A DNA stretch of 62,974 nucleotides, filler included. It is 10 parts of 10 records of this genome, joined end to end, with 100 filler letters (N's around TTAATTAATTAA, not from the genome) between each part and the next. Parts side by side here need not be neighbours in the genome. Positions count along the whole stretch, not along the records: positions 45,190 to 51,283 come from SRR15195285_1015; 9 more parts are not named here. One strand, given 5' to 3'. Below, in pieces: positions 1-62,974 of the stretch. Below the pieces are notes generated by a model. The model did no database searches. It was not told the DNA's origin and saw only the letters and a list, made by a program, of their open reading frames with translations. A program made the translations under genes and the position numbers. Numbering within the stretch: the first letter of the stretch is position 1; each line of letters starts with the position of its first letter.

Positions 1-2
1 AG

Positions 3-782
3 GAGGCAGCAGCAGCTGTTGCCCTGAAGCGGAAGGAGGAAGAAGAAGCCGTAGAGCTTGACTCTGAGGACTCTGAGGACGACTTCGAAGACGCTCCCAC
101 ACAAGCGTGGACGCAGACGCACATCCAGGATGCGCAGGCTCGCGCTCGGGCTCTCGCGCAAGCTCAGGCGGAGGCGCAGTCTGCTGCTCAGGCGCAGGTT
201 GAGGCTCGTGCTCAGGTGAATGCGCACGCTTGCACGCAGGCTTACTCCGTCGACGACGACTACGATCATTGCCAACCGAGTCGACAACTCGGCGTTGGCA
301 GCAACTCGGCGCAGAACCGAGAGCCGGATCCAGCACCGAAGTGGCTGAAGCAGCTGCTCCTTCCCCAGCCAAGCCTGCATCTGCCGGATCTCACGGCCGC
401 AGACTTGCTGCACCTTGGCAGCTCGATCCAGGGCATCGACCAAGCTACTGATGAAGCTGATATTTTGAGCGACCTGGCTACCTTGCAGGCGCGCCTTAAA
501 GGCATTAATCCGGCGTGCTGGGATCTCGCGTGCTACAGCACGCGTGCCATTGACACCATCCGAGGTGTCAGTGGCCACTGCTCGTGGCCACGTGCTACGA
601 ACCCAAACGTCACTTTGTTCTCACAGAGCTCCAGCAAGTGCATGCCGTCCCGGACTGATGGGCTGGACGCCTACATTCGGGTCGACAACACTGTCGCACC
701 AACGGGCCATTGGTTCGTCTCTCGCCTGAGGAGGACCCTGGATTCTGGCCAGCTGCGGGGCAGCTCGATTCGCACCATATAG
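3..782 (+). CDS. Unknown protein, 5'-partial (acidic and Ala/Gln-rich N-terminal part)
   Basis: The frame is open from the window start to TAG at 780-782 (about 260 codons: KRKEEEEAVELDSEDSEDDFEDAP...AQAQAEAQ...). No family recognised. Confidence 0.4.
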   Translation, partial: EAAAAVALKRKEEEEAVELDSEDSEDDFEDAPTQAWTQTHIQDAQARARALAQAQAEAQSAAQAQVEARAQVNAHACTQAYSVDDDYDHCQPSRQLGVGSNSAQNREPDPAPKWLKQLLLPQPSLHLPDLTAADLLHLGSSIQGIDQATDEADILSDLATLQARLKGINPACWDLACYSTRAIDTIRGVSGHCSWPRATNPNVTLFSQSSSKCMPSRTDGLDAYIRVDNTVAPTGHWFVSRLRRTLDSGQLRGSSIRTI

Positions 783-2332
783 CATACGGACCGAAGCCAT
801 CGAGGAAAGGGGCTGCCGTGCAAATATCCGGACATTTGATGACGGAGGTTTCCGCGGTCTTTGCAGTCGGAAATACATCACTCTGGCAGGGGGCTCGAGT
901 ATACAATACCGAGGCCGATATTGAGCTTGCATACCTGGTAGCGCCACTTGCGAGCAATCAGGACGTGATCTCTCGCTTCAGCACGGGTCTGGTCACCGGT
1001 TCCATGCTGCACGCCGATGACGCTGCCTGGGCGGAAACCACCCACCCGCCGCGAATCTCATACGATTCAGTGCAGAGTAAGATCGGATGCAATTACCACC
1101 CGATCTCTGGATGGGCTGCGCTGCAAAGTTTTGATGGCTCATCCTCCGTGGCAGTCATCACTGATCGGGCACGGTTAGTATCGAAAGTTCCATTGTTCCA
1201 AATCACTAATTGTCGATTGCCCAAGACAATCGGCGCGCAGAACTGATAGATACATAGGCACAGCGGTATCGTATTAAGCGTTGAAGTAGAATTGTGTGTG
1301 AGCCAGGGGAGCCGCTTCTCTTGGCGATGGCAGCGTGGAGTACATCCTTCATCGTCATGCTACAGGAGGAAACGGCCGCGGACCGTGAGCTAACACATTC
1401 TCTTCTTGAAATTTCGTTGAATTGCAGCGTCATTTATTGAGGAAAGATCTTCGTATGGTGCAGGTCTGATGGAGACACAAACGCGGCACGCGGTTCCGTC
1501 CGTGTGCTGACGGCTGCCACCTATGTGGAGCAGCAGCTGCAGGTGGATCGAGCGCAGGCGGCACTCCAGCACGCGCATCCACTTGCACTCCTATATAGGC
1601 ACGACGGCGCTAGCAATATCGGCAGGAACGATGGCGACGTCCTGGTATCCAGTGGGTTTGCTACACCTGGGATTCGGAGTAGTAGTGGCAGCGCATGGGC
1701 GCCAATGACCAAGCCACTACCACACGGTATACATCTCTTTGGCCTCGGTACGTCACTGGTATACGGTGCCCCCACCTCCATCGACAAACGGGACACCGCG
1801 TCAACATTAGAATTATTGACGCTGCCCTGAACGCGTGTAGGACGACGTGCGTTTCTTGCTGGCGGCGGTCATGTACCAGACTATGTCAACAAATCTCAAA
1901 AGCAGGGTGTTCTGAGGCTCCAAAATTTAGCGCAGCCAGATGCCAGAAGGCCCGCCATCACCGTTGACGTTGCAACACTCTTCAGGTTAGTACATCATTC
2001 GAGCACTGTGAAAAAACTGCTTATCTAGCCACTGCATTCAGCCAGTAGGCGCTGATTTGGGTACGAGTCATAAAGCGCAGGCTGTGGACTGTCCGTTCTC
2101 AATTGGTGTTCGCTTTGCTGTGCGCAGAGGACTACCACTTGAAGAAGGGAAGCTCGAGGAGCGGACTCTCTCACTCAGCCGTCGTCCGGACGAAGTCCAC
2201 CGTAGGTCGTGGGCAGGCGCAGGCATGCTTGGTGAGATGCGCACCCCGAGCGGCTGGCGTTCTAGCGCGTCCAACAGCTCACAAGTCGAGCTTAGCAGTT
2301 TACAGATAAGGAGCTTCGTTTTCAACATCTAG
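783..2332 (+). CDS. GH38 alpha-mannosidase C-terminal (supersandwich) region, multi-exon; catalytic N-terminal domain not seen
   Basis: Spliced motifs follow the lysosomal GH38 C-terminal order: IGCNYHPI, VAVITDRAR|GAASLGDGSVEYILHRH (GT-AG intron 1174-1306), VLRLQNL...TVDVATLF, ERTLSL...RRSW, and the final ELSSLQIRSF. Confidence 0.75.
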
Positions 2333-2518
2333 TAAATCGAAGGTTCGCGGTCGTTCTTGGAATGGAGGCGAGATTACTACTAGCGCCTACATGATTGTAC
2401 GGATCCCAACGTCGTGCAACCGCAGTAGTGCACGAAATGGAATCATGGTTAACCGCCAGTACGTGAACGTCAAGCATAATAACATTTTGTTTCACACTAC
2501 ATATTCTCTTCTCGGCTA

Positions 2519-5395
2519 CTACTGCTCGCCAGTCCCGTCCTCCTCCTCTCCCTCGCCAGCCCCAAAACCAAGCACTCCCTCAGCCATCTCCTGCGGGGTG
2601 ATGTCGGTGCTACCGAGGGCACCAAGATCCATCCCTGGGCCTAAAAGCTCTTCGAAGCAAGAGGCAAGCTCCCCACCGACCAGTGGCTCTCCGCGCTCAC
2701 TCAGAAGCTTGAGCAGCTCATCGTGCGCGAGCAGCTTGCTCCCGCCTGGGGCACCCAGCCCAAGGAACGCATCCTCGATGTCGTCTGGGCCGACCCCTAC
2801 AACCGGCCGATGATTCACGAACGCCTTGAGTAGTGAGTCAAAGGTCAGTTCTGTCGTCAGCTCGCCCGTCTCACTGTAGGTTTCGTGCTTGAGCTCTTCC
2901 TGGATATCTGCCACCTCGCCCTCCGATGGGTAGTACCCAGCAGCTCGTAGCAAGCTTGCTATGTGATCGAACGGTACCTTGCCAGTAATCTCACGCTCTG
3001 CCACGCTGCTTACACCCTGCGCCTTTAGCTGCGCCAGGTAGAAATAGTCTACCATCTCTTCGTGAAGCGTACCACCTTTGCCTCCAGCAAGCATCTCGTA
3101 GAACGGCTCCATGCCGTCACCGCCAAGTGTCGTCCTAGAATCCGCGTTGGCGAGATCTACTGCCCATACCATCAGCGTGCCATCCTCACCACCTGCCGTC
3201 ACCACACATGCCGCCCCGTCCGGTTGCACAGCCGCTGTGCATGCTGTAATCTCACCAGGGTGAGCGACCATCCCGATACAGCGGGACGGGTTGCCATCTA
3301 GGGGCGTTTTAATGAGACCCATTACCTTCGACGGCGTTGAATACAGCATGTAGTCGCTGTTAGGGAAGGCACTTAGTGTGCTGACCGGGTCGCCGTAGGT
3401 CGGCCCGAGCACTGTCTTGCGGCAGCTGCTCGGGTCAGTCGTTCCGTCGGGCACCCGCTGCACCTTCATCTTGTACTGGTCGTCGCACAAGACTAGCACG
3501 TCCTCCTTCAAGTACGCTCCACCATACCCTGGGAGTAAACCTGCTGCTGATGGGATGGGTGAGCGCAGAATTCGCTCGCGCTTCTTCAGCTGCACACCGC
3601 CCTCCACGCTGCTTCCATCAATATCGTACTCGACTAGGAATCCATCTTGGCCGACGGACCAGAGCCTTGGGGTGTCTCCAGCAATGGCTGGTGGACCCCA
3701 CACAAGACCGCTCACAGGTTTGTAGTGAGCTCTGTACGAACCAACAAACACCCAGCACTTCTTTTCCGGCTCATTTTGGACCTCGTCGAGAGCCACGCCC
3801 ACTAGTGCTTCTGGGTCAACCATGTACTTAAAGATGGTCGTTGCGCGGGTGGAATCCACGGTTGCAAAGCTCAGCCCGTCCGGTGCCACCGCGATCCGCT
3901 CGACGGGTCCGTCCAGCGGGGACAGGGTCTGCACGTCTTCCAGGTTGCTCGAGTCTATAATGTGCACTGTCCCCGCACCGGCACTGCCACACATGACAAG
4001 GCTCCCATCAGGAGTGTATGCCATTGCAGAAAGTGGTTCGAGCTCGCGAGAGCCCGTGACGCCACCGGCCAAGTCTGCCACGTGCAGTCGCCCGACAACT
4101 TCTTTATCTACGACCGAAGACGTCGATGCCAGTGCAACCGGAATGGCTGGATGCGTCGTTACTGATTCAATCTTGCCCTCGAAGCCCTGCACCACTACTG
4201 TTCCGCGGCGGTCCTCCATCTCCAGCTGCTGCAGCAGCTCGGTACCGGCAGTCACGATCTGCGCACTCGAGGTCCCGAAAACAAAGTCCTCGCAGTCGAA
4301 ATTCTCTGCCGTGAGCAGTGCCGGAACATTCTTTCCAGTGCGGGCAAAGTCGATGGACGTGACGGGGCCGTTGTTGAAGTAGTCAAACCACGCCACCATG
4401 CGCAGCTTGAAGTCGTAGAAGCGGACGAATCCGTCCGACCCGCCTGTGACGATGCTGTTCTCGTGCATGTCCAGGAAGTTGATGCCGCCGTTGGTGTGCA
4501 GCTTGATGATCTTGACCGCTTGTTTCCGCATCTCGCCCGTTTCGTCGGGCGGTGCGAGCAGCATCGATTCAGCCCAGACAACAACGTCGCCGTCCACTGT
4601 CGCCGAGATGACCTCGCTGGAGTCGGGGATGAACAACGACTGCGTGTACTCTCCGATGCCCTGCCGGAAATCCGCCGGGTCGATCTGCGGCGAGTATACA
4701 TCGAACTCTCCGTCCTCAAGCATCGTAGCGAAGAAGACGGAGGACCTGCCGTTCGTCAGCAGCTGGCTGGCGTCCTGCCGGTGGAAGCGCACGCAGGTTT
4801 GCGGATCGTCCGACGGGATCTCCACGCTGGCGATCGGTGCGGACGTGTCCTCAGTCCAGGCCCACAGCGACAGCATCTGCACGCCACTCTCGTCTATGCC
4901 GACCGTGGCCAGGATCGAGGCGTCCTCGCACATGTGCATCGCAGTGGCGCCCGCCGCGTGCGGCTTGAAGAGCGTCTTGACCGGCGTGCCCGTGGTCGTG
5001 TCCCACACCACCACCATGCACTCCTCCGAGCCCGTGTCCGCGGTCGCGACCCACCTCCGGTCGCTGCTCGCCGTCACGGACGTAATCTGATTCGAGTGCC
5101 CCTGCAGCACCTTCTGCTCCCCAGTGTCCAGATCATGCAGGATCGCCGTGTGCGCGGAGACTGCGGAGGACACGCACACAGAGGGCACGCTCCGGTCATA
5201 CGTACAAGCCGCGCAGATTCTCTGGTAAACCCCGACGGGTGGACAGGAGCGAGAGGGAGAGCGCACGAGCGAGTGAATGCAAGAAAAAGAGCGGCAGTGG
5301 CGAGAGGGCGGTGGACAGCAGCGCCACCATGGCAACTACAGCGCTGCTGCATTCGCATACAGCGTTTTGTGCGCCGTAGACGATGGCGGTCCTCC
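2519..5395 (-). CDS. CFAP251: Cilia- and flagella-associated protein 251 (WDR66): WD40 repeats plus C-terminal EF-hand-like region; 5'-partial
   Basis: Motifs SAHTAILHD..GEQKVLQGHSNQI, DRRWVATAD.G...VVVWD..TG.PVKT, CRKTVLGPTYG, PLDGNP, DYFYLAQL..QG and RAAGYYPSE. Main exon is 2519-5160, with a probable upstream micro-exon at 5375-5395 (RTAIVY). Confidence 0.9.
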
Positions 5396-5439
5396 CTCTC
5401 AGAGAGAGGAGAACAGGCAGAGCCACAGTGTGGACAGCC

Positions 5440-5522
5440 ACACAAACACACAGAGAAAGAGACAGAGAGAGACGGACAGAGACAGAGCGTGGCACACACA
5501 CACACACACGCGCGCGCGCGCA
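5440..5522. repeat. Compound microsatellite (CA/GA)n-(CA)n-(CG)n at contig end
   Basis: Directly visible and abuts the gap. Confidence 0.9.
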
Positions 5523-5622
5523 NNNNNNNNNNNNNNNNNNNNNNNNNNNNNNNNNNNNNNNNNNNNTTAATTAATTAANNNNNNNNNNNNNNNNNNNNNN
5601 NNNNNNNNNNNNNNNNNNNNNN
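5523..5622. other. Artificial contig linker (N44-TTAATTAATTAA-N44)
   Basis: Identical 100-bp spacer with six-frame stops recurs nine times. Confidence 0.99.
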
Positions 5623-6376
5623 ATGGTAGTACTTTATGAATACATAAATTACCCTTTTCCATGCAGTCGGCGTATTACCACCGTGGGCGCAAGTCTTACG
5701 CGTCGCCAGGGTGTCTCGATTCCACTTAAGGATATACGGAACAATGCGCAGCCAGGTGACATTCTTATGGGTATCATTGGTGCGTACTCAGATAGGATGT
5801 AAATTTGTATGGTGGGGGGGTGCAGAACCGATCTCACGAACCTGAGCTCCGTTTGGAGATCTGAGAACTGGGATTTCCATGGGCGCGTATCATTCATTGA
5901 TGCATTTCTGCCATCTTGGCGCAGGCCTGGAAAATGCATTTTAAAATATCGCGCGCGCGGCTATGCGTACAGTATCGGCAAAGCACCGACGAACGGGGAG
6001 CGGTTTCCAACTGGCGATGACCGATTGAGCAGTGGACCTAAACACAGTGCCTACATTACAATGGACACGACGTATCGTCGCCACGCAGCTAGCTGACGGA
6101 AGTGTCGACATCACCGCTGCCGACCCGAGCAACAACTCGAATAACAAGGGCTTGAGCTGCGCCTTGTGCTGTCCACGCGCGCGGGCTGGTAGGATAGGAG
6201 TGCAAGCCACATGTGGACGGCTCAAACATTTACCGACGCGTTGGGATGTGGGTCGGGGCGCGTCCATGTTCGCGTTCCGCGCAATCGCGCGAGCCGTGCC
6301 GTCGCCACCCAAGGTAGAGAATGGCGACAACAGCGCGACCCGTTGAGTTATGTTGAGTTCTGTCCGTGTCTCTCGG

Positions 6377-8446
6377 CTAGCCAGAAAAATGCTCAATGTA
6401 AACTTTTGATGGTTCGTGCGCTGTATGGCCTTCCAGCATCGGAATTGTTGCAGTGTAGGTGTTGCAGTCCATCTCGACCGTGCCCGCTTTACTCCACTTG
6501 CGCTGGAAGATCCCAGAGCCGACGCTGGTCTCGTGGCAATACTCATCTACAGGTACGCCGTAGTCCTCGTCCACCTGTTTGGGTCGGATGTTCGCCACCC
6601 ACAACTCTTCGTTCTCGGGCGTGAAACATCCCATCCAGTTGTGCCCTAGCCAACCATATTTGCCTCTAACCAGCAGGAACTGCGTTTGCACACGCAAGTG
6701 CGTAAGACTAGGTGAAACTGCTCGTAGGTCAGAGGGCGTGCGCGCTGCTGCGCACCTGTGCGAGATCTTGAACAATGGTTGGCAACGGGAACGGCTCATG
6801 AAACGTGTTGCGCGTGAACTCAAACAGTAGTGCTCCTTCGTGGAAACTACTGTTGATGGCGCAGTGGCGGCGCAGGTCCTGTGCACAAGTCGAGTTTGGT
6901 GCATGGGGCGTCCAGCGCGATGGTGTGATTGAGCGTGCGCCAGTGCCGACGAATTCTGAGGCAGACCCCCAAAGGAAGCCCTTCTGCTTCATCACGCCGG
7001 TCTGTGCTGCAGCAATAGTTGCCGACCAGTTGCTGGTAATATCTACCACGTCGCTCGTGGTGAGACCGATATCCTCGGCGCAATACGGATTTTCCTCGGT
7101 TGCACCTCCAACAGGACTCGAGCTGCACGAACTCCATGGTGTGGTGGGTGCTATCTTAGGCGCAGCATGCCAGCTGTCATCCAAATAGCTGCGACGCACA
7201 CAAACGATGTATACGCACCAGTGAGCAACTCAACAGCAAAGTAGCAAACCAGTGGGACGCGCTGGCAGCGGCGACAGCGGTGGCCAAACCCACAAGCCAT
7301 CGATGGCGGGGTTCCCAAGGCCATTCGGGCCGAGCACAAACTCGTTCACCAAGAAGTCGCGCAACATGCTTCCATTGCGGTGACTGCAAGCAGCATCAGA
7401 GAGGAGTACGAAAGCTGTAAGGCGACGTCAGCGACGAGCAATATAGAATTTCGGTATTGTGCGACGAATTGCAGGCCGGGCTGCAGAGGGATGTGGAACG
7501 GCTGCGCGTACTCCCATAGGTACTCCCCGCAGGGTAAATCAGTCCCGCAGTCGCAGGTCCCACTCGCACAGTTGTGAGGTCCAGTGATCTGAGCTCCAAT
7601 GGCAGGCGGTGGTTGCTCACCCTGCTTGGGTTTGAATCCAGAGACGTGGTCAGCCTGCTCAATTGGGAGGTGCGCAGCACACCCTTGGCCCTGTGTTGTC
7701 CAGCTGGTGGCAAAGAAGCAACCTCCGCTGGTCCCCTGCGGCCACCAGCCCCAGACAGGCTTGCGAGCTCGATCTGCTGCGGCCATGCAAGCCTGCCACG
7801 TTGGCTGGGTGCCTCCGTTGACGACACCATCCTTGCCGGGCGTCAGGCCGCACACGTCATTGGTTGAATTGTACACGAACCAGTCCCCGTGCTGAGTTCG
7901 CGCCGTGCTCGGTTCGCTGTGTCGTGGTGGCTCGGGGGTTTGCTCCTGGTCGTGGTAAAGCATGGAGCATTTTTCGCCGGATGCATCGGTGGTGCACAGT
8001 GGCGAGTGCCAACTGCCGTTGGCCATCGAGCCACCAGCCTTGAACTTGAGGAACCAGCCCGAGTACTGCGGGTCTGTGATCTTCTCGCGCACCGAGGAGT
8101 ACCACGGGAGTGCCTTGACGAGGTTGCGGTACACGAACACCTTGGTATCCGTGGCCATGGCCTTGGTCATCTTCGCCTGCGTGACCAGGCGTTCCTCACA
8201 GTCCATCGGCTGCGCCGTGCTCCAGGCGGCCTTGCCGTTGCTCCAGTCGAAGTCAACCAGCCCGAAGCCCTTGTAGACTGCTGGGTCTGTGAAGCCGCTG
8301 ACGTTGCATGGCATGAAAACGGTGCTGCGCGCCATTTCGTACGTGGGCTCCCAGTCAGGGACGCAAGGCGTTGGGGCGCCCCGGCCGCACGTCCTGGAGA
8401 TCGGCGCGCCCGCTGCAGCCGCGGCGATCAGCAGCAGCGACGGCAT
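6377..8446 (-). CDS. Secreted putative glycoside hydrolase, GH168/GHL15-like, multi-exon
   Basis: Signal peptide MPSLLLIAAAAAG. Motifs WEPTYEMARST..MPCN, VDFDWSN, KVFVYRN, GEYLW|DHRN, IDGF|YLDD, LAQ|FLLVRG, DYGVP..CHET..GIFQRKW..VEMDCN. Three GT-AG introns restore the frame. Family assignment is inference. Confidence 0.65.
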
Positions 8447-9401
8447 CCCTACTGGCTTGTGGCTATGTGCACTTATTCGCGCGCTCTTCTCCGCCCGGCG
8501 CGCCGATCCGGATCCGGGCGCGCCGCGCGCGATCTCGAGATGTGCCCCGATCTCGCACGCGCGCGCGCGCGCCGCATTGACCTCGTGCCTCGTGCCTGCA
8601 CGCGCCTGCGTATACGTATATGCGTAGGTTGTAGACCGCTTAGCACTTTCAATATACTCCGGCGCCTGTAGGACCTGCCTCACCCTGAACGGATATACTG
8701 TACGACATCAACAGCAATTCCTAGAGTTCCAAAATTGGTCCCGTGGCGCCAGACACTCTCGCGCGGAGAGTGCAGCCTGGCGCTGAGTGTCCAGCGCAAT
8801 TAAGGCTTCATTTGTCGAAAATTTACACGAACACATCCATGCTACCCCGCTTGCTCTGCTGTAGTCCTGGGTAGGTGCCGACGTAGGTGCCGGAGTCTCC
8901 GGTGACGGTTTCTCGTAATGTGTGGCGGTTTCCGTTACATGTATTAACCAGCGGAAACCGCCAAAAACGGAACGATCAGTATAATGGTAGCATGCAATAA
9001 CGTATATCCGGTACTATACTTGATTCTCTCAATTTGTGAATTAGGCATCGTATTCTATCTATCGTGAAATTACTATACTGCAGATTCTACTAGTAAGATG
9101 CGCTTTGTGGAGGCGGGGTGGGTCGGTGATCTTCATTTAAGAATTCCACTCGGGAGTTTTAAACGAAACTAGGAAGGCTGATTTGATTGAGAAGTAGAAT
9201 AGGTGACCCAAACACATCACGGAACACGTGGACGTACACAGAAGAGCTCTAAGCCTCGTGCTAGCGCATTCTGAGTCTGAGTCGGATGTACCCACGGGGA
9301 CCGCTACGGCTCTCTAAAGGTTCTATGGTAGGCGCCAGCAGCAGTTAGTGGACGCTAGAGCATGCGTGCGCCATGCCAGATCGAACACACAGCAACGTTA
9401 T

Positions 9402-9435
9402 TGACAACGGGCATAAGGCCTTATGCCTGGTGTCA
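9402..9435. repeat. Palindromic element copy 1 (TGACAACGGGCATAAGG-CCTTATGCCTGGTGTCA)
   Basis: 17-bp arms with 2 mismatches and no loop. Same core as the copies at 30800 and 38457. Confidence 0.9.
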
Positions 9436-9623
9436 GTATGGAAGGGAAGGGAACGTCGCGGGCCGGGCGCATCGCGCCTACGTGCACTCATGAGTGTGGA
9501 CACAATGGGAGGGCCTATGATGTCATCGAGGAAGGTGAAAAGCTTCGGTATTCTAACACCAAACGTTTCTCACCAGTTCGTCTGTCCGTATCACCGCAAT
9601 GTGGGCCAATGTCCGCTTATCCA

Positions 9624-11292
9624 TCACTCAGTTGGATGCACTGCTTGATTCGCACGGTGTCTAAGCTGCTGCTGATGCTGCTCTTGCACGACGCCTGTTG
9701 ATACTGTAGCCAACGCTGAATCGATACTCTCGCCGGCACTAGTTCGACGCCGATTACGCTTCATCTGTAGCTGACGTTCTCGTTTGAGGCATGCCATCCA
9801 GCATACTGCGGCGATCGTCGCGCAGAACAAACTGTGGATGCCCGCTCCACCAAAGAAGAGGCCAACTACCGGCCGTGCCACGACCAAAAACTTGAAATCG
9901 GTCAAGCCTGTTCCATGCGTGGGAATATACGTTGTGATAATATATTGACGTGCTTGTACTGCACTGCTAACAAACAAACGCTGTTGTGAGTTCCACTGTG
10001 CTGCATGCCGTGCGCACCTTGTTGCACGAAAAGCAAGCTTGCCCAGCACGAAAAGTAGAATAGGTGACTCAAACACAGCGCCGCAAACAGCCATGGCTGA
10101 GGTTGAGCCCCGCCGAGGCTCTGTGCTGCGGCGACAGAAAGGAGTCCCTGCACACCGTCGGAATGAATCATGCGTTTCAGCCACTCAGTTTCGGAACTGC
10201 ATCTGCACGGACTTGACGACATACCCAGAGCGCGATTGCAGCAACCCCTTCGTGCGAAAGCACCTCTGGATAGTACGACTTCAGAATGCCACCACCTTCC
10301 CAGGCTGTCAATACCCATCCAGGCAGCAGCACACTGTGTACACAGACTACATTTAGTGAAACAATGCTTTCGTTTTGGCTCACAGAACATATCAGCATGG
10401 TAGCTGGGACTGGTTTGATCATACCTGCTGGGAAAGGCTCCGAGGTAGACGAGCGTACGCAGCGCCGTCTCTTTCGAGGTCGGGGTCGTTCGACGCTTCC
10501 GCGGCGGGGGCGGTGCCGCAAAGCCTAGCTCTGCCGCTTGGAAAAATATGCACGCGAAGCCAAAGTCTGCGGCGCCGTACGTCGCAAAGAAAAGCGCAAC
10601 AATTGGATCTTTGCCCCAAATCTGCTCAAGGTCCGCGTCCCACGGCGGTACTGCGACGGGTTTCTGCTTGTAGAGAAGCCACCACACCCATGTGGCCGTG
10701 CAGAACACCTTGTGCAGCACGAGAACCACAAATATCCAGGGTTGTGGATGCCGGTTCCAGTTGAGAGAGTGTGCTGCAGCGAGGTACGCCACACCCCACA
10801 GCTGCAAATTGAGCACGCCTTCCGTCGACAGGTGCTCGGGGTAGTTCTGCGTTAGCAGCTCGCTCGACCAGCACCTGCTGGCAACCGCCAGACCGAGTAT
10901 GTTCGAAGCAGCGCTGAGTACCTGCTCCGGTGAAGGCAGCGTAACCTAGAGCAGCGAAAAAAACAGTGCAGAATTCCGAGTCAAACTTGTGATCAGGGTT
11001 CTCTAGGTGTGTTGCTGCAGTGTGCCGATAAGGCACGTCTCAGTGTTCCTACTCCATTGACGGGGCTTCCAATACTAATGACTGCGGAGGCAGCCGCAGA
11101 CAGGACAGGCTGGTGGCAGACTGATGTGCATGTCAGTGTAGCGAGGTACCACTGCGCTCTGTAGGCTGTCCACAGTGCCATCCGGGCGGCTCATCTTGCA
11201 CTGAGTGGTCGACTAGAGGAGTTGTGTCCACTCTGCCCAGCTCAGCCAAGTGTGTGTGTAGTGTGTGCACGCGATAGCAACCCCAGCGCCAT
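9624..11292 (-). CDS. Multi-pass membrane protein of unknown function, multi-exon (ends uncertain; core about 10520-10860)
   Basis: Hydrophobic helices YPEHLSTEGVLNLQLWGVAYLAAA, PWIFVVLVLHKVFCTATWVWWLL and DPIVALFFATYGAADFGFACIFF. Further hydrophobic segments lie in ORF 9624..10184. Confidence 0.6.
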
Positions 11293-11568
11293 ACCCCCAC
11301 TGTCGGTCAGTACCGACGCGCGTCGTTGCAGCTTGCAGTGCACTGGTCGCGCGCCGTTTGGTTGCTGCTGAGCGCCGGCGCCGCCGGGACGGATAATACG
11401 CGCGCATAAATTCGAATATGTAATAATCATATATATATACGCGTACATGCAACGGTGGCGCGCGCGCCGCGGCGCCGGGCCGCGCGCGCGCGTGATCGCG
11501 TCGGTACCAGTAGCGCGTCGTCGTCGCGGTGCCGATACAAGGCGTGTTTGTGGTGCCATTAAAGCATT

Positions 11569-13874
11569 ATGGGTAGCGCCGAGCAGCCCAACGTGCTGCT
11601 GGTGATGTCTGACGAGCATGCGCCACAGTACAGCTCAGTCTACGGACACCCTCTCGTCGTGCGTGACTGTGACCTCGTCGTCCAGCGAGTCCTTTGACTG
11701 TCACATGTAGATCAGTGCAATGCACATAATACACCTGCTGTAGCCACTCGTTTGACTAGGTGGACACGCAGCGCAGTTAGCAAGAGCGCTATAGGTGGCG
11801 TGTAGACGCATAGTGAGCACTGGAGTTGTTGCGTTTGCGACGTCAGACTTCTCTATCACGTCGCGTGCGCGCGTGCTGGTGGCATACAGAGAACGCCCAA
11901 TATGGAGCGGCTGGCGGCATTAGGGGCAACATTCGAGAACGCCTACTGCAACTCGCCACTGTGCCTTCCTTCACGGATGAGTACGCCTGCTAGCCTCAAT
12001 GTGGTTTAGCTGACTACTGATCATGACCGGTCATTGTGGTGGGGCGCTGGGTGCAGGCTTTATGACTGGGAGACTTGGGAGCCGAGTGGCCTCGTACGAC
12101 AACGCGTCCCCACTGCCTAGCGACGCATTGACCTGGGCACACCGTTTTCGTGCCGCTGGGTATGATGTCGCACTGGCGGGCAAGATGCACTACTGTGGGC
12201 CCGATCAGCTACATGGGTTTAGCGCAAATCTCTCTCGCGACATCCACGCTGAGCTGTGGATGGAAGATGGCCCAGCATTTGTGCCAAAAGGTGCCGCAGA
12301 CTGGGTCGCTGGGATCGACGAAAGCGATCCGAAAGGCAACTGGCACATTGCTGAGCAGGCCGGCCCAGGGTCTACAGAGGAAATCGAGGTGGACGACGAT
12401 GTGGAGGCGCAAAGCCTTGCGTATCTCACCGACCCTGCGCGGAAACAAGCACCATGGGTCCTCAACGCCTCGTTCATAGCTCCCCATTTCCCACTCATTA
12501 CTCCACAAGAATACTGGGAAACGTATCCGAATGATGAGATCGACCTCCCATCCACGGCGTTTGAACCGCTGGATGAGCAGCCACGCACTATCCAGCGTAT
12601 GCGATGTGCATTCAACCTGGCTGGGCAGGCGCCCGAGAGCGTTGTTCGGAATGGACGAGCTGGATACTACAGCATCATTAGCTGGTTTGACGAAAAGCTT
12701 GGTCGCCTACTCGATGCGCTGGAGAGTGAGTTGTGGCATCTGCATAATCATGGTACAATGCTGCGAAGTTGCAAAAACAGAAACGACTAGTCCAAACAGT
12801 ATGTTCACAATTAGCTGAGTTCTGCAAATGGATTCCTGATCAGCGTTGTCCCACTCAGGCACAGGGCAGATGGACAACACGATTATCGTGTATGTCTCCG
12901 ATCACGGAGAAATGGCTGGAGAGCATGGGATGTGGAGGAAAAGCAACATGTACGAGGCCAGCGCAAGAGTTCCACTACAGATTGCTTGGCCATCCGCTCC
13001 GGATCGGATTCCACCAGGAATTCGCTGTCCTGGTGCGTTCTGCGTGTTCTTGCGAGCAGCTACGACTATATGCCACAGGTTCAAAATTCTCTGTTTCGTG
13101 CTCAAAATGCTCCGTTTTTCCTGACCTCCAGCCTGAGAATCTCTGGCTGAGAGCATCCATTTCGCAATGACTCACCTGCACACCACTGCGTACGATCGTG
13201 GCTGTCGACAGGTGTGTGCTCTACCATCGACCTAGTTGCTACACTTCTCGATCTCTGTAATATACCCGATGTCTCCTATCCGGCTGGTCTTCCACTTCCG
13301 CCCCTCGATGGCGATTCCCTCGCCAATGTGATGACAAGCGCTGGTAGTGGAAAAATGAAAACTGACGGCTGGAAAGACGAGGCGCTGTGCGAATACCTGG
13401 CGCATGGGGTGATCTCACCCAACGCGATGCTGCGAGTCGGACGGTATAAGCTATTGTATTCACATGGTGACGCGCCAGTTCTGTGGGATATTGAGTCTGA
13501 CCCGGTGCGTCAAAAGACAGCATATTTCCGAAGCCATCTTGATTCGGACAGAGGCAGGTTACAAAACTGAAAAAATATTTGCTATGGATCAGGATGAAAT
13601 ACACAATTTGGCGGACGATCCCGTGAGTGCTACTCCAGCTGTTTAGTACCACAATGTTCCTAAAGTGACTAGCGCGGGTGTGGTCTGCATTGTGGGGCCC
13701 ACGCAGGCTCATCGTGATACGCTCGCATTTCTACAACGCCGTCTGTCTGAGGTTTGGGGTGATGCCGACGACATTCAAGCGCAGGTGTTGGCATCACAGG
13801 CGGCGCGCCAAGCAATTGCTGCGGCTGCGACCAGCGGGACGGCTGGTATGGCTTCCGCCGGCTCAAGACTATAG
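11569..13874 (+). CDS. Formylglycine-dependent sulfatase, choline-sulfatase (BetC)-like, intron-rich
   Basis: Motifs [32 protein letters not shown] (CxPxR), [51 protein letters not shown] and DPDE.HNLA, with GT-AG introns between these blocks. Confidence 0.9.
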
Positions 13875-13962
13875 GAAGGTGAACTGAACCAGATTGTGTT
13901 CTGAACCAGATTGTGTTAGTCGGGTGTAATGATGTTGACGCACATCCTTGTACGAATACCAA

Positions 13963-14754
13963 CTACCACCCGTGCTTCGAATGGTGCTGTATGCTTCGCT
14001 GGAACGCAGCGGCGGCGGCATCCTGGGAATACTCCATCGCTGGGCCACCGTACTCAGACGGCCTTCCGAGGTTGACCCGTAAAGGCCCAGTCCGCCCTCC
14101 TGGCCCGCGCGCTGTTTGGATCTCTACGACCTCTGTGTACAGCATGTTTTGCATCACCATATTGAGGATGCCTTCGACCGTGAACTCTGGCTTCCACGCC
14201 CCAGGGCTCCCACCGTTTGTTAATGCCTCGATGCAAACGCTCCCGCCAGCAGTTACATGTCCAGTGTACATTACCATTCGTGGAGATACGACTCGCAAGA
14301 AGAACGGTGCAGCTGGGTAGTTTGGTGGAAACGTAGCCTCCATGATAATGTGCGCGCCGTGCGCGCCCCCGGTGATCGACTGCAGCATCTCCAGGTCGCT
14401 GTTGAGCTGCACGCCGGCAGCAACGTCTGTGTCGAACCCACTGAGCTCCATGCGCCACACGTTCAGGTCTTCATCGTCTGGCAACGACAGGGAGCGCAGT
14501 GCGCCGATGGAGCCCGGGTTCTTCTGCAGTCCCTCGCTGATCGCGCGGAACTCGGCCATGACGCGGCGCAGGCCTTTCTGCTTCATCCACCGGGCAGGCT
14601 GTGGTTGCGCAGCAACAAGCACGCCCAACGCGGACTTGTTCGCATCCTTGTTCGCATCCTCACGGCCCGTAAAGCTTGGAGATGAAACCTTGCCGAGGGC
14701 CTCCACCTCAGTCGCCTCCATGATCTCCTGGACGCTCACTATCGACCTGTCCAT
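13963..14754 (-). CDS. Ubiquitin-conjugating enzyme E2, UBE2Q-like
   Basis: Motifs RRVMAEF, DLNVWRM, FPPNYPAAPFFLRVVSPR, GHVTAGGSVCIEALT (catalytic Cys), WKPEFTVEGIL and YS..AA.AAF.R...H.KHGW. The start could be 14877. Confidence 0.85.
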   Translation of the reverse strand: MDRSIVSVQEIMEATEVEALGKVSSPSFTGREDANKDANKSALGVLVAAQPQPARWMKQKGLRRVMAEFRAISEGLQKNPGSIGALRSLSLPDDEDLNVWRMELSGFDTDVAAGVQLNSDLEMLQSITGGAHGAHIIMEATFPPNYPAAPFFLRVVSPRMVMYTGHVTAGGSVCIEALTNGGSPGAWKPEFTVEGILNMVMQNMLYTEVVEIQTARGPGGRTGPLRVNLGRPSEYGGPAMEYSQDAAAAAFQRSIQHHSKHGW

Positions 14755-15475
14755 CCTCCACCTCGGTGACACGTCCACTCGAACCGCCTGCTGGCGCTTG
14801 CTGGCGCACGCCCAGAGTGATCGCCGTTCGCGTCGTTGAGTCGTAGTCGTAGAATCTCTCTCAGCAACCGATCCCATGGCTGGTAAAGCGCTGCCAGTGG
14901 GGTTGCAGGGCTAACTGACCGTGTTGTGGTTGTGTTCCTGCTGGTTGACACCTCCTCGCTGCGTCGTCAAGAGGCCGAGCGCCCGCCGACGCGCGGTGAC
15001 CTTGTGCTTGCGCGCGATGAAAATTCGAGAGAGCGCACCCGCCGCACCGCCGGGCCGCGACCGGGAGGAGATCCTTCGTTCCCCTAAAAGTAAACCACGA
15101 TGCCGGCATATACATGTAGGACCTACCGGTACCTGGTACTGTATAGGATTCCCATATGATTTACATGTGCACAACAAATCGGGTTACGACGAGATTTCAG
15201 GGTCCGCAACGAATTCAAAAAATGGTCTGCCGGCAGGTGGATGACGAGGGACGGTGGGAATCAGCCCGGTTCAAAGTCTGAAGCGTTCGGCGCGTCCACT
15301 GACCCCAGAAGCTCACTGCGGAATACCGCCCACCCTCAGACCCCTCCACTCGCTGCATTTCCCCCGCCGCATTATTAATGAAATCCCTACTGTTTTGATG
15401 CGTCCGCCGCCGACCGAGAACAACTGAACAACAGGATCCTGTTTTGAACAAGGCAATTCAAAGGAGCCGCGTTCA

Positions 15476-15566
15476 GCCGTTACACAGAGCCGTTACACAG
15501 AGCCGTTACGTAGCGCCGTTACACAGCGCCGTTACATAGAGCCGTTAGGTAGAGCTGTTACATATA
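15476..15566. repeat. Seven tandem 13-bp units GCCGTTAC(A/G)(C/T)AG(A/C)
   Basis: Units start at 15476, 15489, 15502, 15515, 15528, 15541 and 15554. Confidence 0.95.
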
Positions 15567-15606
15567 GAGAGGAGGGGGCGGGGGACGAGGGGCAGGGGGG
15601 CTCAGG

Positions 15607-15706
15607 ATGGACGAGTTTGGGTTTGACGACGCGGCCTTGGCGAGCTTCGACATGGACGCGGTGGTGGCGGCGGCGACAGGAGGAGGAGGAGGAGGAGGAG
15701 GAGGAG
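15607..15706 (+). CDS. N-terminus of an unidentified protein (MDEFGFDDAALASFDMDAVVAAATGGG...), cut by the gap
   Basis: ATG follows a G-rich leader and a coding-like frame runs into a (GGA)n repeat at the contig end. Confidence 0.55.
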
Positions 15707-15806
15707 NNNNNNNNNNNNNNNNNNNNNNNNNNNNNNNNNNNNNNNNNNNNTTAATTAATTAANNNNNNNNNNNNNNNNNNNNNNNNNNNNNNNNNNNNNN
15801 NNNNNN
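15707..15806. other. Artificial contig linker
   Basis: N44-TTAATTAATTAA-N44. Confidence 0.99.
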
Positions 15807-16392
15807 TGTTGTACAAATAGTTGTACTGCCGGACGGTGGCGAGTGCGACGGCTTTCATCTGAGCCTACGTGCTGACCTAAATGATGAAATAAGGATTGAG
15901 GCCGATCGACAGGAAACCACCTGGGCATCAATCTATGTGCGTTTGCGAGGCGGTGGGCTACCAGGTCCAGATAGTGTGGCGATACCTCCTGGTTCGACGA
16001 TTGTGGCCAACTGTGAGCTACAATCGGCCTCTGGGCTTCGACTGAAGCCACCATGATGTGTTTAGAACCTTCTGCATGCGTTCGTTTATAGAGCTGGTCT
16101 CCAACGGCTTAGAGTCTCTCGGCAATCGTTCTTGCAGGTTGCTCCAGGTTTCCACGAGGCGACACACCAAGCTACTCGGTGCGCATGACTGTGGAGGTAG
16201 GGCCGAACACGCCACAGAAGCATGAAGGCGAGGACGGCCAGAATCTACAGTCAGTGAAGACAGTCACGATCGGGGAGTTTTGCTGGACAGGAACATAGTT
16301 CGGGTTGCTGTCATCTGGTAGTATGTAAGGAATCTATACGTGGAAGGGTGACTCTTGCATTGCGAGTCTGCACAAAGTGCTGCATGGCCACG

Positions 16393-19300
16393 TCAGCCCA
16401 TGTGGATCCCAGCATCGCCGCCGCTCGATGCTCGTTCCTCACGCATTCGCTTCGCGGCACCTTCCTCCTCTCCATCGTTGCCCCCAGCCTCGTCTCCTTC
16501 CTCTCGCGAACGTTTGGCGCCTGAAGCATTCTCTAAGGCCGAGTACGAAACGTCGGCGACGCGTGGCCTAACTGGCTCACCAACATCTATGGGATTATCG
16601 GCAGTAGTTGATGTCGTGGGGGCAAAGTCTGCCAAGTCAGGAGGCGCCAAAGCACCATTCGAGTCCTCAGCTGCCGTAGCTGGATTGGCCGGTGATGGCA
16701 TCGTCTCGGTGGCGGCTGTGGTCGACACCATGCTTTCAACAACGCGCTTCACGCCGCTATTGTCGTCATCCTTCTGCTTTTCCTGATCTACAGCTGCAGT
16801 TGCTGGTGTTGCTGCTGATCCCGCGGCCGCATCTGCAGGTTCCGCAACTTCAGCGGCGCTCGACTGACCCTCTGCGACCACATTACTGCCGCTCGCGTCC
16901 TTCTCGTCTTCTTGGGCACTGTCGTCCTGCGCCTTGGTGGCTAGCTCCATCTCTGTGGGCATTGGCCCAGCTGCAGCCTTGAAGATTGGTGACTGAGCAC
17001 TCGCGCTGTCGCCCAGCGACAGCTGCTCGTTCAACCATGCGATACGGTGACTCTCCTTGAATCGTGCAACAGCTTCATCGCTGACCATGTAGTGTGACGG
17101 CAGCACAGAGAGGAAAACATCCATGGAGTGGCTCTTTACACAGAGAATCGACTTCGGGAAACCCTAACGCAGCAGAGTCGGAGTGCATGTGAGAAGAAGC
17201 CCGATGATGATTCTCCCAGACACAAAGCGACGCGACTACCCGTTTATCTCATTGCCTGTCTGTCTATCTCACTCGTGCCTTAGGCTTAATGAATCAGCGA
17301 AGCTGTGCGTACGCACCTTGATGGTGCAATAGGCAACGGCATTTGAGGCCAACAGTCGATCCTTGAGCTCGGAGACAACAACGGAGGCCTCGCGACGCGT
17401 TTCGACGCCAGCAATTAGGCAGACCAGGTCCGCTGCCGAGATCGCTGGAGGGTTCGTCCACTTGACACGCTGGCACGAGACAGTTATCCAGGTCGAAACG
17501 GTGGCACAGGTCAGTAGATGAGGCCAGGATGCAACGGGTGTGCAATAAATCGGAATGGAGCGGAACGCACTAGCCCACATCTGGACCTGCCCCGCTCATA
17601 GCCAAGTTCCTCTGAAGCCGCCAAGTCTTCCGCCTCGCTCATTGCACCTAGCAAAACCCCACGTCGTGGGGACTTAGAGCCAGTCCGACTTCTTGAGCTA
17701 CGAGGTGAATTCGTTGCAGCACCGGCGGCAGCTGTCTCTTCGTCTGGGCCATCGAGAACGAACGCACTCAGGCCGTTCTGACCACTGGCTGCTCTTTGCC
17801 GAGGGCTGGTCGCAACCGGGCTTTGTCTAGAGGAACCCGCATCACCGGCACTCGTATCCTCACTGTCGTCCGGTTGCTCATCTGGCATGTCTTCCTCACC
17901 CTCGTCCACCATGTACATGTCTGCCGAGCGCACCTTCACAGACGTGCCCGAAGCGCGTAGCCGAATGAGATAGTATCCATTTGCCGCCGAGGAGACCTGC
18001 CCGATGCAGCCACCGAAACCTTTGACTCCAGGCTTGAGCCGGACGAACTTTGCTATCCAGGCTTGGGCGGCAGAACCCGAGGACGACCGAGGAGATCGCG
18101 GCGATTTCGGAATGATGAACCGCTCCGAAGCCGCTGGCATGCGGCCAGTTACTGTCCATGACTCAGCTTCTTTGGCGAGGAGCTCTGGCAGTTCGGCAAA
18201 CGTCATAACAGTGTCGCGGAAGCGCTGCTCGTCGCCACACTCTCGGTACTCTTGCACGATCGACAGCGGCAGCAGGCGCAGTACCGCCAGAAGCTCGGTG
18301 AGAGGGACTAGTGGGACGTCGCGGACGCACCGCAACACACTGCCGAGCCTGGTTCGCACGTAATACGCTGCCTTCGTAACAGCAGCCGTCTGCAATCTAC
18401 CGACGATGGAGAGGAAGTCCGTCAACGAGACGTGATGCTTGCCCTCCGGGCCTGCCTTGGTCAGCCGAACCTCGCACTTGAACTTGCGATCCTGACTCAG
18501 GAAGGACAAAGTCGACCAATCGATCGGCAACCCGTCATCTTCTCCATCGCTGCTGGCTACATCCGCTCCACCGGCTCCAGTCGCAACAGGGAGCTTCTGC
18601 CCAAACGCTCGAGCCAGCAGAATCTTGAGGCTGTTGAGCTCACCTTCATCGATGAAGGTTTTGGCCACATCCTCGTTGAAAAACGTCAGCAACGCGTCAA
18701 GGTCACCTATCGACGCGACCGCTTTCGACTTTCCCGGCCCGATGGGATGGTACTTGAGAAGATGCTCGAACTTCGATTTGTGATTCTTGTACTTGTCGTT
18801 CAGCCTGCGCGTGTCTTCCGTGCGCCAGACGATACCGAAGACATCACGCACGTATATGAGCGGTGGTGTGGTCATCGTGACATGCACCTTCCCGGTGAAG
18901 ACCTCATCGTGGCTGTGAAATTCGAGGTAGCATACGTCCGACTGCTCTGTCGGATGCAACGTCGGCACGTCTGCTGGCAGCACCTGGGTGTCATCAACGC
19001 TCGAGACGTCGAAGGTTTCATCATCGGGGTCGGCCGAATAGTCCTGCTCTGGGACGTGGCACGAATTGCAGTTGTCCCACGTGTTCATCTTGCAAACCCA
19101 GCCATCACCTAGTCCGAGCATGGTGCACGGGAACTGCCGCCACTTGTTGCAAGCCTCGCACGCAATCCAGCCCGTCATGCCAGTCAGCTGCCGCCCGACT
19201 CTCACGGCGCGCAGGAATTTTCGGCGCAGCTCGGTCTCCTTCGGCATGGCGACTTCGTAGGTGGCATCGTAGTCGGCGACGAAGTCGGCGATGTCCTTTG

Positions 19301-19499
19301 GCGAGACGTAGGCCCACGAGTTGTCGTCTAGGAACCGCACCGGCACCGTCCCATTGGGAACGGTCTCCATGGCTTCGTCCTCTTCAAACACCTGCGCCGG
19401 CCAGAACGAATAGCCCTTCGCGCGCGCCCACACCACCTGATCGACATCCAGGCTGTTGGCCACCAGGAGCTCCAAGTGGCCGATCTTCGTCGAGCTCAT
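16393..19499 (-). CDS. PWWP-domain + CW-type zinc finger chromatin protein, multi-exon 3' end
   Basis: VVWARAKGYSFWPAQV...VRFLDD..WAYV (PWWP) and WIACEACNKWR...WVCKMNTWDNCNSCHVPEQ (zf-CW). Downstream exons link to the acidic tail in ORF 16393..17124. Confidence 0.85.
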
Positions 19500-19579
19500 C
19501 CCCCCCGACCCCCCTGCCCTCCCGTCCGCACGCCTTGGACCTCGCGCCGGCGCCCTCAGGCTGAGAGGCCGAGAGGCTG

Positions 19580-19625
19580 CCTCTCTCGCTCTCCTTCTCT
19601 CTCCTTCTCTCTCTCTCTCTCTCTC
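19580..19625. repeat. (CT)n-rich microsatellite at contig end, upstream of the PWWP gene
   Basis: Directly visible. Confidence 0.9.
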
Positions 19626-19725
19626 NNNNNNNNNNNNNNNNNNNNNNNNNNNNNNNNNNNNNNNNNNNNTTAATTAATTAANNNNNNNNNNNNNNNNNNN
19701 NNNNNNNNNNNNNNNNNNNNNNNNN
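19626..19725. other. Artificial contig linker
   Basis: N44-TTAATTAATTAA-N44. Confidence 0.99.
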
Positions 19726-19726
19726 A

Positions 19727-19912
19727 GTCAAGGTTTCCATCGAGATCAGGGTGATCGGTTCTCGGATCGATTCCCTGACGGTGATGGCTACAAAGCTGAA
19801 CCAGAAGACGAAAGTGGCGGCAGCCGAAGCAGCCGGCACCGTTATGTGCCCAAACTGCGTCCAGAAGTTCGTCATCGACAAGATGGATGCTGAGGCGCAA
19901 ATGGCACAGTAG
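19727..19912 (+). CDS. 3' end of an unidentified gene with a CxxC motif
   Basis: Frame open from the contig start: VKVSIEIRVIGSRIDSL...VMCPNCVQKFVIDKMDAEAQMAQ*. Confidence 0.45.
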   Translation, partial: VKVSIEIRVIGSRIDSLTVMATKLNQKTKVAAAEAAGTVMCPNCVQKFVIDKMDAEAQMAQ

Positions 19913-20304
19913 AGGGTAGAGTCACGATGCATGTGTGCGCGAACAACGCACGAAAAACACTCCCCCCACCCCCCACCGCGAGCATACAAATTGTGTAGGC
20001 GCCGTTAGGCCGTTCTCTTCGCCTTCGCCGTCGGAAGGGAAGACAAACGCCACTGAAAGCCTCTCTAGGGAGTGATGTAATTGGTGTCTATCAGTAAAGT
20101 TACACTTCAATCAGTGTAGGCGCCCAGCCGGTTTCGAGTGATGGAAAACCACAAGCGCGGAACCGCGCACCCGTTCGGCCCTGGACCGGTTGTTCTATGC
20201 GCCCGCCCAAAACCGTACGGCAGCCACGAAGACAAGTAAGCAAAACAGGATGCATTACACAGCAGAATTATGCTTATAGTAGCACTTCAAACGAAAGCTT
20301 CAGG

Positions 20305-23229
20305 TCACACCATGATGTGCTGCAGCTCTTCCAGGCTCAGCTCGCCGTTCCTGTCAAGGTCGTGCTTCTTGAAGACTTTTGCAGCCAGCTCTTTGCCACA
20401 CTGAGTCGCCAGCTCCTGCTGCGATACGCTGCCTGAGTGGTCGGCGTCAAGGCTCCCAAGCAAGCTCTCGGCGCCGGCACTCGGGATGATCCGTATGCCC
20501 CGCACCCCGTCTGTCTTCGTCGGCTCGAAATGCACCTCGAGCTTTGACTTTGACAAATCCTGGTGCGACGCGAGCTGCTTGAACTGCCGCACACTGAGCT
20601 TCGAGTTTTTGCGCTCTGTGGCGATCACCGTCTCGACGACATCGTAGGACGAAAGGATGGCGCCACTGATGAGATTCACGAAGAGCATCGTCATTGTCAG
20701 GATGTAGGCGAGAAAGTAGGCCTCGATGAACCCGCCGCGGCTATCCACCGCCGCCTGCTTCACGCCGTCCCAAGCCTCGCCGATCAACAGCTGGAACAGC
20801 GTTGTCGGTGAGTCAAGCATCGAGTTGAAATTGGCTTGCGGCATATCGTACACAGATTCGTCCAGGTGGCGAAAGCGACCCGCGAGGAGCCAGCAGCCCA
20901 GACATGCAAACCAATATATCCCCACGCAGCATAGCGTGAATAGATGGGTGTATTGGGGAAGAATTGCTCCAAGGCAGAACCAAATGGTCCTGAGCTTCAT
21001 GGCGGCGCTGAAGAGTCGCATGATCGGGATCGCAATTGCGATCCTATTCCAGTTTTCCAGCCCCCCAAACCATTGCTGCCCGGTGCTTTCGGCTTGTGGC
21101 ACACCACCGAGTACCTGACCGACAGCCAAGGCTGCGAAGAACACGGAAAGTATTGACACGCTGAGGTCGTATCGGTTCTTCGCTTGGGCGAAAATGCTGT
21201 GCGGCACGTCCCAAAACGCGGTGAAGCTCCCAGGCTTCCTGGTCAATTTAATCTTCCAGCCGTCCCAGGAAATTCGTACCTTCACTGCAAGGACTCTGAA
21301 AAGTACGTCCACGTGAAAGATTCCGGCGCAGATTGTGCAGAGCACGTCCATACCCAGCCCAAAGACCAGCATGCCTGTGTTGATGCTTGCGAGCGACAAG
21401 CAATGTACCACAGACACGACTGAAAGGGCCCAGAAATGTCCGGTAGACTCGGCATCGTAATCGTCTTGCTCGTAGAGTTGATGAACATTCGAATGCCACC
21501 AGTGATTGAATTCGTCGAAAGATACCCCACCGTCATCATCCTTGTCCATATCGGTCATCGCCCTTGTCAGTTTTTCCGTGGTCATCCCCATCCCCATTAT
21601 CTCGCACAGATGCCGAACCTCATCGATCGAGAGCGTCCCATCACCATCTTCGTCGACCGCGGCATAAAGATCCAGTGCATCCTGCGTCATCTTGGTCGGG
21701 CTGGGGCCAACTAGAGATCGCTTAACGCTTTGGCTCCGCACTCCCTTCAACATACCCGTCGAAAATGGCAGGGACCGGGTCGAGGCCCTGCGAACATTTT
21801 GGGATGCGCGTTTCCTTATTTTGGCTGTCTCTGCATCTACCTGGTCAAAGCTGACCTTATCCAGCTTGCTGCTGCGCAGCTCTTTCAGTAACTGCTCGCA
21901 CAACTCGGCGAACTCTCCGACGCTCAGTCGCATGTTATCAAATAGCGCGCGCATGCCCATACCTTCTTTTCCGAGCTTCACATGATTCAAATTGACCGCC
22001 GCCAGAAAATCGCTGGTTTGTTTGACTGTCAGTTCGTTCAGGCCACCGCGGTCGAGAACCAGGTATGACGCCACAATGCCTTCCAGCTGGCGTGCTCTCT
22101 TCGTCTCATCTCTGTCCTTGTGCTGCTTGGTGTATTCGCTTTCGAACGTCGCGATCAGCAAGGATACCATGACAACTGTACCAAGGATCGAACCCGTCGC
22201 AAAATACACGTGGAACAAGTACGACGGGCACCATCCATCTTCGTGGCCATTTGCATGCTCGCACGCGACGATAGGCCAGACAGTCGAGGGCCAGTTCTCT
22301 GCGGTCGACATGTACGTGAACAGTGTGCTGGACGCAGCAAAGATGTCGGCGAAGTTTGACCCGTTTGCGTCGCTGAACAGGACGACGCCTACAACCCCGA
22401 ACACGACGAGGAGAGCTGCAAAAAGCATGAAGATAGCAGAAGACTTCTGCAGAGTTCTGAGGAAGCCGAACGTGCCAGCTCGGAGCGAATCAGATCGTAG
22501 GATGAAAACAACCGGTCGAAGCAAAGCCGTGTACGGGAGTAGTAGGACAATGACATCTGTGCTGTCACGCGGTGCTGGACCAGTTGTGTATGTCGTGCCA
22601 AGGACACGCTGCGCTGCCCAATCAGCTGTGATGATCAATATCAGTGCTGCGCGTGTCAACAGAGACCACTGCCAGATAGGTGGCTGTGAACCATTCTGCA
22701 AACGCCGATCCAAGAGATCTGTCTCGTCAGCCGGGGGCAAGTCGGCAGCAATGGACGGTCGCAACACCGAGTGCGGTCTCTCGTAGCGTTTCAACCCGTC
22801 GTGCACGTAGCAGTACAGCAGGAGATCGCACCAGTATAACGTGATGCAGCAAATGCCGACGAGCAGAATCGTGGCGAGCTGATCCTCGAGCCGAGCAGTG
22901 TCGTCGGACGAGAGCGGCGTGTCGCCGCCGGGAGCCTCCCACAGTACAAGTGCCATATGCGCAACGCAAATGACGCTGAACAGCATTTGATACATGCCAG
23001 AGTGCCAGATTCTGCTCAGCTTCAGCTTGGAGAACTCGCCCTTTCTCTCCCAGCGGCAAATGTCGCCAATTCTGCACGTGCTCTTGTGGCCAACCGTCAG
23101 GAAAGTGTGGCACCGATACCAACTGTTCACGTCCGTATGCAGTGTACGCGGGGCCGCTCGCTCGGCGTCGCCGGGTGGGCTTCTTGCCACAGCCACCGAC
23201 GACATTCGAGACATGTCGAAGAAATCCTG
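20305..23229 (-). CDS. Two-pore-channel-related (2 x 6TM) cation channel with four EF-hands; probably 5'-partial
   Basis: Two transmembrane bundles with pore loops LFTYMSTAENWP and LFQLLIGEAWDG, and S6 motifs SLLIATFESEY and NLISGAILSSY. EF loops are DEDGDGTLSIDE, DKDDDGGVSFDE, DADHSGSVSQQE and DLDRNGELSLEE. The frame is open to the contig edge (first ATG 23214). Confidence 0.85.
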   Translation of the reverse strand, partial: QDFFDMSRMSSVAVARSPPGDAERAAPRTLHTDVNSWYRCHTFLTVGHKSTCRIGDICRWERKGEFSKLKLSRIWHSGMYQMLFSVICVAHMALVLWEAPGGDTPLSSDDTARLEDQLATILLVGICCITLYWCDLLLYCYVHDGLKRYERPHSVLRPSIAADLPPADETDLLDRRLQNGSQPPIWQWSLLTRAALILIITADWAAQRVLGTTYTTGPAPRDSTDVIVLLLPYTALLRPVVFILRSDSLRAGTFGFLRTLQKSSAIFMLFAALLVVFGVVGVVLFSDANGSNFADIFAASSTLFTYMSTAENWPSTVWPIVACEHANGHEDGWCPSYLFHVYFATGSILGTVVMVSLLIATFESEYTKQHKDRDETKRARQLEGIVASYLVLDRGGLNELTVKQTSDFLAAVNLNHVKLGKEGMGMRALFDNMRLSVGEFAELCEQLLKELRSSKLDKVSFDQVDAETAKIRKRASQNVRRASTRSLPFSTGMLKGVRSQSVKRSLVGPSPTKMTQDALDLYAAVDEDGDGTLSIDEVRHLCEIMGMGMTTEKLTRAMTDMDKDDDGGVSFDEFNHWWHSNVHQLYEQDDYDAESTGHFWALSVVSVVHCLSLASINTGMLVFGLGMDVLCTICAGIFHVDVLFRVLAVKVRISWDGWKIKLTRKPGSFTAFWDVPHSIFAQAKNRYDLSVSILSVFFAALAVGQVLGGVPQAESTGQQWFGGLENWNRIAIAIPIMRLFSAAMKLRTIWFCLGAILPQYTHLFTLCCVGIYWFACLGCWLLAGRFRHLDESVYDMPQANFNSMLDSPTTLFQLLIGEAWDGVKQAAVDSRGGFIEAYFLAYILTMTMLFVNLISGAILSSYDVVETVIATERKNSKLSVRQFKQLASHQDLSKSKLEVHFEPTKTDGVRGIRIIPSAGAESLLGSLDADHSGSVSQQELATQCGKELAAKVFKKHDLDRNGELSLEELQHIMV

Positions 23230-23230
23230 G

Positions 23231-23330
23231 NNNNNNNNNNNNNNNNNNNNNNNNNNNNNNNNNNNNNNNNNNNNTTAATTAATTAANNNNNNNNNNNNNN
23301 NNNNNNNNNNNNNNNNNNNNNNNNNNNNNN
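23231..23330. other. Artificial contig linker
   Basis: N44-TTAATTAATTAA-N44. Confidence 0.99.
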
Positions 23331-23753
23331 CAGGATGGTCGGTATCCCAGCGGTGAGTGTGCACTGTATCCGTCGAATCCGGGAAGCTAGGAAACCAGTG
23401 TCAGATTTGGCATCGTCAATCTGGGCACTCCGCGAGCGGCCGAGCGCCGGCGACCGCAGCACGCCGGCGCCGGCGGCGTGGAGAGGATCAGATCGGCGTC
23501 GCCGGATGGAGATCGCGCCCGTCGACGTCCCCTCGCTCCTCTTAGCTTGTCCACTACACGTGTCCGGATAGCCTGCATCTACTATCATTTCCGCCATTCG
23601 TGCCGCGCTGCGACGGAACGTGAAGGGAGACCGAGAGGGAGACACACGCACTACGTACGTAGCGCGACGACCCTGCGCAGGCCACGCAGTGTACACGTGC
23701 CGCGGCTGGGCGGAGAACGTCAAAAGGTGCACGCTGCTGGCACGTGTCACGCA

Positions 23754-26700
23754 ATGGAGCGCTGCCACACCTGGCAGCAGCGCGTGCTCGTCGCATCGTT
23801 CGTGCTGGTGGCAGTAGTGCAGGCGACAGCGACGCCGGGCCTCGCCGACGGCGATGATGGCTCGAGCGTGTTGGCCGCGCCGACACGCCTACGCGTGGAG
23901 TACCTGGAGGAGCCGATCTCAATTGACAGCCTGTCGCCTCGGTTCTCCTGGGCGCTTCCCTCGGACTGCCGGCGGGGGAGCGTTCAGGCCTCCTACCGCC
24001 TGGTGGTGATGACTGCGCCAGTGGGCGAGCGCGCTGTCCCAGAGCAGGTCTGGGACTCTGGCACGGTGAAGTCGAACCAGACGCTAAACATCCACTATGC
24101 ATCCGCGACGAAACTGCTCAGTGACACCGACTACAGCTGGAGTGTGACCTGGACCGATCAGTCCGGAGCCACCAGCATGGCTGGCAACTCTACATTCTCT
24201 GTAGCGATTCTGGGCCAGGAACCTGTGGATTGGGGTGGGGCCAGTTGGGTTTCGTCAGCGGAAAACGGCTCGCTCAGCACCTACCGTGCCGAGTTCAGCC
24301 TGCCGAGCACACCGGTACGCGCTCGGCTGCACTATGCTGGCTTAGGCTACGCGAAGGCCTGGGTCAATGGGAATGCGACAGACGAGCACGAGTTAGGCCA
24401 GTACGTGACGTTCCAAGAGCGGGTCCTGTACGACTCGGTCGATGTGTTGCGGCTGCTGCGGAAGGGCAAGAATGTGCTCGGTTTGATGCTTGGTAACGGC
24501 TGGCTCGAGCCTCGAGGCGAGAGCAGCGCCCTGGCTCCGCGGCAGTTTATCGCCCTGTTGACCGTGACAGCGACCGACGGGACGGTCACCAGGTTTCACT
24601 CGAGCACAGTAGCGGCGAGCCCTCACCCAGCAGCGCTGCTTTTCCACGCGACTGTTGGGCCAGCCCAGACGGAGGACATGTTCAAAGGGGAGGACTTTGA
24701 TGGCCGTGTCGCAGCGGCGCTGACAGGCTGGTCGCGCCCTGAGTATACTCCGATCATTGTGGCGGACAGTATGACCGATTTGTTGGTGCCTGTGTGGGTG
24801 GCTGCGACCGCACCACTGACTGGGCCGGACAGCTGGGGCTCGAGCCTCAACGCGCACCACGCCGCAAATATCATCCAGACCAAAGAGATCTTCACGCCTG
24901 CCAACATCAGCCAGCCTGTGCCAGGCAAGTACGTATTCGACTTCGCACAAAACATGGCCGGCCAGGTAACGCTGCGCGTGCCGAGCTGTCCTGTGGGTAC
25001 GGTGATTTCAATGCAGCACACGGAAGTCCTCAGCCGGAACGGTCAGGTCCGCAACAGTTTCTGCCTGCGGCCTAAGAAGTGGCTCTGTGGCCTACGCCAA
25101 TTTGCCAACTACACGTGTAGTGGTGTAGAGCCAGTGGAAGAGTACCACGTCATGTTCACGTCGATGGGGTTTAGATACGTTGAGGTCAGGTAGGTTGCTG
25201 CACCGTCACAACATTGTCATCTTAGTCGCAGGATTTCCTCATCGTGTGCTGGCTCTGAATTAGAAACTCCATGGTGCACTGACGCCGCAGTGGTTTTCCT
25301 GGCATTCCGACCGCGGAGGCCCTCACGGCACATTTCGTGCATAGCGATGTGCCACAGGCGGGCAAGTTTGTCTCGTCCTCTTCTCTGCTAAACGCGATTC
25401 AGCACGCGACGCTGTACTCAGCTGCGTCCAATCAAATGGACCTGCCCACGGACTGCCCGCAGCGCGAACGCCAGGGCTGGCTTGGCGACGCGCAGCTGGC
25501 GTTCGAAACTGTGGCGCATAACTTTGACGTCGGTGCATTTTACACTAAATGGGTCCGAGACCTGGGTGATGTGCAGGTCTTCGACGCCAAAACTCTAAGT
25601 GGCGCTATGCCAGACACTTGTCCCTGCTACTCGTCATCTAGTTCGGTCATAGAGGCTGATCCAGGGTAAGCTCACAGTCAGACACCAACACCATTTCTAA
25701 CCAGAGCAATCGATCGTCTTATGTGCTGTGATGTCTTGCTAGATGGGCGATAGCGGCGTGGGTTATCCCAACGCAGTTCTCATCATACTACGATGACGAT
25801 AGGCTGGAGCGCGCTTTCTATCCTCACCAGGTCTCTTACATGGAACACTGGATCTTGCTCGCGCAGCAAAATGGCGGCGAGCTTCCACCGACGCTGCAGC
25901 ACTCTGGTGACTGGGGCTGCATGCAGCCAGGACCGAACAACTGTGGCCCAGTAGAGTACAGTCAGTACTTCTACACGACAGCTCTCGCCTTGCAGGCACA
26001 GTGCGCCACACAGCTCGGCAAGCCCACCGATGCAGCGCGGTATGGCAAGCTGCTCAAAATGGCGGCACAACTTTACATCAAGAAGTACTTTCACAGTGAG
26101 AGTGGTTGCTTTGGGAATTGCACAGACATCTCGCAGATCTTTGGTCTGACCTTGGCGAAAAAACACGGAATGCTCAGCCCAGATGAGGAAATGCGTGCGT
26201 GGTCAAAGGCGCTTGCATGGTTTGGCGAGAACGGCAGGTATGAGGGGCGATTTGGTGGGGGGATAGTCAGCTTCAAGTTGCTGTACCCGCTGCTGGATGC
26301 CTTTGGAATGAGCGATCTCGGATTGAAACAGCAGCTACACACCGACAAGCCACCAAGCCTTGGCTACTGGATTGCGCAAGGTGGCACTACGCTGTTCGAG
26401 TGCGGCCACCTGCAGTTTTTCTGACTGGATAAATCCAAACCGGTAGACCTCTCGTGTTTAATTTGTGTGTCGTTTTTAAAATTTACCTGAGTGCTCTGCT
26501 AATACAGATACTGGGGCAATGCCGAATTTTCGACACCAAATCTTTTGAACTCCTATAATCATATAATGTTTGGTGAGCCATGAACCATAGAGCGAAGCCA
26601 TGAACAATAGCGATGCAATTGATTGGTTCTGAGCCAGGCTGCGCGTGGCAATAGGTGGCTCGGGGAGCTGGTATTATTCTACGCTGGCGGGCTTGCGCCG

Positions 26701-27097
26701 TGCCCCCGGAAGCCGCTCCTGGAAGGAGTTGATCATCGCTCCACCTGCACCGGGAACAATCAGCGATCTAACTTGGGCAAACGCCTCGATTGACACCCCG
26801 ATGGGCGTGGTTGGCTCTGCGTGGAGATTCGACAATACCACCGACAGCGGAAGCTACAGTTTGCACGCGACTGTGCCGCCCAATGCGCTTGCACGTGTGA
26901 TCATGCCCACTCTGGTCGCGCCAGCTGCCGCCACAATTACGGATGGAGGCTCAGTTGTGTGGGCACACGGTGTTTTTTTGGCGGACACTGGCGTTCACAA
27001 CGCAGTTTCGGCAACCCGAGAAAAGTCTGTTGTCTTCGAGGTGGGTAGCGGCGAATACTTCTTTACTACACGTCAGCCATCAGATGGCAAAAAATAA
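23754..27097 (+). CDS. Alpha-L-rhamnosidase family GH78, secreted, multi-exon
   Basis: Hydrophobic leader, then PTRLRVEY...PRFSW, VWDSG.V.S, DFAQNMAG, GFRYVEV, PTDCPQRERQGWLGDA, GDW, LGYWIAQGGTTLFE and SYNHIMFG. Confidence 0.93.
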
Positions 27098-27167
27098 GCG
27101 AGGAGTGACCAATAATTATACCACAGAGCGAAAAGAAGAGCGCTGTTCGGTCCGTTGCGGCAACGGT

Positions 27168-30100
27168 TCATAGCACTAGAACAGCATTCACGGGGCCGAA
27201 CGACGTGTCCAACTCTGGCGTGACCTGCCACGATGCTTGATCGCCTATAGCCTCGGTCTTGGTCACTCTTCCAACGACGTCCAACACCCCGGGCCCAAGA
27301 TAGCTCATGATTGTAGAACCGTCTCGATGAGCGTGTGTTGTCATCCGTGCAGAATCCCCCATCTCCGTCACCATGTCGCCACTACGCTCGTTCTCCGCAG
27401 ACACGATAAAGTATCTCTCGCCGGCTACAAGCCGCACAAGAGGCACGAAGGCCGACGTGTAGCACATCCCGAGAACATCTCCATCACAAGCCATATCAAC
27501 TGACACATTTGTTTGGGCGAGCATAGACACACCATCGGATTCACGAAAGACCTGCATAGCGTGGATTTGGCTGTTGCCACGGGTCTTGTACCGCCCAAGC
27601 TGCACAATGGTGACTGGTACCTTGGCCTCCACAACCATACCAGCCCAGCCAGTAAAATTAATCACTTTCTGCCCAGGCAAACAATCGAAGAGAAAGCTGC
27701 CCAGCGGCATTGCTGCTCCACTCCGTCGAGTCAGCGCGATGTCGTCAAATACGGCATTAACCCAAGACGAGCCAAAGCCCGCGACGCCGCTCCCCAGAGT
27801 CACTTGTACAGAAGCTGCACCAAAAAGATTCTTTCCGTCTATCCAAGCAGTTAGTTCATAACCTAAAAACTGCAGCTCAACAGTCTGCCATGTCGAAGCT
27901 TCAATTGTTGCTGCAGCTTTGCCAGATGCAACCACACTACCAGTGCTGCTGTCCGCAGCTTCAGTAAGAAACCAGGTCCCAGATCGGGCAACAGTAAGGC
28001 AGACACCGAAAGGCACAGTCAGATTACCACTCTCGGTTCTCACAGTAGGGCTGCCTCCGCCTGGTGGCCAAACCGGAACTCGCCCACACACGACAATTGC
28101 ATCCGACTCGGACCTCGTGTCGAGGCCGCCTAACAGCTTCGCCCGGACGGAAAATGCATAGTTCATCCAATTTGTCCCAGAGGGAAGGCTAGTGAAGGGA
28201 CTTCTGTGAATGTTGGTGAAGTGACTCCACGCGTTGCGACCAGGATTTGTCGGGACGCTTTGCAAGACGACGTGCCCTTCACTTGCTTCCTCTGAAGGAG
28301 CAAAATCTTCAGCAGGAGCGACTTCGAACGCTCCAAATACGTCTGATAACATGGCACCTGGCGCTCCCACTGGCTGATCATCGAAGTCGGCAGACCAGGG
28401 CAAGGGGAACTGTTTGCGTGGAGGATTCCAAGATACATCAGCATGCTTCCCAGCTGCCGTTAGTGTGGTCAGAGTTGTCACAGAGCGACCAGGCAAGGTC
28501 AGGTTTACAGTGCCTCGAACGCCTATGCGGATGCTCTCGACTTGCTGGAAGTAGTGGCTCTTAACAGTCTCCCATCGCGCAAGCGTCTGGCCTCCATTTT
28601 CAAAACCTTCTCCCAGCGACAAGTCAACCTTGACACTTTTGTTCGCTGTGTGTACGAAAACCAGAGTTAAGTTTCCTGGAACCACAGTCGCATCCAGAGC
28701 TGCTTCTTTTGACATGTCCGTCAGGGCAGCCCACACAGTGTCGCAGCGCTCGCTGTCCTCTGAATCACACCGCTCGCCTGTCCCAGCACCCCCGAGGAAA
28801 TGCCAGCCAGGACGTGTAAACTGCGTGAAGTGAGCCTGTGACCAGAACGCAGCCCCTAAGCCGAAGTGACCTGACCATGGCTCTACAAACTGAGAATGGC
28901 CATGATTCTGCCGTCCATAATTCCACGTGAAAGAGTGCGTGATCGGGCAGAGAATCGTCGCTGTGGCACCAGCTCTGATATAATTCGTAATGAATATCCG
29001 CGGCCACCCCAGCCCGGCGCCGTACTTGTTCTGTTCGGTTGGCTCCCATTGAGGCAGTGGCCCGTCGATAAGATTCTGCTCCGAGTTCCACAGGTGCAGA
29101 CCTCGCGGATTGATAGTCGTAATGTTTTGCCAGCCTGGTGCACCAGCAGTGCCCTCTACGTCGTGACCGTGGATACCGATCATGTCCACAGCACCAGTTA
29201 GCTGCTTGTCACGCTCCAACGCAACCGTAATATCGCCACTGCCGAACTCCTGGCAGTCCAAGCAACCTTTGGAAGATCCATCGGGCACCACAATTTGCGT
29301 CTCGCCCATGCCTTGATCGTTCAGAGCCAAGCGCAGCTCTTTGATGTAGCTACGGGTCCAAGGACTTTCGTTCCAAATCCCTGCATAGCCGATTGACCGT
29401 GTTTTCCAGACGTGATTGTCAATGTTCTGTTACACTCAATGTTCACCATATGGTGCCAACTGTGTTGGCAGCTGTTTGTGATGTTCGACTTACCTACGTA
29501 GTCGAATGAAATTCCGTGCTCTGCCTTTGCCCCTGCGAGATAATCTGTGTGATACTTTACACCTTGTGAACTCAGAACGCCATCTGTCGAGCCATTGACA
29601 TTACCCACCCAATGTGGCAGCCCCCAGTACGTAGGGCAGAAGCCAAACGGTAGCGGGTCAGCATTCACATCAACGTGGAGGCAGAGCTACAAATGTGCCG
29701 TCAAGCCTCGCGAACCTCAGGGCATAGAGCTTGATGTCAGGCTGTCGCCTCTTAGCTTCTTTGATCAGCCACGGCAAATATATGCCACGGTTGAAGCTCA
29801 CGCTCGCTGGGTCAGCTGTGTGCTGAAAACTCGGACCGCTGCCATAGCTTGAGTCACTGTCCCCCTCGATCTCCACCTGGCCCGATCAAAATAGCACGTT
29901 GATCTTCAGATTGGGCGTGTGAGAAGGCTCAGGAAATCGGCAGTACATTAATTTACCCACCTTCAGGATGTGGTAAAACGCTCCTCCAGCACTGGGATCG
30001 AACAGCAGATCAAGGATTTTTCCGCGCGTTGGCTCCGGATATTCGTACAAGAGCCTGGCGCCACCGACCGCCGCAAGCCCACCTATCCCGTCGAACCGCA

Positions 30101-30539
30101 TCCCCAGATTCCCACTGGTAAAGGCGATGTTGAGCGGTGGTGCAGGTGGAGGTGACGTCGGTGCGAACGGTGCTGGCAGGGTACAGTTTGGCCCAGCGGC
30201 GCGGCACAAAACGGCCGAGGTACGGGCCTGACCCCTTTTAATGGGCTCAGCTATGAGCTTGCGGTGCAGCCAGCAGTCGAATCCCGCCCCAGCGCCACCA
30301 CCCTTGTGATCGATCCCCAGGCACTGAGGATTTGCGCAGCAGGCACTGAGGCAGGCATTGAGGGTCCGGTTCGCCAGGTGCGCCAAATTGCCGCCGCCAA
30401 GCGCACTCTGGCTGACTGCTGGCAAGTACACCGCGGGGCACGCTGGCTCCAGTGCGCCGGCTCCCACCGTAGACAGCAGCACGCTGGTGCCCAGTAGCAG
30501 CAGCATCACGGCGACCATGCGCCGCCATGGGTGTTGCAT
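27168..30539 (-). CDS. Galactocerebrosidase-like GH59 enzyme with N-terminal PAN/Apple module and extra C-terminal domain, multi-exon
   Basis: Signal peptide, then FDGIGG..GGARLLYEYPEP.R..ILDLLF, ILKVEIEGD, LIKEAKRR.PDIKLYAL, GIWNE (acid/base), LWNSE (nucleophile), AHFTQFT.PGWHFL and FPLPW..DF. Confidence 0.9.
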
Positions 30540-30699
30540 CTTGGTTGCATCAGGGTCGCACCGCCGACCGCGCCCGTCCGCGTCGGGGTGAGTCTGAATC
30601 CTCGCGCGCGCCGGCGGCGCGCGCGCGCGTGCGTGCAGTGCGTCGGGGTGAACAGTCTGGGATTGATACTACAGTGAACGCTCACGATTTGGAAACCGA

Positions 30700-30799
30700 N
30701 NNNNNNNNNNNNNNNNNNNNNNNNNNNNNNNNNNNNNNNNNNNTTAATTAATTAANNNNNNNNNNNNNNNNNNNNNNNNNNNNNNNNNNNNNNNNNNNN
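30700..30799. other. Artificial contig linker
   Basis: N44-TTAATTAATTAA-N44. Confidence 0.99.
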
Positions 30800-30828
30800 C
30801 GGGCATAAGGCCTTATGCCCGGTGTCAA
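30800..30828. repeat. Palindromic element copy 2 (CGGGCATAAGGCCTTATGCCCG-GTGTCAA)
   Basis: Perfect 22-bp palindrome beginning at the first base of the contig. Confidence 0.92.
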
Positions 30829-31585
30829 CTCAGTACCAGCCCCCGCGCTCCAAAGCTCAACAAATGCGGCCACACGCACCCTGCGTTTTCAACACCTGAG
30901 TCAAACCAGAGACTAGAATATCACCAAGATGATAGTGTATGTGTCGGTCCGTATTTGACTGATGATGACTTACCCACACCACGCATGGGCGCCGGCGGTG
31001 TCCACGAGCGCCCCCCGTCGCTTGAGAGCGCCTGGTAGTAATACCGATAAATCCCACACTCCGGTTGCTAACGCGCTCGCGCTGGTTACACGTGTCGCAA
31101 AATTCGCCAGCGCAATGGCGCCTCAAAAGGTCCATCTGCCTGTGCTTCGCTCCTTGGCAAAGAACATTGGCTTGGTATAATACTAAAACGATGTATCATA
31201 GACAATGATTATGAGATGTGTAGATTGGGTCTCTCAGAGGGCATAAGTCGAATAAGGGCTGTTCGATGGCTGCCCGTCCGGCGCGAGCTACAGCTACCAG
31301 TAGCCGGCCACGCATGTGCAGCTTTTGCAGGCCAGCCAGCAGGCGCCGTACGTAATAATCTAATATTCGAATACATGTAGTTCCACAGCAAGACCTTGGC
31401 ACCGGCGACGGCCTCGGCGTCGGAGCTACGTTTTGTTGCGTCGGACAGGTTGTTGCGTTTTGTACACTCGCGCCGTGCGCGTCCTCTGCAAGGCTTCAAG
31501 CCAGAACTTCCAACGGTGACGCAGCTGAGGGGCCACCGCGGTGTCCTCGCGAGAGCCTTCCTGGCGAAGCAATCTGGCGACGCTG

Positions 31586-34500
31586 ATGCCGACGATGGCG
31601 ACGGCCGTGGCGGTTCTCTGGTGTTCTATGGTCGGTGGCACTTTGGGCGACCACCATCAGCCGCCGCCGCCGTCATGCCCGCACGCGTCGGAACCGGTGA
31701 AGATTCATCGAACCGGCACTGACACTGGCCACCTCTACACGGCGAACGCGAGCGAGTGCGAGGCCGCGTGCTGTGGCCGGACTGACTGTGTGGCGTGGAA
31801 CTGGGACAGCAATGAGACGGTGAATCAGGCGCCGGCAGCATGTCAGGCGAAGGGCAAGCCATACTCCTGTTGCTGGCTACGCAGCACAGTTGGGAAGCTG
31901 ATGCCGGGCCTCGGCTGCTACGGTACTCCAGACTGCGACTCGTGGAGCGGCACCGTCAATCGATCGCCCCCCACCTGCCCGAAGCCGTCACCGCCGGCAC
32001 AGGGCGAGCGATCGGGCTGCGACGCGGGTCAGGTCTACGCCACGAACGCTAGCGCCTGCCAGGCTGCGTGCTGCGGAAGCCCTTCGTGTGTGAGCTGGAA
32101 CTGGGACAGCAACCTGACCGCCCAGCTAGCACCAGCGGTGTGCCAAGCTCATGGCATGCCTTTCGCGTGCTGCTGGCTCAAGAGTTGCCCAGGCACTGTC
32201 GTCCCGGGTAGCTGCGCAGGCTCGCCGCACTGCAGTTCGTACCACGGCCTCTCCGGGCGGCTGCCGCCTCCGCCGCCGCCACCTCCGCCACCGCTCACCT
32301 GCCCGCCTGGCACGGAGTACATGGCGGGGTTCTCGTGCCTACCGCCCACTGCGAGTGGCAGCCCCCACGATGCCGGGCTGCCATTGGGCTACGACTGTTC
32401 GGTGCGGCAGCACATGTGGGAGTTTGCGAAAAAGACGCTGCCGAAACGTGGCACGTTCAAGACGGCCTACGACGCGCTGCAGCTCCACACCTGCAACGTG
32501 ACTGCGCCAGCGACCGAGGACGCATTTATGCCGCCGCACTTTCCAACGCCGCCGCCCATGAGCGCGCGGCTGATCTTCGTGGACGCCAGCGCCACTGCAC
32601 CGGCGGATGGATCCAAAGCGAAGCCCTTCTCGAATATAGCAGCTGCCGTCGACGCGGTGGCGGTGGTGGCGGCGGCAAAGACAACGACAATCGTACTGCG
32701 CGGTGGGCGGTACTACGTCCCGCCTGGGGGGATCGTCTTGTCGTCTCGTCACTCGGGCCTCACCATCCAAAATTGCGAAGGTGAGGATGCCATCGTGACC
32801 GGGGCGGCGCCCGTTCCCATCCGGAATAAGGCGGCGTGGGCGGTGCACAACGCGTCGACGAACACCTGGCGACTGGACCTGGCGAGCTGGAAGGACCTCC
32901 CGGCAGAGGCGTTCGGTATGCGTGTGGGCAGTCGCCGCGCCGTTCGCGCACGCTTCCCAGACGGAGACGTGAGTAACTTACGCTTCTGCGCTGCGACTGC
33001 GCCCCGCTTCGCCCTGCCACGGAGGAGGTGCTATCCTCTGTTGTGCCCACTTCCTCTGCTGAACCTGACACTGCGCTGAATCTGCTGCAGCCAGAGACCC
33101 TCGATCTCGGCTACTCACTGCAGTGGCTGCACACCTTCCCACGGATGCACGAGCCAGAGAACACTACCAAGATTTTCTTTTCGTACCCCTCCGACTGGCC
33201 TGGTGTTTTTTGGCTGGACGAGCCGGAGGGTGGCTTCCTCCCTGTCGCTGGGCAGAACGTGGGAGGCTCCGGCCGTTGGTATGACTCCTACGGGGGGCGC
33301 TGCTCCGGCAGGCAGGCACCGTTCGGGTTCTGGTGCAGTTGGGCCAACCCACGCAGCAACCTGCCGTCCGACCCACAAACGCCCTATGGTATGCCTGGTG
33401 GGTTCACCTTTGAGAACACGGACGGCAGCCGTGCTGTGGAGCCGGCACGCATTGGGCACTGGAAGAATGCGAGCGGTGCTGTCTATCACATCTCGTCTGG
33501 CTTCCTGTCAATCCAGTGCCTCGTCGATCGTGTCGAGAACGAGACTGTCCATTTCGATCATGAGGTCGGGTGCGATCAGGGTGGGCCACAGCCACCGACA
33601 GAAGGCTGGTACGTTGATAACGTCCAGGTGAGTGCCGCAGAGGTTACCAAGCTCATACCCGTCACAGATGCGGTCCGTTTCATTTGCGCCGTGCTGCTGT
33701 CCTGTCCTGCAGGAAGAATGCGATTCCCCTGGCGAGTACTTCTACTCTGCCCACGAGAAGGCGCTGTATTACACCTTCAACACCACCGACCGACCGAGCG
33801 GCGACGAAGACTTCTCACTAGTAACGACCAAAGTCATTTTCAACGTTAGTGGGAGTCAGCTTAAGCCCGTGCGCAACGTCACCATCAGAGGGCTGACGAT
33901 TCGAGATGCGGCCCTGACCTACCTGGGGCGCACGGAGGCCGACATTCATTACAACCCATCGGATAGTGACTGGGCCATTCAGCGCTCGGGTGCCGTGCTG
34001 CTCTCTGGTACCGAGGGTTTCACCTTCGAGCAGAACCACGTGACCCGCTGTGATGGCAACGGGCTCTTTTTGAGTGACTACAATCGGAACGTCGCCATCC
34101 TCGGGAATGAGTTCAGCTACACCGGTGACAACGCCATGAGCTCCTTTGGCTCCACCGGCCGTTGCTTGTACCAGAATTGCTCGGTGTCACTAGACTACAA
34201 CAGCGGCCTCGACGGACGGCCCGGGAACCAGCCGCGGTACACCCGTGTGGTTGGCAACCTGGTCCGCGAGCTTGGGCTGTGGCAGAAGCAGTCGGGCGCC
34301 TGGTCGCAGCACCTGACGGCAGCTACCCACCTGGAGTCGAACGTGTTCTTCAACGGACCACATGCCGCCGTTGACTTCAATGATGGATTCGGGGGAGGAG
34401 ATGTGGTGACAGGCAATCTGATGGTGTGCAACTCTTGCTCGTGCTGCCCTTCAGATTCTATCCCAATTCCCCGCACGTTGGCCATAAATCTGACATTGCC

Positions 34501-35251
34501 GCCGAAACTGCCGCAGTTTAACTGGAATCGACAGACTTTTGCGCACGGGGTTATCAACGCCTGGGAGCGCTTACCGTATATTTCTGACATCGGTATCGTG
34601 AGAAACTTCAGCAAGGCACCGTTCAACACCACCAGCGAGATGCCGAGCTTGGATTCTCTCCGAGAGGGATACTTTCCTGCCTATGACTTCGCACCAAAGG
34701 GGATTGGCTCGGTGGTTTCACCCTTCCGGCGCGTGACCAAGAATCTGCTGATGGCCAACTACAACAGCCTCGCAGCCGTGCTCCTGGACGATGCAGGGAG
34801 CCGCTTCCTGATGTACGACAACTACTTCGTCTACGGGCATTGGGGCGTGGGCGAGAGCTGCCATGAGAGCCAATGGGTCTACGGTGTGGGGAATCTCTAC
34901 GCGTACACAACGAGCGAGCGATGCGTTTTCGGGCTGTCGGCATCCAACTGTGGGACGATGATCTCCTCCGAAGGCCCCAGCCCCACCGGAATCCGGACGT
35001 TCTTTTACAACAACACCATGCTCAACCTCGCGGACACCGACTGGTGCCGCAACAGCGAGCACACCCACCTTAATCTTACGCAATTCTGGAACAACAGCGT
35101 GCACAGCCCGGGTGGTGTCCACGCTGGCCCAACGTGCCGTGGTGGCGGGAACACCATGGAAAAGCCGATGCCAGTCGCCGACACTTCGACTATGGCAACA
35201 ACCATATTGGCGCCATTCCCCAAGAGCGGCTTGGCACATTGGAGTGTGTGA
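31586..35251 (+). CDS. Secreted right-handed beta-helix protein (GH141-like architecture) with two N-terminal PAN/Apple-like repeats
   Basis: Signal peptide and two C.AACC....CV.WNWDSN...CCWL(R/K)S repeats, then a poly-Pro linker. Core motifs are DGSKAKPF...IVLRGGRYY, RARFPDGD, WYVDNV|EECDSPGEYFY, VRNVTIRGLTIRDAA.TY and DWAIQRSGAV. Confidence 0.8.
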
Positions 35252-36460
35252 CGTAGTGATGACCTGAGTGCAGCGCAGTAAATGCTGAAGACGGACAATA
35301 GTCACGTGATGGCACACCCAAATAGCCGTGCTCAGAGCCTGTAATCATAGGTACGGCTGTACATATAAGGTTATGGAGTAGTCTTGGGTTCTTGTAGTCG
35401 AGTTACTGAGATTAGATACATTAGTTACTAACCTTTTACACAAATGGTATTTCGACATTCTTTTTATCAAATATAGTATTACTATTCGAATAACTATGTT
35501 ACCACTAGTACAGTATAATTATCCAATATAGTAATGCTAACTACAGCTGTATGTTATACATACTGTAGCTTTTAACCTGGTGTGGTCTTAAACCGTCACA
35601 CTAGGGTGACCCATCCCCACTAAACCGCTGTGGAGGGGTCGAGGGTTTGAGCTGCCCGTCGGCACCAGCCACGCCCCTGCCTGCGCGCGGCAGATCCTGC
35701 ATGAGTACAGTGTATAATACAGCTGTAGAGCATGCATACAGGCATTACTGACCCTTTGCAGAGTGGCTCAGCACTTTGGGTAAACCCAAGCTGCATGCTA
35801 CGTGTCGATATGAGTCTAGGCCCCGAGAATAGATGCGCCGGCCAAAGGCGCGCCCAGGTGCGTTTGTGTCGTTGGCGTTTGTGTCCTAGACAGCAAGCTA
35901 GTATCGAGTCCATTGCACAAGGCTCGGCGGGTATGAATAAACTCCACATCTTATCACTGCTTGCACGGCTTTGGTCGCTGCCTTGTTATTCTTTTTTTTG
36001 TTTTTCTTGTGGTTGTCGCTGCCGCATTGTGCAGGCGGGGGCGGTGGACTAGCGAAGCTTTTTGGGCGCGCGGCGGTGTTTCGTGCGTTCTACATAGCGC
36101 ACGGCTGTGTCTCGCTCAACGTTTCGCGGTTCGAAATCGAAAGATTTATCCGTTGGTCGTCGAGACAAAAGAAAGAATAACTATGTGTTTGAACGACATA
36201 AGCGGTGGGGTGGCCGTTTGGAGCGTAAACGATCGTTTGAAATGCACATAGAAAAATTGATCCAAATAGATCCAAAACTCGCCCTTGCGATAGGCCGATC
36301 GTTGCCAGAGCTACTGGTATCCTGGCCTGTTGGGATCTCCCATGGCGCTGTCAATTGATCGTTTTATTCGAGGAATGAGTGCGACATTGCCCTACAATTC
36401 TGACGGATGGCCTGCATTCGGCCACATCTTGCAGCATACTGTAATCTACCGAAGGATACC

Positions 36461-38356
36461 CTACGCGAACCACGGCTTTGGATATGCACCCAGCGCTCGC
36501 TTGGCAGCAGCAGTGATTGTTGCATCTTCAGCTACCGGAGCGAATGAGATGCCACTACCGTTACCAGGGCATCCTTTCAGGCGAGATGCTCCCTCCTCTG
36601 CACTGTAGTTGGCGTGTATCGTAACGTCTTCCATCGCCGCAGCACCTGCTCTCCAGCAGAGGCCCCCGTCACCTAGCATGTAGAAAGACGAGTTGTAGAC
36701 ATAGCAGTTCGTAGCAGGGCTGCTCGTCCCGACCTCCCACCCCCACAGTATTGTCTCGCCGTAAGCGTGGACGTTGCCGACGTAGTAGTTCCAGTTCGCG
36801 TTCATGGCAAAATCCGTCGCCGCTGTACTATAGACGAAATAATTGTTGTAGAGCAGGTACCTCGACGAGCCGTCGTCCGTCTCGAGGTTACTGTTGACAT
36901 TATAATTGCCGACCAAGAAGTTTGACTCCAGCCGCCGGTACTGGCCAACCGCCGAGCCATTGCTGGCCGGTCCGGATCCAGGTTGACGCTTGAAGCCAGG
37001 TGTAGCGCCAGCCTGTAGTTCAGTGGCGCTAGGCTTGAGATTAGCACTAGGATCCTCGAGGTAGCCAATATCCGAGAAGTACGGGCCCCGTTCCCAGCCG
37101 TTTAAGGTTCCATGATCGACCGTTTCCCTCACTTGGTTGAAAATTAAATTTCCTGCAAACACGCCACACAAGCCAGCCACTGGTTAGGCACCAATATCTA
37201 GAACTATCCGCCTGACTCGCAATACGGGTATCGATAAAGCTAGTCTTGTCAAAACCACCCAGAGTCATGTAGCGAGAAAGCACTGCGTCTGGATCAACGC
37301 ACCTACGACATGATCACCTCCAGCGAAGGCATCGTTGAAATTAATGCTATGAATAGTCACCACCACGCACACCATCGATAGCGAGATCACTTGAAGATGC
37401 CAAGCGTAGAGACGTATCAAGATGCAAAAACAGCACGTGGCGTGAAAGTGACTTACGCAGCGCGTGGGCCGTTGAAGATTACATTCGACTGTAATGTAGT
37501 GCTCGCACTCAAGGCTTCAAAGAACGCTGAGCTCTGCTTTTGCCAAATTCCGAACTCCCTTATGAGGTTTCCTCCGATGTAGGTGTGGCGTGGTTGCTCG
37601 CCACCGCGACCGTCCGGGCCGACTTTGGCAGGAAGCTTCACAGAACAGTCGGCGTAGAGACATTCTGAAGTCCAACCAAATGCTGCGATGACGGAATCCC
37701 CGACTGTGGCAGCCCAGCAAAGTCAGAGGCGGGGTACGCAGTGACACACTCGGAATATTCTTGTGAGGCAGGAACGTGCCAGAAGCGCAAGGCAGCAGCA
37801 CGAGCCACTCACTCCAGTTGAAGTCATTCGCACTAATGTTCACATCGCGCGTGTATCCACCGATAAAGACTCCATTGCCATCGCAGCGTGTCATCTGATT
37901 CTTATGAAACGTCACCCCTTCTGCCCCTTCAATATGCACCGCACCTGAACGTTGCAGTGCCCAATCTCCCTCGCTTGGCAGCCAGTGCCGGTCCGCGTCA
38001 GTAGTGCCCAGGTAAGTATATGCGGCGTCACGCAGAGTCAAGCCTTGAATCTTTACGTTTTTGACGGGCGCCTCCATTGTGCCGCTGATGTTGAACAAAA
38101 CTTTGGTCCTGGTGAGCGAAAAGTTCTCGTTGCCTGTCGGACGCTCTGTGCCATTGAAGGTGTAATACAACGCATGTTCCTCAGCATCGAAGTAATACTC
38201 GGTCGGCGCGTCGCACTCCTCTTTGACGTTCTCAATGTACCAGTCCCACGCCTTACCAGGAGCGGTTGGGGTAGGGCCACCTTGGTCGCAGCCAACTGCT
38301 GGGTCAAAGAACAACGCTGTGTCGTTGGCACCAGTGACTAGGCACATGTACGAAAA
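36461..38356 (-). CDS. Paralogous beta-helix protein, 5'-partial, multi-exon
   Basis: GCDQGGP, WYIENVKEECDAP.EYYF, VKNVKIQGLTLRDAAYTYLG, DWALQRSGAV, GNLIREFGIWQKQS and TDDGSSRYLLYNNYFVY align block-for-block with the gene at 31586-35251. Confidence 0.85.
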
Positions 38357-38456
38357 NNNNNNNNNNNNNNNNNNNNNNNNNNNNNNNNNNNNNNNNNNNN
38401 TTAATTAATTAANNNNNNNNNNNNNNNNNNNNNNNNNNNNNNNNNNNNNNNNNNNN
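38357..38456. other. Artificial contig linker
   Basis: N44-TTAATTAATTAA-N44. Confidence 0.99.
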
Positions 38457-38484
38457 ACCGGGCATAAGGCGCCTTATGCCCGGT
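38457..38484. repeat. Palindromic element copy 3 (ACCGGGCATAAGGC-GCCTTATGCCCGGT)
   Basis: Perfect 28-bp palindrome at the first base of the contig, with 2 extra central bases relative to copies 1 and 2. Confidence 0.92.
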
Positions 38485-39105
38485 GTGAATTGTGTATTCT
38501 TTTCAAGCGCTGCCGTCAGGGCTTGAGTGACGAGACCCCTTCCCTCTTCATCGAAACCCCATTGAGATCCAACCAAGGATATATCTAAAAGGCTGCTTGT
38601 GATTGAGCGAAGCCGTAGCAAGATCAAATGTACGTTCGTGGAGACATGCTTTAAAAAGCATCTGCTCGATGCAGTCATGGCTCATGGAACCCGCACGCGT
38701 GCCCATGTGTAGAGTTGTAAACTGCTGGCTCTGAGTACAGTGTACGAGTACAGTAAATTCATGAATCGTGCGAAGGATTGCTTTGCCTCGGGCTCTCGCT
38801 CACAGCAGCGTACTCGAGTACTGGGTAGATCATTGGTTAGTCTGTCAAGTGCATCCTGAGTTTGTTTTTTCAATGAACCCACAACCCAGCCGTATTTTGT
38901 AAATTCACATGAATTTTAAGGACGATCCGTTGGTACTCATGAGAGAATCATTAGCCAGTTCCATACCGCTACCAGCAAGATCGCGAGCGCGCCCCCGCGC
39001 GCTCGCTCGCGGACGCGGCGCGCGCGTTACACGCGACTACGTACGGACTAGGCGGCGGTCGCACGGACACGCACGCGACACCGACGTGCAGCGTCAAAGA
39101 TTGGG

Positions 39106-42100
39106 ATGAGTCGCACTTCAAAACACTCCCTAGTGTTTCTGTTTCTATTGATGACGCATATTGCCACCGCACAAGCACCCTTGCCTGGTCCTACCGATCT
39201 TTCTTCGGATTCTCCCTTGTGCGGTGATTCATTGTGCTGGACAGCGTCATCTGACGACGCTGACGGTGCCACGAGCGATGGACATGGGACGATACAGGTG
39301 TCCGCGCTTGTGCCTGGGGAGATTCACGACGATCTAATGCGAAGCGAGGTCATCAAGGACATCTGGCATGGCAACGGCAGCACCCTTGCCGACGCATCCT
39401 GGGTCGGCTGGCGCACCTGGCGATTCTCCCGCGAATTCGACAGCCCTGCACAAGGTCCAAGTTACTGGCGCCGCTGGCTTCGGTTCGAGGGCGTCCAGTA
39501 CAACTGCACTGTCCAGCTAAACTCTGTTACTCTTGGGAACCACATTGGTCAGTTTGAACCGTTTGAGTACGATGTTACCCAGCTGCTGCATCCCGCTGGC
39601 TCGGGTCAGGCCAACCGGCTGGTGGTCATCACTCACCCCCTGTTGGACAACGTTACAGAGTTCGAACGGCAGGTTTGGACCAAGACGTCGGATCGGCGAG
39701 ATTACACTGGACAGGTCTCGTGCTGGCTAAATCGTCACGCCCCAAAGTGGATGGGACGGACCATCTATGGCTGGGACTTTGTTCCAGCAGTTTACAGTGC
39801 TGGGATCGCCAATCACGTGTCGTTGCACACAACTGCTGCTTTGGTGGTAGATAGCATAGGACCCGCCACACTACAAGAAGCATTACCGGCAGTACTGCGA
39901 GTGCAAGCGTTGAGCATTCTTCCACGGCTGTCTCCGCCCTACTCTTCCGCCCGGCTCGAGTTGGGCCTGGATGTTTATCTATATGGTAGTGCGTGGCCTG
40001 CACGCACATCCCTCGCCGTTAGTTTTCGGGTTTGCGCTCCCACTGGTGCAGTATCGCCTCCAGTCATGACCACTGTGTTTAACGTCTCAGCTACGACAGG
40101 GCATCCGCACCTCTTGCGTACAAATCTCACAATTGTGAAGCCTGCACTATGGTTTCCAAATGGTTACGGTGCTCAGCCGATCTACAATGCAACTGCAGTA
40201 GTCTCGGGTGCCGTGGGTGGCTCGAAACTCATCCAGCTTGACAGAATCTCAGAAACATTTGGTATTCGCGAACTAACCATCGGCAATAATCCTCATATTG
40301 CTACTGGATGGTCGTACACGCAGTACGGGCCTGAGCACACGGAAAGACTGCCGTGGGGGTGGGGGTCCTGGCAAGCGGCAGTGGCCCCACCAATCGCACC
40401 CAATGCAACCAGATGGCAGATTCGCATAAATGGGCTGCCTGTATTCGCGCGCGGTGGGAACTGGATTCCACGAGATCAACTGTTTGGGCGTGGCATCCGT
40501 AATCGCAGCCGTACCACCAAAATTCTGCTGGCTGCCAAGCACGCAGGCATCACATGGATGCGAATCTGGGGTGGAGGCTTGATCGAGGACCAGCACTTCT
40601 ATCGAGAGTGCGACCGGCTTGGCCTGATGCTTTTGCAGGAATTCCCTCACGCTGGCTGCGCGCCTGGCGGCCCCGGTGACTCGTTTCCTGACTATGCAAC
40701 ACGCCTTTCACTGGACGACACCCAGACGAGGATGGCGTTGAAACAGCTGGTGAATCACCCGTCCATCATCCGGTACAATTATGCGAACGAGTTCTATCTC
40801 AACTCCTCAGTGTCACCGTTCATTGCCCAATTTCTGTCTACTGTCCGATCAATCGACGATTCACGCCCTGTGCACGAAGCCAATCCAACTTGTGTAGCAA
40901 TACGGCATGGGCCGTATACATTCAGTGAGATAAACTATGCAACATATGGGTTGGAATGTGGAAACGGAACGGCAGTGGAGCCTTGGATGGCAGGCGGCGT
41001 GGCGGGCTGTGCTGGACAGGGCGAAAACGGCGGCAATCCATTCGAATGGGATGAGTTCGGCGCGACAGGTCTGTCTGACGTCGACACGCTGCGAGCAGTC
41101 ATTCCAGCAGCTGAGCTTGGATCTGGATGGCAGACCGGTGCGACGCCATCATGGGCATTTCATCGACTCGTGGAGTGGTAAGCTTCAATACGAGTAATTA
41201 TCATAAATTGAATGCAGCTGGACGTGACTAATACTCAATGGCATCACTGTGACGTGCATTGACATTAGGGGCAACGTAGGTGGCTATCGACCAGTGTTCT
41301 CGACGCACGGAGTGGCTGCGTCGACGCTGCAGGAGGAAGTTCGGTGGTCACAATTTATGCAGGTGTGGTCTTACCGCGTCCACTGCACAGGAACCATTTG
41401 TCTTGAGCACGTTCGATGACTATGTCGTCTCTGTCCAATGGTTGTCACTCTGTGTTTCGCAGGCTGAGGGCCTTCGGTTCTCGTTTCAGGCCCACCGTCG
41501 TGCGAAGCCACACCGATCAGCTGCAAATTCCTGGACATTCAACGTAAGTCTTGGATTCTCTACAACACTTGTCTTCGTTAGACCACGTTTTTGGGATAAC
41601 AAGGACTTCGTGAAGAAGTCCTTCGTGAAGAAGTGCTGCTGCTTTCCCTGTGTCTTGTTCCAGGAACCTTGGCCAAATGCTGCGCACGGGTCGGTCTTGA
41701 CATATAGTGGTGTCCCAAAGATGGCCTACTACTACACACGTGCAGCGATGGCGATGGTTGACATCTCCATGCTGTACCATGGACTGACCGTCAAGTCTGG
41801 CGTTCCAATTGCGAACAGCAGTGTGTCAGTTTGGATGGATAGCGAGCTCGCAGTGCGTCCGAATTCAATTATTTTGGTGTCCTTTTGCAACTTTAACCGC
41901 TCTTATATCGTGTTACATGTACAGGTCCCCCTTTCTGACTGCGAGGTGACACTGGAGTACATCGACTCGTCAGCAGAAGGTGAGCGTGCACTGCTGAGTG
42001 TAGAGCGATACAAGTCACAGCAGCCATTGCCACCAGGGGCTGGGCGAAGGATTCCGTTCAACTCAGGTATAGGCGAGTTCGTGCCACCCGATGCCATGGC

Positions 42101-42896
42101 TGGCCGATCAGTGCTACTGGTGCGGGCGTCTGTGCGGTGCGCAAAGCCTAGTGCGCACGCAACAAATGTCTACGCGTTCGGAGTTGTCAGCATGACAGAT
42201 CAACATGAACTCAGCACTGATCATGGCGCTGAAGCTGCGGATTCTTCGGCGTTCCCAATGCCTGCGACAGCTTCGTACCGAAAGATTGTAGGATTGATTC
42301 CGGTGGATCGCACCAACTACACCGATTTCTTACAGGGACATGCGGTATGTGAGGCGACTTGCACCAACAGAAGTGCCTGTGTGGGCTTCACTGCCGATCA
42401 GACCCCAAGTAATTGCTGGCTATACGACTCGGTCACGGCTCTGGTACCATCGGCACCGGACGCGTTCTATCTCAAGCCAGGGGTGCCAGAGCCCACGCAC
42501 GTGCCCGTACCTCCTCCGCCAGTGCCTCCACTCTTAGCACTAGCCAATGCATCTACGACGAGTCTGCAGGTGCAGGTGCTTGCTACGGAACTGCCAAACT
42601 TTGCCCTCCAACACAGCAACTTATCTCAGTCGTCGATCGAAAGGGAAACGATCGCCTTTACGCTGACCAACCTCGGGGAACGCGTTGCACTGTTTGTAAG
42701 ACTTGCAATGCGCGAGACACTGGCTGGGCCAGAGGTTCCGTTTGCTGTCTTCAGCAACAACTTCGTGTGTTTGCTGCCCGGGGAGTCTTACAACGTGACG
42801 GGAATATTTCTTGTTGCCAACGATGAAAGACAGAGGCAGAATGCAGCGATGGTGTGTGCAGAGGCATGGAATGCAGTTGAAGTCTGCGTCAGCTAG
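39106..42896 (+). CDS. GH2 beta-mannosidase-like enzyme, secreted, with inserted PAN/Apple module, multi-exon
   Basis: Motifs VPGEIHDDL, LRFEGV, YGWDF, LWFPNGYGAQPIY, INGLPVFARGGNWIP, MRIWGGG..E..FY..CD.LG, NHPSI...ANE (acid/base), DEFG (nucleophile), FN|EPWP and SNNFVCLLPGES. Confidence 0.92.
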
Positions 42897-43276
42897 AAGT
42901 GTTCGCCCTGTGCGAAACCCGGGGCGCATCACGTAGGAGCTTCCCAGTGTTAAGCCAGCCCTAAAGTGTGTCGTGCGGCTTGGCCAAATTCCATTGTGCC
43001 TGAAAACCCTTGAATCAGAAGTTCCGGTGCATTGTTGGAAAGCCGCAACTTTGCCGATTGCTCAGCGCAGCTCGGAGATACCGCGGCGCTGTTTGGCGAT
43101 GTGATCGAGCTCTGTCGTGCGTCTAGTGCGACGCCTGGCGGCGGGCATTAGCTAGCACCAGCCTGGCGCCCATGTCTGACGCGAATTCGTAGTGGTACGC
43201 AGACTCACTCAAAATCAATACAATAAATTTGCGCCACAATGACGGTGCCAGGCGGCACCTACATGCTAGACCCCAG

Positions 43277-44850
43277 TCAAGCGCAAGTGCCAACGCTGTT
43301 GTTGTTGGTACAGCCGTCGAACGGTGGTACCACTCCTTGGTGCACAAACGAGCGCTTCTGCACATTCTTGCAGCCCCACTTTGATGAGACAGTGATTTTG
43401 CCAAACGTCACGTTCTTGAACGCGAGCTGCTCGAAGCACGACTCTGGCAACCCCACTATTGAGCCTGGTGTCCCGGCAGATACCACATGGATATCCTCAA
43501 AAGTCACATTCTGAACGTACGGAGTGCCGTGGCGGCTGGGTGGCGTGCCTGAATAAGTGAGACCCAGCGCGAAAGCACCCCCTGAATTGCGTGGATACAT
43601 CCACGGTGTGGAGCCCACTGAGCCGATCTTGATTCGCCGCACCGTGATGTTGACAATCGACCCAGGAAAAAACTCGCTGCGACAATCAAGTTCAAGTCGC
43701 CATGAGTTCTGAACAATCAAGAGGGCCGCCTGAACAATCAAGAGAACTCACTGCGATTTGAACTTGATTGCCCACGGCACTGGTGATGTTGGATCATCAG
43801 GCGATCCGATTTCTGAGTCTTCGAACAGCACGTCGTAAATGCCTCCAAACGTAGAGGAGCCGATACACCAGTTCCGACTCCGAATGAGTAGCCGACGCAT
43901 CGTTAGATTGCGGGTTGGCATCATTATTGACTCGCCAGCAGCGTTGGTGATGTTGTCACTCTTGACCGAGATGCCGTCATCACCAACTTCAACGAAACTG
44001 TCCGTGATCAGTGTGTTGACACAGCTATCGGGGTCGATGCCGTCGGTGTTGCCCACGGACCGGGGCGAGAGCACTGTCATATTCTGAACGACCAGATCGC
44101 GCGAGTACTGCAAGTGTATCGTCCAGTGTGGGCTATTTTGTGCAGTAAAGCCTTGCAGAAGCACCCCACTGCAGTTGTAAAAGTCTACCAAGCGGGGACG
44201 TCCCTGGCCACGGGGCTCGGGTAGCAGAGCAGTGGGCAGCGTACGGTTCTCCGGGTTCATCACGTCACACCACAGTCTGCTTAGCCCGTCTCGCATCAGT
44301 GGAATGCACCCAGCCTGGCACCACCACTTCCAGCCCACGCCGTCTACGATCGATGTACCAGCTGCTCCACGAGACGATCGCCCAATGAAAGTATTTGAGC
44401 CCGTGACGCTCACATTTGTCAGGTTGGCCCCACGGATTAGTGCGTTGAAGTTGAATCGAAGATGTCCACCGAACCATTGCCGCGACACGGTGTAATCCTG
44501 CGGGTCGGTGGAGCCGTAGAGCCCAGCCCCCTCAGCAAGATGAAGCCGCATGTTCGACCGCAGCTCGATGCTTGCAGTGCGGAAGCTACCCCTTGCACCA
44601 CCACCGTCGATCCCCCTGGGTGCCGTGCGCTGCACGTGTCAATGGCGGTCTGGATCGCGAGGGTGCACAACGTGGAGTTGTCCCCTACTGCACCGTGCTC
44701 TGTGATTGAGCAGACCGGACCCGTCACGGCTGGGCTGAGTCCTGTGGTGATGCTGGCTGTTGTCGGACTGGCGGCACTGCCTCCTGCCATCGCACTGGTT
44801 GTAATCGCGATCGCACCCACACCGAGCAGCAGGACGCAGCCCGCGGCCAT
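43277..44850 (-). CDS. GH28 polygalacturonase-like enzyme, secreted; apparent 1-nt frameshift near 44590
   Basis: Motifs GAVGDNST..T.AIQ.AID.C, SIELRSN..LHL..GA.L.GS, IVDGVG..WW, RPRLV.F, NSPHWTIH, NTDGIDPDS and GDDGISVKS. One intron follows IKFKS. Confidence 0.88.
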
Positions 44851-45089
44851 GCCTCTGAGCAGGTCACCGGAGCTTCCAGGGGTTGTACGGGAGCCAGCAG
44901 CCCCGCCAGCGCAGAACCTCCCCACCCGTCCGCGCCTCCTACGATACTGCATGCATGCGTATATGCGCGCCTGCCCGCGCGCGCGGGCTCTTTACCGCGC
45001 GCGTGCATGCCTGTCGCGCACGCGGAGATGCAGCACTGGATTTGTCAACGAATTCCGTCTGAAATTGCATGAAATGAATCGAGTCGCTG

Positions 45090-45189
45090 NNNNNNNNNNN
45101 NNNNNNNNNNNNNNNNNNNNNNNNNNNNNNNNNTTAATTAATTAANNNNNNNNNNNNNNNNNNNNNNNNNNNNNNNNNNNNNNNNNNNN
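45090..45189. other. Artificial contig linker
   Basis: N44-TTAATTAATTAA-N44. Confidence 0.99.
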
Positions 45190-45654
45190 AATGAGAAATT
45201 AGATCTACCGGGGGTCTGATTAACTGGTCAAAATTGGGGACCATTGCAGCTCATATTCATATAGAAATAGGACTTCAGACGGCATTTTAATCCGAGTTTC
45301 CCATTCATATATAAGCCGCGCCACCACCAGCCCAGCCCGCCATTATTCATATACAACCACACAGCAATGAATACGAGTTTATATCAAGCGGAGCCCATGG
45401 ACCGGATACCGCAGACGGTAAAGGGCGGGGGGCGCTGGCAGGCTGGCTGCAGGCTGGCAGGAGGCTGTGCCTTTGGAGGTGCGCGCTCGCTGAGGTGCGG
45501 TAGGGTTGGGTGTGGTAGGGTTGGGTAGGGGGAGGAAGCGCGGGCAGGTCTCGATACAGGCGGGAGGGGTTGAGGGTGCTGGGAGAGGGAGGTGGCTGGG
45601 CGGGACGGTGGTTCGGCGCGTTTGAACAGCGGGGAGGGCTGGGTTTGCGGAGAG

Positions 45655-48600
45655 ATGGGGAAGAAGAACCGGAAGAAGGGCGGCGATGAGGACTACGACC
45701 TGCCGGAGTTGCCTGACGTAAGCTCCCGCCCTGGCCCCGTGCGGCTGGCTATCTATCTGATAGACCATCTCTAGAACCTGCGCCGCTGCGGCTTGCGAAA
45801 CTCGACCTCTCTCACCGACCGGCCCTTGATTGTTTCGGCAGGATGATGATGGCGCCAGTGCGCCGCAGCCGGCAGCGGACGAGGACTTCGGGAAGAAGAA
45901 GAAGGGGAAGAAGGGGAAAAAGGGGAAGCAGCAAGACGACGAGCCAGCAGATGAGCCAGAGCCAGTGATTGACGAGGACTTCGGCAAGAAGAACAAGAAG
46001 AAGGGCAAGAAAGGCCGCCGCGGCCAGGACGACGATTATGACCTGCCCGACCTGGACGAGCCCGAGCCCGCCCCCGCGCCGGCAAACGATGCCGAGGAGG
46101 GCGCCGGGATGTCCAAAACGGAGCTGAAGCGGCTGAAGCGTGAGCAGAAGAAGGCGGCAAAAAGCGCCAAAAAGGGCGGGGACTCGCCCGCCGCAGCTCG
46201 CAGCAGCTTCCACGACGGGGGGGACGGGACGTATGACGCCGAAGACGAGCCTGAAGCGGCACCGGCCAGCAGCCCGACCACTGCGCGGCGCACACAGGAC
46301 GATGACAATGGCGTGGACGAGGAGACTGGTTATAGGGACATGACAGTCACTGGCGTGCTGTCCTCCGACATGAACAGCAAGGACGTGGCTTTCAAGAGCT
46401 TTAGTGTCGTGTTCCAGGGGAAGCCGCTTGTCAAAGACACTCGGCTGGAGCTCAACAACGGCAGGCACTACGGGTTGCTGGGCCCGAATGGCGTCGGCAA
46501 ATCGACGCTACTCAGTGCCATCGGGCAGCGAGAGGTGGCGATTCCTGCCCATATCGACGTGTATCACCTGATCAAGGAGGTGGAGCCTAGCGACGAGACC
46601 CCGATGCAAATTGTGTCGTCCTGCGATTCGGAACGCGACGAGCTGCAAGAAGAGGCAGACAGAATGGTCGACGCAGGCGAAGGAATTGACGACGGGCGGC
46701 TGGAAGAGCTCTATGAGCGCCTGGAGCTGCTTGATGTGTCGCTCGTAGAGAAGCGCGCCGGAGAGATCTTAAACGGGCTGGGGTTCACGCCGGAAACGAT
46801 GAAAAAACCCGCAAAAGCGTTCTCTGGCGGTTGGCGCATGCGCATTTCCCTCGCACGGGCCTTGTTCGTTTCGCCGCAAGTTCTGTTGCTGGATGAGCCA
46901 ACCAACCACCTTGACATGGAGTCGTGCCTGTGGCTCGAAGAACGATTGTCAGGTTACCGAAATACACTGGTCATCATCTCTCACTCGCAGGACTTTCTGA
47001 ATGGAGTCTGCGACTCCATTATCTACATGTTCAACTGCCGGTTGCGGTACTACAACGGAAATTACGACTCGTTCGTAAAGAATCACGCCATCGACGACGA
47101 GGCGCAACAAAAGAAATACGAGGCAGAGCAGAAGAAGCTTGAGGACATGCGCCTTTTTATCGAGCGGAATTCTTCTGGCAACCAAGCGAAGCAAGCTCAG
47201 TCACGCCAGAAGGAGATGGACAAAATGGTCGCAGCAGGCCTGACAGAGGCGGTCGTACCAGAGGCCGAGGTGACATTTAAGTTTGAAGATTGTGGCAAGC
47301 TACCGCCGCCAGTCATGCAATTTGACAAGGTCAGTTTCCACTACCCGAAGACGCCTGACCGCCTAATCTACGACGAGATTGAGCTGGGTATCGACTGTGA
47401 CTCTCGGGTAGCTCTTGTGGGGCCGAATGGTGCGGGTAAGTCGACCCTTGTCAAATTGATGAAGGGAGAACTCACACCTACGGAAGGGGCAATCAGGAAA
47501 CACCGGCACCTGAAAATAGCAGCTTTTACACAACACTCCGCTGAGATGCTGGACGAGAATAGCTCGGCTCTTGCCTGGATGATCAAGCAGTTTCCAGTGG
47601 AGTATGACGATGGAGACAGAGACGCACGCAAGGCTGCGGGTCAGCACGAGAACAGGATGCGAGGCAGACTAGCTGCGTTCGGTATTACGGGCAAAGAATC
47701 TACGTCTCCCATGCGGTACCTTTCAGATGGGCAGAAGTCACGTATCTGCTTCGCGCACGCTGCCACTTGCCGATCACACATCATCCTGCTGGACGAGCCT
47801 ACTAACCACCTCGACATCGCGTCGATTGATGCCTTAGCCGATGCTCTTCGAAAATGGGATGGTGGTGTCGTGCTTGTTTCGCACGACTTCCGTCTGATCG
47901 GACAGGTTGCACAGGATATTTGGGAGTGCCGCGATCAGGCGGTTATTCCTTGGAAGTCAGATATCCTAGCGTTCAAACAATACTTCAGAGAAAAGTACAC
48001 GCCGAAGGATCCGAACGCTAAGCTTGTGAATCGTGAGGGCGGTAACTCCGGGATGGACGTGGATGGGGAGGACGAAGTGGTAGACATCCGTGTGGACGCA
48101 TGGAAGGAGTCTGCAGGGAAGCTGGTATATGGCGATGGCCTTGACCAGGAAAAGAAGGGCGCCGCGAAGACCGAGGCCAAGAGAAAGAAGAAGGGGAAGG
48201 GTGGGCGTGGTGAAAGCTTGGACCCAATTACCTTGCACCGGCAAGAGCTGACTGCAAAGCTCGCCGATGGGGTGAGCAGCGCAGAGGAATGGTGGATAGA
48301 GACGGTCGAAACGAACCAACTAGGCTGCGACGTAGGAGTTGGCGTCCCGTTCACCGTCTGCTTGGCCCAGGCTTGGGACGCAGGCGAACCATGGGCACCG
48401 AAGGTCGAGGAGGTGGCACCATTGTTCAAGAGGCTCTGCAACTCCACGGAAGGGCAGCAGCAAATGCTCAGCACTTTGTGCGCCCACTTGCGCTCGGTTG
48501 CGTTGGACTACATGCCGGAGGCCCTGCACGCGCTCTACGACTACGACCTCCTAGATGAAGATGTGCTGGTGCGTAGCCTGTGCATGCGTTCAATTCGTCG

Positions 48601-48783
48601 CGCCGTTCGTTGTTAACGGGATGCCATGTGTTGCTGCGATGTCTGCCTGCCTGGTGCTCGACCCTCTCGCAGCTGGACTGGTATGGGGGAGGCGGCAAGG
48701 CAGATGGTGATGCGAAGAAGGCCTCCGCGCCGTTCTTTGAGTGGTTGGAGAACGCTGACGCGGAAATGGATGAGGCTGACTAG
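45655..48783 (+). CDS. ABCF2: ABC-F family ATPase (ABCF2/Arb1-like) with C-terminal W2 (eIF5/eIF2B-epsilon/eIF4G-type) domain
   Basis: Two ATPase domains (GPNGVGKST / FSGGWRMR / LLLDEPTNHLD and GPNGAGKST / LSDGQKSR / LLDEPTNHLD) and no TM helices. ABCF2-type VTGVLSS, REVAIP.HIDVYHL and CGKLPPPVMQF. Introns at 45718-45841 and 48569-48672. Confidence 0.9.
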
Positions 48784-48825
48784 AGCATCCCCCTAGCCCG
48801 TCAAAAAATTACACGCGGTGTGTGT

Positions 48826-51264
48826 TTACATTATCTGCAATATTACCTGCTGCAGCGGCATCACTGTCAAGCTCGGCCACGTGGCAAGCTGCACCACTGT
48901 GGTCCCCTTCCTCATGTTCAGCGCACATCCCGAGGTCCGGGACAGCATTTGATGCGTCGCGTTAACGGCAAGCCGCACAGTCCCTTGCGCGTACGCGATG
49001 CCACGCAGCGTCATGTGCGTAACGTTCATCGGAGGTAGTGAGGGGTGCAGAGCTAAACCAGCTGGAGAATAGTGAATGCCGCCGTAACCAAACACGATAT
49101 TCTCGAGGAATCCACCTGCGCCGGTCAGGAAGTTCAGATTGCCCGTCGCGTTGTGTGCGGCGACCTTCGGGTTCGTTTCAGTCCAAATGTTGTACGGGGG
49201 CAGTTGATGGTCGAACGCGAATGCGAGCTGTGCTTCAGCCGCTGTGCGTTCGCCGGCGAACAACATAGCGATAGCATAAGAACTATCGCCTGTATAGAAT
49301 CCCTTCGTGTCGCTCCCAGAGGACCGTGCGGCGTAGTAACGCAGATCGCTCTGCGCGATCGAAGCATCCATCGGCATATGCAAGGGCCATTGCAGTAGCG
49401 CTACGTCGGCCTGGTTGATGTCTTGACCATGGTACCCATCATACTGAGGGTGAATAGAGACCAACTGGCCTGCTGGGCATCCTGAAGTGGAGGCATTCTG
49501 AAAGGGCAGGCAGTACTTCTGCACAGGCACATACATGGACTCTGACTTGGCTGTCCACTCGGCAAGAGAAGGTGGGCTGAGGCCAAGAAGACCGGCAGCC
49601 TCTGCAGCAAATGCCATGACATACCCAGCAGCAACATTCGTGTAGGTGTTGCTATCTGTAATGTAACTATGTTCATCAGGTCCAATTACTTGTAGCATCG
49701 TCCAATTTCGGCTTGGATGGGTAGAGCGATTGACACGCGACGCGAAGAAGTCAGCTGTCGCAGAGACAACTGGCCATGCAATCTCCCTGAGAAATGTCTC
49801 ATTCCGTCCAGTTCGATAGTAATTTAGACGAAAATATAAGGCAACGTCAGCAGAGATGTGAATCTCGTGCATCCAATAGCAGCCAACCCTCGGTTTTTTT
49901 GCATCCATCTTCGTCTTCATCGCTATAGAAACATTCCCACAACTGCGCTCGAAGCCGGTGACGCCAGACTGCCACGGCCAATACGCACCTGCATACCCAT
50001 TCATGCGCGCAATCGACTTTGCAGCATCTAGCCGCTCTGTCCGATACTGGAGCAGAGCATTGGCGATCGGTGCATTGATGGCCGCAAAAAGAGGTCCATC
50101 CATTACACCGTCCGACCAGAACATCATGCCTCGATACGCCTCACTGCCAATGCCACCCTCGCTGACTCCCTTGGGCCAATCCTCCCTGACCGAGCAGAGG
50201 AGGTAGTATAGACTCGAATTGACGTAGGCACTCAACTTCGGATTGCCGGCCAGCTCGATACCGCCACCACTGCCGCTGCTGCCATCGTTCTGCAGCAAAC
50301 CGTATGCATCAGCCCACGCGCGCCGGTGGGACGCATCGAGCGCGGCAGCAGTGCTGCTTGCGTGCTGCGCTAGTTCGGCGGCAGCGAGATCCATGGCGGT
50401 GGAATTTGTGACTCCGGACTCCAGCGTCGTGCGCACAACAGCAAGGAACATCACTGGCGTGCTGCTTGGGCCGACGATCACATTCCATGGCGCTGGCGGT
50501 GGTGATGGTGTGTGGTCGCTAGCTGCGACGCTTGCATTCAGGGGCCCCTGCGGAATGTTACTAGCAATGGCCACCACTGTCGGCGCCCGGCGCGGAAAGC
50601 TTGCGTCCGCCGGCTGCTCGGGATCGATCACTTCGTAGACGCCAGGTGCGCGCTCGATCATTCCGCTGGGAGACTTCGCACAGCCACTCCACGCAATGCT
50701 GCAGTTTGCCGTCGCGTTGAGTGCGCGCAGTTCCCACACCAACAGTGACCGGTGTTGGCGATGCGCGTAGCGCCGGCTCTCCAACACCGCGTCAGCGCCA
50801 CACCCGAGCGGGAGCGGCCAGCGCTCCAGGTACACTCCAGCGCTGACATCAAGAGCGGCGCCGCCGTACGATAGGTTGGCGGACGGCTCGGCCGCCAGCG
50901 GATTCGGCAGCCCTGAGCGCGAGTCTGTGTGGCTGCCGCCGCTGTACAGCCCCGCGAGGTGCAGTGCACCAGCCGAGCCACCTGCGCCTCCTGCACAGCC
51001 CACGTCGCCACCAATGAAGCCGTTCTCCGTCGATGGCAACATGCTACTCGGAGGCGGCTCGGGCGCGAAGAGCAGGTTGGAGCTCGCGACACCTTCCGCC
51101 CAGTCGGCGGGCACTGGCACGCCGCCGGCCGCGCCGGCCGCCATGCCGACGAGCAGCAGCGTCTGCATCGCCTGCATCCTCGCCTGCATCCTCGCCTGCA
51201 TCGCCTGCATCCTGATCCTCGCCTGCATCGTCGCCGCAGGGAGCACGCTTGAGGCTTGGACCAT
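48826..51264 (-). CDS. GH65 hydrolase (PGGHG / acid-trehalase-like), secreted, intronless
   Basis: Motifs SSLYYLL.S, G.S.GG....Y.G..FW, GAYWPWQSG.TG, EIHISADV, VIGPDE (general acid), INQADV.LL.WPL, IWTE and NFLTGAGGFL. Confidence 0.88.
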   Translation of the reverse strand: MVQASSVLPAATMQARIRMQAMQARMQARMQAMQTLLLVGMAAGAAGGVPVPADWAEGVASSNLLFAPEPPPSSMLPSTENGFIGGDVGCAGGAGGSAGALHLAGLYSGGSHTDSRSGLPNPLAAEPSANLSYGGAALDVSAGVYLERWPLPLGCGADAVLESRRYAHRQHRSLLVWELRALNATANCSIAWSGCAKSPSGMIERAPGVYEVIDPEQPADASFPRRAPTVVAIASNIPQGPLNASVAASDHTPSPPPAPWNVIVGPSSTPVMFLAVVRTTLESGVTNSTAMDLAAAELAQHASSTAAALDASHRRAWADAYGLLQNDGSSGSGGGIELAGNPKLSAYVNSSLYYLLCSVREDWPKGVSEGGIGSEAYRGMMFWSDGVMDGPLFAAINAPIANALLQYRTERLDAAKSIARMNGYAGAYWPWQSGVTGFERSCGNVSIAMKTKMDAKKPRVGCYWMHEIHISADVALYFRLNYYRTGRNETFLREIAWPVVSATADFFASRVNRSTHPSRNWTMLQVIGPDEHSYITDSNTYTNVAAGYVMAFAAEAAGLLGLSPPSLAEWTAKSESMYVPVQKYCLPFQNASTSGCPAGQLVSIHPQYDGYHGQDINQADVALLQWPLHMPMDASIAQSDLRYYAARSSGSDTKGFYTGDSSYAIAMLFAGERTAAEAQLAFAFDHQLPPYNIWTETNPKVAAHNATGNLNFLTGAGGFLENIVFGYGGIHYSPAGLALHPSLPPMNVTHMTLRGIAYAQGTVRLAVNATHQMLSRTSGCALNMRKGTTVVQLATWPSLTVMPLQQVILQIM
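51165..51229. repeat. Coding tandem repeat of CGCCTGCAT(CCT) units giving MQA(R) repeats
   Basis: MQARIRMQAMQARMQARMQAMQ lies ahead of the GH65 hydrophobic leader. Confidence 0.85.
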
Positions 51265-51283
51265 GGAGAACTCACTGAGAAAT

Positions 51284-51383
51284 NNNNNNNNNNNNNNNNN
51301 NNNNNNNNNNNNNNNNNNNNNNNNNNNTTAATTAATTAANNNNNNNNNNNNNNNNNNNNNNNNNNNNNNNNNNNNNNNNNNNN
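51284..51383. other. Artificial contig linker
   Basis: N44-TTAATTAATTAA-N44. Confidence 0.99.
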
Positions 51384-51800
51384 TTACGAGTTTAGTACCG
51401 TCCCTACTTTTGCTCGATGATCTGTAGAGCGGGGACTCTCAAGAGGGCGATAGCGGACTGTCATCCGCCTCAACGTCGATGGGCGCGATGGAGCCGGAGG
51501 ACGAGGAGAAGCAAACGAAAGGCGGGAAGAAGAAGAAGGAGAAGAAGAAGGATTCTGATTTTGACGACGGCTAGGCTACTCGAGTCGACATTGGTAGACG
51601 TGCCTCCACCCTGTTTTACGAAGCGCTCAGCGAGCATAGTACAAGCGCCCGGACGATGCTCGAGCTGTAGCACATAAGCCGCCTAAATGCTGATGAGCCT
51701 ACTCCATCTTGGCTACTCAACAAATGCTGTTGGGTAGCGCTTGCGTTGAGTAACCCAGGAGTTGAGCCGATCAACACACACGATCGTGTCATGGCACTGT

Positions 51801-51844
51801 GAAGTTCGAAAGAAGTTCGAAAAAAGTTCGAAAGAAGTTCGAAA
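51801..51844. repeat. Four tandem 11-bp units (G/A)AAGTTCGAAA
   Basis: Directly visible, just downstream of the PKD2-like stop codon. Confidence 0.9.
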
Positions 51845-51898
51845 AACGAAGATGCCGGCGGTAATTTCAACACAGACATTGGGTTTTCGCAGCAGGCC

Positions 51899-54800
51899 TC
51901 AAGGCTGCGGCTCGGGTTGCGCACCGTCAACACTCCGGTGACGTGGCGGCGTTCTGTCCTTCCGCGTAGTTGCGGCGTTGCGTTGGACCGCAGCTGTACC
52001 CTCTTTGGCGTCGGCACCGGCGTGGATTCGCCGCGGCAGCGGTGGTGGTGCTTGTGGCGGCGGCTGCTGCCTCTGCATCAATTCTAAGAGCGCTCCGACC
52101 TCAGCCAGTTTTGCGTTCAGCTCGTCTTGTGCCGCATCTTCTTCCTCTTCACGGCGCGACTGCTCCAGCGCCTTGTCTAGCGACGCGCGAGTTAGGGGGT
52201 CGAGTAGCACACCGGAAGCACTATAAGGATCGCCAAGAATCGAGCCGCGTCGTCGGTCGATGAAGTCATTGTATGAAATGAGCAGGTAGTTCATCGCAAT
52301 CTCCTCCTCCACCTGCGAATAATGCCGTCGCATTGGAATCCTCAGCCCAATAAAATAGCTTCGCAAAAACGTTTGCTTGAAAGTACGATGGAACCACGAG
52401 CGCAAGCGTGCCACAGGTCTTTCTGATTTAACCTTGAAGACGAAGTATTGGAGCTGGTAACTGAAGTCAGCCAGGCAGATCGAGTGCTGCTCGCCCATAA
52501 ACTCGCCCATCTGGAGTTTGAGCGAGCGCTTGAATGCGGTCGGCATCCTCGCCTGCGCCTTGATGCACTTCGCCTCGAGGAAATCTTCTACATCGTCTTC
52601 GACGGAAGAGTGAAAGTACATATGCCGAGTGATGAAGTGTATCGGGAAAATCCAACGGAGAAAGCTCTTGAGGTAAGTGGAAGAACATAGCCGTGAGATC
52701 GACCGCCAGACAATCCGTCTTTGAACTTCCGGTGGGATCTTGAGCTCAAATTCGGCCGATTCCTGCACTTCGAGTAGTGGCGTGTGATCATGGCATAGTT
52801 TGATCCGCTGCGCCTTCTTCATCAATCGGTTCATGGCTGCACTGACATTCGGGTGAGCGACGTCGTAATTGGGCACCAATAAATCCAGCGCAACCTTGTC
52901 GTGATCCCGGAGGTACATCATCGTTTCGTGTGTCTTAACGGCCTGTTTCGTGTGTTTCGACGAGCCGCATTTCACACATTGCTTGCTAGCTTGCTCTTCA
53001 ATAGCGTCCTTTGCTTCCTGGTTGCATGTTTTAATGTTCTCCTCTTCGTCTGCCATCTCCATGATGATTGTGTTGATATCTTCCTCGATGATATGCCTCT
53101 GCTCTTCTTTTTCCCTTTGACCTAGCTGCGAGTATTGTCGCTCGAGGCCAGCGAGCACTACCTCGGCAACTACCCTTATGACAGCATCTTTGTGAATGAC
53201 ATGCGTATCGGGATTGTCTTTGTAGCCAGCATCGTCAGCTTCGTCCAATGAACCACTGATGGCTGTACGCTTCACGCACTCTACACAAGCCTCTTTAAGT
53301 CTTTCGCCAAGATGACCCTGATTCGCTGCCAGTGGCCGGAACTTCTGCCACGAATCCACGTCGACGACATCAAATATCATGATGCGCTCCACACCCTCCA
53401 GCTCGCCCCGCTGCTTGTGAAGCCGTTGCAGTTTTCCTTCGACCTGTGCGATCTTCTCCGCGTATTCCCGCTTGGTCTTGCACGGCTCGCAACTCGTTCT
53501 GGAGCAGCCAGGACATAACGGCGTCCAAGTGTGATCGACGTCACCTTTGCCGACAGCACCATTGATGCTGCTATGCAGACGCTGCACTTGCTCATCTATG
53601 GCACTGTGGATGACGCTTTGGCGTTTCCTTTCGAATTCCGTGTGAAGATCGTGTAGCTCTTCACGCACCATTTCGATCTCGCGACTCATCTGCTGCTTAT
53701 CCTCTCGGGAAGCACGACGCACTGGTTTAAAACGAACGAATTTCAACACAATCTCACCCATCATCCCACCCTCCGCTGGCGTTTTCAGTATGATCTTATC
53801 GCCTGGTACTACGTCACCCTGTCTCGAGTCCTGCCCTTGAGTGTCCACCTCGTCAGTACCTTTAAGCTGTTCGAGATATCGGATGCCTCTGAACTGTGCA
53901 AGTGAGCTCGCCGCCATCCACAGGTCAAGGGTTGGAGCCTCGTGCTCTCGGGGAATGTCAGCGTGTGGGCTGTCTTCGTTGATGGACTGAGGATCAGCAG
54001 CGAAGCCCGTGAAAATTCGTTGGTCGGGTGTGCTCGCCGACCGCGCCACTTGCTCCATCGCTTTCAGGGCCGAACTGGTCGTTGACACCACCGCTGTGGT
54101 CACCGTCTTTTTCAGTGCGCCTAACGTTGTGTCCTGTGCACCTTCTGATACCTTCGCCTGCGAGCGAATGTGTTCTCTTGATCGAGAAGAGATGAGATGA
54201 GACACGGATGAGGTACGCGGACTTGGGTCAGCAGTTTGCGTATCGTTAGTAGAGGCAACTACACCATGCTCGTGCGATTCAACTCTATAGCGTATCTGCA
54301 CTCTACTCGAGCGGTGCAGTATGAACGGATAGGACTGCGTCTCGCCTAAAGCCAGAACCTCCTTTGTCTCGGCATCCCACTTGCGCGGCCCATATCCGAC
54401 CGGTACGGGTTTGACTGTCCAAGTTCCACGCAGCGCCTGCAATGCCTCTCCGATTGCTCCAGTTGCATTCTCTTTCGCTGGTTCGTTCCAAAGCCCCTTT
54501 CCTCGATAAAAGTCCTCATACTTGTCGTTGCCGGAAAACGTATTTTGTATCCACGTGTAGTCCACCTCGTACTTTCGCAAGGTGTCCCGCGCCTCCTCAT
54601 AAAAGTCTGTGACGATGGCAATCATCAAATTCATGCCAAGAATAGCGACAAGGCCGACGAACAGCAGGAAGATACCGGGCGTCATTGACGCGTCTCCACG
54701 CTTGAGCTCATTGTATTCAATGTCGTCGACTCCAGCCGCAAGCCGCACGAGTTGAAACATGCTTGATGGAATGTTCTGGAAGCCTTTGGAGTGACGTCCC

Positions 54801-56884
54801 CATAGCAACGTGGTACACAGTGCAAACGCGAAGATCACCCAAAACATCACCGCAGTATATGCTAGCAGCTGCCCTGCGGCAAGCCGAAGGGTATCCCACA
54901 GCAGGGAGGTAGACCTGAAGATGCGCATGTACTTGAAAAACTTGAATACAACCACGAGACAGACTATCCCCAGCACTTTGATCATCATCGTATAGGTGCC
55001 ACGAAGCGGTAGGCCATCGTTGAACAGATACTGTGTGTTGATTCGCAGGTCGACCTCAGACGGAATTTCACTGCTGAAAATGCCTAGATCGTAGTCTTCG
55101 TTGGTGGTGTTCACCTGATAATGAAGTAGAAAACGGTCTTCCTCCTCCATAAACGCCCTAATTTTGTCGCAAAACACGAAAACTACGTAGATGTACACAA
55201 ACTCGAACACATTCCAGCCAGATCGGATCCACTGCCAGAACCCAACGGTGTTCAGCTTCTGAATTTCCTGCATGATCATCCAAACTGGCAGAACAATAAT
55301 TGCGTAGGTCCAGATCCAACCTGAGCTACCGCTGCCCTCTGTCTCAGATAAGCCGATGCCAAGGAAGTGCAATGGCCTCAGTTGCATCGATGTAATTCTG
55401 CTGTACGACTTTACGTGGCCGGAGGGTGAGAAGACGAAGTTGACGTCAACAGCGACGATGACAGTGGGGTCGTAATTGCTGCCCATGGTTGACGAGAAAA
55501 GGCCTTCCCTGCCCGCACTGAACGTGTTGCCATTCAAGATGATGAATTGGAAAGTCAGAGAACGCGTGTACTGGTCGACAAACTGCAGCTCCCTTAGCGC
55601 CTTCAGTTGCCTAACAAACGTGCTGCTGTTTCCTGGCAGGTCGATATGAAAACCTCCAGCGCCAAAGCTGCGAAACTTTGCCCAGAGGCTTGAGGTCTCT
55701 GTCGGGTCAGATTTGACGCTGCTGCGATACGCATTCGGAGGGTTTGCAAGCAGTGTGTGTGTCTGCAGATTCACAGGACACGCCCACTCAAACTTTGAGC
55801 CAGGATCGTTCTCAATGGCCTGCTTCTGATCCTCGGGGTTCTTAAAACAGCCCGATTGTGAACAGCAGAAGAAACCATCGACCTGACTGCTTGCGATGTT
55901 GGCCACTGCATGGTCGTTGTACCACTCTGGAAACGCGTCGATGAACGAGCTCCCGTTGAGAGTTTCTAACGGCTTGCTCAAATTGAGAAAATCCGTTGCG
56001 TTGTGCTCAAACCAGTCACTCGTGCACCTGACGCCACGATCGGTCAGCTGCTCGCCCATATCTGGTCCGAAGGAGCTACTCAGCTTTTGCTTGCAATTGG
56101 TTCGCTCCTCCCTTGAGCGCTCCTGGCGGAGCCGCACCGGCCCCAGCAGCCAGTTAGTGCCGAGCAGCGCAGCCAAGTTTCCGTCCGCCTCGTCATCGAC
56201 CAGCAGCCCAGCGGACAGGGGTCCTTCTGCCCACTGCCACATCTCTTCCGCCGTCATGATATCGTCAAAGTTCTTGAAGATGTGCGTCGTCTCCGCATCA
56301 AACTCTTCACCCAGCAGCAAGTCACTCACAGCTTCCTGGTGCCGCTGCATCACAGCCGGTGGCGGAAGATGCGCAAGCAAATAGGTGATCATGTAGACGT
56401 ACACTGCGTAAAACAGCAGGTTCAGGATCTTTGCCGCGCTCCGGTGCGCCATAAAGTGGTGGTTGTAGACTTTCCACATATTGACGACGTACTGGGCCTT
56501 GTACTCGCGCATTGGGTTCCTCAAGGGGCGCAGCCTGTCTTTGCTGAACAGTAAGTGGTGTGATTTAGCATCAGCGAAGGCTCTGGAGACTGTCATTTTC
56601 GGGATCTGCTGCCGCACGTGAGCCCGCAGGGCTTCTAACGCCGGCGAAAGCATACCCGCTGCGTCCGCCTCGTCCGCGTCACCCTCGCCGCCCGCGCCGT
56701 CAAAGCTGTCGCCATCGGCAAGTGCAGCCACGACATCGACACCTTTGCTGGGTGGCGTCCCTCCCGGGCGGGACCAGCCACGAACCATGGCGGCATGTCC
56801 CGGCTGCCCCCCGCGGTCTGGGACTTGCACCGTCAAACTTGGCCGAGTCGACTCCCGAGGTTTCGAAGGCACCGCCTCGCTCAT
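51899..56884 (-). CDS. Polycystin-2-like (TRPP) cation channel, intronless, long C-terminal tail
   Basis: Motifs F.DI.T.EEMWQWAEGPL, NWLLGPVRLRQ.R, FGAGGF, FVDQYTR, SGWNVFE, KFFKY, pore region LVRLAAGVDDIEYNEL, and S6 MNLMIAIVTDFYEE. Confidence 0.9.
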   Translation of the reverse strand: MSEAVPSKPRESTRPSLTVQVPDRGGQPGHAAMVRGWSRPGGTPPSKGVDVVAALADGDSFDGAGGEGDADEADAAGMLSPALEALRAHVRQQIPKMTVSRAFADAKSHHLLFSKDRLRPLRNPMREYKAQYVVNMWKVYNHHFMAHRSAAKILNLLFYAVYVYMITYLLAHLPPPAVMQRHQEAVSDLLLGEEFDAETTHIFKNFDDIMTAEEMWQWAEGPLSAGLLVDDEADGNLAALLGTNWLLGPVRLRQERSREERTNCKQKLSSSFGPDMGEQLTDRGVRCTSDWFEHNATDFLNLSKPLETLNGSSFIDAFPEWYNDHAVANIASSQVDGFFCCSQSGCFKNPEDQKQAIENDPGSKFEWACPVNLQTHTLLANPPNAYRSSVKSDPTETSSLWAKFRSFGAGGFHIDLPGNSSTFVRQLKALRELQFVDQYTRSLTFQFIILNGNTFSAGREGLFSSTMGSNYDPTVIVAVDVNFVFSPSGHVKSYSRITSMQLRPLHFLGIGLSETEGSGSSGWIWTYAIIVLPVWMIMQEIQKLNTVGFWQWIRSGWNVFEFVYIYVVFVFCDKIRAFMEEEDRFLLHYQVNTTNEDYDLGIFSSEIPSEVDLRINTQYLFNDGLPLRGTYTMMIKVLGIVCLVVVFKFFKYMRIFRSTSLLWDTLRLAAGQLLAYTAVMFWVIFAFALCTTLLWGRHSKGFQNIPSSMFQLVRLAAGVDDIEYNELKRGDASMTPGIFLLFVGLVAILGMNLMIAIVTDFYEEARDTLRKYEVDYTWIQNTFSGNDKYEDFYRGKGLWNEPAKENATGAIGEALQALRGTWTVKPVPVGYGPRKWDAETKEVLALGETQSYPFILHRSSRVQIRYRVESHEHGVVASTNDTQTADPSPRTSSVSHLISSRSREHIRSQAKVSEGAQDTTLGALKKTVTTAVVSTTSSALKAMEQVARSASTPDQRIFTGFAADPQSINEDSPHADIPREHEAPTLDLWMAASSLAQFRGIRYLEQLKGTDEVDTQGQDSRQGDVVPGDKIILKTPAEGGMMGEIVLKFVRFKPVRRASREDKQQMSREIEMVREELHDLHTEFERKRQSVIHSAIDEQVQRLHSSINGAVGKGDVDHTWTPLCPGCSRTSCEPCKTKREYAEKIAQVEGKLQRLHKQRGELEGVERIMIFDVVDVDSWQKFRPLAANQGHLGERLKEACVECVKRTAISGSLDEADDAGYKDNPDTHVIHKDAVIRVVAEVVLAGLERQYSQLGQREKEEQRHIIEEDINTIIMEMADEEENIKTCNQEAKDAIEEQASKQCVKCGSSKHTKQAVKTHETMMYLRDHDKVALDLLVPNYDVAHPNVSAAMNRLMKKAQRIKLCHDHTPLLEVQESAEFELKIPPEVQRRIVWRSISRLCSSTYLKSFLRWIFPIHFITRHMYFHSSVEDDVEDFLEAKCIKAQARMPTAFKRSLKLQMGEFMGEQHSICLADFSYQLQYFVFKVKSERPVARLRSWFHRTFKQTFLRSYFIGLRIPMRRHYSQVEEEIAMNYLLISYNDFIDRRRGSILGDPYSASGVLLDPLTRASLDKALEQSRREEEEDAAQDELNAKLAEVGALLELMQRQQPPPQAPPPLPRRIHAGADAKEGTAAVQRNAATTRKDRTPPRHRSVDGAQPEPQP

Positions 56885-57354
56885 TATGTACCGGTATCGT
56901 GCCAATCAACACAGGCCTCTCAACCACGCCGCTTCCCCCTCTGCGCGACGCAGCCCGGGCAGCTGCCGCCCTCGGCCCTGCAGCGAGCCAGGGCGCTGTG
57001 ATGGTAGGAAGGGATCACTGCCCCTGTACTAGTAGGGCCCTGTGGGAAGGGATCACGGCCGCTGGCCAGCAGCAGGACCAGCTGGACGGCAGCGCCACCG
57101 GCCTCGCTCGGGCAGCAGGCACGCGGGTGCAATAGCGATTACGGTAGCGTAATACCAATAGCCACTATCCCAGATATATCGAATATATCAAGCATGTGAT
57201 ACACTGTACCGAGGTACTAGTAGTAGTGTACGGTAAATGATTCGGAATATAATGCGCATGCGCTCACCGTCGACGGCGCGGCCGTGCGTGCGGCGGCCGG
57301 CCTTGCGGTACTGACCTAGAGATGTTGAGGTATGGCTGGGTCCGGCTGCATGCA

Positions 57355-57454
57355 NNNNNNNNNNNNNNNNNNNNNNNNNNNNNNNNNNNNNNNNNNNNTT
57401 AATTAATTAANNNNNNNNNNNNNNNNNNNNNNNNNNNNNNNNNNNNNNNNNNNN
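57355..57454. other. Artificial contig linker
   Basis: N44-TTAATTAATTAA-N44. Confidence 0.99.
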
Positions 57455-57455
57455 G

Positions 57456-60400
57456 GAGTGGGTATGCAGAGAGGGTACTGGCAACGTCCCCGAAGCTGAG
57501 CGCAAAAAGTGGAAAGGGGCCGACCCCACGCCACGGCTTCCGTCATTCGACGACCGTGAGCCAATTCCTTCGCAGCTGTGGCTGTCCGACGATGGCCGGA
57601 CTCTCGCCGCGCTGCTTATCGACCCAGAAGATTACAGCAACCGCGAGCTCTACCTGCTAGGCCGCAGCTCGCCCAGCGGCAAGTGGCCAAAGCACTGGAT
57701 GCGGAAACCTGAGCCCACGCAGAACTTCACTGATGGCTTGAATCTGTCGGCACAGGACTTGTTCCTTGGACTGGTGCAGATGGTGGTTACAGATACGCCC
57801 CAACTGGGGCGCTGCTGCCACTTGGCGCACGTCTGGCGCCGTATCGACGAGGGTGACCCGTACCGGGGCGACCCTTCGCAACTCATGCTGAACATCCGAG
57901 CACTGTGCGTAAGCGTTGACGACGCCGCTTTCACAAAATCTGCACCTACGGGCGGAACCAACTTGCAGCTTCTGCGCCCGGGCTGCTGGATAGCACGAGA
58001 GTATCCATTCAACGTGGGTGACAAAGATGCAGTTCTGCCGCCTCTTGCAGCGCAGCTAGATCCAAAGGGCTCGGTTCTTGCAGTGGTGGCCAACCAGGCA
58101 GAGCATCAGCCACTGTTGTTCGTTGGAATGCCAGGGTTCGAAGATGCACAGCGATCCGGGTCTTCAGCATCAAGCGAGTCACCACTCACACTGGTAGATA
58201 TGCACGACAGCCGCAAGTCCAGTGAACGTTGCACGCCAGTTCAGGATTTGGCGTGGTCGTACGACGGCAGTTTGCTCGCGGCAGTCTCTGCCGATGCACA
58301 GCTTACGTTGTTGCCACGCTTGGGTATGCCGCTGCCGCTTCGCCCAGAAGCTGCATCGAAAGAAATGCAGGATGTCCTGAAAGAATTCGTGAAGCCGCCG
58401 GCGCGAGAACCAGAATCTGCAGAAGCTCGCATGCCGGCATTGGCGCGACGTAGTTCGCTGTCGTCTCTGCCTATCGCTGCCGTGTATCCATATTTCGCCC
58501 TGCCAGGAGTCGCCGCTGAGGTAGGTGGTCCGCCCGGTGGTGGTGCTGCTGTGTCAACAGTGGGAGATCAGGGTGCCGACACTGGTGTACCAGCAGAGGC
58601 TCCGCAGCCAACTAAGATGCGACTCTTCACCATATGTAGTCACCACAGAAACCAAACCAGCTTCGCGGTGTGTGACGGCGCTGTTACAGTTGTCCTATCA
58701 GCAAAGACTCTGGATACACGGGATACTTCCCAGATATCTGGCAAGCAGCTCATCGCCCAAGACGATTTTTCTACACAGCAGTTGATTAAGCACCTAACAG
58801 GGATCAAATCTTCGACGACACCAACGATGGCTAGCTGGCCTAATGGACCGCTTGCAGCGTTTGCAGCTGCTGCGCAGATCGCGCTTTCGCTTGGAATTAG
58901 CGTCAACGATATTGACATTTCGCCTGTTAGAGCAGTGCTTGCTAGTGCTCCCGTGAGCATGAAACAGCGAACCCGTGTCGGCGACCTTATACCGGTTGAT
59001 GTGAAGTTGCAAGGTGACTTGCTTGTCGTGAAAAAGAGCACGGAAGCTGCGTCCGCCTTCAAACCTGCAATGAAGCTACAGCGAGCTAAGTTGCCTGCGG
59101 GATGTCCCGCACAGTGGTTAGCACGATCTGGGCGGCAACTAGACTTAAATGACGGTAGGAATCCTCAGCTCACGCTTCTGTGCAGTTCTGATGCAGAAGC
59201 AACCGCTTGGGAGAAAAAACTGCGCGCTGCCGGCAGTGGCTCAAGCTATAGGGGCGCAGCAGGCGTGCTGCGGTGTGTTCGAAAGATACTGCAAGTGCTA
59301 GCCTGGGGGCAAGGGCGGTCGCCGGAACTTGCCATGAAAGTTGTGACGGCATCCTTTAATGATCTAGTTGCTGCCAAGCAGTTTTATCTGGCGTTTCACC
59401 TGTTGTCAACTGCCGAGCAGTATCTGCGGCATACGAACGCGGGTGCAGTGGTACTGACGAGACAGTGGGAAACACTGCGGAAAAAGGTCGCCGACGCTGC
59501 GAAGGGGTTCGGTGCTGCAGAGGAGAAAGCAACTTTTGGCGTCGATGACCCTTTCTGGGGATACAAAGACCCTGTCGAGAAGACGAAAGCCAATTGGGGT
59601 CCATTGCAGACCGTAATTGCTCTGCGGCTGTGCGGCCGGGAAGAATCCATGGCTGTAACACCGGTCAAAGAGAAGTCACAGCTGACCGACCGCCAGATCG
59701 ACCATGTCACCCGCCATGTCACCCGCTTGAAACGATTGGATGCGGTTGCAAAACAGCCGACTCACTCTCCTGCTGGAGGCTCTCCTGCAGAGTATCTTGC
59801 AATAGGACATCGGTTGTACTATGAACAGCGCTGGGACGACGCACTCGAGTTCTACAAGACTGCAGCCAAAGTGGGAAAGACCGCGCTGTTCTCTCTTCTT
59901 GTATTCAACAATAATTTCAGCGCAGCGCTGAAACTGGCGCTAGGTGGCTTGCATCCTGACTCCGGGGCAGCACATTTAGCTTACGAGGCTGGCAAGCCCT
60001 GCCTGAAGGACGATTATGTGCTCGTGTGCACGATGTCCAAGCTCATGTGGGCAGTAATTTGTGGCAAACCGAAGTTCGAGATGTGGAGGCCAACTACCAC
60101 AATTTTGACCGGTGCGGCGCCTTCCCAGTACCTCGAGGACCCAAAATGGTACGACAAGCTGCGTAAACGGGCCATTCCGAAAGCAGTACTTGCTGACGGG
60201 GCCAAGTCTTGCAGCCAAGACCAGTGGAATTCGATGACCGCAGTGAGACTATGCCTCGCCGCAGGCCTGATGTCTGAGGCCACAGACATCCTGAAGAAGG
60301 AGCCGACAGTACGGTCAGCGTTCGGCATTGTCCTCAAAGCTCATCCTGAAATCGTGAATCACATGGCTGAGGCAAACAGCACTGTGAAGCAGGTACTTAC

Positions 60401-62974
60401 GAAGCACCTCGACGATGCGCTGCGCGCCTGTGATTTGCAGCGTATACACAAGCTGCTGCTTGCATCAGCTAAGCTGTTTCCAGCTGGCGGGACGAAGGAC
60501 TCGATTTCACGCCGACTTCAGTCGGTCAATCATTTTCTACGTGGTATGCGACAGTATCTGATTCAGATGCCAGTACCCGTGGTGGACAGTTTTCAGCTTC
60601 CGGCGCCGTTGGAGCGAGGTCAAAATAAAGTTGAGGGTGCTAGTGCAGGATCGGCAGTGCAACTCGAGGCCTTTCGACGGTGGAACTTGGGCGTGGTCAG
60701 CCGGTTCACATGCTTCTTGCTACAACCAGCTATGGCTGCAGGCAAAATTAAAGAGATTTTGGGCGAGCATGGCTGGTGTGGTGCTGGTGCTGCCAAGTTG
60801 GAACGTGAAGAGGGCGAAATTGGGTGGATCAAGACGTTTGGCACGTGGGCAGACTTTGTGTTGCCCTATCGACTGCTGCTACGTTTTTCGTGGTTCCAAG
60901 TTGTGCGGGATGAATACTCGTCGCGTTGGCGTCAAGTACACAATTTGCACAGCCGACGAACCCAGGCACTTGCTCGGCTGCGTAGAGGGGAATCATTGAG
61001 TTATCATAGAGGTGCTGCCGAAGCTGACGCATCAGAGCTGATGGAAGAGCGGATCCATCTCTGCTGTGCAGCAGTGCAGCTCCTGCCATTTGACGATATG
61101 ATTCACATCAACAAGCTGCACGAGCTGCTCGTGAGCTGCATCGAGAACATCGAGCTCGAAATAACCATCAACGATCCGACGGATGTTTCGCGTCTCGGGC
61201 CTCTGGTCACGCTACTGATGCTCTACTTGCAAGAGTTTGGTAGACAGCGGCCACGCCACCAGCTACTACGCAAACAGATCGCGGTACGGTGTACAGTGCT
61301 CGACTCAAAGCTAGCAGCTGCGGAAGCAGATGCGGCAGCAGTCGGTATGCCAGTTGAACAGCGCATGTGGTCGAGTCGGCTAACGCAGCAGAGCGACGCC
61401 GAGCAGGACTACGGAATGTGGAACTATGAGCTGGATCCATCCTTCCAGAGGTTTGTGGCACGGGAACCGCGTATCCGAAATATTGAAACGATGAAGACGT
61501 TTGATTTCGTCAAGTCGCCGGCTGCAAAAGGCGAGCATGACCTGGATCCTGCAAAGCTGGCGCAAGAACTGGACAAGGCCAAGGCCGAATACGAGGCGCT
61601 AGCTGACGGCCCTGCGCTGGTGAAAGGTGCTGGTGGGCAGTGGGTGCTACCACCTGAGGAGATTGGCTACGAAGTCTTGGAAGTAGCTGAGTTCGATGCA
61701 TCCAAGGAGAAGGAGGTAGAGTTCGAAGAGACATTCGAAAAGAGGGCGGAGCTAGCCAGCCGGCAAGATGAGCTAGCATATCCAGTAGTCAACATGTCTG
61801 ATGGACAAGCAATTGGCCCGAACAAGGAGAAGGGAGATACAGCGATCGGCGACATGACAAAGAAGGCCCCAAAGCCAGAAGCGGAAAAATCCAAAGGGAA
61901 ACCGCCAGAAAAGCCGAAGGCTAGTTCGGATCAGTTGCCAACCGGGCTGCAGCTGCTATCTCGCACAGGCAAGCGAGAGGTCAATCTAGGCAAAACTGCT
62001 TCAAGTACCGGCTACTTCACTACAACCGTCAAGACGCTGCGCCAAGATGGACCCCATTCAAGAGCAAAGAGAGTGGGTGGGAAGACTACAACAATCATTC
62101 CGGGCGCCTCGGGCGTTACAGGAGAGCATCCGATTACAGAGCCCGTCCCACATAAACTCCACGCAGCTCGTCCTGCTGATCAAACTGAGATGCGTGTTGG
62201 TGAGCCGTTGCCGACGCGCGAGTACAATGTTGATCCCTCGACAGGTGCAATCGTAGCAACAGATGGCAAGGTCACGGAGTATCCAGTGGCATCTCTTTCT
62301 GTACGAGGCTACACGCCGAGTGGAGGTTGGTATGGTGAACAACCGCAGCTGCATCGCGACAGAGTGATGGGTGGCCAATACGGCCCGAGCCACCGTTCAT
62401 GGCAGCCAAACCGACGGCCAGACGGTCGTCCACGAGAGTACTGGGATCCGGATGACCCGCGCGGCTCTGGCCGTCCGGGCTTTGGTCGTGGCGACGGTAG
62501 CGGATGGGGTGATACAGATTACTTCCCTGACTCAAGGTAACAGACGCCATTTCTTGAATGTTTTATCTCTCGTGCACCTGTTCCAATTTCAATTGCGTAG
62601 ATTGTTTGCGGGTCGGCTGACTATGACGTTCCTTGCCGACAGTAGTGATGACGATGATTATGGCTATCCTGGCGGGTACCGTTCTCGAAGTTCCAGAGAC
62701 CGATCGTACGTCACACACCGTCCGCCTCGAGCTTGCTCTCGTTTTTCTGCGCAAGCATATGCCCTGTTGAGATAAAATCACTTCGCATGTATCTGCTCGG
62801 AGCAGCACGCGGCGATCTCGACCCGATCTGCGCGATGAGGGTTCGGGGCGAGGTCTCACAGGTCGCAGCCCACGGGGCTCCACACACTATGGGGGCGATG
62901 GATCTGGCACGCTCGACGGCTTCCGAACACTTCGGCGTAGCCCACAGCAGCAGCAACAGCAGCAGCAGCAGCAG
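57456..62974 (+). CDS. Large protein, CPLANE1 (JBTS17/C5orf42)-like; partial at both ends
   Basis: The frame is open from the contig start to a GT donor at 62537 and resumes after 62642. Blocks LWLSDDGRTLA, VQDLAWSYDGSLLAAV...LTLLPRLG.PL, FTICSH....FAVCDG..VVL and WNSMTAVRLCLAAGLMSEA recall CPLANE1 conserved blocks in the same order (from memory). Confidence 0.65.

Follow-up and report, generated by a model that had tools for sequence, protein, structure and literature searches.

A W2 domain at the C-terminus of an Arb1/ABCF2-type ATPase in uncultured marine protists

C-terminal W2 domains are confined to five families, eIF4G, DAP5, eIF5, eIF2B-epsilon and BZW/5MP, in the list given by a 2022 review of HEAT domains (PMC9177959), and the members of all five are described there as initiation factors or their regulators. 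A W2 domain on a ribosome-binding ATPase would be a sixth and unexpected context. Such a fusion had been proposed in an earlier note, made from the letters alone, for a gene within a stretch of 62,974 nucleotides composed of ten joined parts (hereafter the window). Does this locus encode one protein that unites an ABCF2-type ATPase with a W2 domain, and what might that domain hold?

The gene and its ATPase core

The gene, from an uncultured marine protist, is divided into three exons (Table 1), and every sequence observation of the earlier note was reproduced. The spliced coding sequence of 2901 nt comprises 966 codons and a single stop at its end. In the predicted protein of 966 aa, a K/D/E-rich N-terminal tail is followed by two intact ABC domains; a basic, disordered linker (about 80 aa) then leads to an acidic domain of about 150 aa that is wholly helical. 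Exon 2 keeps a single frame without interruption from the N-terminal tail through both ABC domains and the linker to six W2 helices. It has no in-frame ATG before residue 90, yet its upstream part is kept in the relatives P0005 and P0006. The genes around it encode a GH65 protein, a polycystin-like channel, other glycoside hydrolases, and PWWP/zf-CW and WD40 proteins, with no apparent functional link.

Table 1. Coordinates of the gene and its parts, counted along the window
Feature	Position	Strand	Description
Exon 1	45655..45717	+	21 codons, MGKKNRKKGGDEDYDLPELPD; ATG at 45655; start codon, first lysine patch and acidic/aromatic DEDYDLPEL motif
Intron 1	45718..45841	+	124 nt, GTAAGC...CGGCAG; predicted, on the sequence model only
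Exon 2	45842..48568	+	single open frame, 909 codons; ends ...ALHALYDYDLLDEDVL
Rest of N-terminal tail	45842..46396	+	two DEDFG + lysine/glycine patches, second DDDYDLPDL motif, K/A-rich stretch
ABCF core	46397..47977	+	ABC1, inter-domain linker, ABC2
ABC_tran_Xtn inter-domain linker	47033-47233	+	Pfam PF12848, 71.1 bits (cut-off 25.9)
ABC2, best Pfam stretch	47372-47806	+	ABC_tran
C-terminal linker	47978..48214	+	predicted disordered
Basic patch KRKKKGKGGRGE	48179-48214		directly before the W2 helices
W2 domain, first part	48215..48568	+	first six helices to first half of AA-box 1 (...LYDYDLLDEDVL)
Intron 2	48569..48672	+	104 nt, GT-AG, GTGCGT...TCGCAG; from comparison with relatives
Exon 3	48673..48783	+	reads LDWYGGGGKADGDAKKASAPFFEWLENADAEMDEAD; stop TAG at 48781-48783
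W2 domain, remainder	48673..48783	+	rest of AA-box 1 (LDW), AA-box 2 (PFFEWLENADAEMDEAD), both W2 tryptophans

Pfam finds ABC_tran (PF00005) in two stretches, with 155 bits, and no membrane family is among the Pfam matches of the protein. Walker A, signature, Walker B with its catalytic Glu and H-loop are intact in ABC1 (GPNGVGKST, FSGGWRMR, LLLDEPTNHLD, SHSQDF) as well as in ABC2 (GPNGAGKST, LSDGQKSR, ILLDEPTNHLD, SHDFRL). Because these motifs are complete in both domains, the ATPase is likely active.

The best solved match is yeast Arb1 (6r84_A, presumably a 60S quality-control complex), which aligns to residues 186-712 of the exon-2 translation. Its score of 503.8 bits compares with 384.7 for human ABCF1, 317.5 for YheS and 208 for eEF3. 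The nearest proteins outside the W2 clade, from plants and protists, share 54-58% identity over about 100% of the core, and their source names are ABCF subfamily F member 2 or plant ABC transporter F family member 1. The ABCF2-type assignment of the earlier note is thus supported by pairwise scores and by named relatives, with the loosely defined ABCF6 or the ABCF1/2 intermediate of Murina et al. (2019) as alternatives. Binding to the ribosomal E site and hydrolysis of ATP would be expected from membership in this family.

Arb1, human ABCF2 and plant ABCF1, soluble ribosome ATPases, have the same two ABC domains, PtIM-type linker and lysine-rich N-terminal tail. The canonical protein ends soon after ABC2, as the earlier note had it, and some 10 residues past it in plant P0078 and in the Arb1 chain, which is aligned to residue 517 of 519. 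The protein described here has 233 further residues, made up of the linker and the W2 domain. Since the Arb1 match stops at residue 712, 197 more residues lie in the same exon, in good agreement with the 200 or so originally read there.

The C-terminal W2 domain

The two halves of the W2 domain in the window were scored separately, and each falls below the Pfam gathering cut-off of 30 bits. The end of exon 2 matches positions 9-40 of Pfam W2 (PF02020) with 18.9 bits (E 1.6e-3), and exon 3 matches positions 42-78 with 24.7 bits (E 2.5e-5), so that the splice unites adjacent halves of one model. Only relatives pass the cut-off formally, namely P0016 (45.0 bits) and P0006 (32.0 bits), which read across the junction; P0013, with a 25-residue insertion, stays just under it at 29.3 bits.

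A family profile that includes exon 3 (A5) gave the human eIF5 C-terminal domain (CTD; 2iu1_A) as its best match in the PDB, with an E-value of 2.3e-9 against 1.5e-4 for eIF4G1. Twenty of the 21 sequences matched at E<=10 belong to eIF5, eIF2B-epsilon or eIF4G1, and ten sequences were matched at E<=0.001. The last 191 residues of exon 2 (P0002), searched with phmmer against the PDB, had 0 matches at E<=10. Through the profile, the two AA-boxes, LLDEDVL/LDW (divided by intron 2) and PFFEWLENADAEMDEAD, align to eIF5 LLEEEVIISWSE and PFIKWLKEAEEE, and exon 3 aligns to eIF5 ...VIISWSE...PFIKWLKEAEEE. Both name-giving tryptophans and the two acidic/aromatic boxes, which are defining features of W2 domains in PMC9177959 and PMC12439599, are present at the C-terminal end, where the boxes had been noticed at first reading. 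The 152 residues of the domain sum to a net charge of -21.

The predicted fold agrees with this reading. An AlphaFold2 model of P0002, which covers the exon-2 part and leaves the final 36 residues of the protein outside, has block-mean pLDDT of 88-94 over residues 81-190, with helices at 77-89, 93-107, 111-128, 133-145, 151-168 and 170-182. The top seven Foldseek rows are all W2-bearing chains, with E-values of 0.019-0.29 that all lie above 0.001; the best is the eIF2B-epsilon CTD (3jui; E 0.019, TM 0.56 on the target). VIA-align gave Z scores of 14.1 to eIF4GI, 13.0 to eIF2B-epsilon, 12.3 to DAP5, 12.1 to yeast eIF2B-epsilon and 12.0 to eIF5 (rmsd 3.2 over 113 residues, 20% identity), values to be read in the light of helical repeats reaching Z of about 13 through arrangement alone. 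W2 accounts for 26 of the 30 named look-alike clusters in the ESM Atlas.

By sequence and modelled fold, the C-terminal module is a W2 domain, as had been claimed. The sequence comparisons support the eIF5 CTD as its nearest kin among the solved chains matched. These matches, from Foldseek, VIA-align and profile A5, include no solved 5MP chain; Pfam reported no match to the 5MP HEAT family PF25504 in the window protein or its relatives. Like the protein described here, eIF5 (PDB 2iu1, 2ful, 9f79) has both AA-boxes, both tryptophans and the helical fold of its W2/HEAT3 domain, placed C-terminally after a disordered linker. Unlike eIF5, the present protein has an ABC-F ATPase instead of an N-terminal GAP domain or zinc finger.

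The linker is predicted to be disordered, with pLDDT <50 at residues 1-4 and 6-73 of P0002. Two of its motifs, KLVNREGGNSGMD and GDGLD.E.KG, are invariant or nearly so in the family alignments. A DAWK stretch is a faint echo of the eIF5 DWEAR motif and is missing from the second sub-clade.

Relatives of the fusion and conservation of intron 2

Ten relatives were found among 1.84 billion cluster representatives, all of them marine fragments and one labelled Picozoa (P0159); the combination of two ABC_tran domains with a W2 domain is rare. Two of the 12 matches in that search (P0015, P0018) were repeat proteins with multi-stretch matches and were judged spurious by eye. Two other searches carry little weight on distribution: profile A5, used to look for longer homologues, faced 8000 crowded candidates and brought back nothing beyond the protein of the window itself, and the ESM Atlas, queried with a whole fusion protein, returned ordinary ABC-F clusters only and was uninformative on fused forms. 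The literature yielded no description of an ABCF2-W2 fusion, in line with the earlier note, and the combination seems to be undescribed.

Could the fusion be an artefact, that is, a chimeric assembly, a wrong gene model joining ABCF2 to a neighbouring W2 gene, or a chance resemblance to W2? The window is made of joined pieces, with 792 N in total, and one stop-linker join (45090-45189) lies 465 nt upstream of the ATG. The sub-threshold Pfam halves and the phmmer search with P0002 also speak for an artefact. However, there is no N within 45190-48783, and a single open frame covers ABC2, the linker and six W2 helices. Continuity from ABC through linker to W2 recurs in P0005, P0006, P0007, P0141, P0154, P0011 and L001, with 55-84% identity in the extension, and the layout is repeated in independent contigs from several sources. 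Moreover, four independent lines agree on W2 (Pfam, ESM Atlas, Foldseek/VIA-align and the family profile). An artefact is thus very improbable, and on these grounds the chimeric gene model was rejected.

The adjacent W2 halves flank intron 2. Its 104 nt are not a multiple of 3, so that reading through it would shift the frame, and an in-frame stop stands at 48614-48616. In the contigs L001 and L002 an intron of 128 nt occupies the same site. Compared with L001, the end of exon 2 is 79% identical (102/129) and exon 3 78% (84/108), against 49% in the intron (51/104, with 24 further gap columns) and 44% (17/39) past the stop; third codon positions account for 17 of the 27 mismatches in the exon 2 part and for 16 of the 24 in exon 3. 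The site of intron 2 is accordingly conserved in relatives, with conservation confined to the exons in these alignments, and the GT-AG intron proposed at first reading is supported by this comparison. Exon 3 is kept in L001, P0006, P0154, P0013 and P0159.

Two relatives carry an in-frame stretch read through at this site, of 45 aa (135 nt) in P0006 and 30 aa (90 nt) in P0154, with V first and Q last in both. In read-through relatives the helix of AA-box 1 is broken. The model of P0159 has a mean pLDDT of 51 because of such an insertion, and it was left out of the fold search. Separately, a listing of 21 sequencing runs, over 15 studies, includes 20 with part of 47900-48900, 19 recorded as RNA and four that contain at least half of the sampled words; these figures carry no weight for expression or splicing.

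Taken together, the comparisons show one real gene, as judged from its sequence and that of its relatives, in which an Arb1/ABCF2-type ATPase is tied by a flexible basic linker to a strongly acidic W2 HEAT domain. They likewise show that the fusion has been kept across a small group of uncultured marine protists.

Possible partners of the W2 domain

eIF5, eIF2B-epsilon and 5MP use their AA-boxes to bind the K-boxes of eIF2-beta, for which the W2 domains of 5MP/BZW1-2 and of the eIF2B-epsilon CTD compete (PMC12439599). Docking on eIF2-beta, and the coupling of elongation or quality control to initiation suggested earlier, are inferred for the present protein from these known W2 roles. The remainder of 5MP and eIF2B-epsilon is unlike the protein described here, but in parallel to 5MP it would be able to occupy eIF2-beta without being eIF5.

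The whole is best explained by a fusion ATPase whose W2 domain holds the eIF2-beta tail and so links an ABCF2-type protein to initiation complexes, an explanation to which we attach an even chance of being right. The twin-ABC core would bind the E site as Arb1 and other ABCFs do, and the tethered W2 domain would hold a lysine-box partner through its two acidic/aromatic boxes. The likeliest such partner would be the N-terminal tail of eIF2-beta, which eIF5, eIF2B-epsilon and 5MP share as a partner of their W2 domains. In this way the ATPase might be brought to, or retained at, initiation complexes that carry eIF2, and its entry into the E site might then coincide with subunit joining or follow directly upon it. 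An ABCF2-type protein would thereby gain the eIF2 link that ABCF1/ABC50 makes through its N-terminal region.

ABCF1/ABC50 is an ABC-F ATPase physically linked to eIF2 that promotes initiation, and its N-terminal domain interacts with eIF2, as stated in PMC6723617 (citing Paytubi 2008 for the interaction). That link is made by an N-terminal charged region and not by a W2 domain, and the present core is 119 bits closer to Arb1. The same source describes eEF3, New1 and eEF3L as ABC-F ATPases with a HEAT-repeat domain (PMC6723617). These proteins carry a large N-terminal HEAT domain outside the W2 class as well as a chromo insertion, and eEF3 reaches 208 bits only.

Not every W2 domain binds eIF2-beta; that of eIF4G binds Mnk kinases. 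A different partner is conceivable for the present domain, such as eIF3c, eIF1 or eIF1A, which are further partners of the eIF5 CTD, a kinase as for eIF4G, or a lysine-rich ribosomal or ribosome-biogenesis protein; in the last case the ATPase would act in the manner of Arb1, on pre-60S particles or stalled 60S ones, not in initiation. On the eIF5 CTD, the surfaces for eIF1, eIF1A and perhaps eIF3c overlap with that for eIF2-beta (PMC12439599), and the core is nearest to Arb1, which PMC6723617 describes as a ribosome-biogenesis factor. The closest relatives without W2 also bear other C-terminal adaptors. These ABCF2 proteins with C-terminal TPR repeats (P0072-P0077) are the nearest core relatives outside the W2 clade, at 56-58% identity, and share the ...YFR(D/E)KYAPK... 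exit from ABC2 and a long C-terminal extension. The extension consists of a charged coiled region and TPR repeats; none has a W2 domain, and P0072 adds an N-terminal ubiquitin. It thus seems that the C-terminus of the ABCF2 branch is a general place for partner-recruiting domains. Nevertheless, the domain is closest to the eIF5 CTD by the profile E-values given above, and the features associated with K-box binding, the two AA-boxes and the two tryptophans, are retained in it. A partner other than eIF2-beta is for these reasons rather unlikely.

The lysine patches of the protein itself could occupy its W2 domain, which is a point against docking on eIF2-beta. The N-terminal tail, including exon 1, has three lysine patches with acidic/aromatic flanks, and the exon 1 motif D(E/D)DYDLP(E/D)L is repeated in exon 2; over its 206 residues, K+R amount to 39 and D+E to 51. 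The acidic W2 domain might bind these patches, or KRKKKGKGGRGE in the linker, in cis or between molecules, and so work as a switch, autoinhibitory or for release, on tails that would otherwise touch rRNA or partners. In favor of such self-regulation are the DEDFG or D(E/D)DYDLP(E/D)L flanks of the three lysine/glycine patches, the strong negative charge of the domain, and the presence of the basic patch in all ten relatives that cover its site, across both sub-clades. The flanks of eIF2-beta's K-boxes similarly show an enrichment in acidic and hydrophobic residues and contribute to binding, and an intramolecular contact between the eIF5 linker motif and its CTD is reported, both in PMC12439599. 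On the other hand, lysine-rich N-terminal tails are general in ABCF1/ABCF2 proteins that have no W2 domain (PMC6723617; plant P0078), and the basic patch would equally fit a nuclear localisation signal or an rRNA contact. Against the PDB the tail gave a single chance match (E 1.4); neither eIF2-beta nor any solved chain resembles it detectably, and no Pfam family was reported for its residues. Self-regulation appears improbable, and it would be compatible with docking on eIF2-beta if the latter competes with the protein's own patches.

In a bolder proposal the fusion would reveal that ABCF2/Arb1 ATPases in general act, with the eIF2/eIF5 network, at the hand-over from initiation to elongation. 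In these protists the protein would be an ATP-gated mimic of eIF5: its W2 domain would compete with eIF5 and eIF2B for the eIF2-beta tail, and its own eIF2-beta-like lysine boxes would mask W2 as long as the ABC core has not closed on a new 80S at the E site, the energy state of the cell thereby setting start-codon stringency or eIF2 recycling. We regard this as improbable.

The cellular role of ABCF2/Arb1 is poorly defined, and a conserved natural fusion provides a testable hint that the ATPase meets eIF2 or another lysine-box protein. With TPR repeats or ubiquitin on the nearest relatives instead, the C-terminus of ABCF2 appears to be refitted in protists with one adaptor domain or another. 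As a compact construct made by nature, the fusion also lends itself to studying the communication between an E-site ATPase and initiation factors, and it hints that this ATPase may work together with eIF2.

Gene structure and the ATPase core

A scripted join of the three exons gave 2901 nt and 966 codons with one terminal stop only, and the peptide ends quoted in the earlier note recur unchanged in the exon-2 and exon-3 translations. No N letters fall within the gene. At the scaffold join 465 nt upstream of the ATG, N runs flank TTAATTAATTAA, a six-frame stop linker, which marks the window (792 N in total) as contigs joined into a scaffold. Since the join nearest to the gene is only this far from the ATG, part of the promoter and 5' UTR may be missing. 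A further run of N letters is found at the distal end of the adjacent GH65 frame. Glycoside hydrolase frames are unusually many in the window (rhamnosidase-like, GH59, GH2 with a glucosaminidase Ig domain, and GH65) and two ion-channel genes are present; genes of both kinds are mostly single long frames, which suggests a gene-dense, intron-poor heterotroph as the source. The GC content of the window is 56.4%.

Features of the ABCF2-W2 gene and of its surroundings in the window
Feature	Coordinates	Strand	Details
Three-exon gene	45655-48783	+	966 codons
Exon 1	45655-45717	+	ATG at 45655
Intron 1	45718-45841	+	GTAAGC...CGGCAG
Exon 2	45842-48568	+	single open frame, 909 codons
Intron 2	48569-48672	+	GTGCGT...TCGCAG, 104 nt; frame-shifting; in-frame stop inside
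Exon 3	48673-48783	+	TAG at end
N-terminal tail	45655-46100		three lysine/glycine patches
Linker segment	48080-48120		...IRVDAWKESAG...
Scaffold join	45090-45189		N runs around linker
Further N run	~51283-51327
Glycoside hydrolase frames	23391-25193; 27168-29429; 39052-42896; 48826-51282
EF-hand channel	20305-23274
Polycystin-like channel	51899-56905

The core is that of an intact ABC-F ATPase. It has two Pfam ABC_tran matches (155 bits) and, at 71.1 bits (cut-off 25.9), a match to ABC_tran_Xtn, the linker between the domains of ABC-F proteins; Walker A, signature, Walker B with its catalytic glutamate and H-loop can be read in both ABC domains. The best solved-structure match is yeast Arb1 (6r84_A, a chain of a 60S quality-control complex; 503.8 bits, residues 186-712), ahead of human ABCF1 (384.7), E. 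coli YheS (317.5) and eEF3/New1 (about 208 bits). In a collection of 5.8 billion proteins, the closest ones outside the immediate clade share 54-58% identity over ~100% of the core, and the named ones among them are ABCF subfamily F member 2 or plant ABC transporter F family member 1. The plant member P0078 (592 aa) ends ~10 residues past the point where the window's protein adds 233 residues, in agreement with the earlier statement that canonical ABCF2 stops soon after its second ABC domain. The Arb1 match, the ABCF2-named relatives and the comparison with P0078 together lead us to accept the designation ABCF2-type, though the protein might instead belong to ABCF6, a loosely defined group in Murina et al. 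(PMC6723617).

Outside the W2 clade, the core has its nearest relatives in P0072-P0077 (56-58% identity), ABCF2-type proteins whose long charged C-terminal region ends in TPR repeats. P0072 has in addition an N-terminal ubiquitin domain, and P0073 carries the EukProt label SAG31_NODE.... Going by these domain layouts, members of this ABCF2 branch seem to take up differing adaptor domains at their C-termini. In some 50 further clusters (P0020-P0071) the proteins are ~1300 aa long and have four ABC domains: an ABC-F of another type comes first, at the N-terminus, and is followed by an ABCF2-type half that shares 47-50% identity with the window's core. They could be genuine tandem fusions or the product of gene calls that were merged; one of the clusters, P0024, represents 302 member sequences.

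The W2 domain of the C-terminal extension

Scored apart, the two coding halves of the domain each fall below the 30-bit Pfam cut-off for W2 (PF02020): the last part of exon 2 covers profile positions 9-40 (18.9 bits, E 1.6e-3) and exon 3 covers positions 42-78 (24.7 bits, E 2.5e-5). Relatives that read across the junction exceed it (P0016, 45.0 bits; P0006, 32.0 bits), and P0013, which has an insertion, scores 29.3 bits. A profile of the extension family without the ABC part (A5, 11 rows) was searched against the PDB. It matched 21 sequences at E<=10, all but one of them eIF5, eIF2B-epsilon or eIF4G1, with ten at E<=0.001. The best was the human eIF5 C-terminal domain (2iu1_A, E 2.3e-9, 40.4 bits), followed by yeast eIF2B-epsilon (E 7.6e-5) and eIF4G1 (E 1.5e-4). 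In the alignment, ...DEDVL.eW... stands opposite ...EEEVIISW... of eIF5, and the family's PFFEWLENAEEE opposite PFIKWLKEAEEE. W2 domains are described as named after two tryptophans (PMC9177959); thus both are present here, and both are encoded by exon 3. The domain is strongly acidic, with 9 K+R against 30 D+E in 152 residues.

Structure prediction points the same way. The final 191 residues encoded by exon 2 (P0002) were modelled with AlphaFold2 on 14 aligned rows: pLDDT is below 50 for residues 1-4 and 6-73, and block means reach 88-94 for residues 81-190, which form six helices. The linker of ~80 residues is accordingly modelled as flexible or disordered. Foldseek against the PDB returned W2-bearing chains in rows 1-7 (the eIF2B-epsilon CTD 3jui at E 0.019, eIF2B complexes, eIF4GI 1ug3, DAP5 3d3m), with none of 500 rows at E<=0.001. 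VIA-align over 48,161 chains gave Z 14.1 for the eIF4GI W2 region, 13.0 for 3jui, 12.3 for DAP5, 12.1 for 1paq and 12.0 for eIF5 2iu1 (20% identity), and eight of its top ten are W2 domains, although helical repeats can give such Z by arrangement alone. As a lead only, when the portion of the domain encoded by exon 2 was put through the feature search of the ESM Atlas, 26 of 30 named look-alike clusters were W2 clusters (top score 0.91). The Pfam halves, the relatives over the cut-off, the A5 search, the predicted fold and the Atlas search all agree with the W2 domain proposed earlier, and the protein is very probably ABCF2 plus W2.

Splicing and distribution

Support for intron 2 is comparative. 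The sequence shows the GT-AG intron read earlier, and L001 and L002, related metagenome contigs encoding an 82% identical protein, carry an intron at the same codon boundary (128 nt, GTGCGA...GGACAG) with exon 3 in another frame. In P0006 and P0154 the gene caller translated through an intervening stretch, of 45 aa (135 nt) in the first and 30 aa (90 nt) in the second. Each starts with V and has Q as its last residue, as GT...CAG predicts, and the conserved exon 3 then resumes in frame. Window and L001 are 79% identical at the exon-2 end and 78% in exon 3, against 49% in the intron and 44% past the stop, and exon mismatches are mostly at third codon positions. The AA-boxes, the acidic/aromatic boxes of W2, are contiguous in three more distant relatives (P0013, P0016 and P0159). 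Since the exon-2 match ends at profile position 40 and that of exon 3 starts at 42, the proposed splice unites neighbouring halves of one W2 model. P0013 and P0159 carry other in-frame insertions, one of 25 aa ahead of AA-box 1 and one of ~50 aa past the third W2 helix, respectively. These are probably introns translated by the gene caller, so intron positions would vary between sub-clades. Intron 1 is predicted from sequence logic: the conserved upstream part of exon 2 lacks an in-frame ATG, the splice sites are good, and the DEDYDLPEL motif of exon 1 is found again in exon 2.

When all 1.84 billion cluster representatives were scored with A1, a profile built on the part of the extension that exon 2 encodes, 12 proteins came in at E<=0.001. 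Ten of them fall in the extension family; the other two are repeat proteins, deemed spurious by eye. A word-indexed search of 5.8 billion proteins found four, including the window's own. The architecture is thus rare as far as these searches reach, which is to targets resembling this W2 family, as they are blind to independent ABCF-W2 fusions with unrelated W2 sequence. Cluster members come from marine metagenome or metatranscriptome assemblies, except P0159 (EukProt label Picozoa sp. COSAG01). The sub-clade including the window shows 55-84% identity in the extension, and a second (including P0009, P0011, P0016, P0159 and P0017) 33-47%. Every sequence reaching upstream of the linker continues from an ABC-F C-terminus, ...FKKYFR.KY.P...KLVNREGGNSGMD (P0005, P0006, P0007, P0141, P0154, P0011, P0019, L001 and L002; P0009 and P0158 partly).

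Possible docking on eIF2

The W2 domains of eIF5, eIF2B-epsilon and 5MP are described as binding each of three lysine-box (K-box) segments of the eIF2-beta tail through AA-boxes and adjacent hydrophobic surfaces (PMC12439599), and ABCF1 as binding eIF2 through its N-terminal region (PMC6723617). The present protein has lysine patches of its own, which may occupy W2 in cis, possibly alongside partner docking. The three of the N-terminal tail each adjoin an acidic/aromatic motif, DEDFG or D(E/D)DYDLP(E/D)L, and recall the three eIF2-beta segments in number and flanking composition; no sequence similarity of the tail to solved chains was detectable. A further candidate is the invariant basic patch KR(K/S)KKGKG.RGE directly before the W2 helices, present in all ten relatives covering the region. 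In the linker, a short helix is predicted with low confidence over DAWKESA (P0002 residues 35-41). It faintly recalls DWEAR, a motif in the linker of eIF5 that makes contact with the CTD of that factor, and is kept in the window's sub-clade and missing from the Picozoa-labelled one.

Sequence and models show how the domains are arranged, that the ATPase motifs are intact, that the linker is predicted to be disordered and that the acidic W2 domain has both AA-boxes; a link to eIF2 is a reasonable, if still tentative, proposal. In such a link, W2 on its flexible tether would hold the eIF2-beta tail or another lysine-box partner and so place the ATPase at initiation complexes. The core could then occupy the ribosomal E site, where ABC-F proteins bind, at or after subunit joining.

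The fusion is apparently undescribed. Among the papers listed by literature searches joining ABC-F and W2-domain topics, no title or abstract describes an ABCF-W2 fusion. Murina et al. (2019), in the architecture section of their ABCF survey, report charged, coiled C-terminal extensions and no HEAT or W2 module on ABCF1-7, and 'eIF5' does not occur in the main text, the domain-coordinate tables being in the supplement (PMC6723617). The fusion is built of parts of two known kinds and hints, in a way that can be tested, at the function of an ATPase that is poorly understood.
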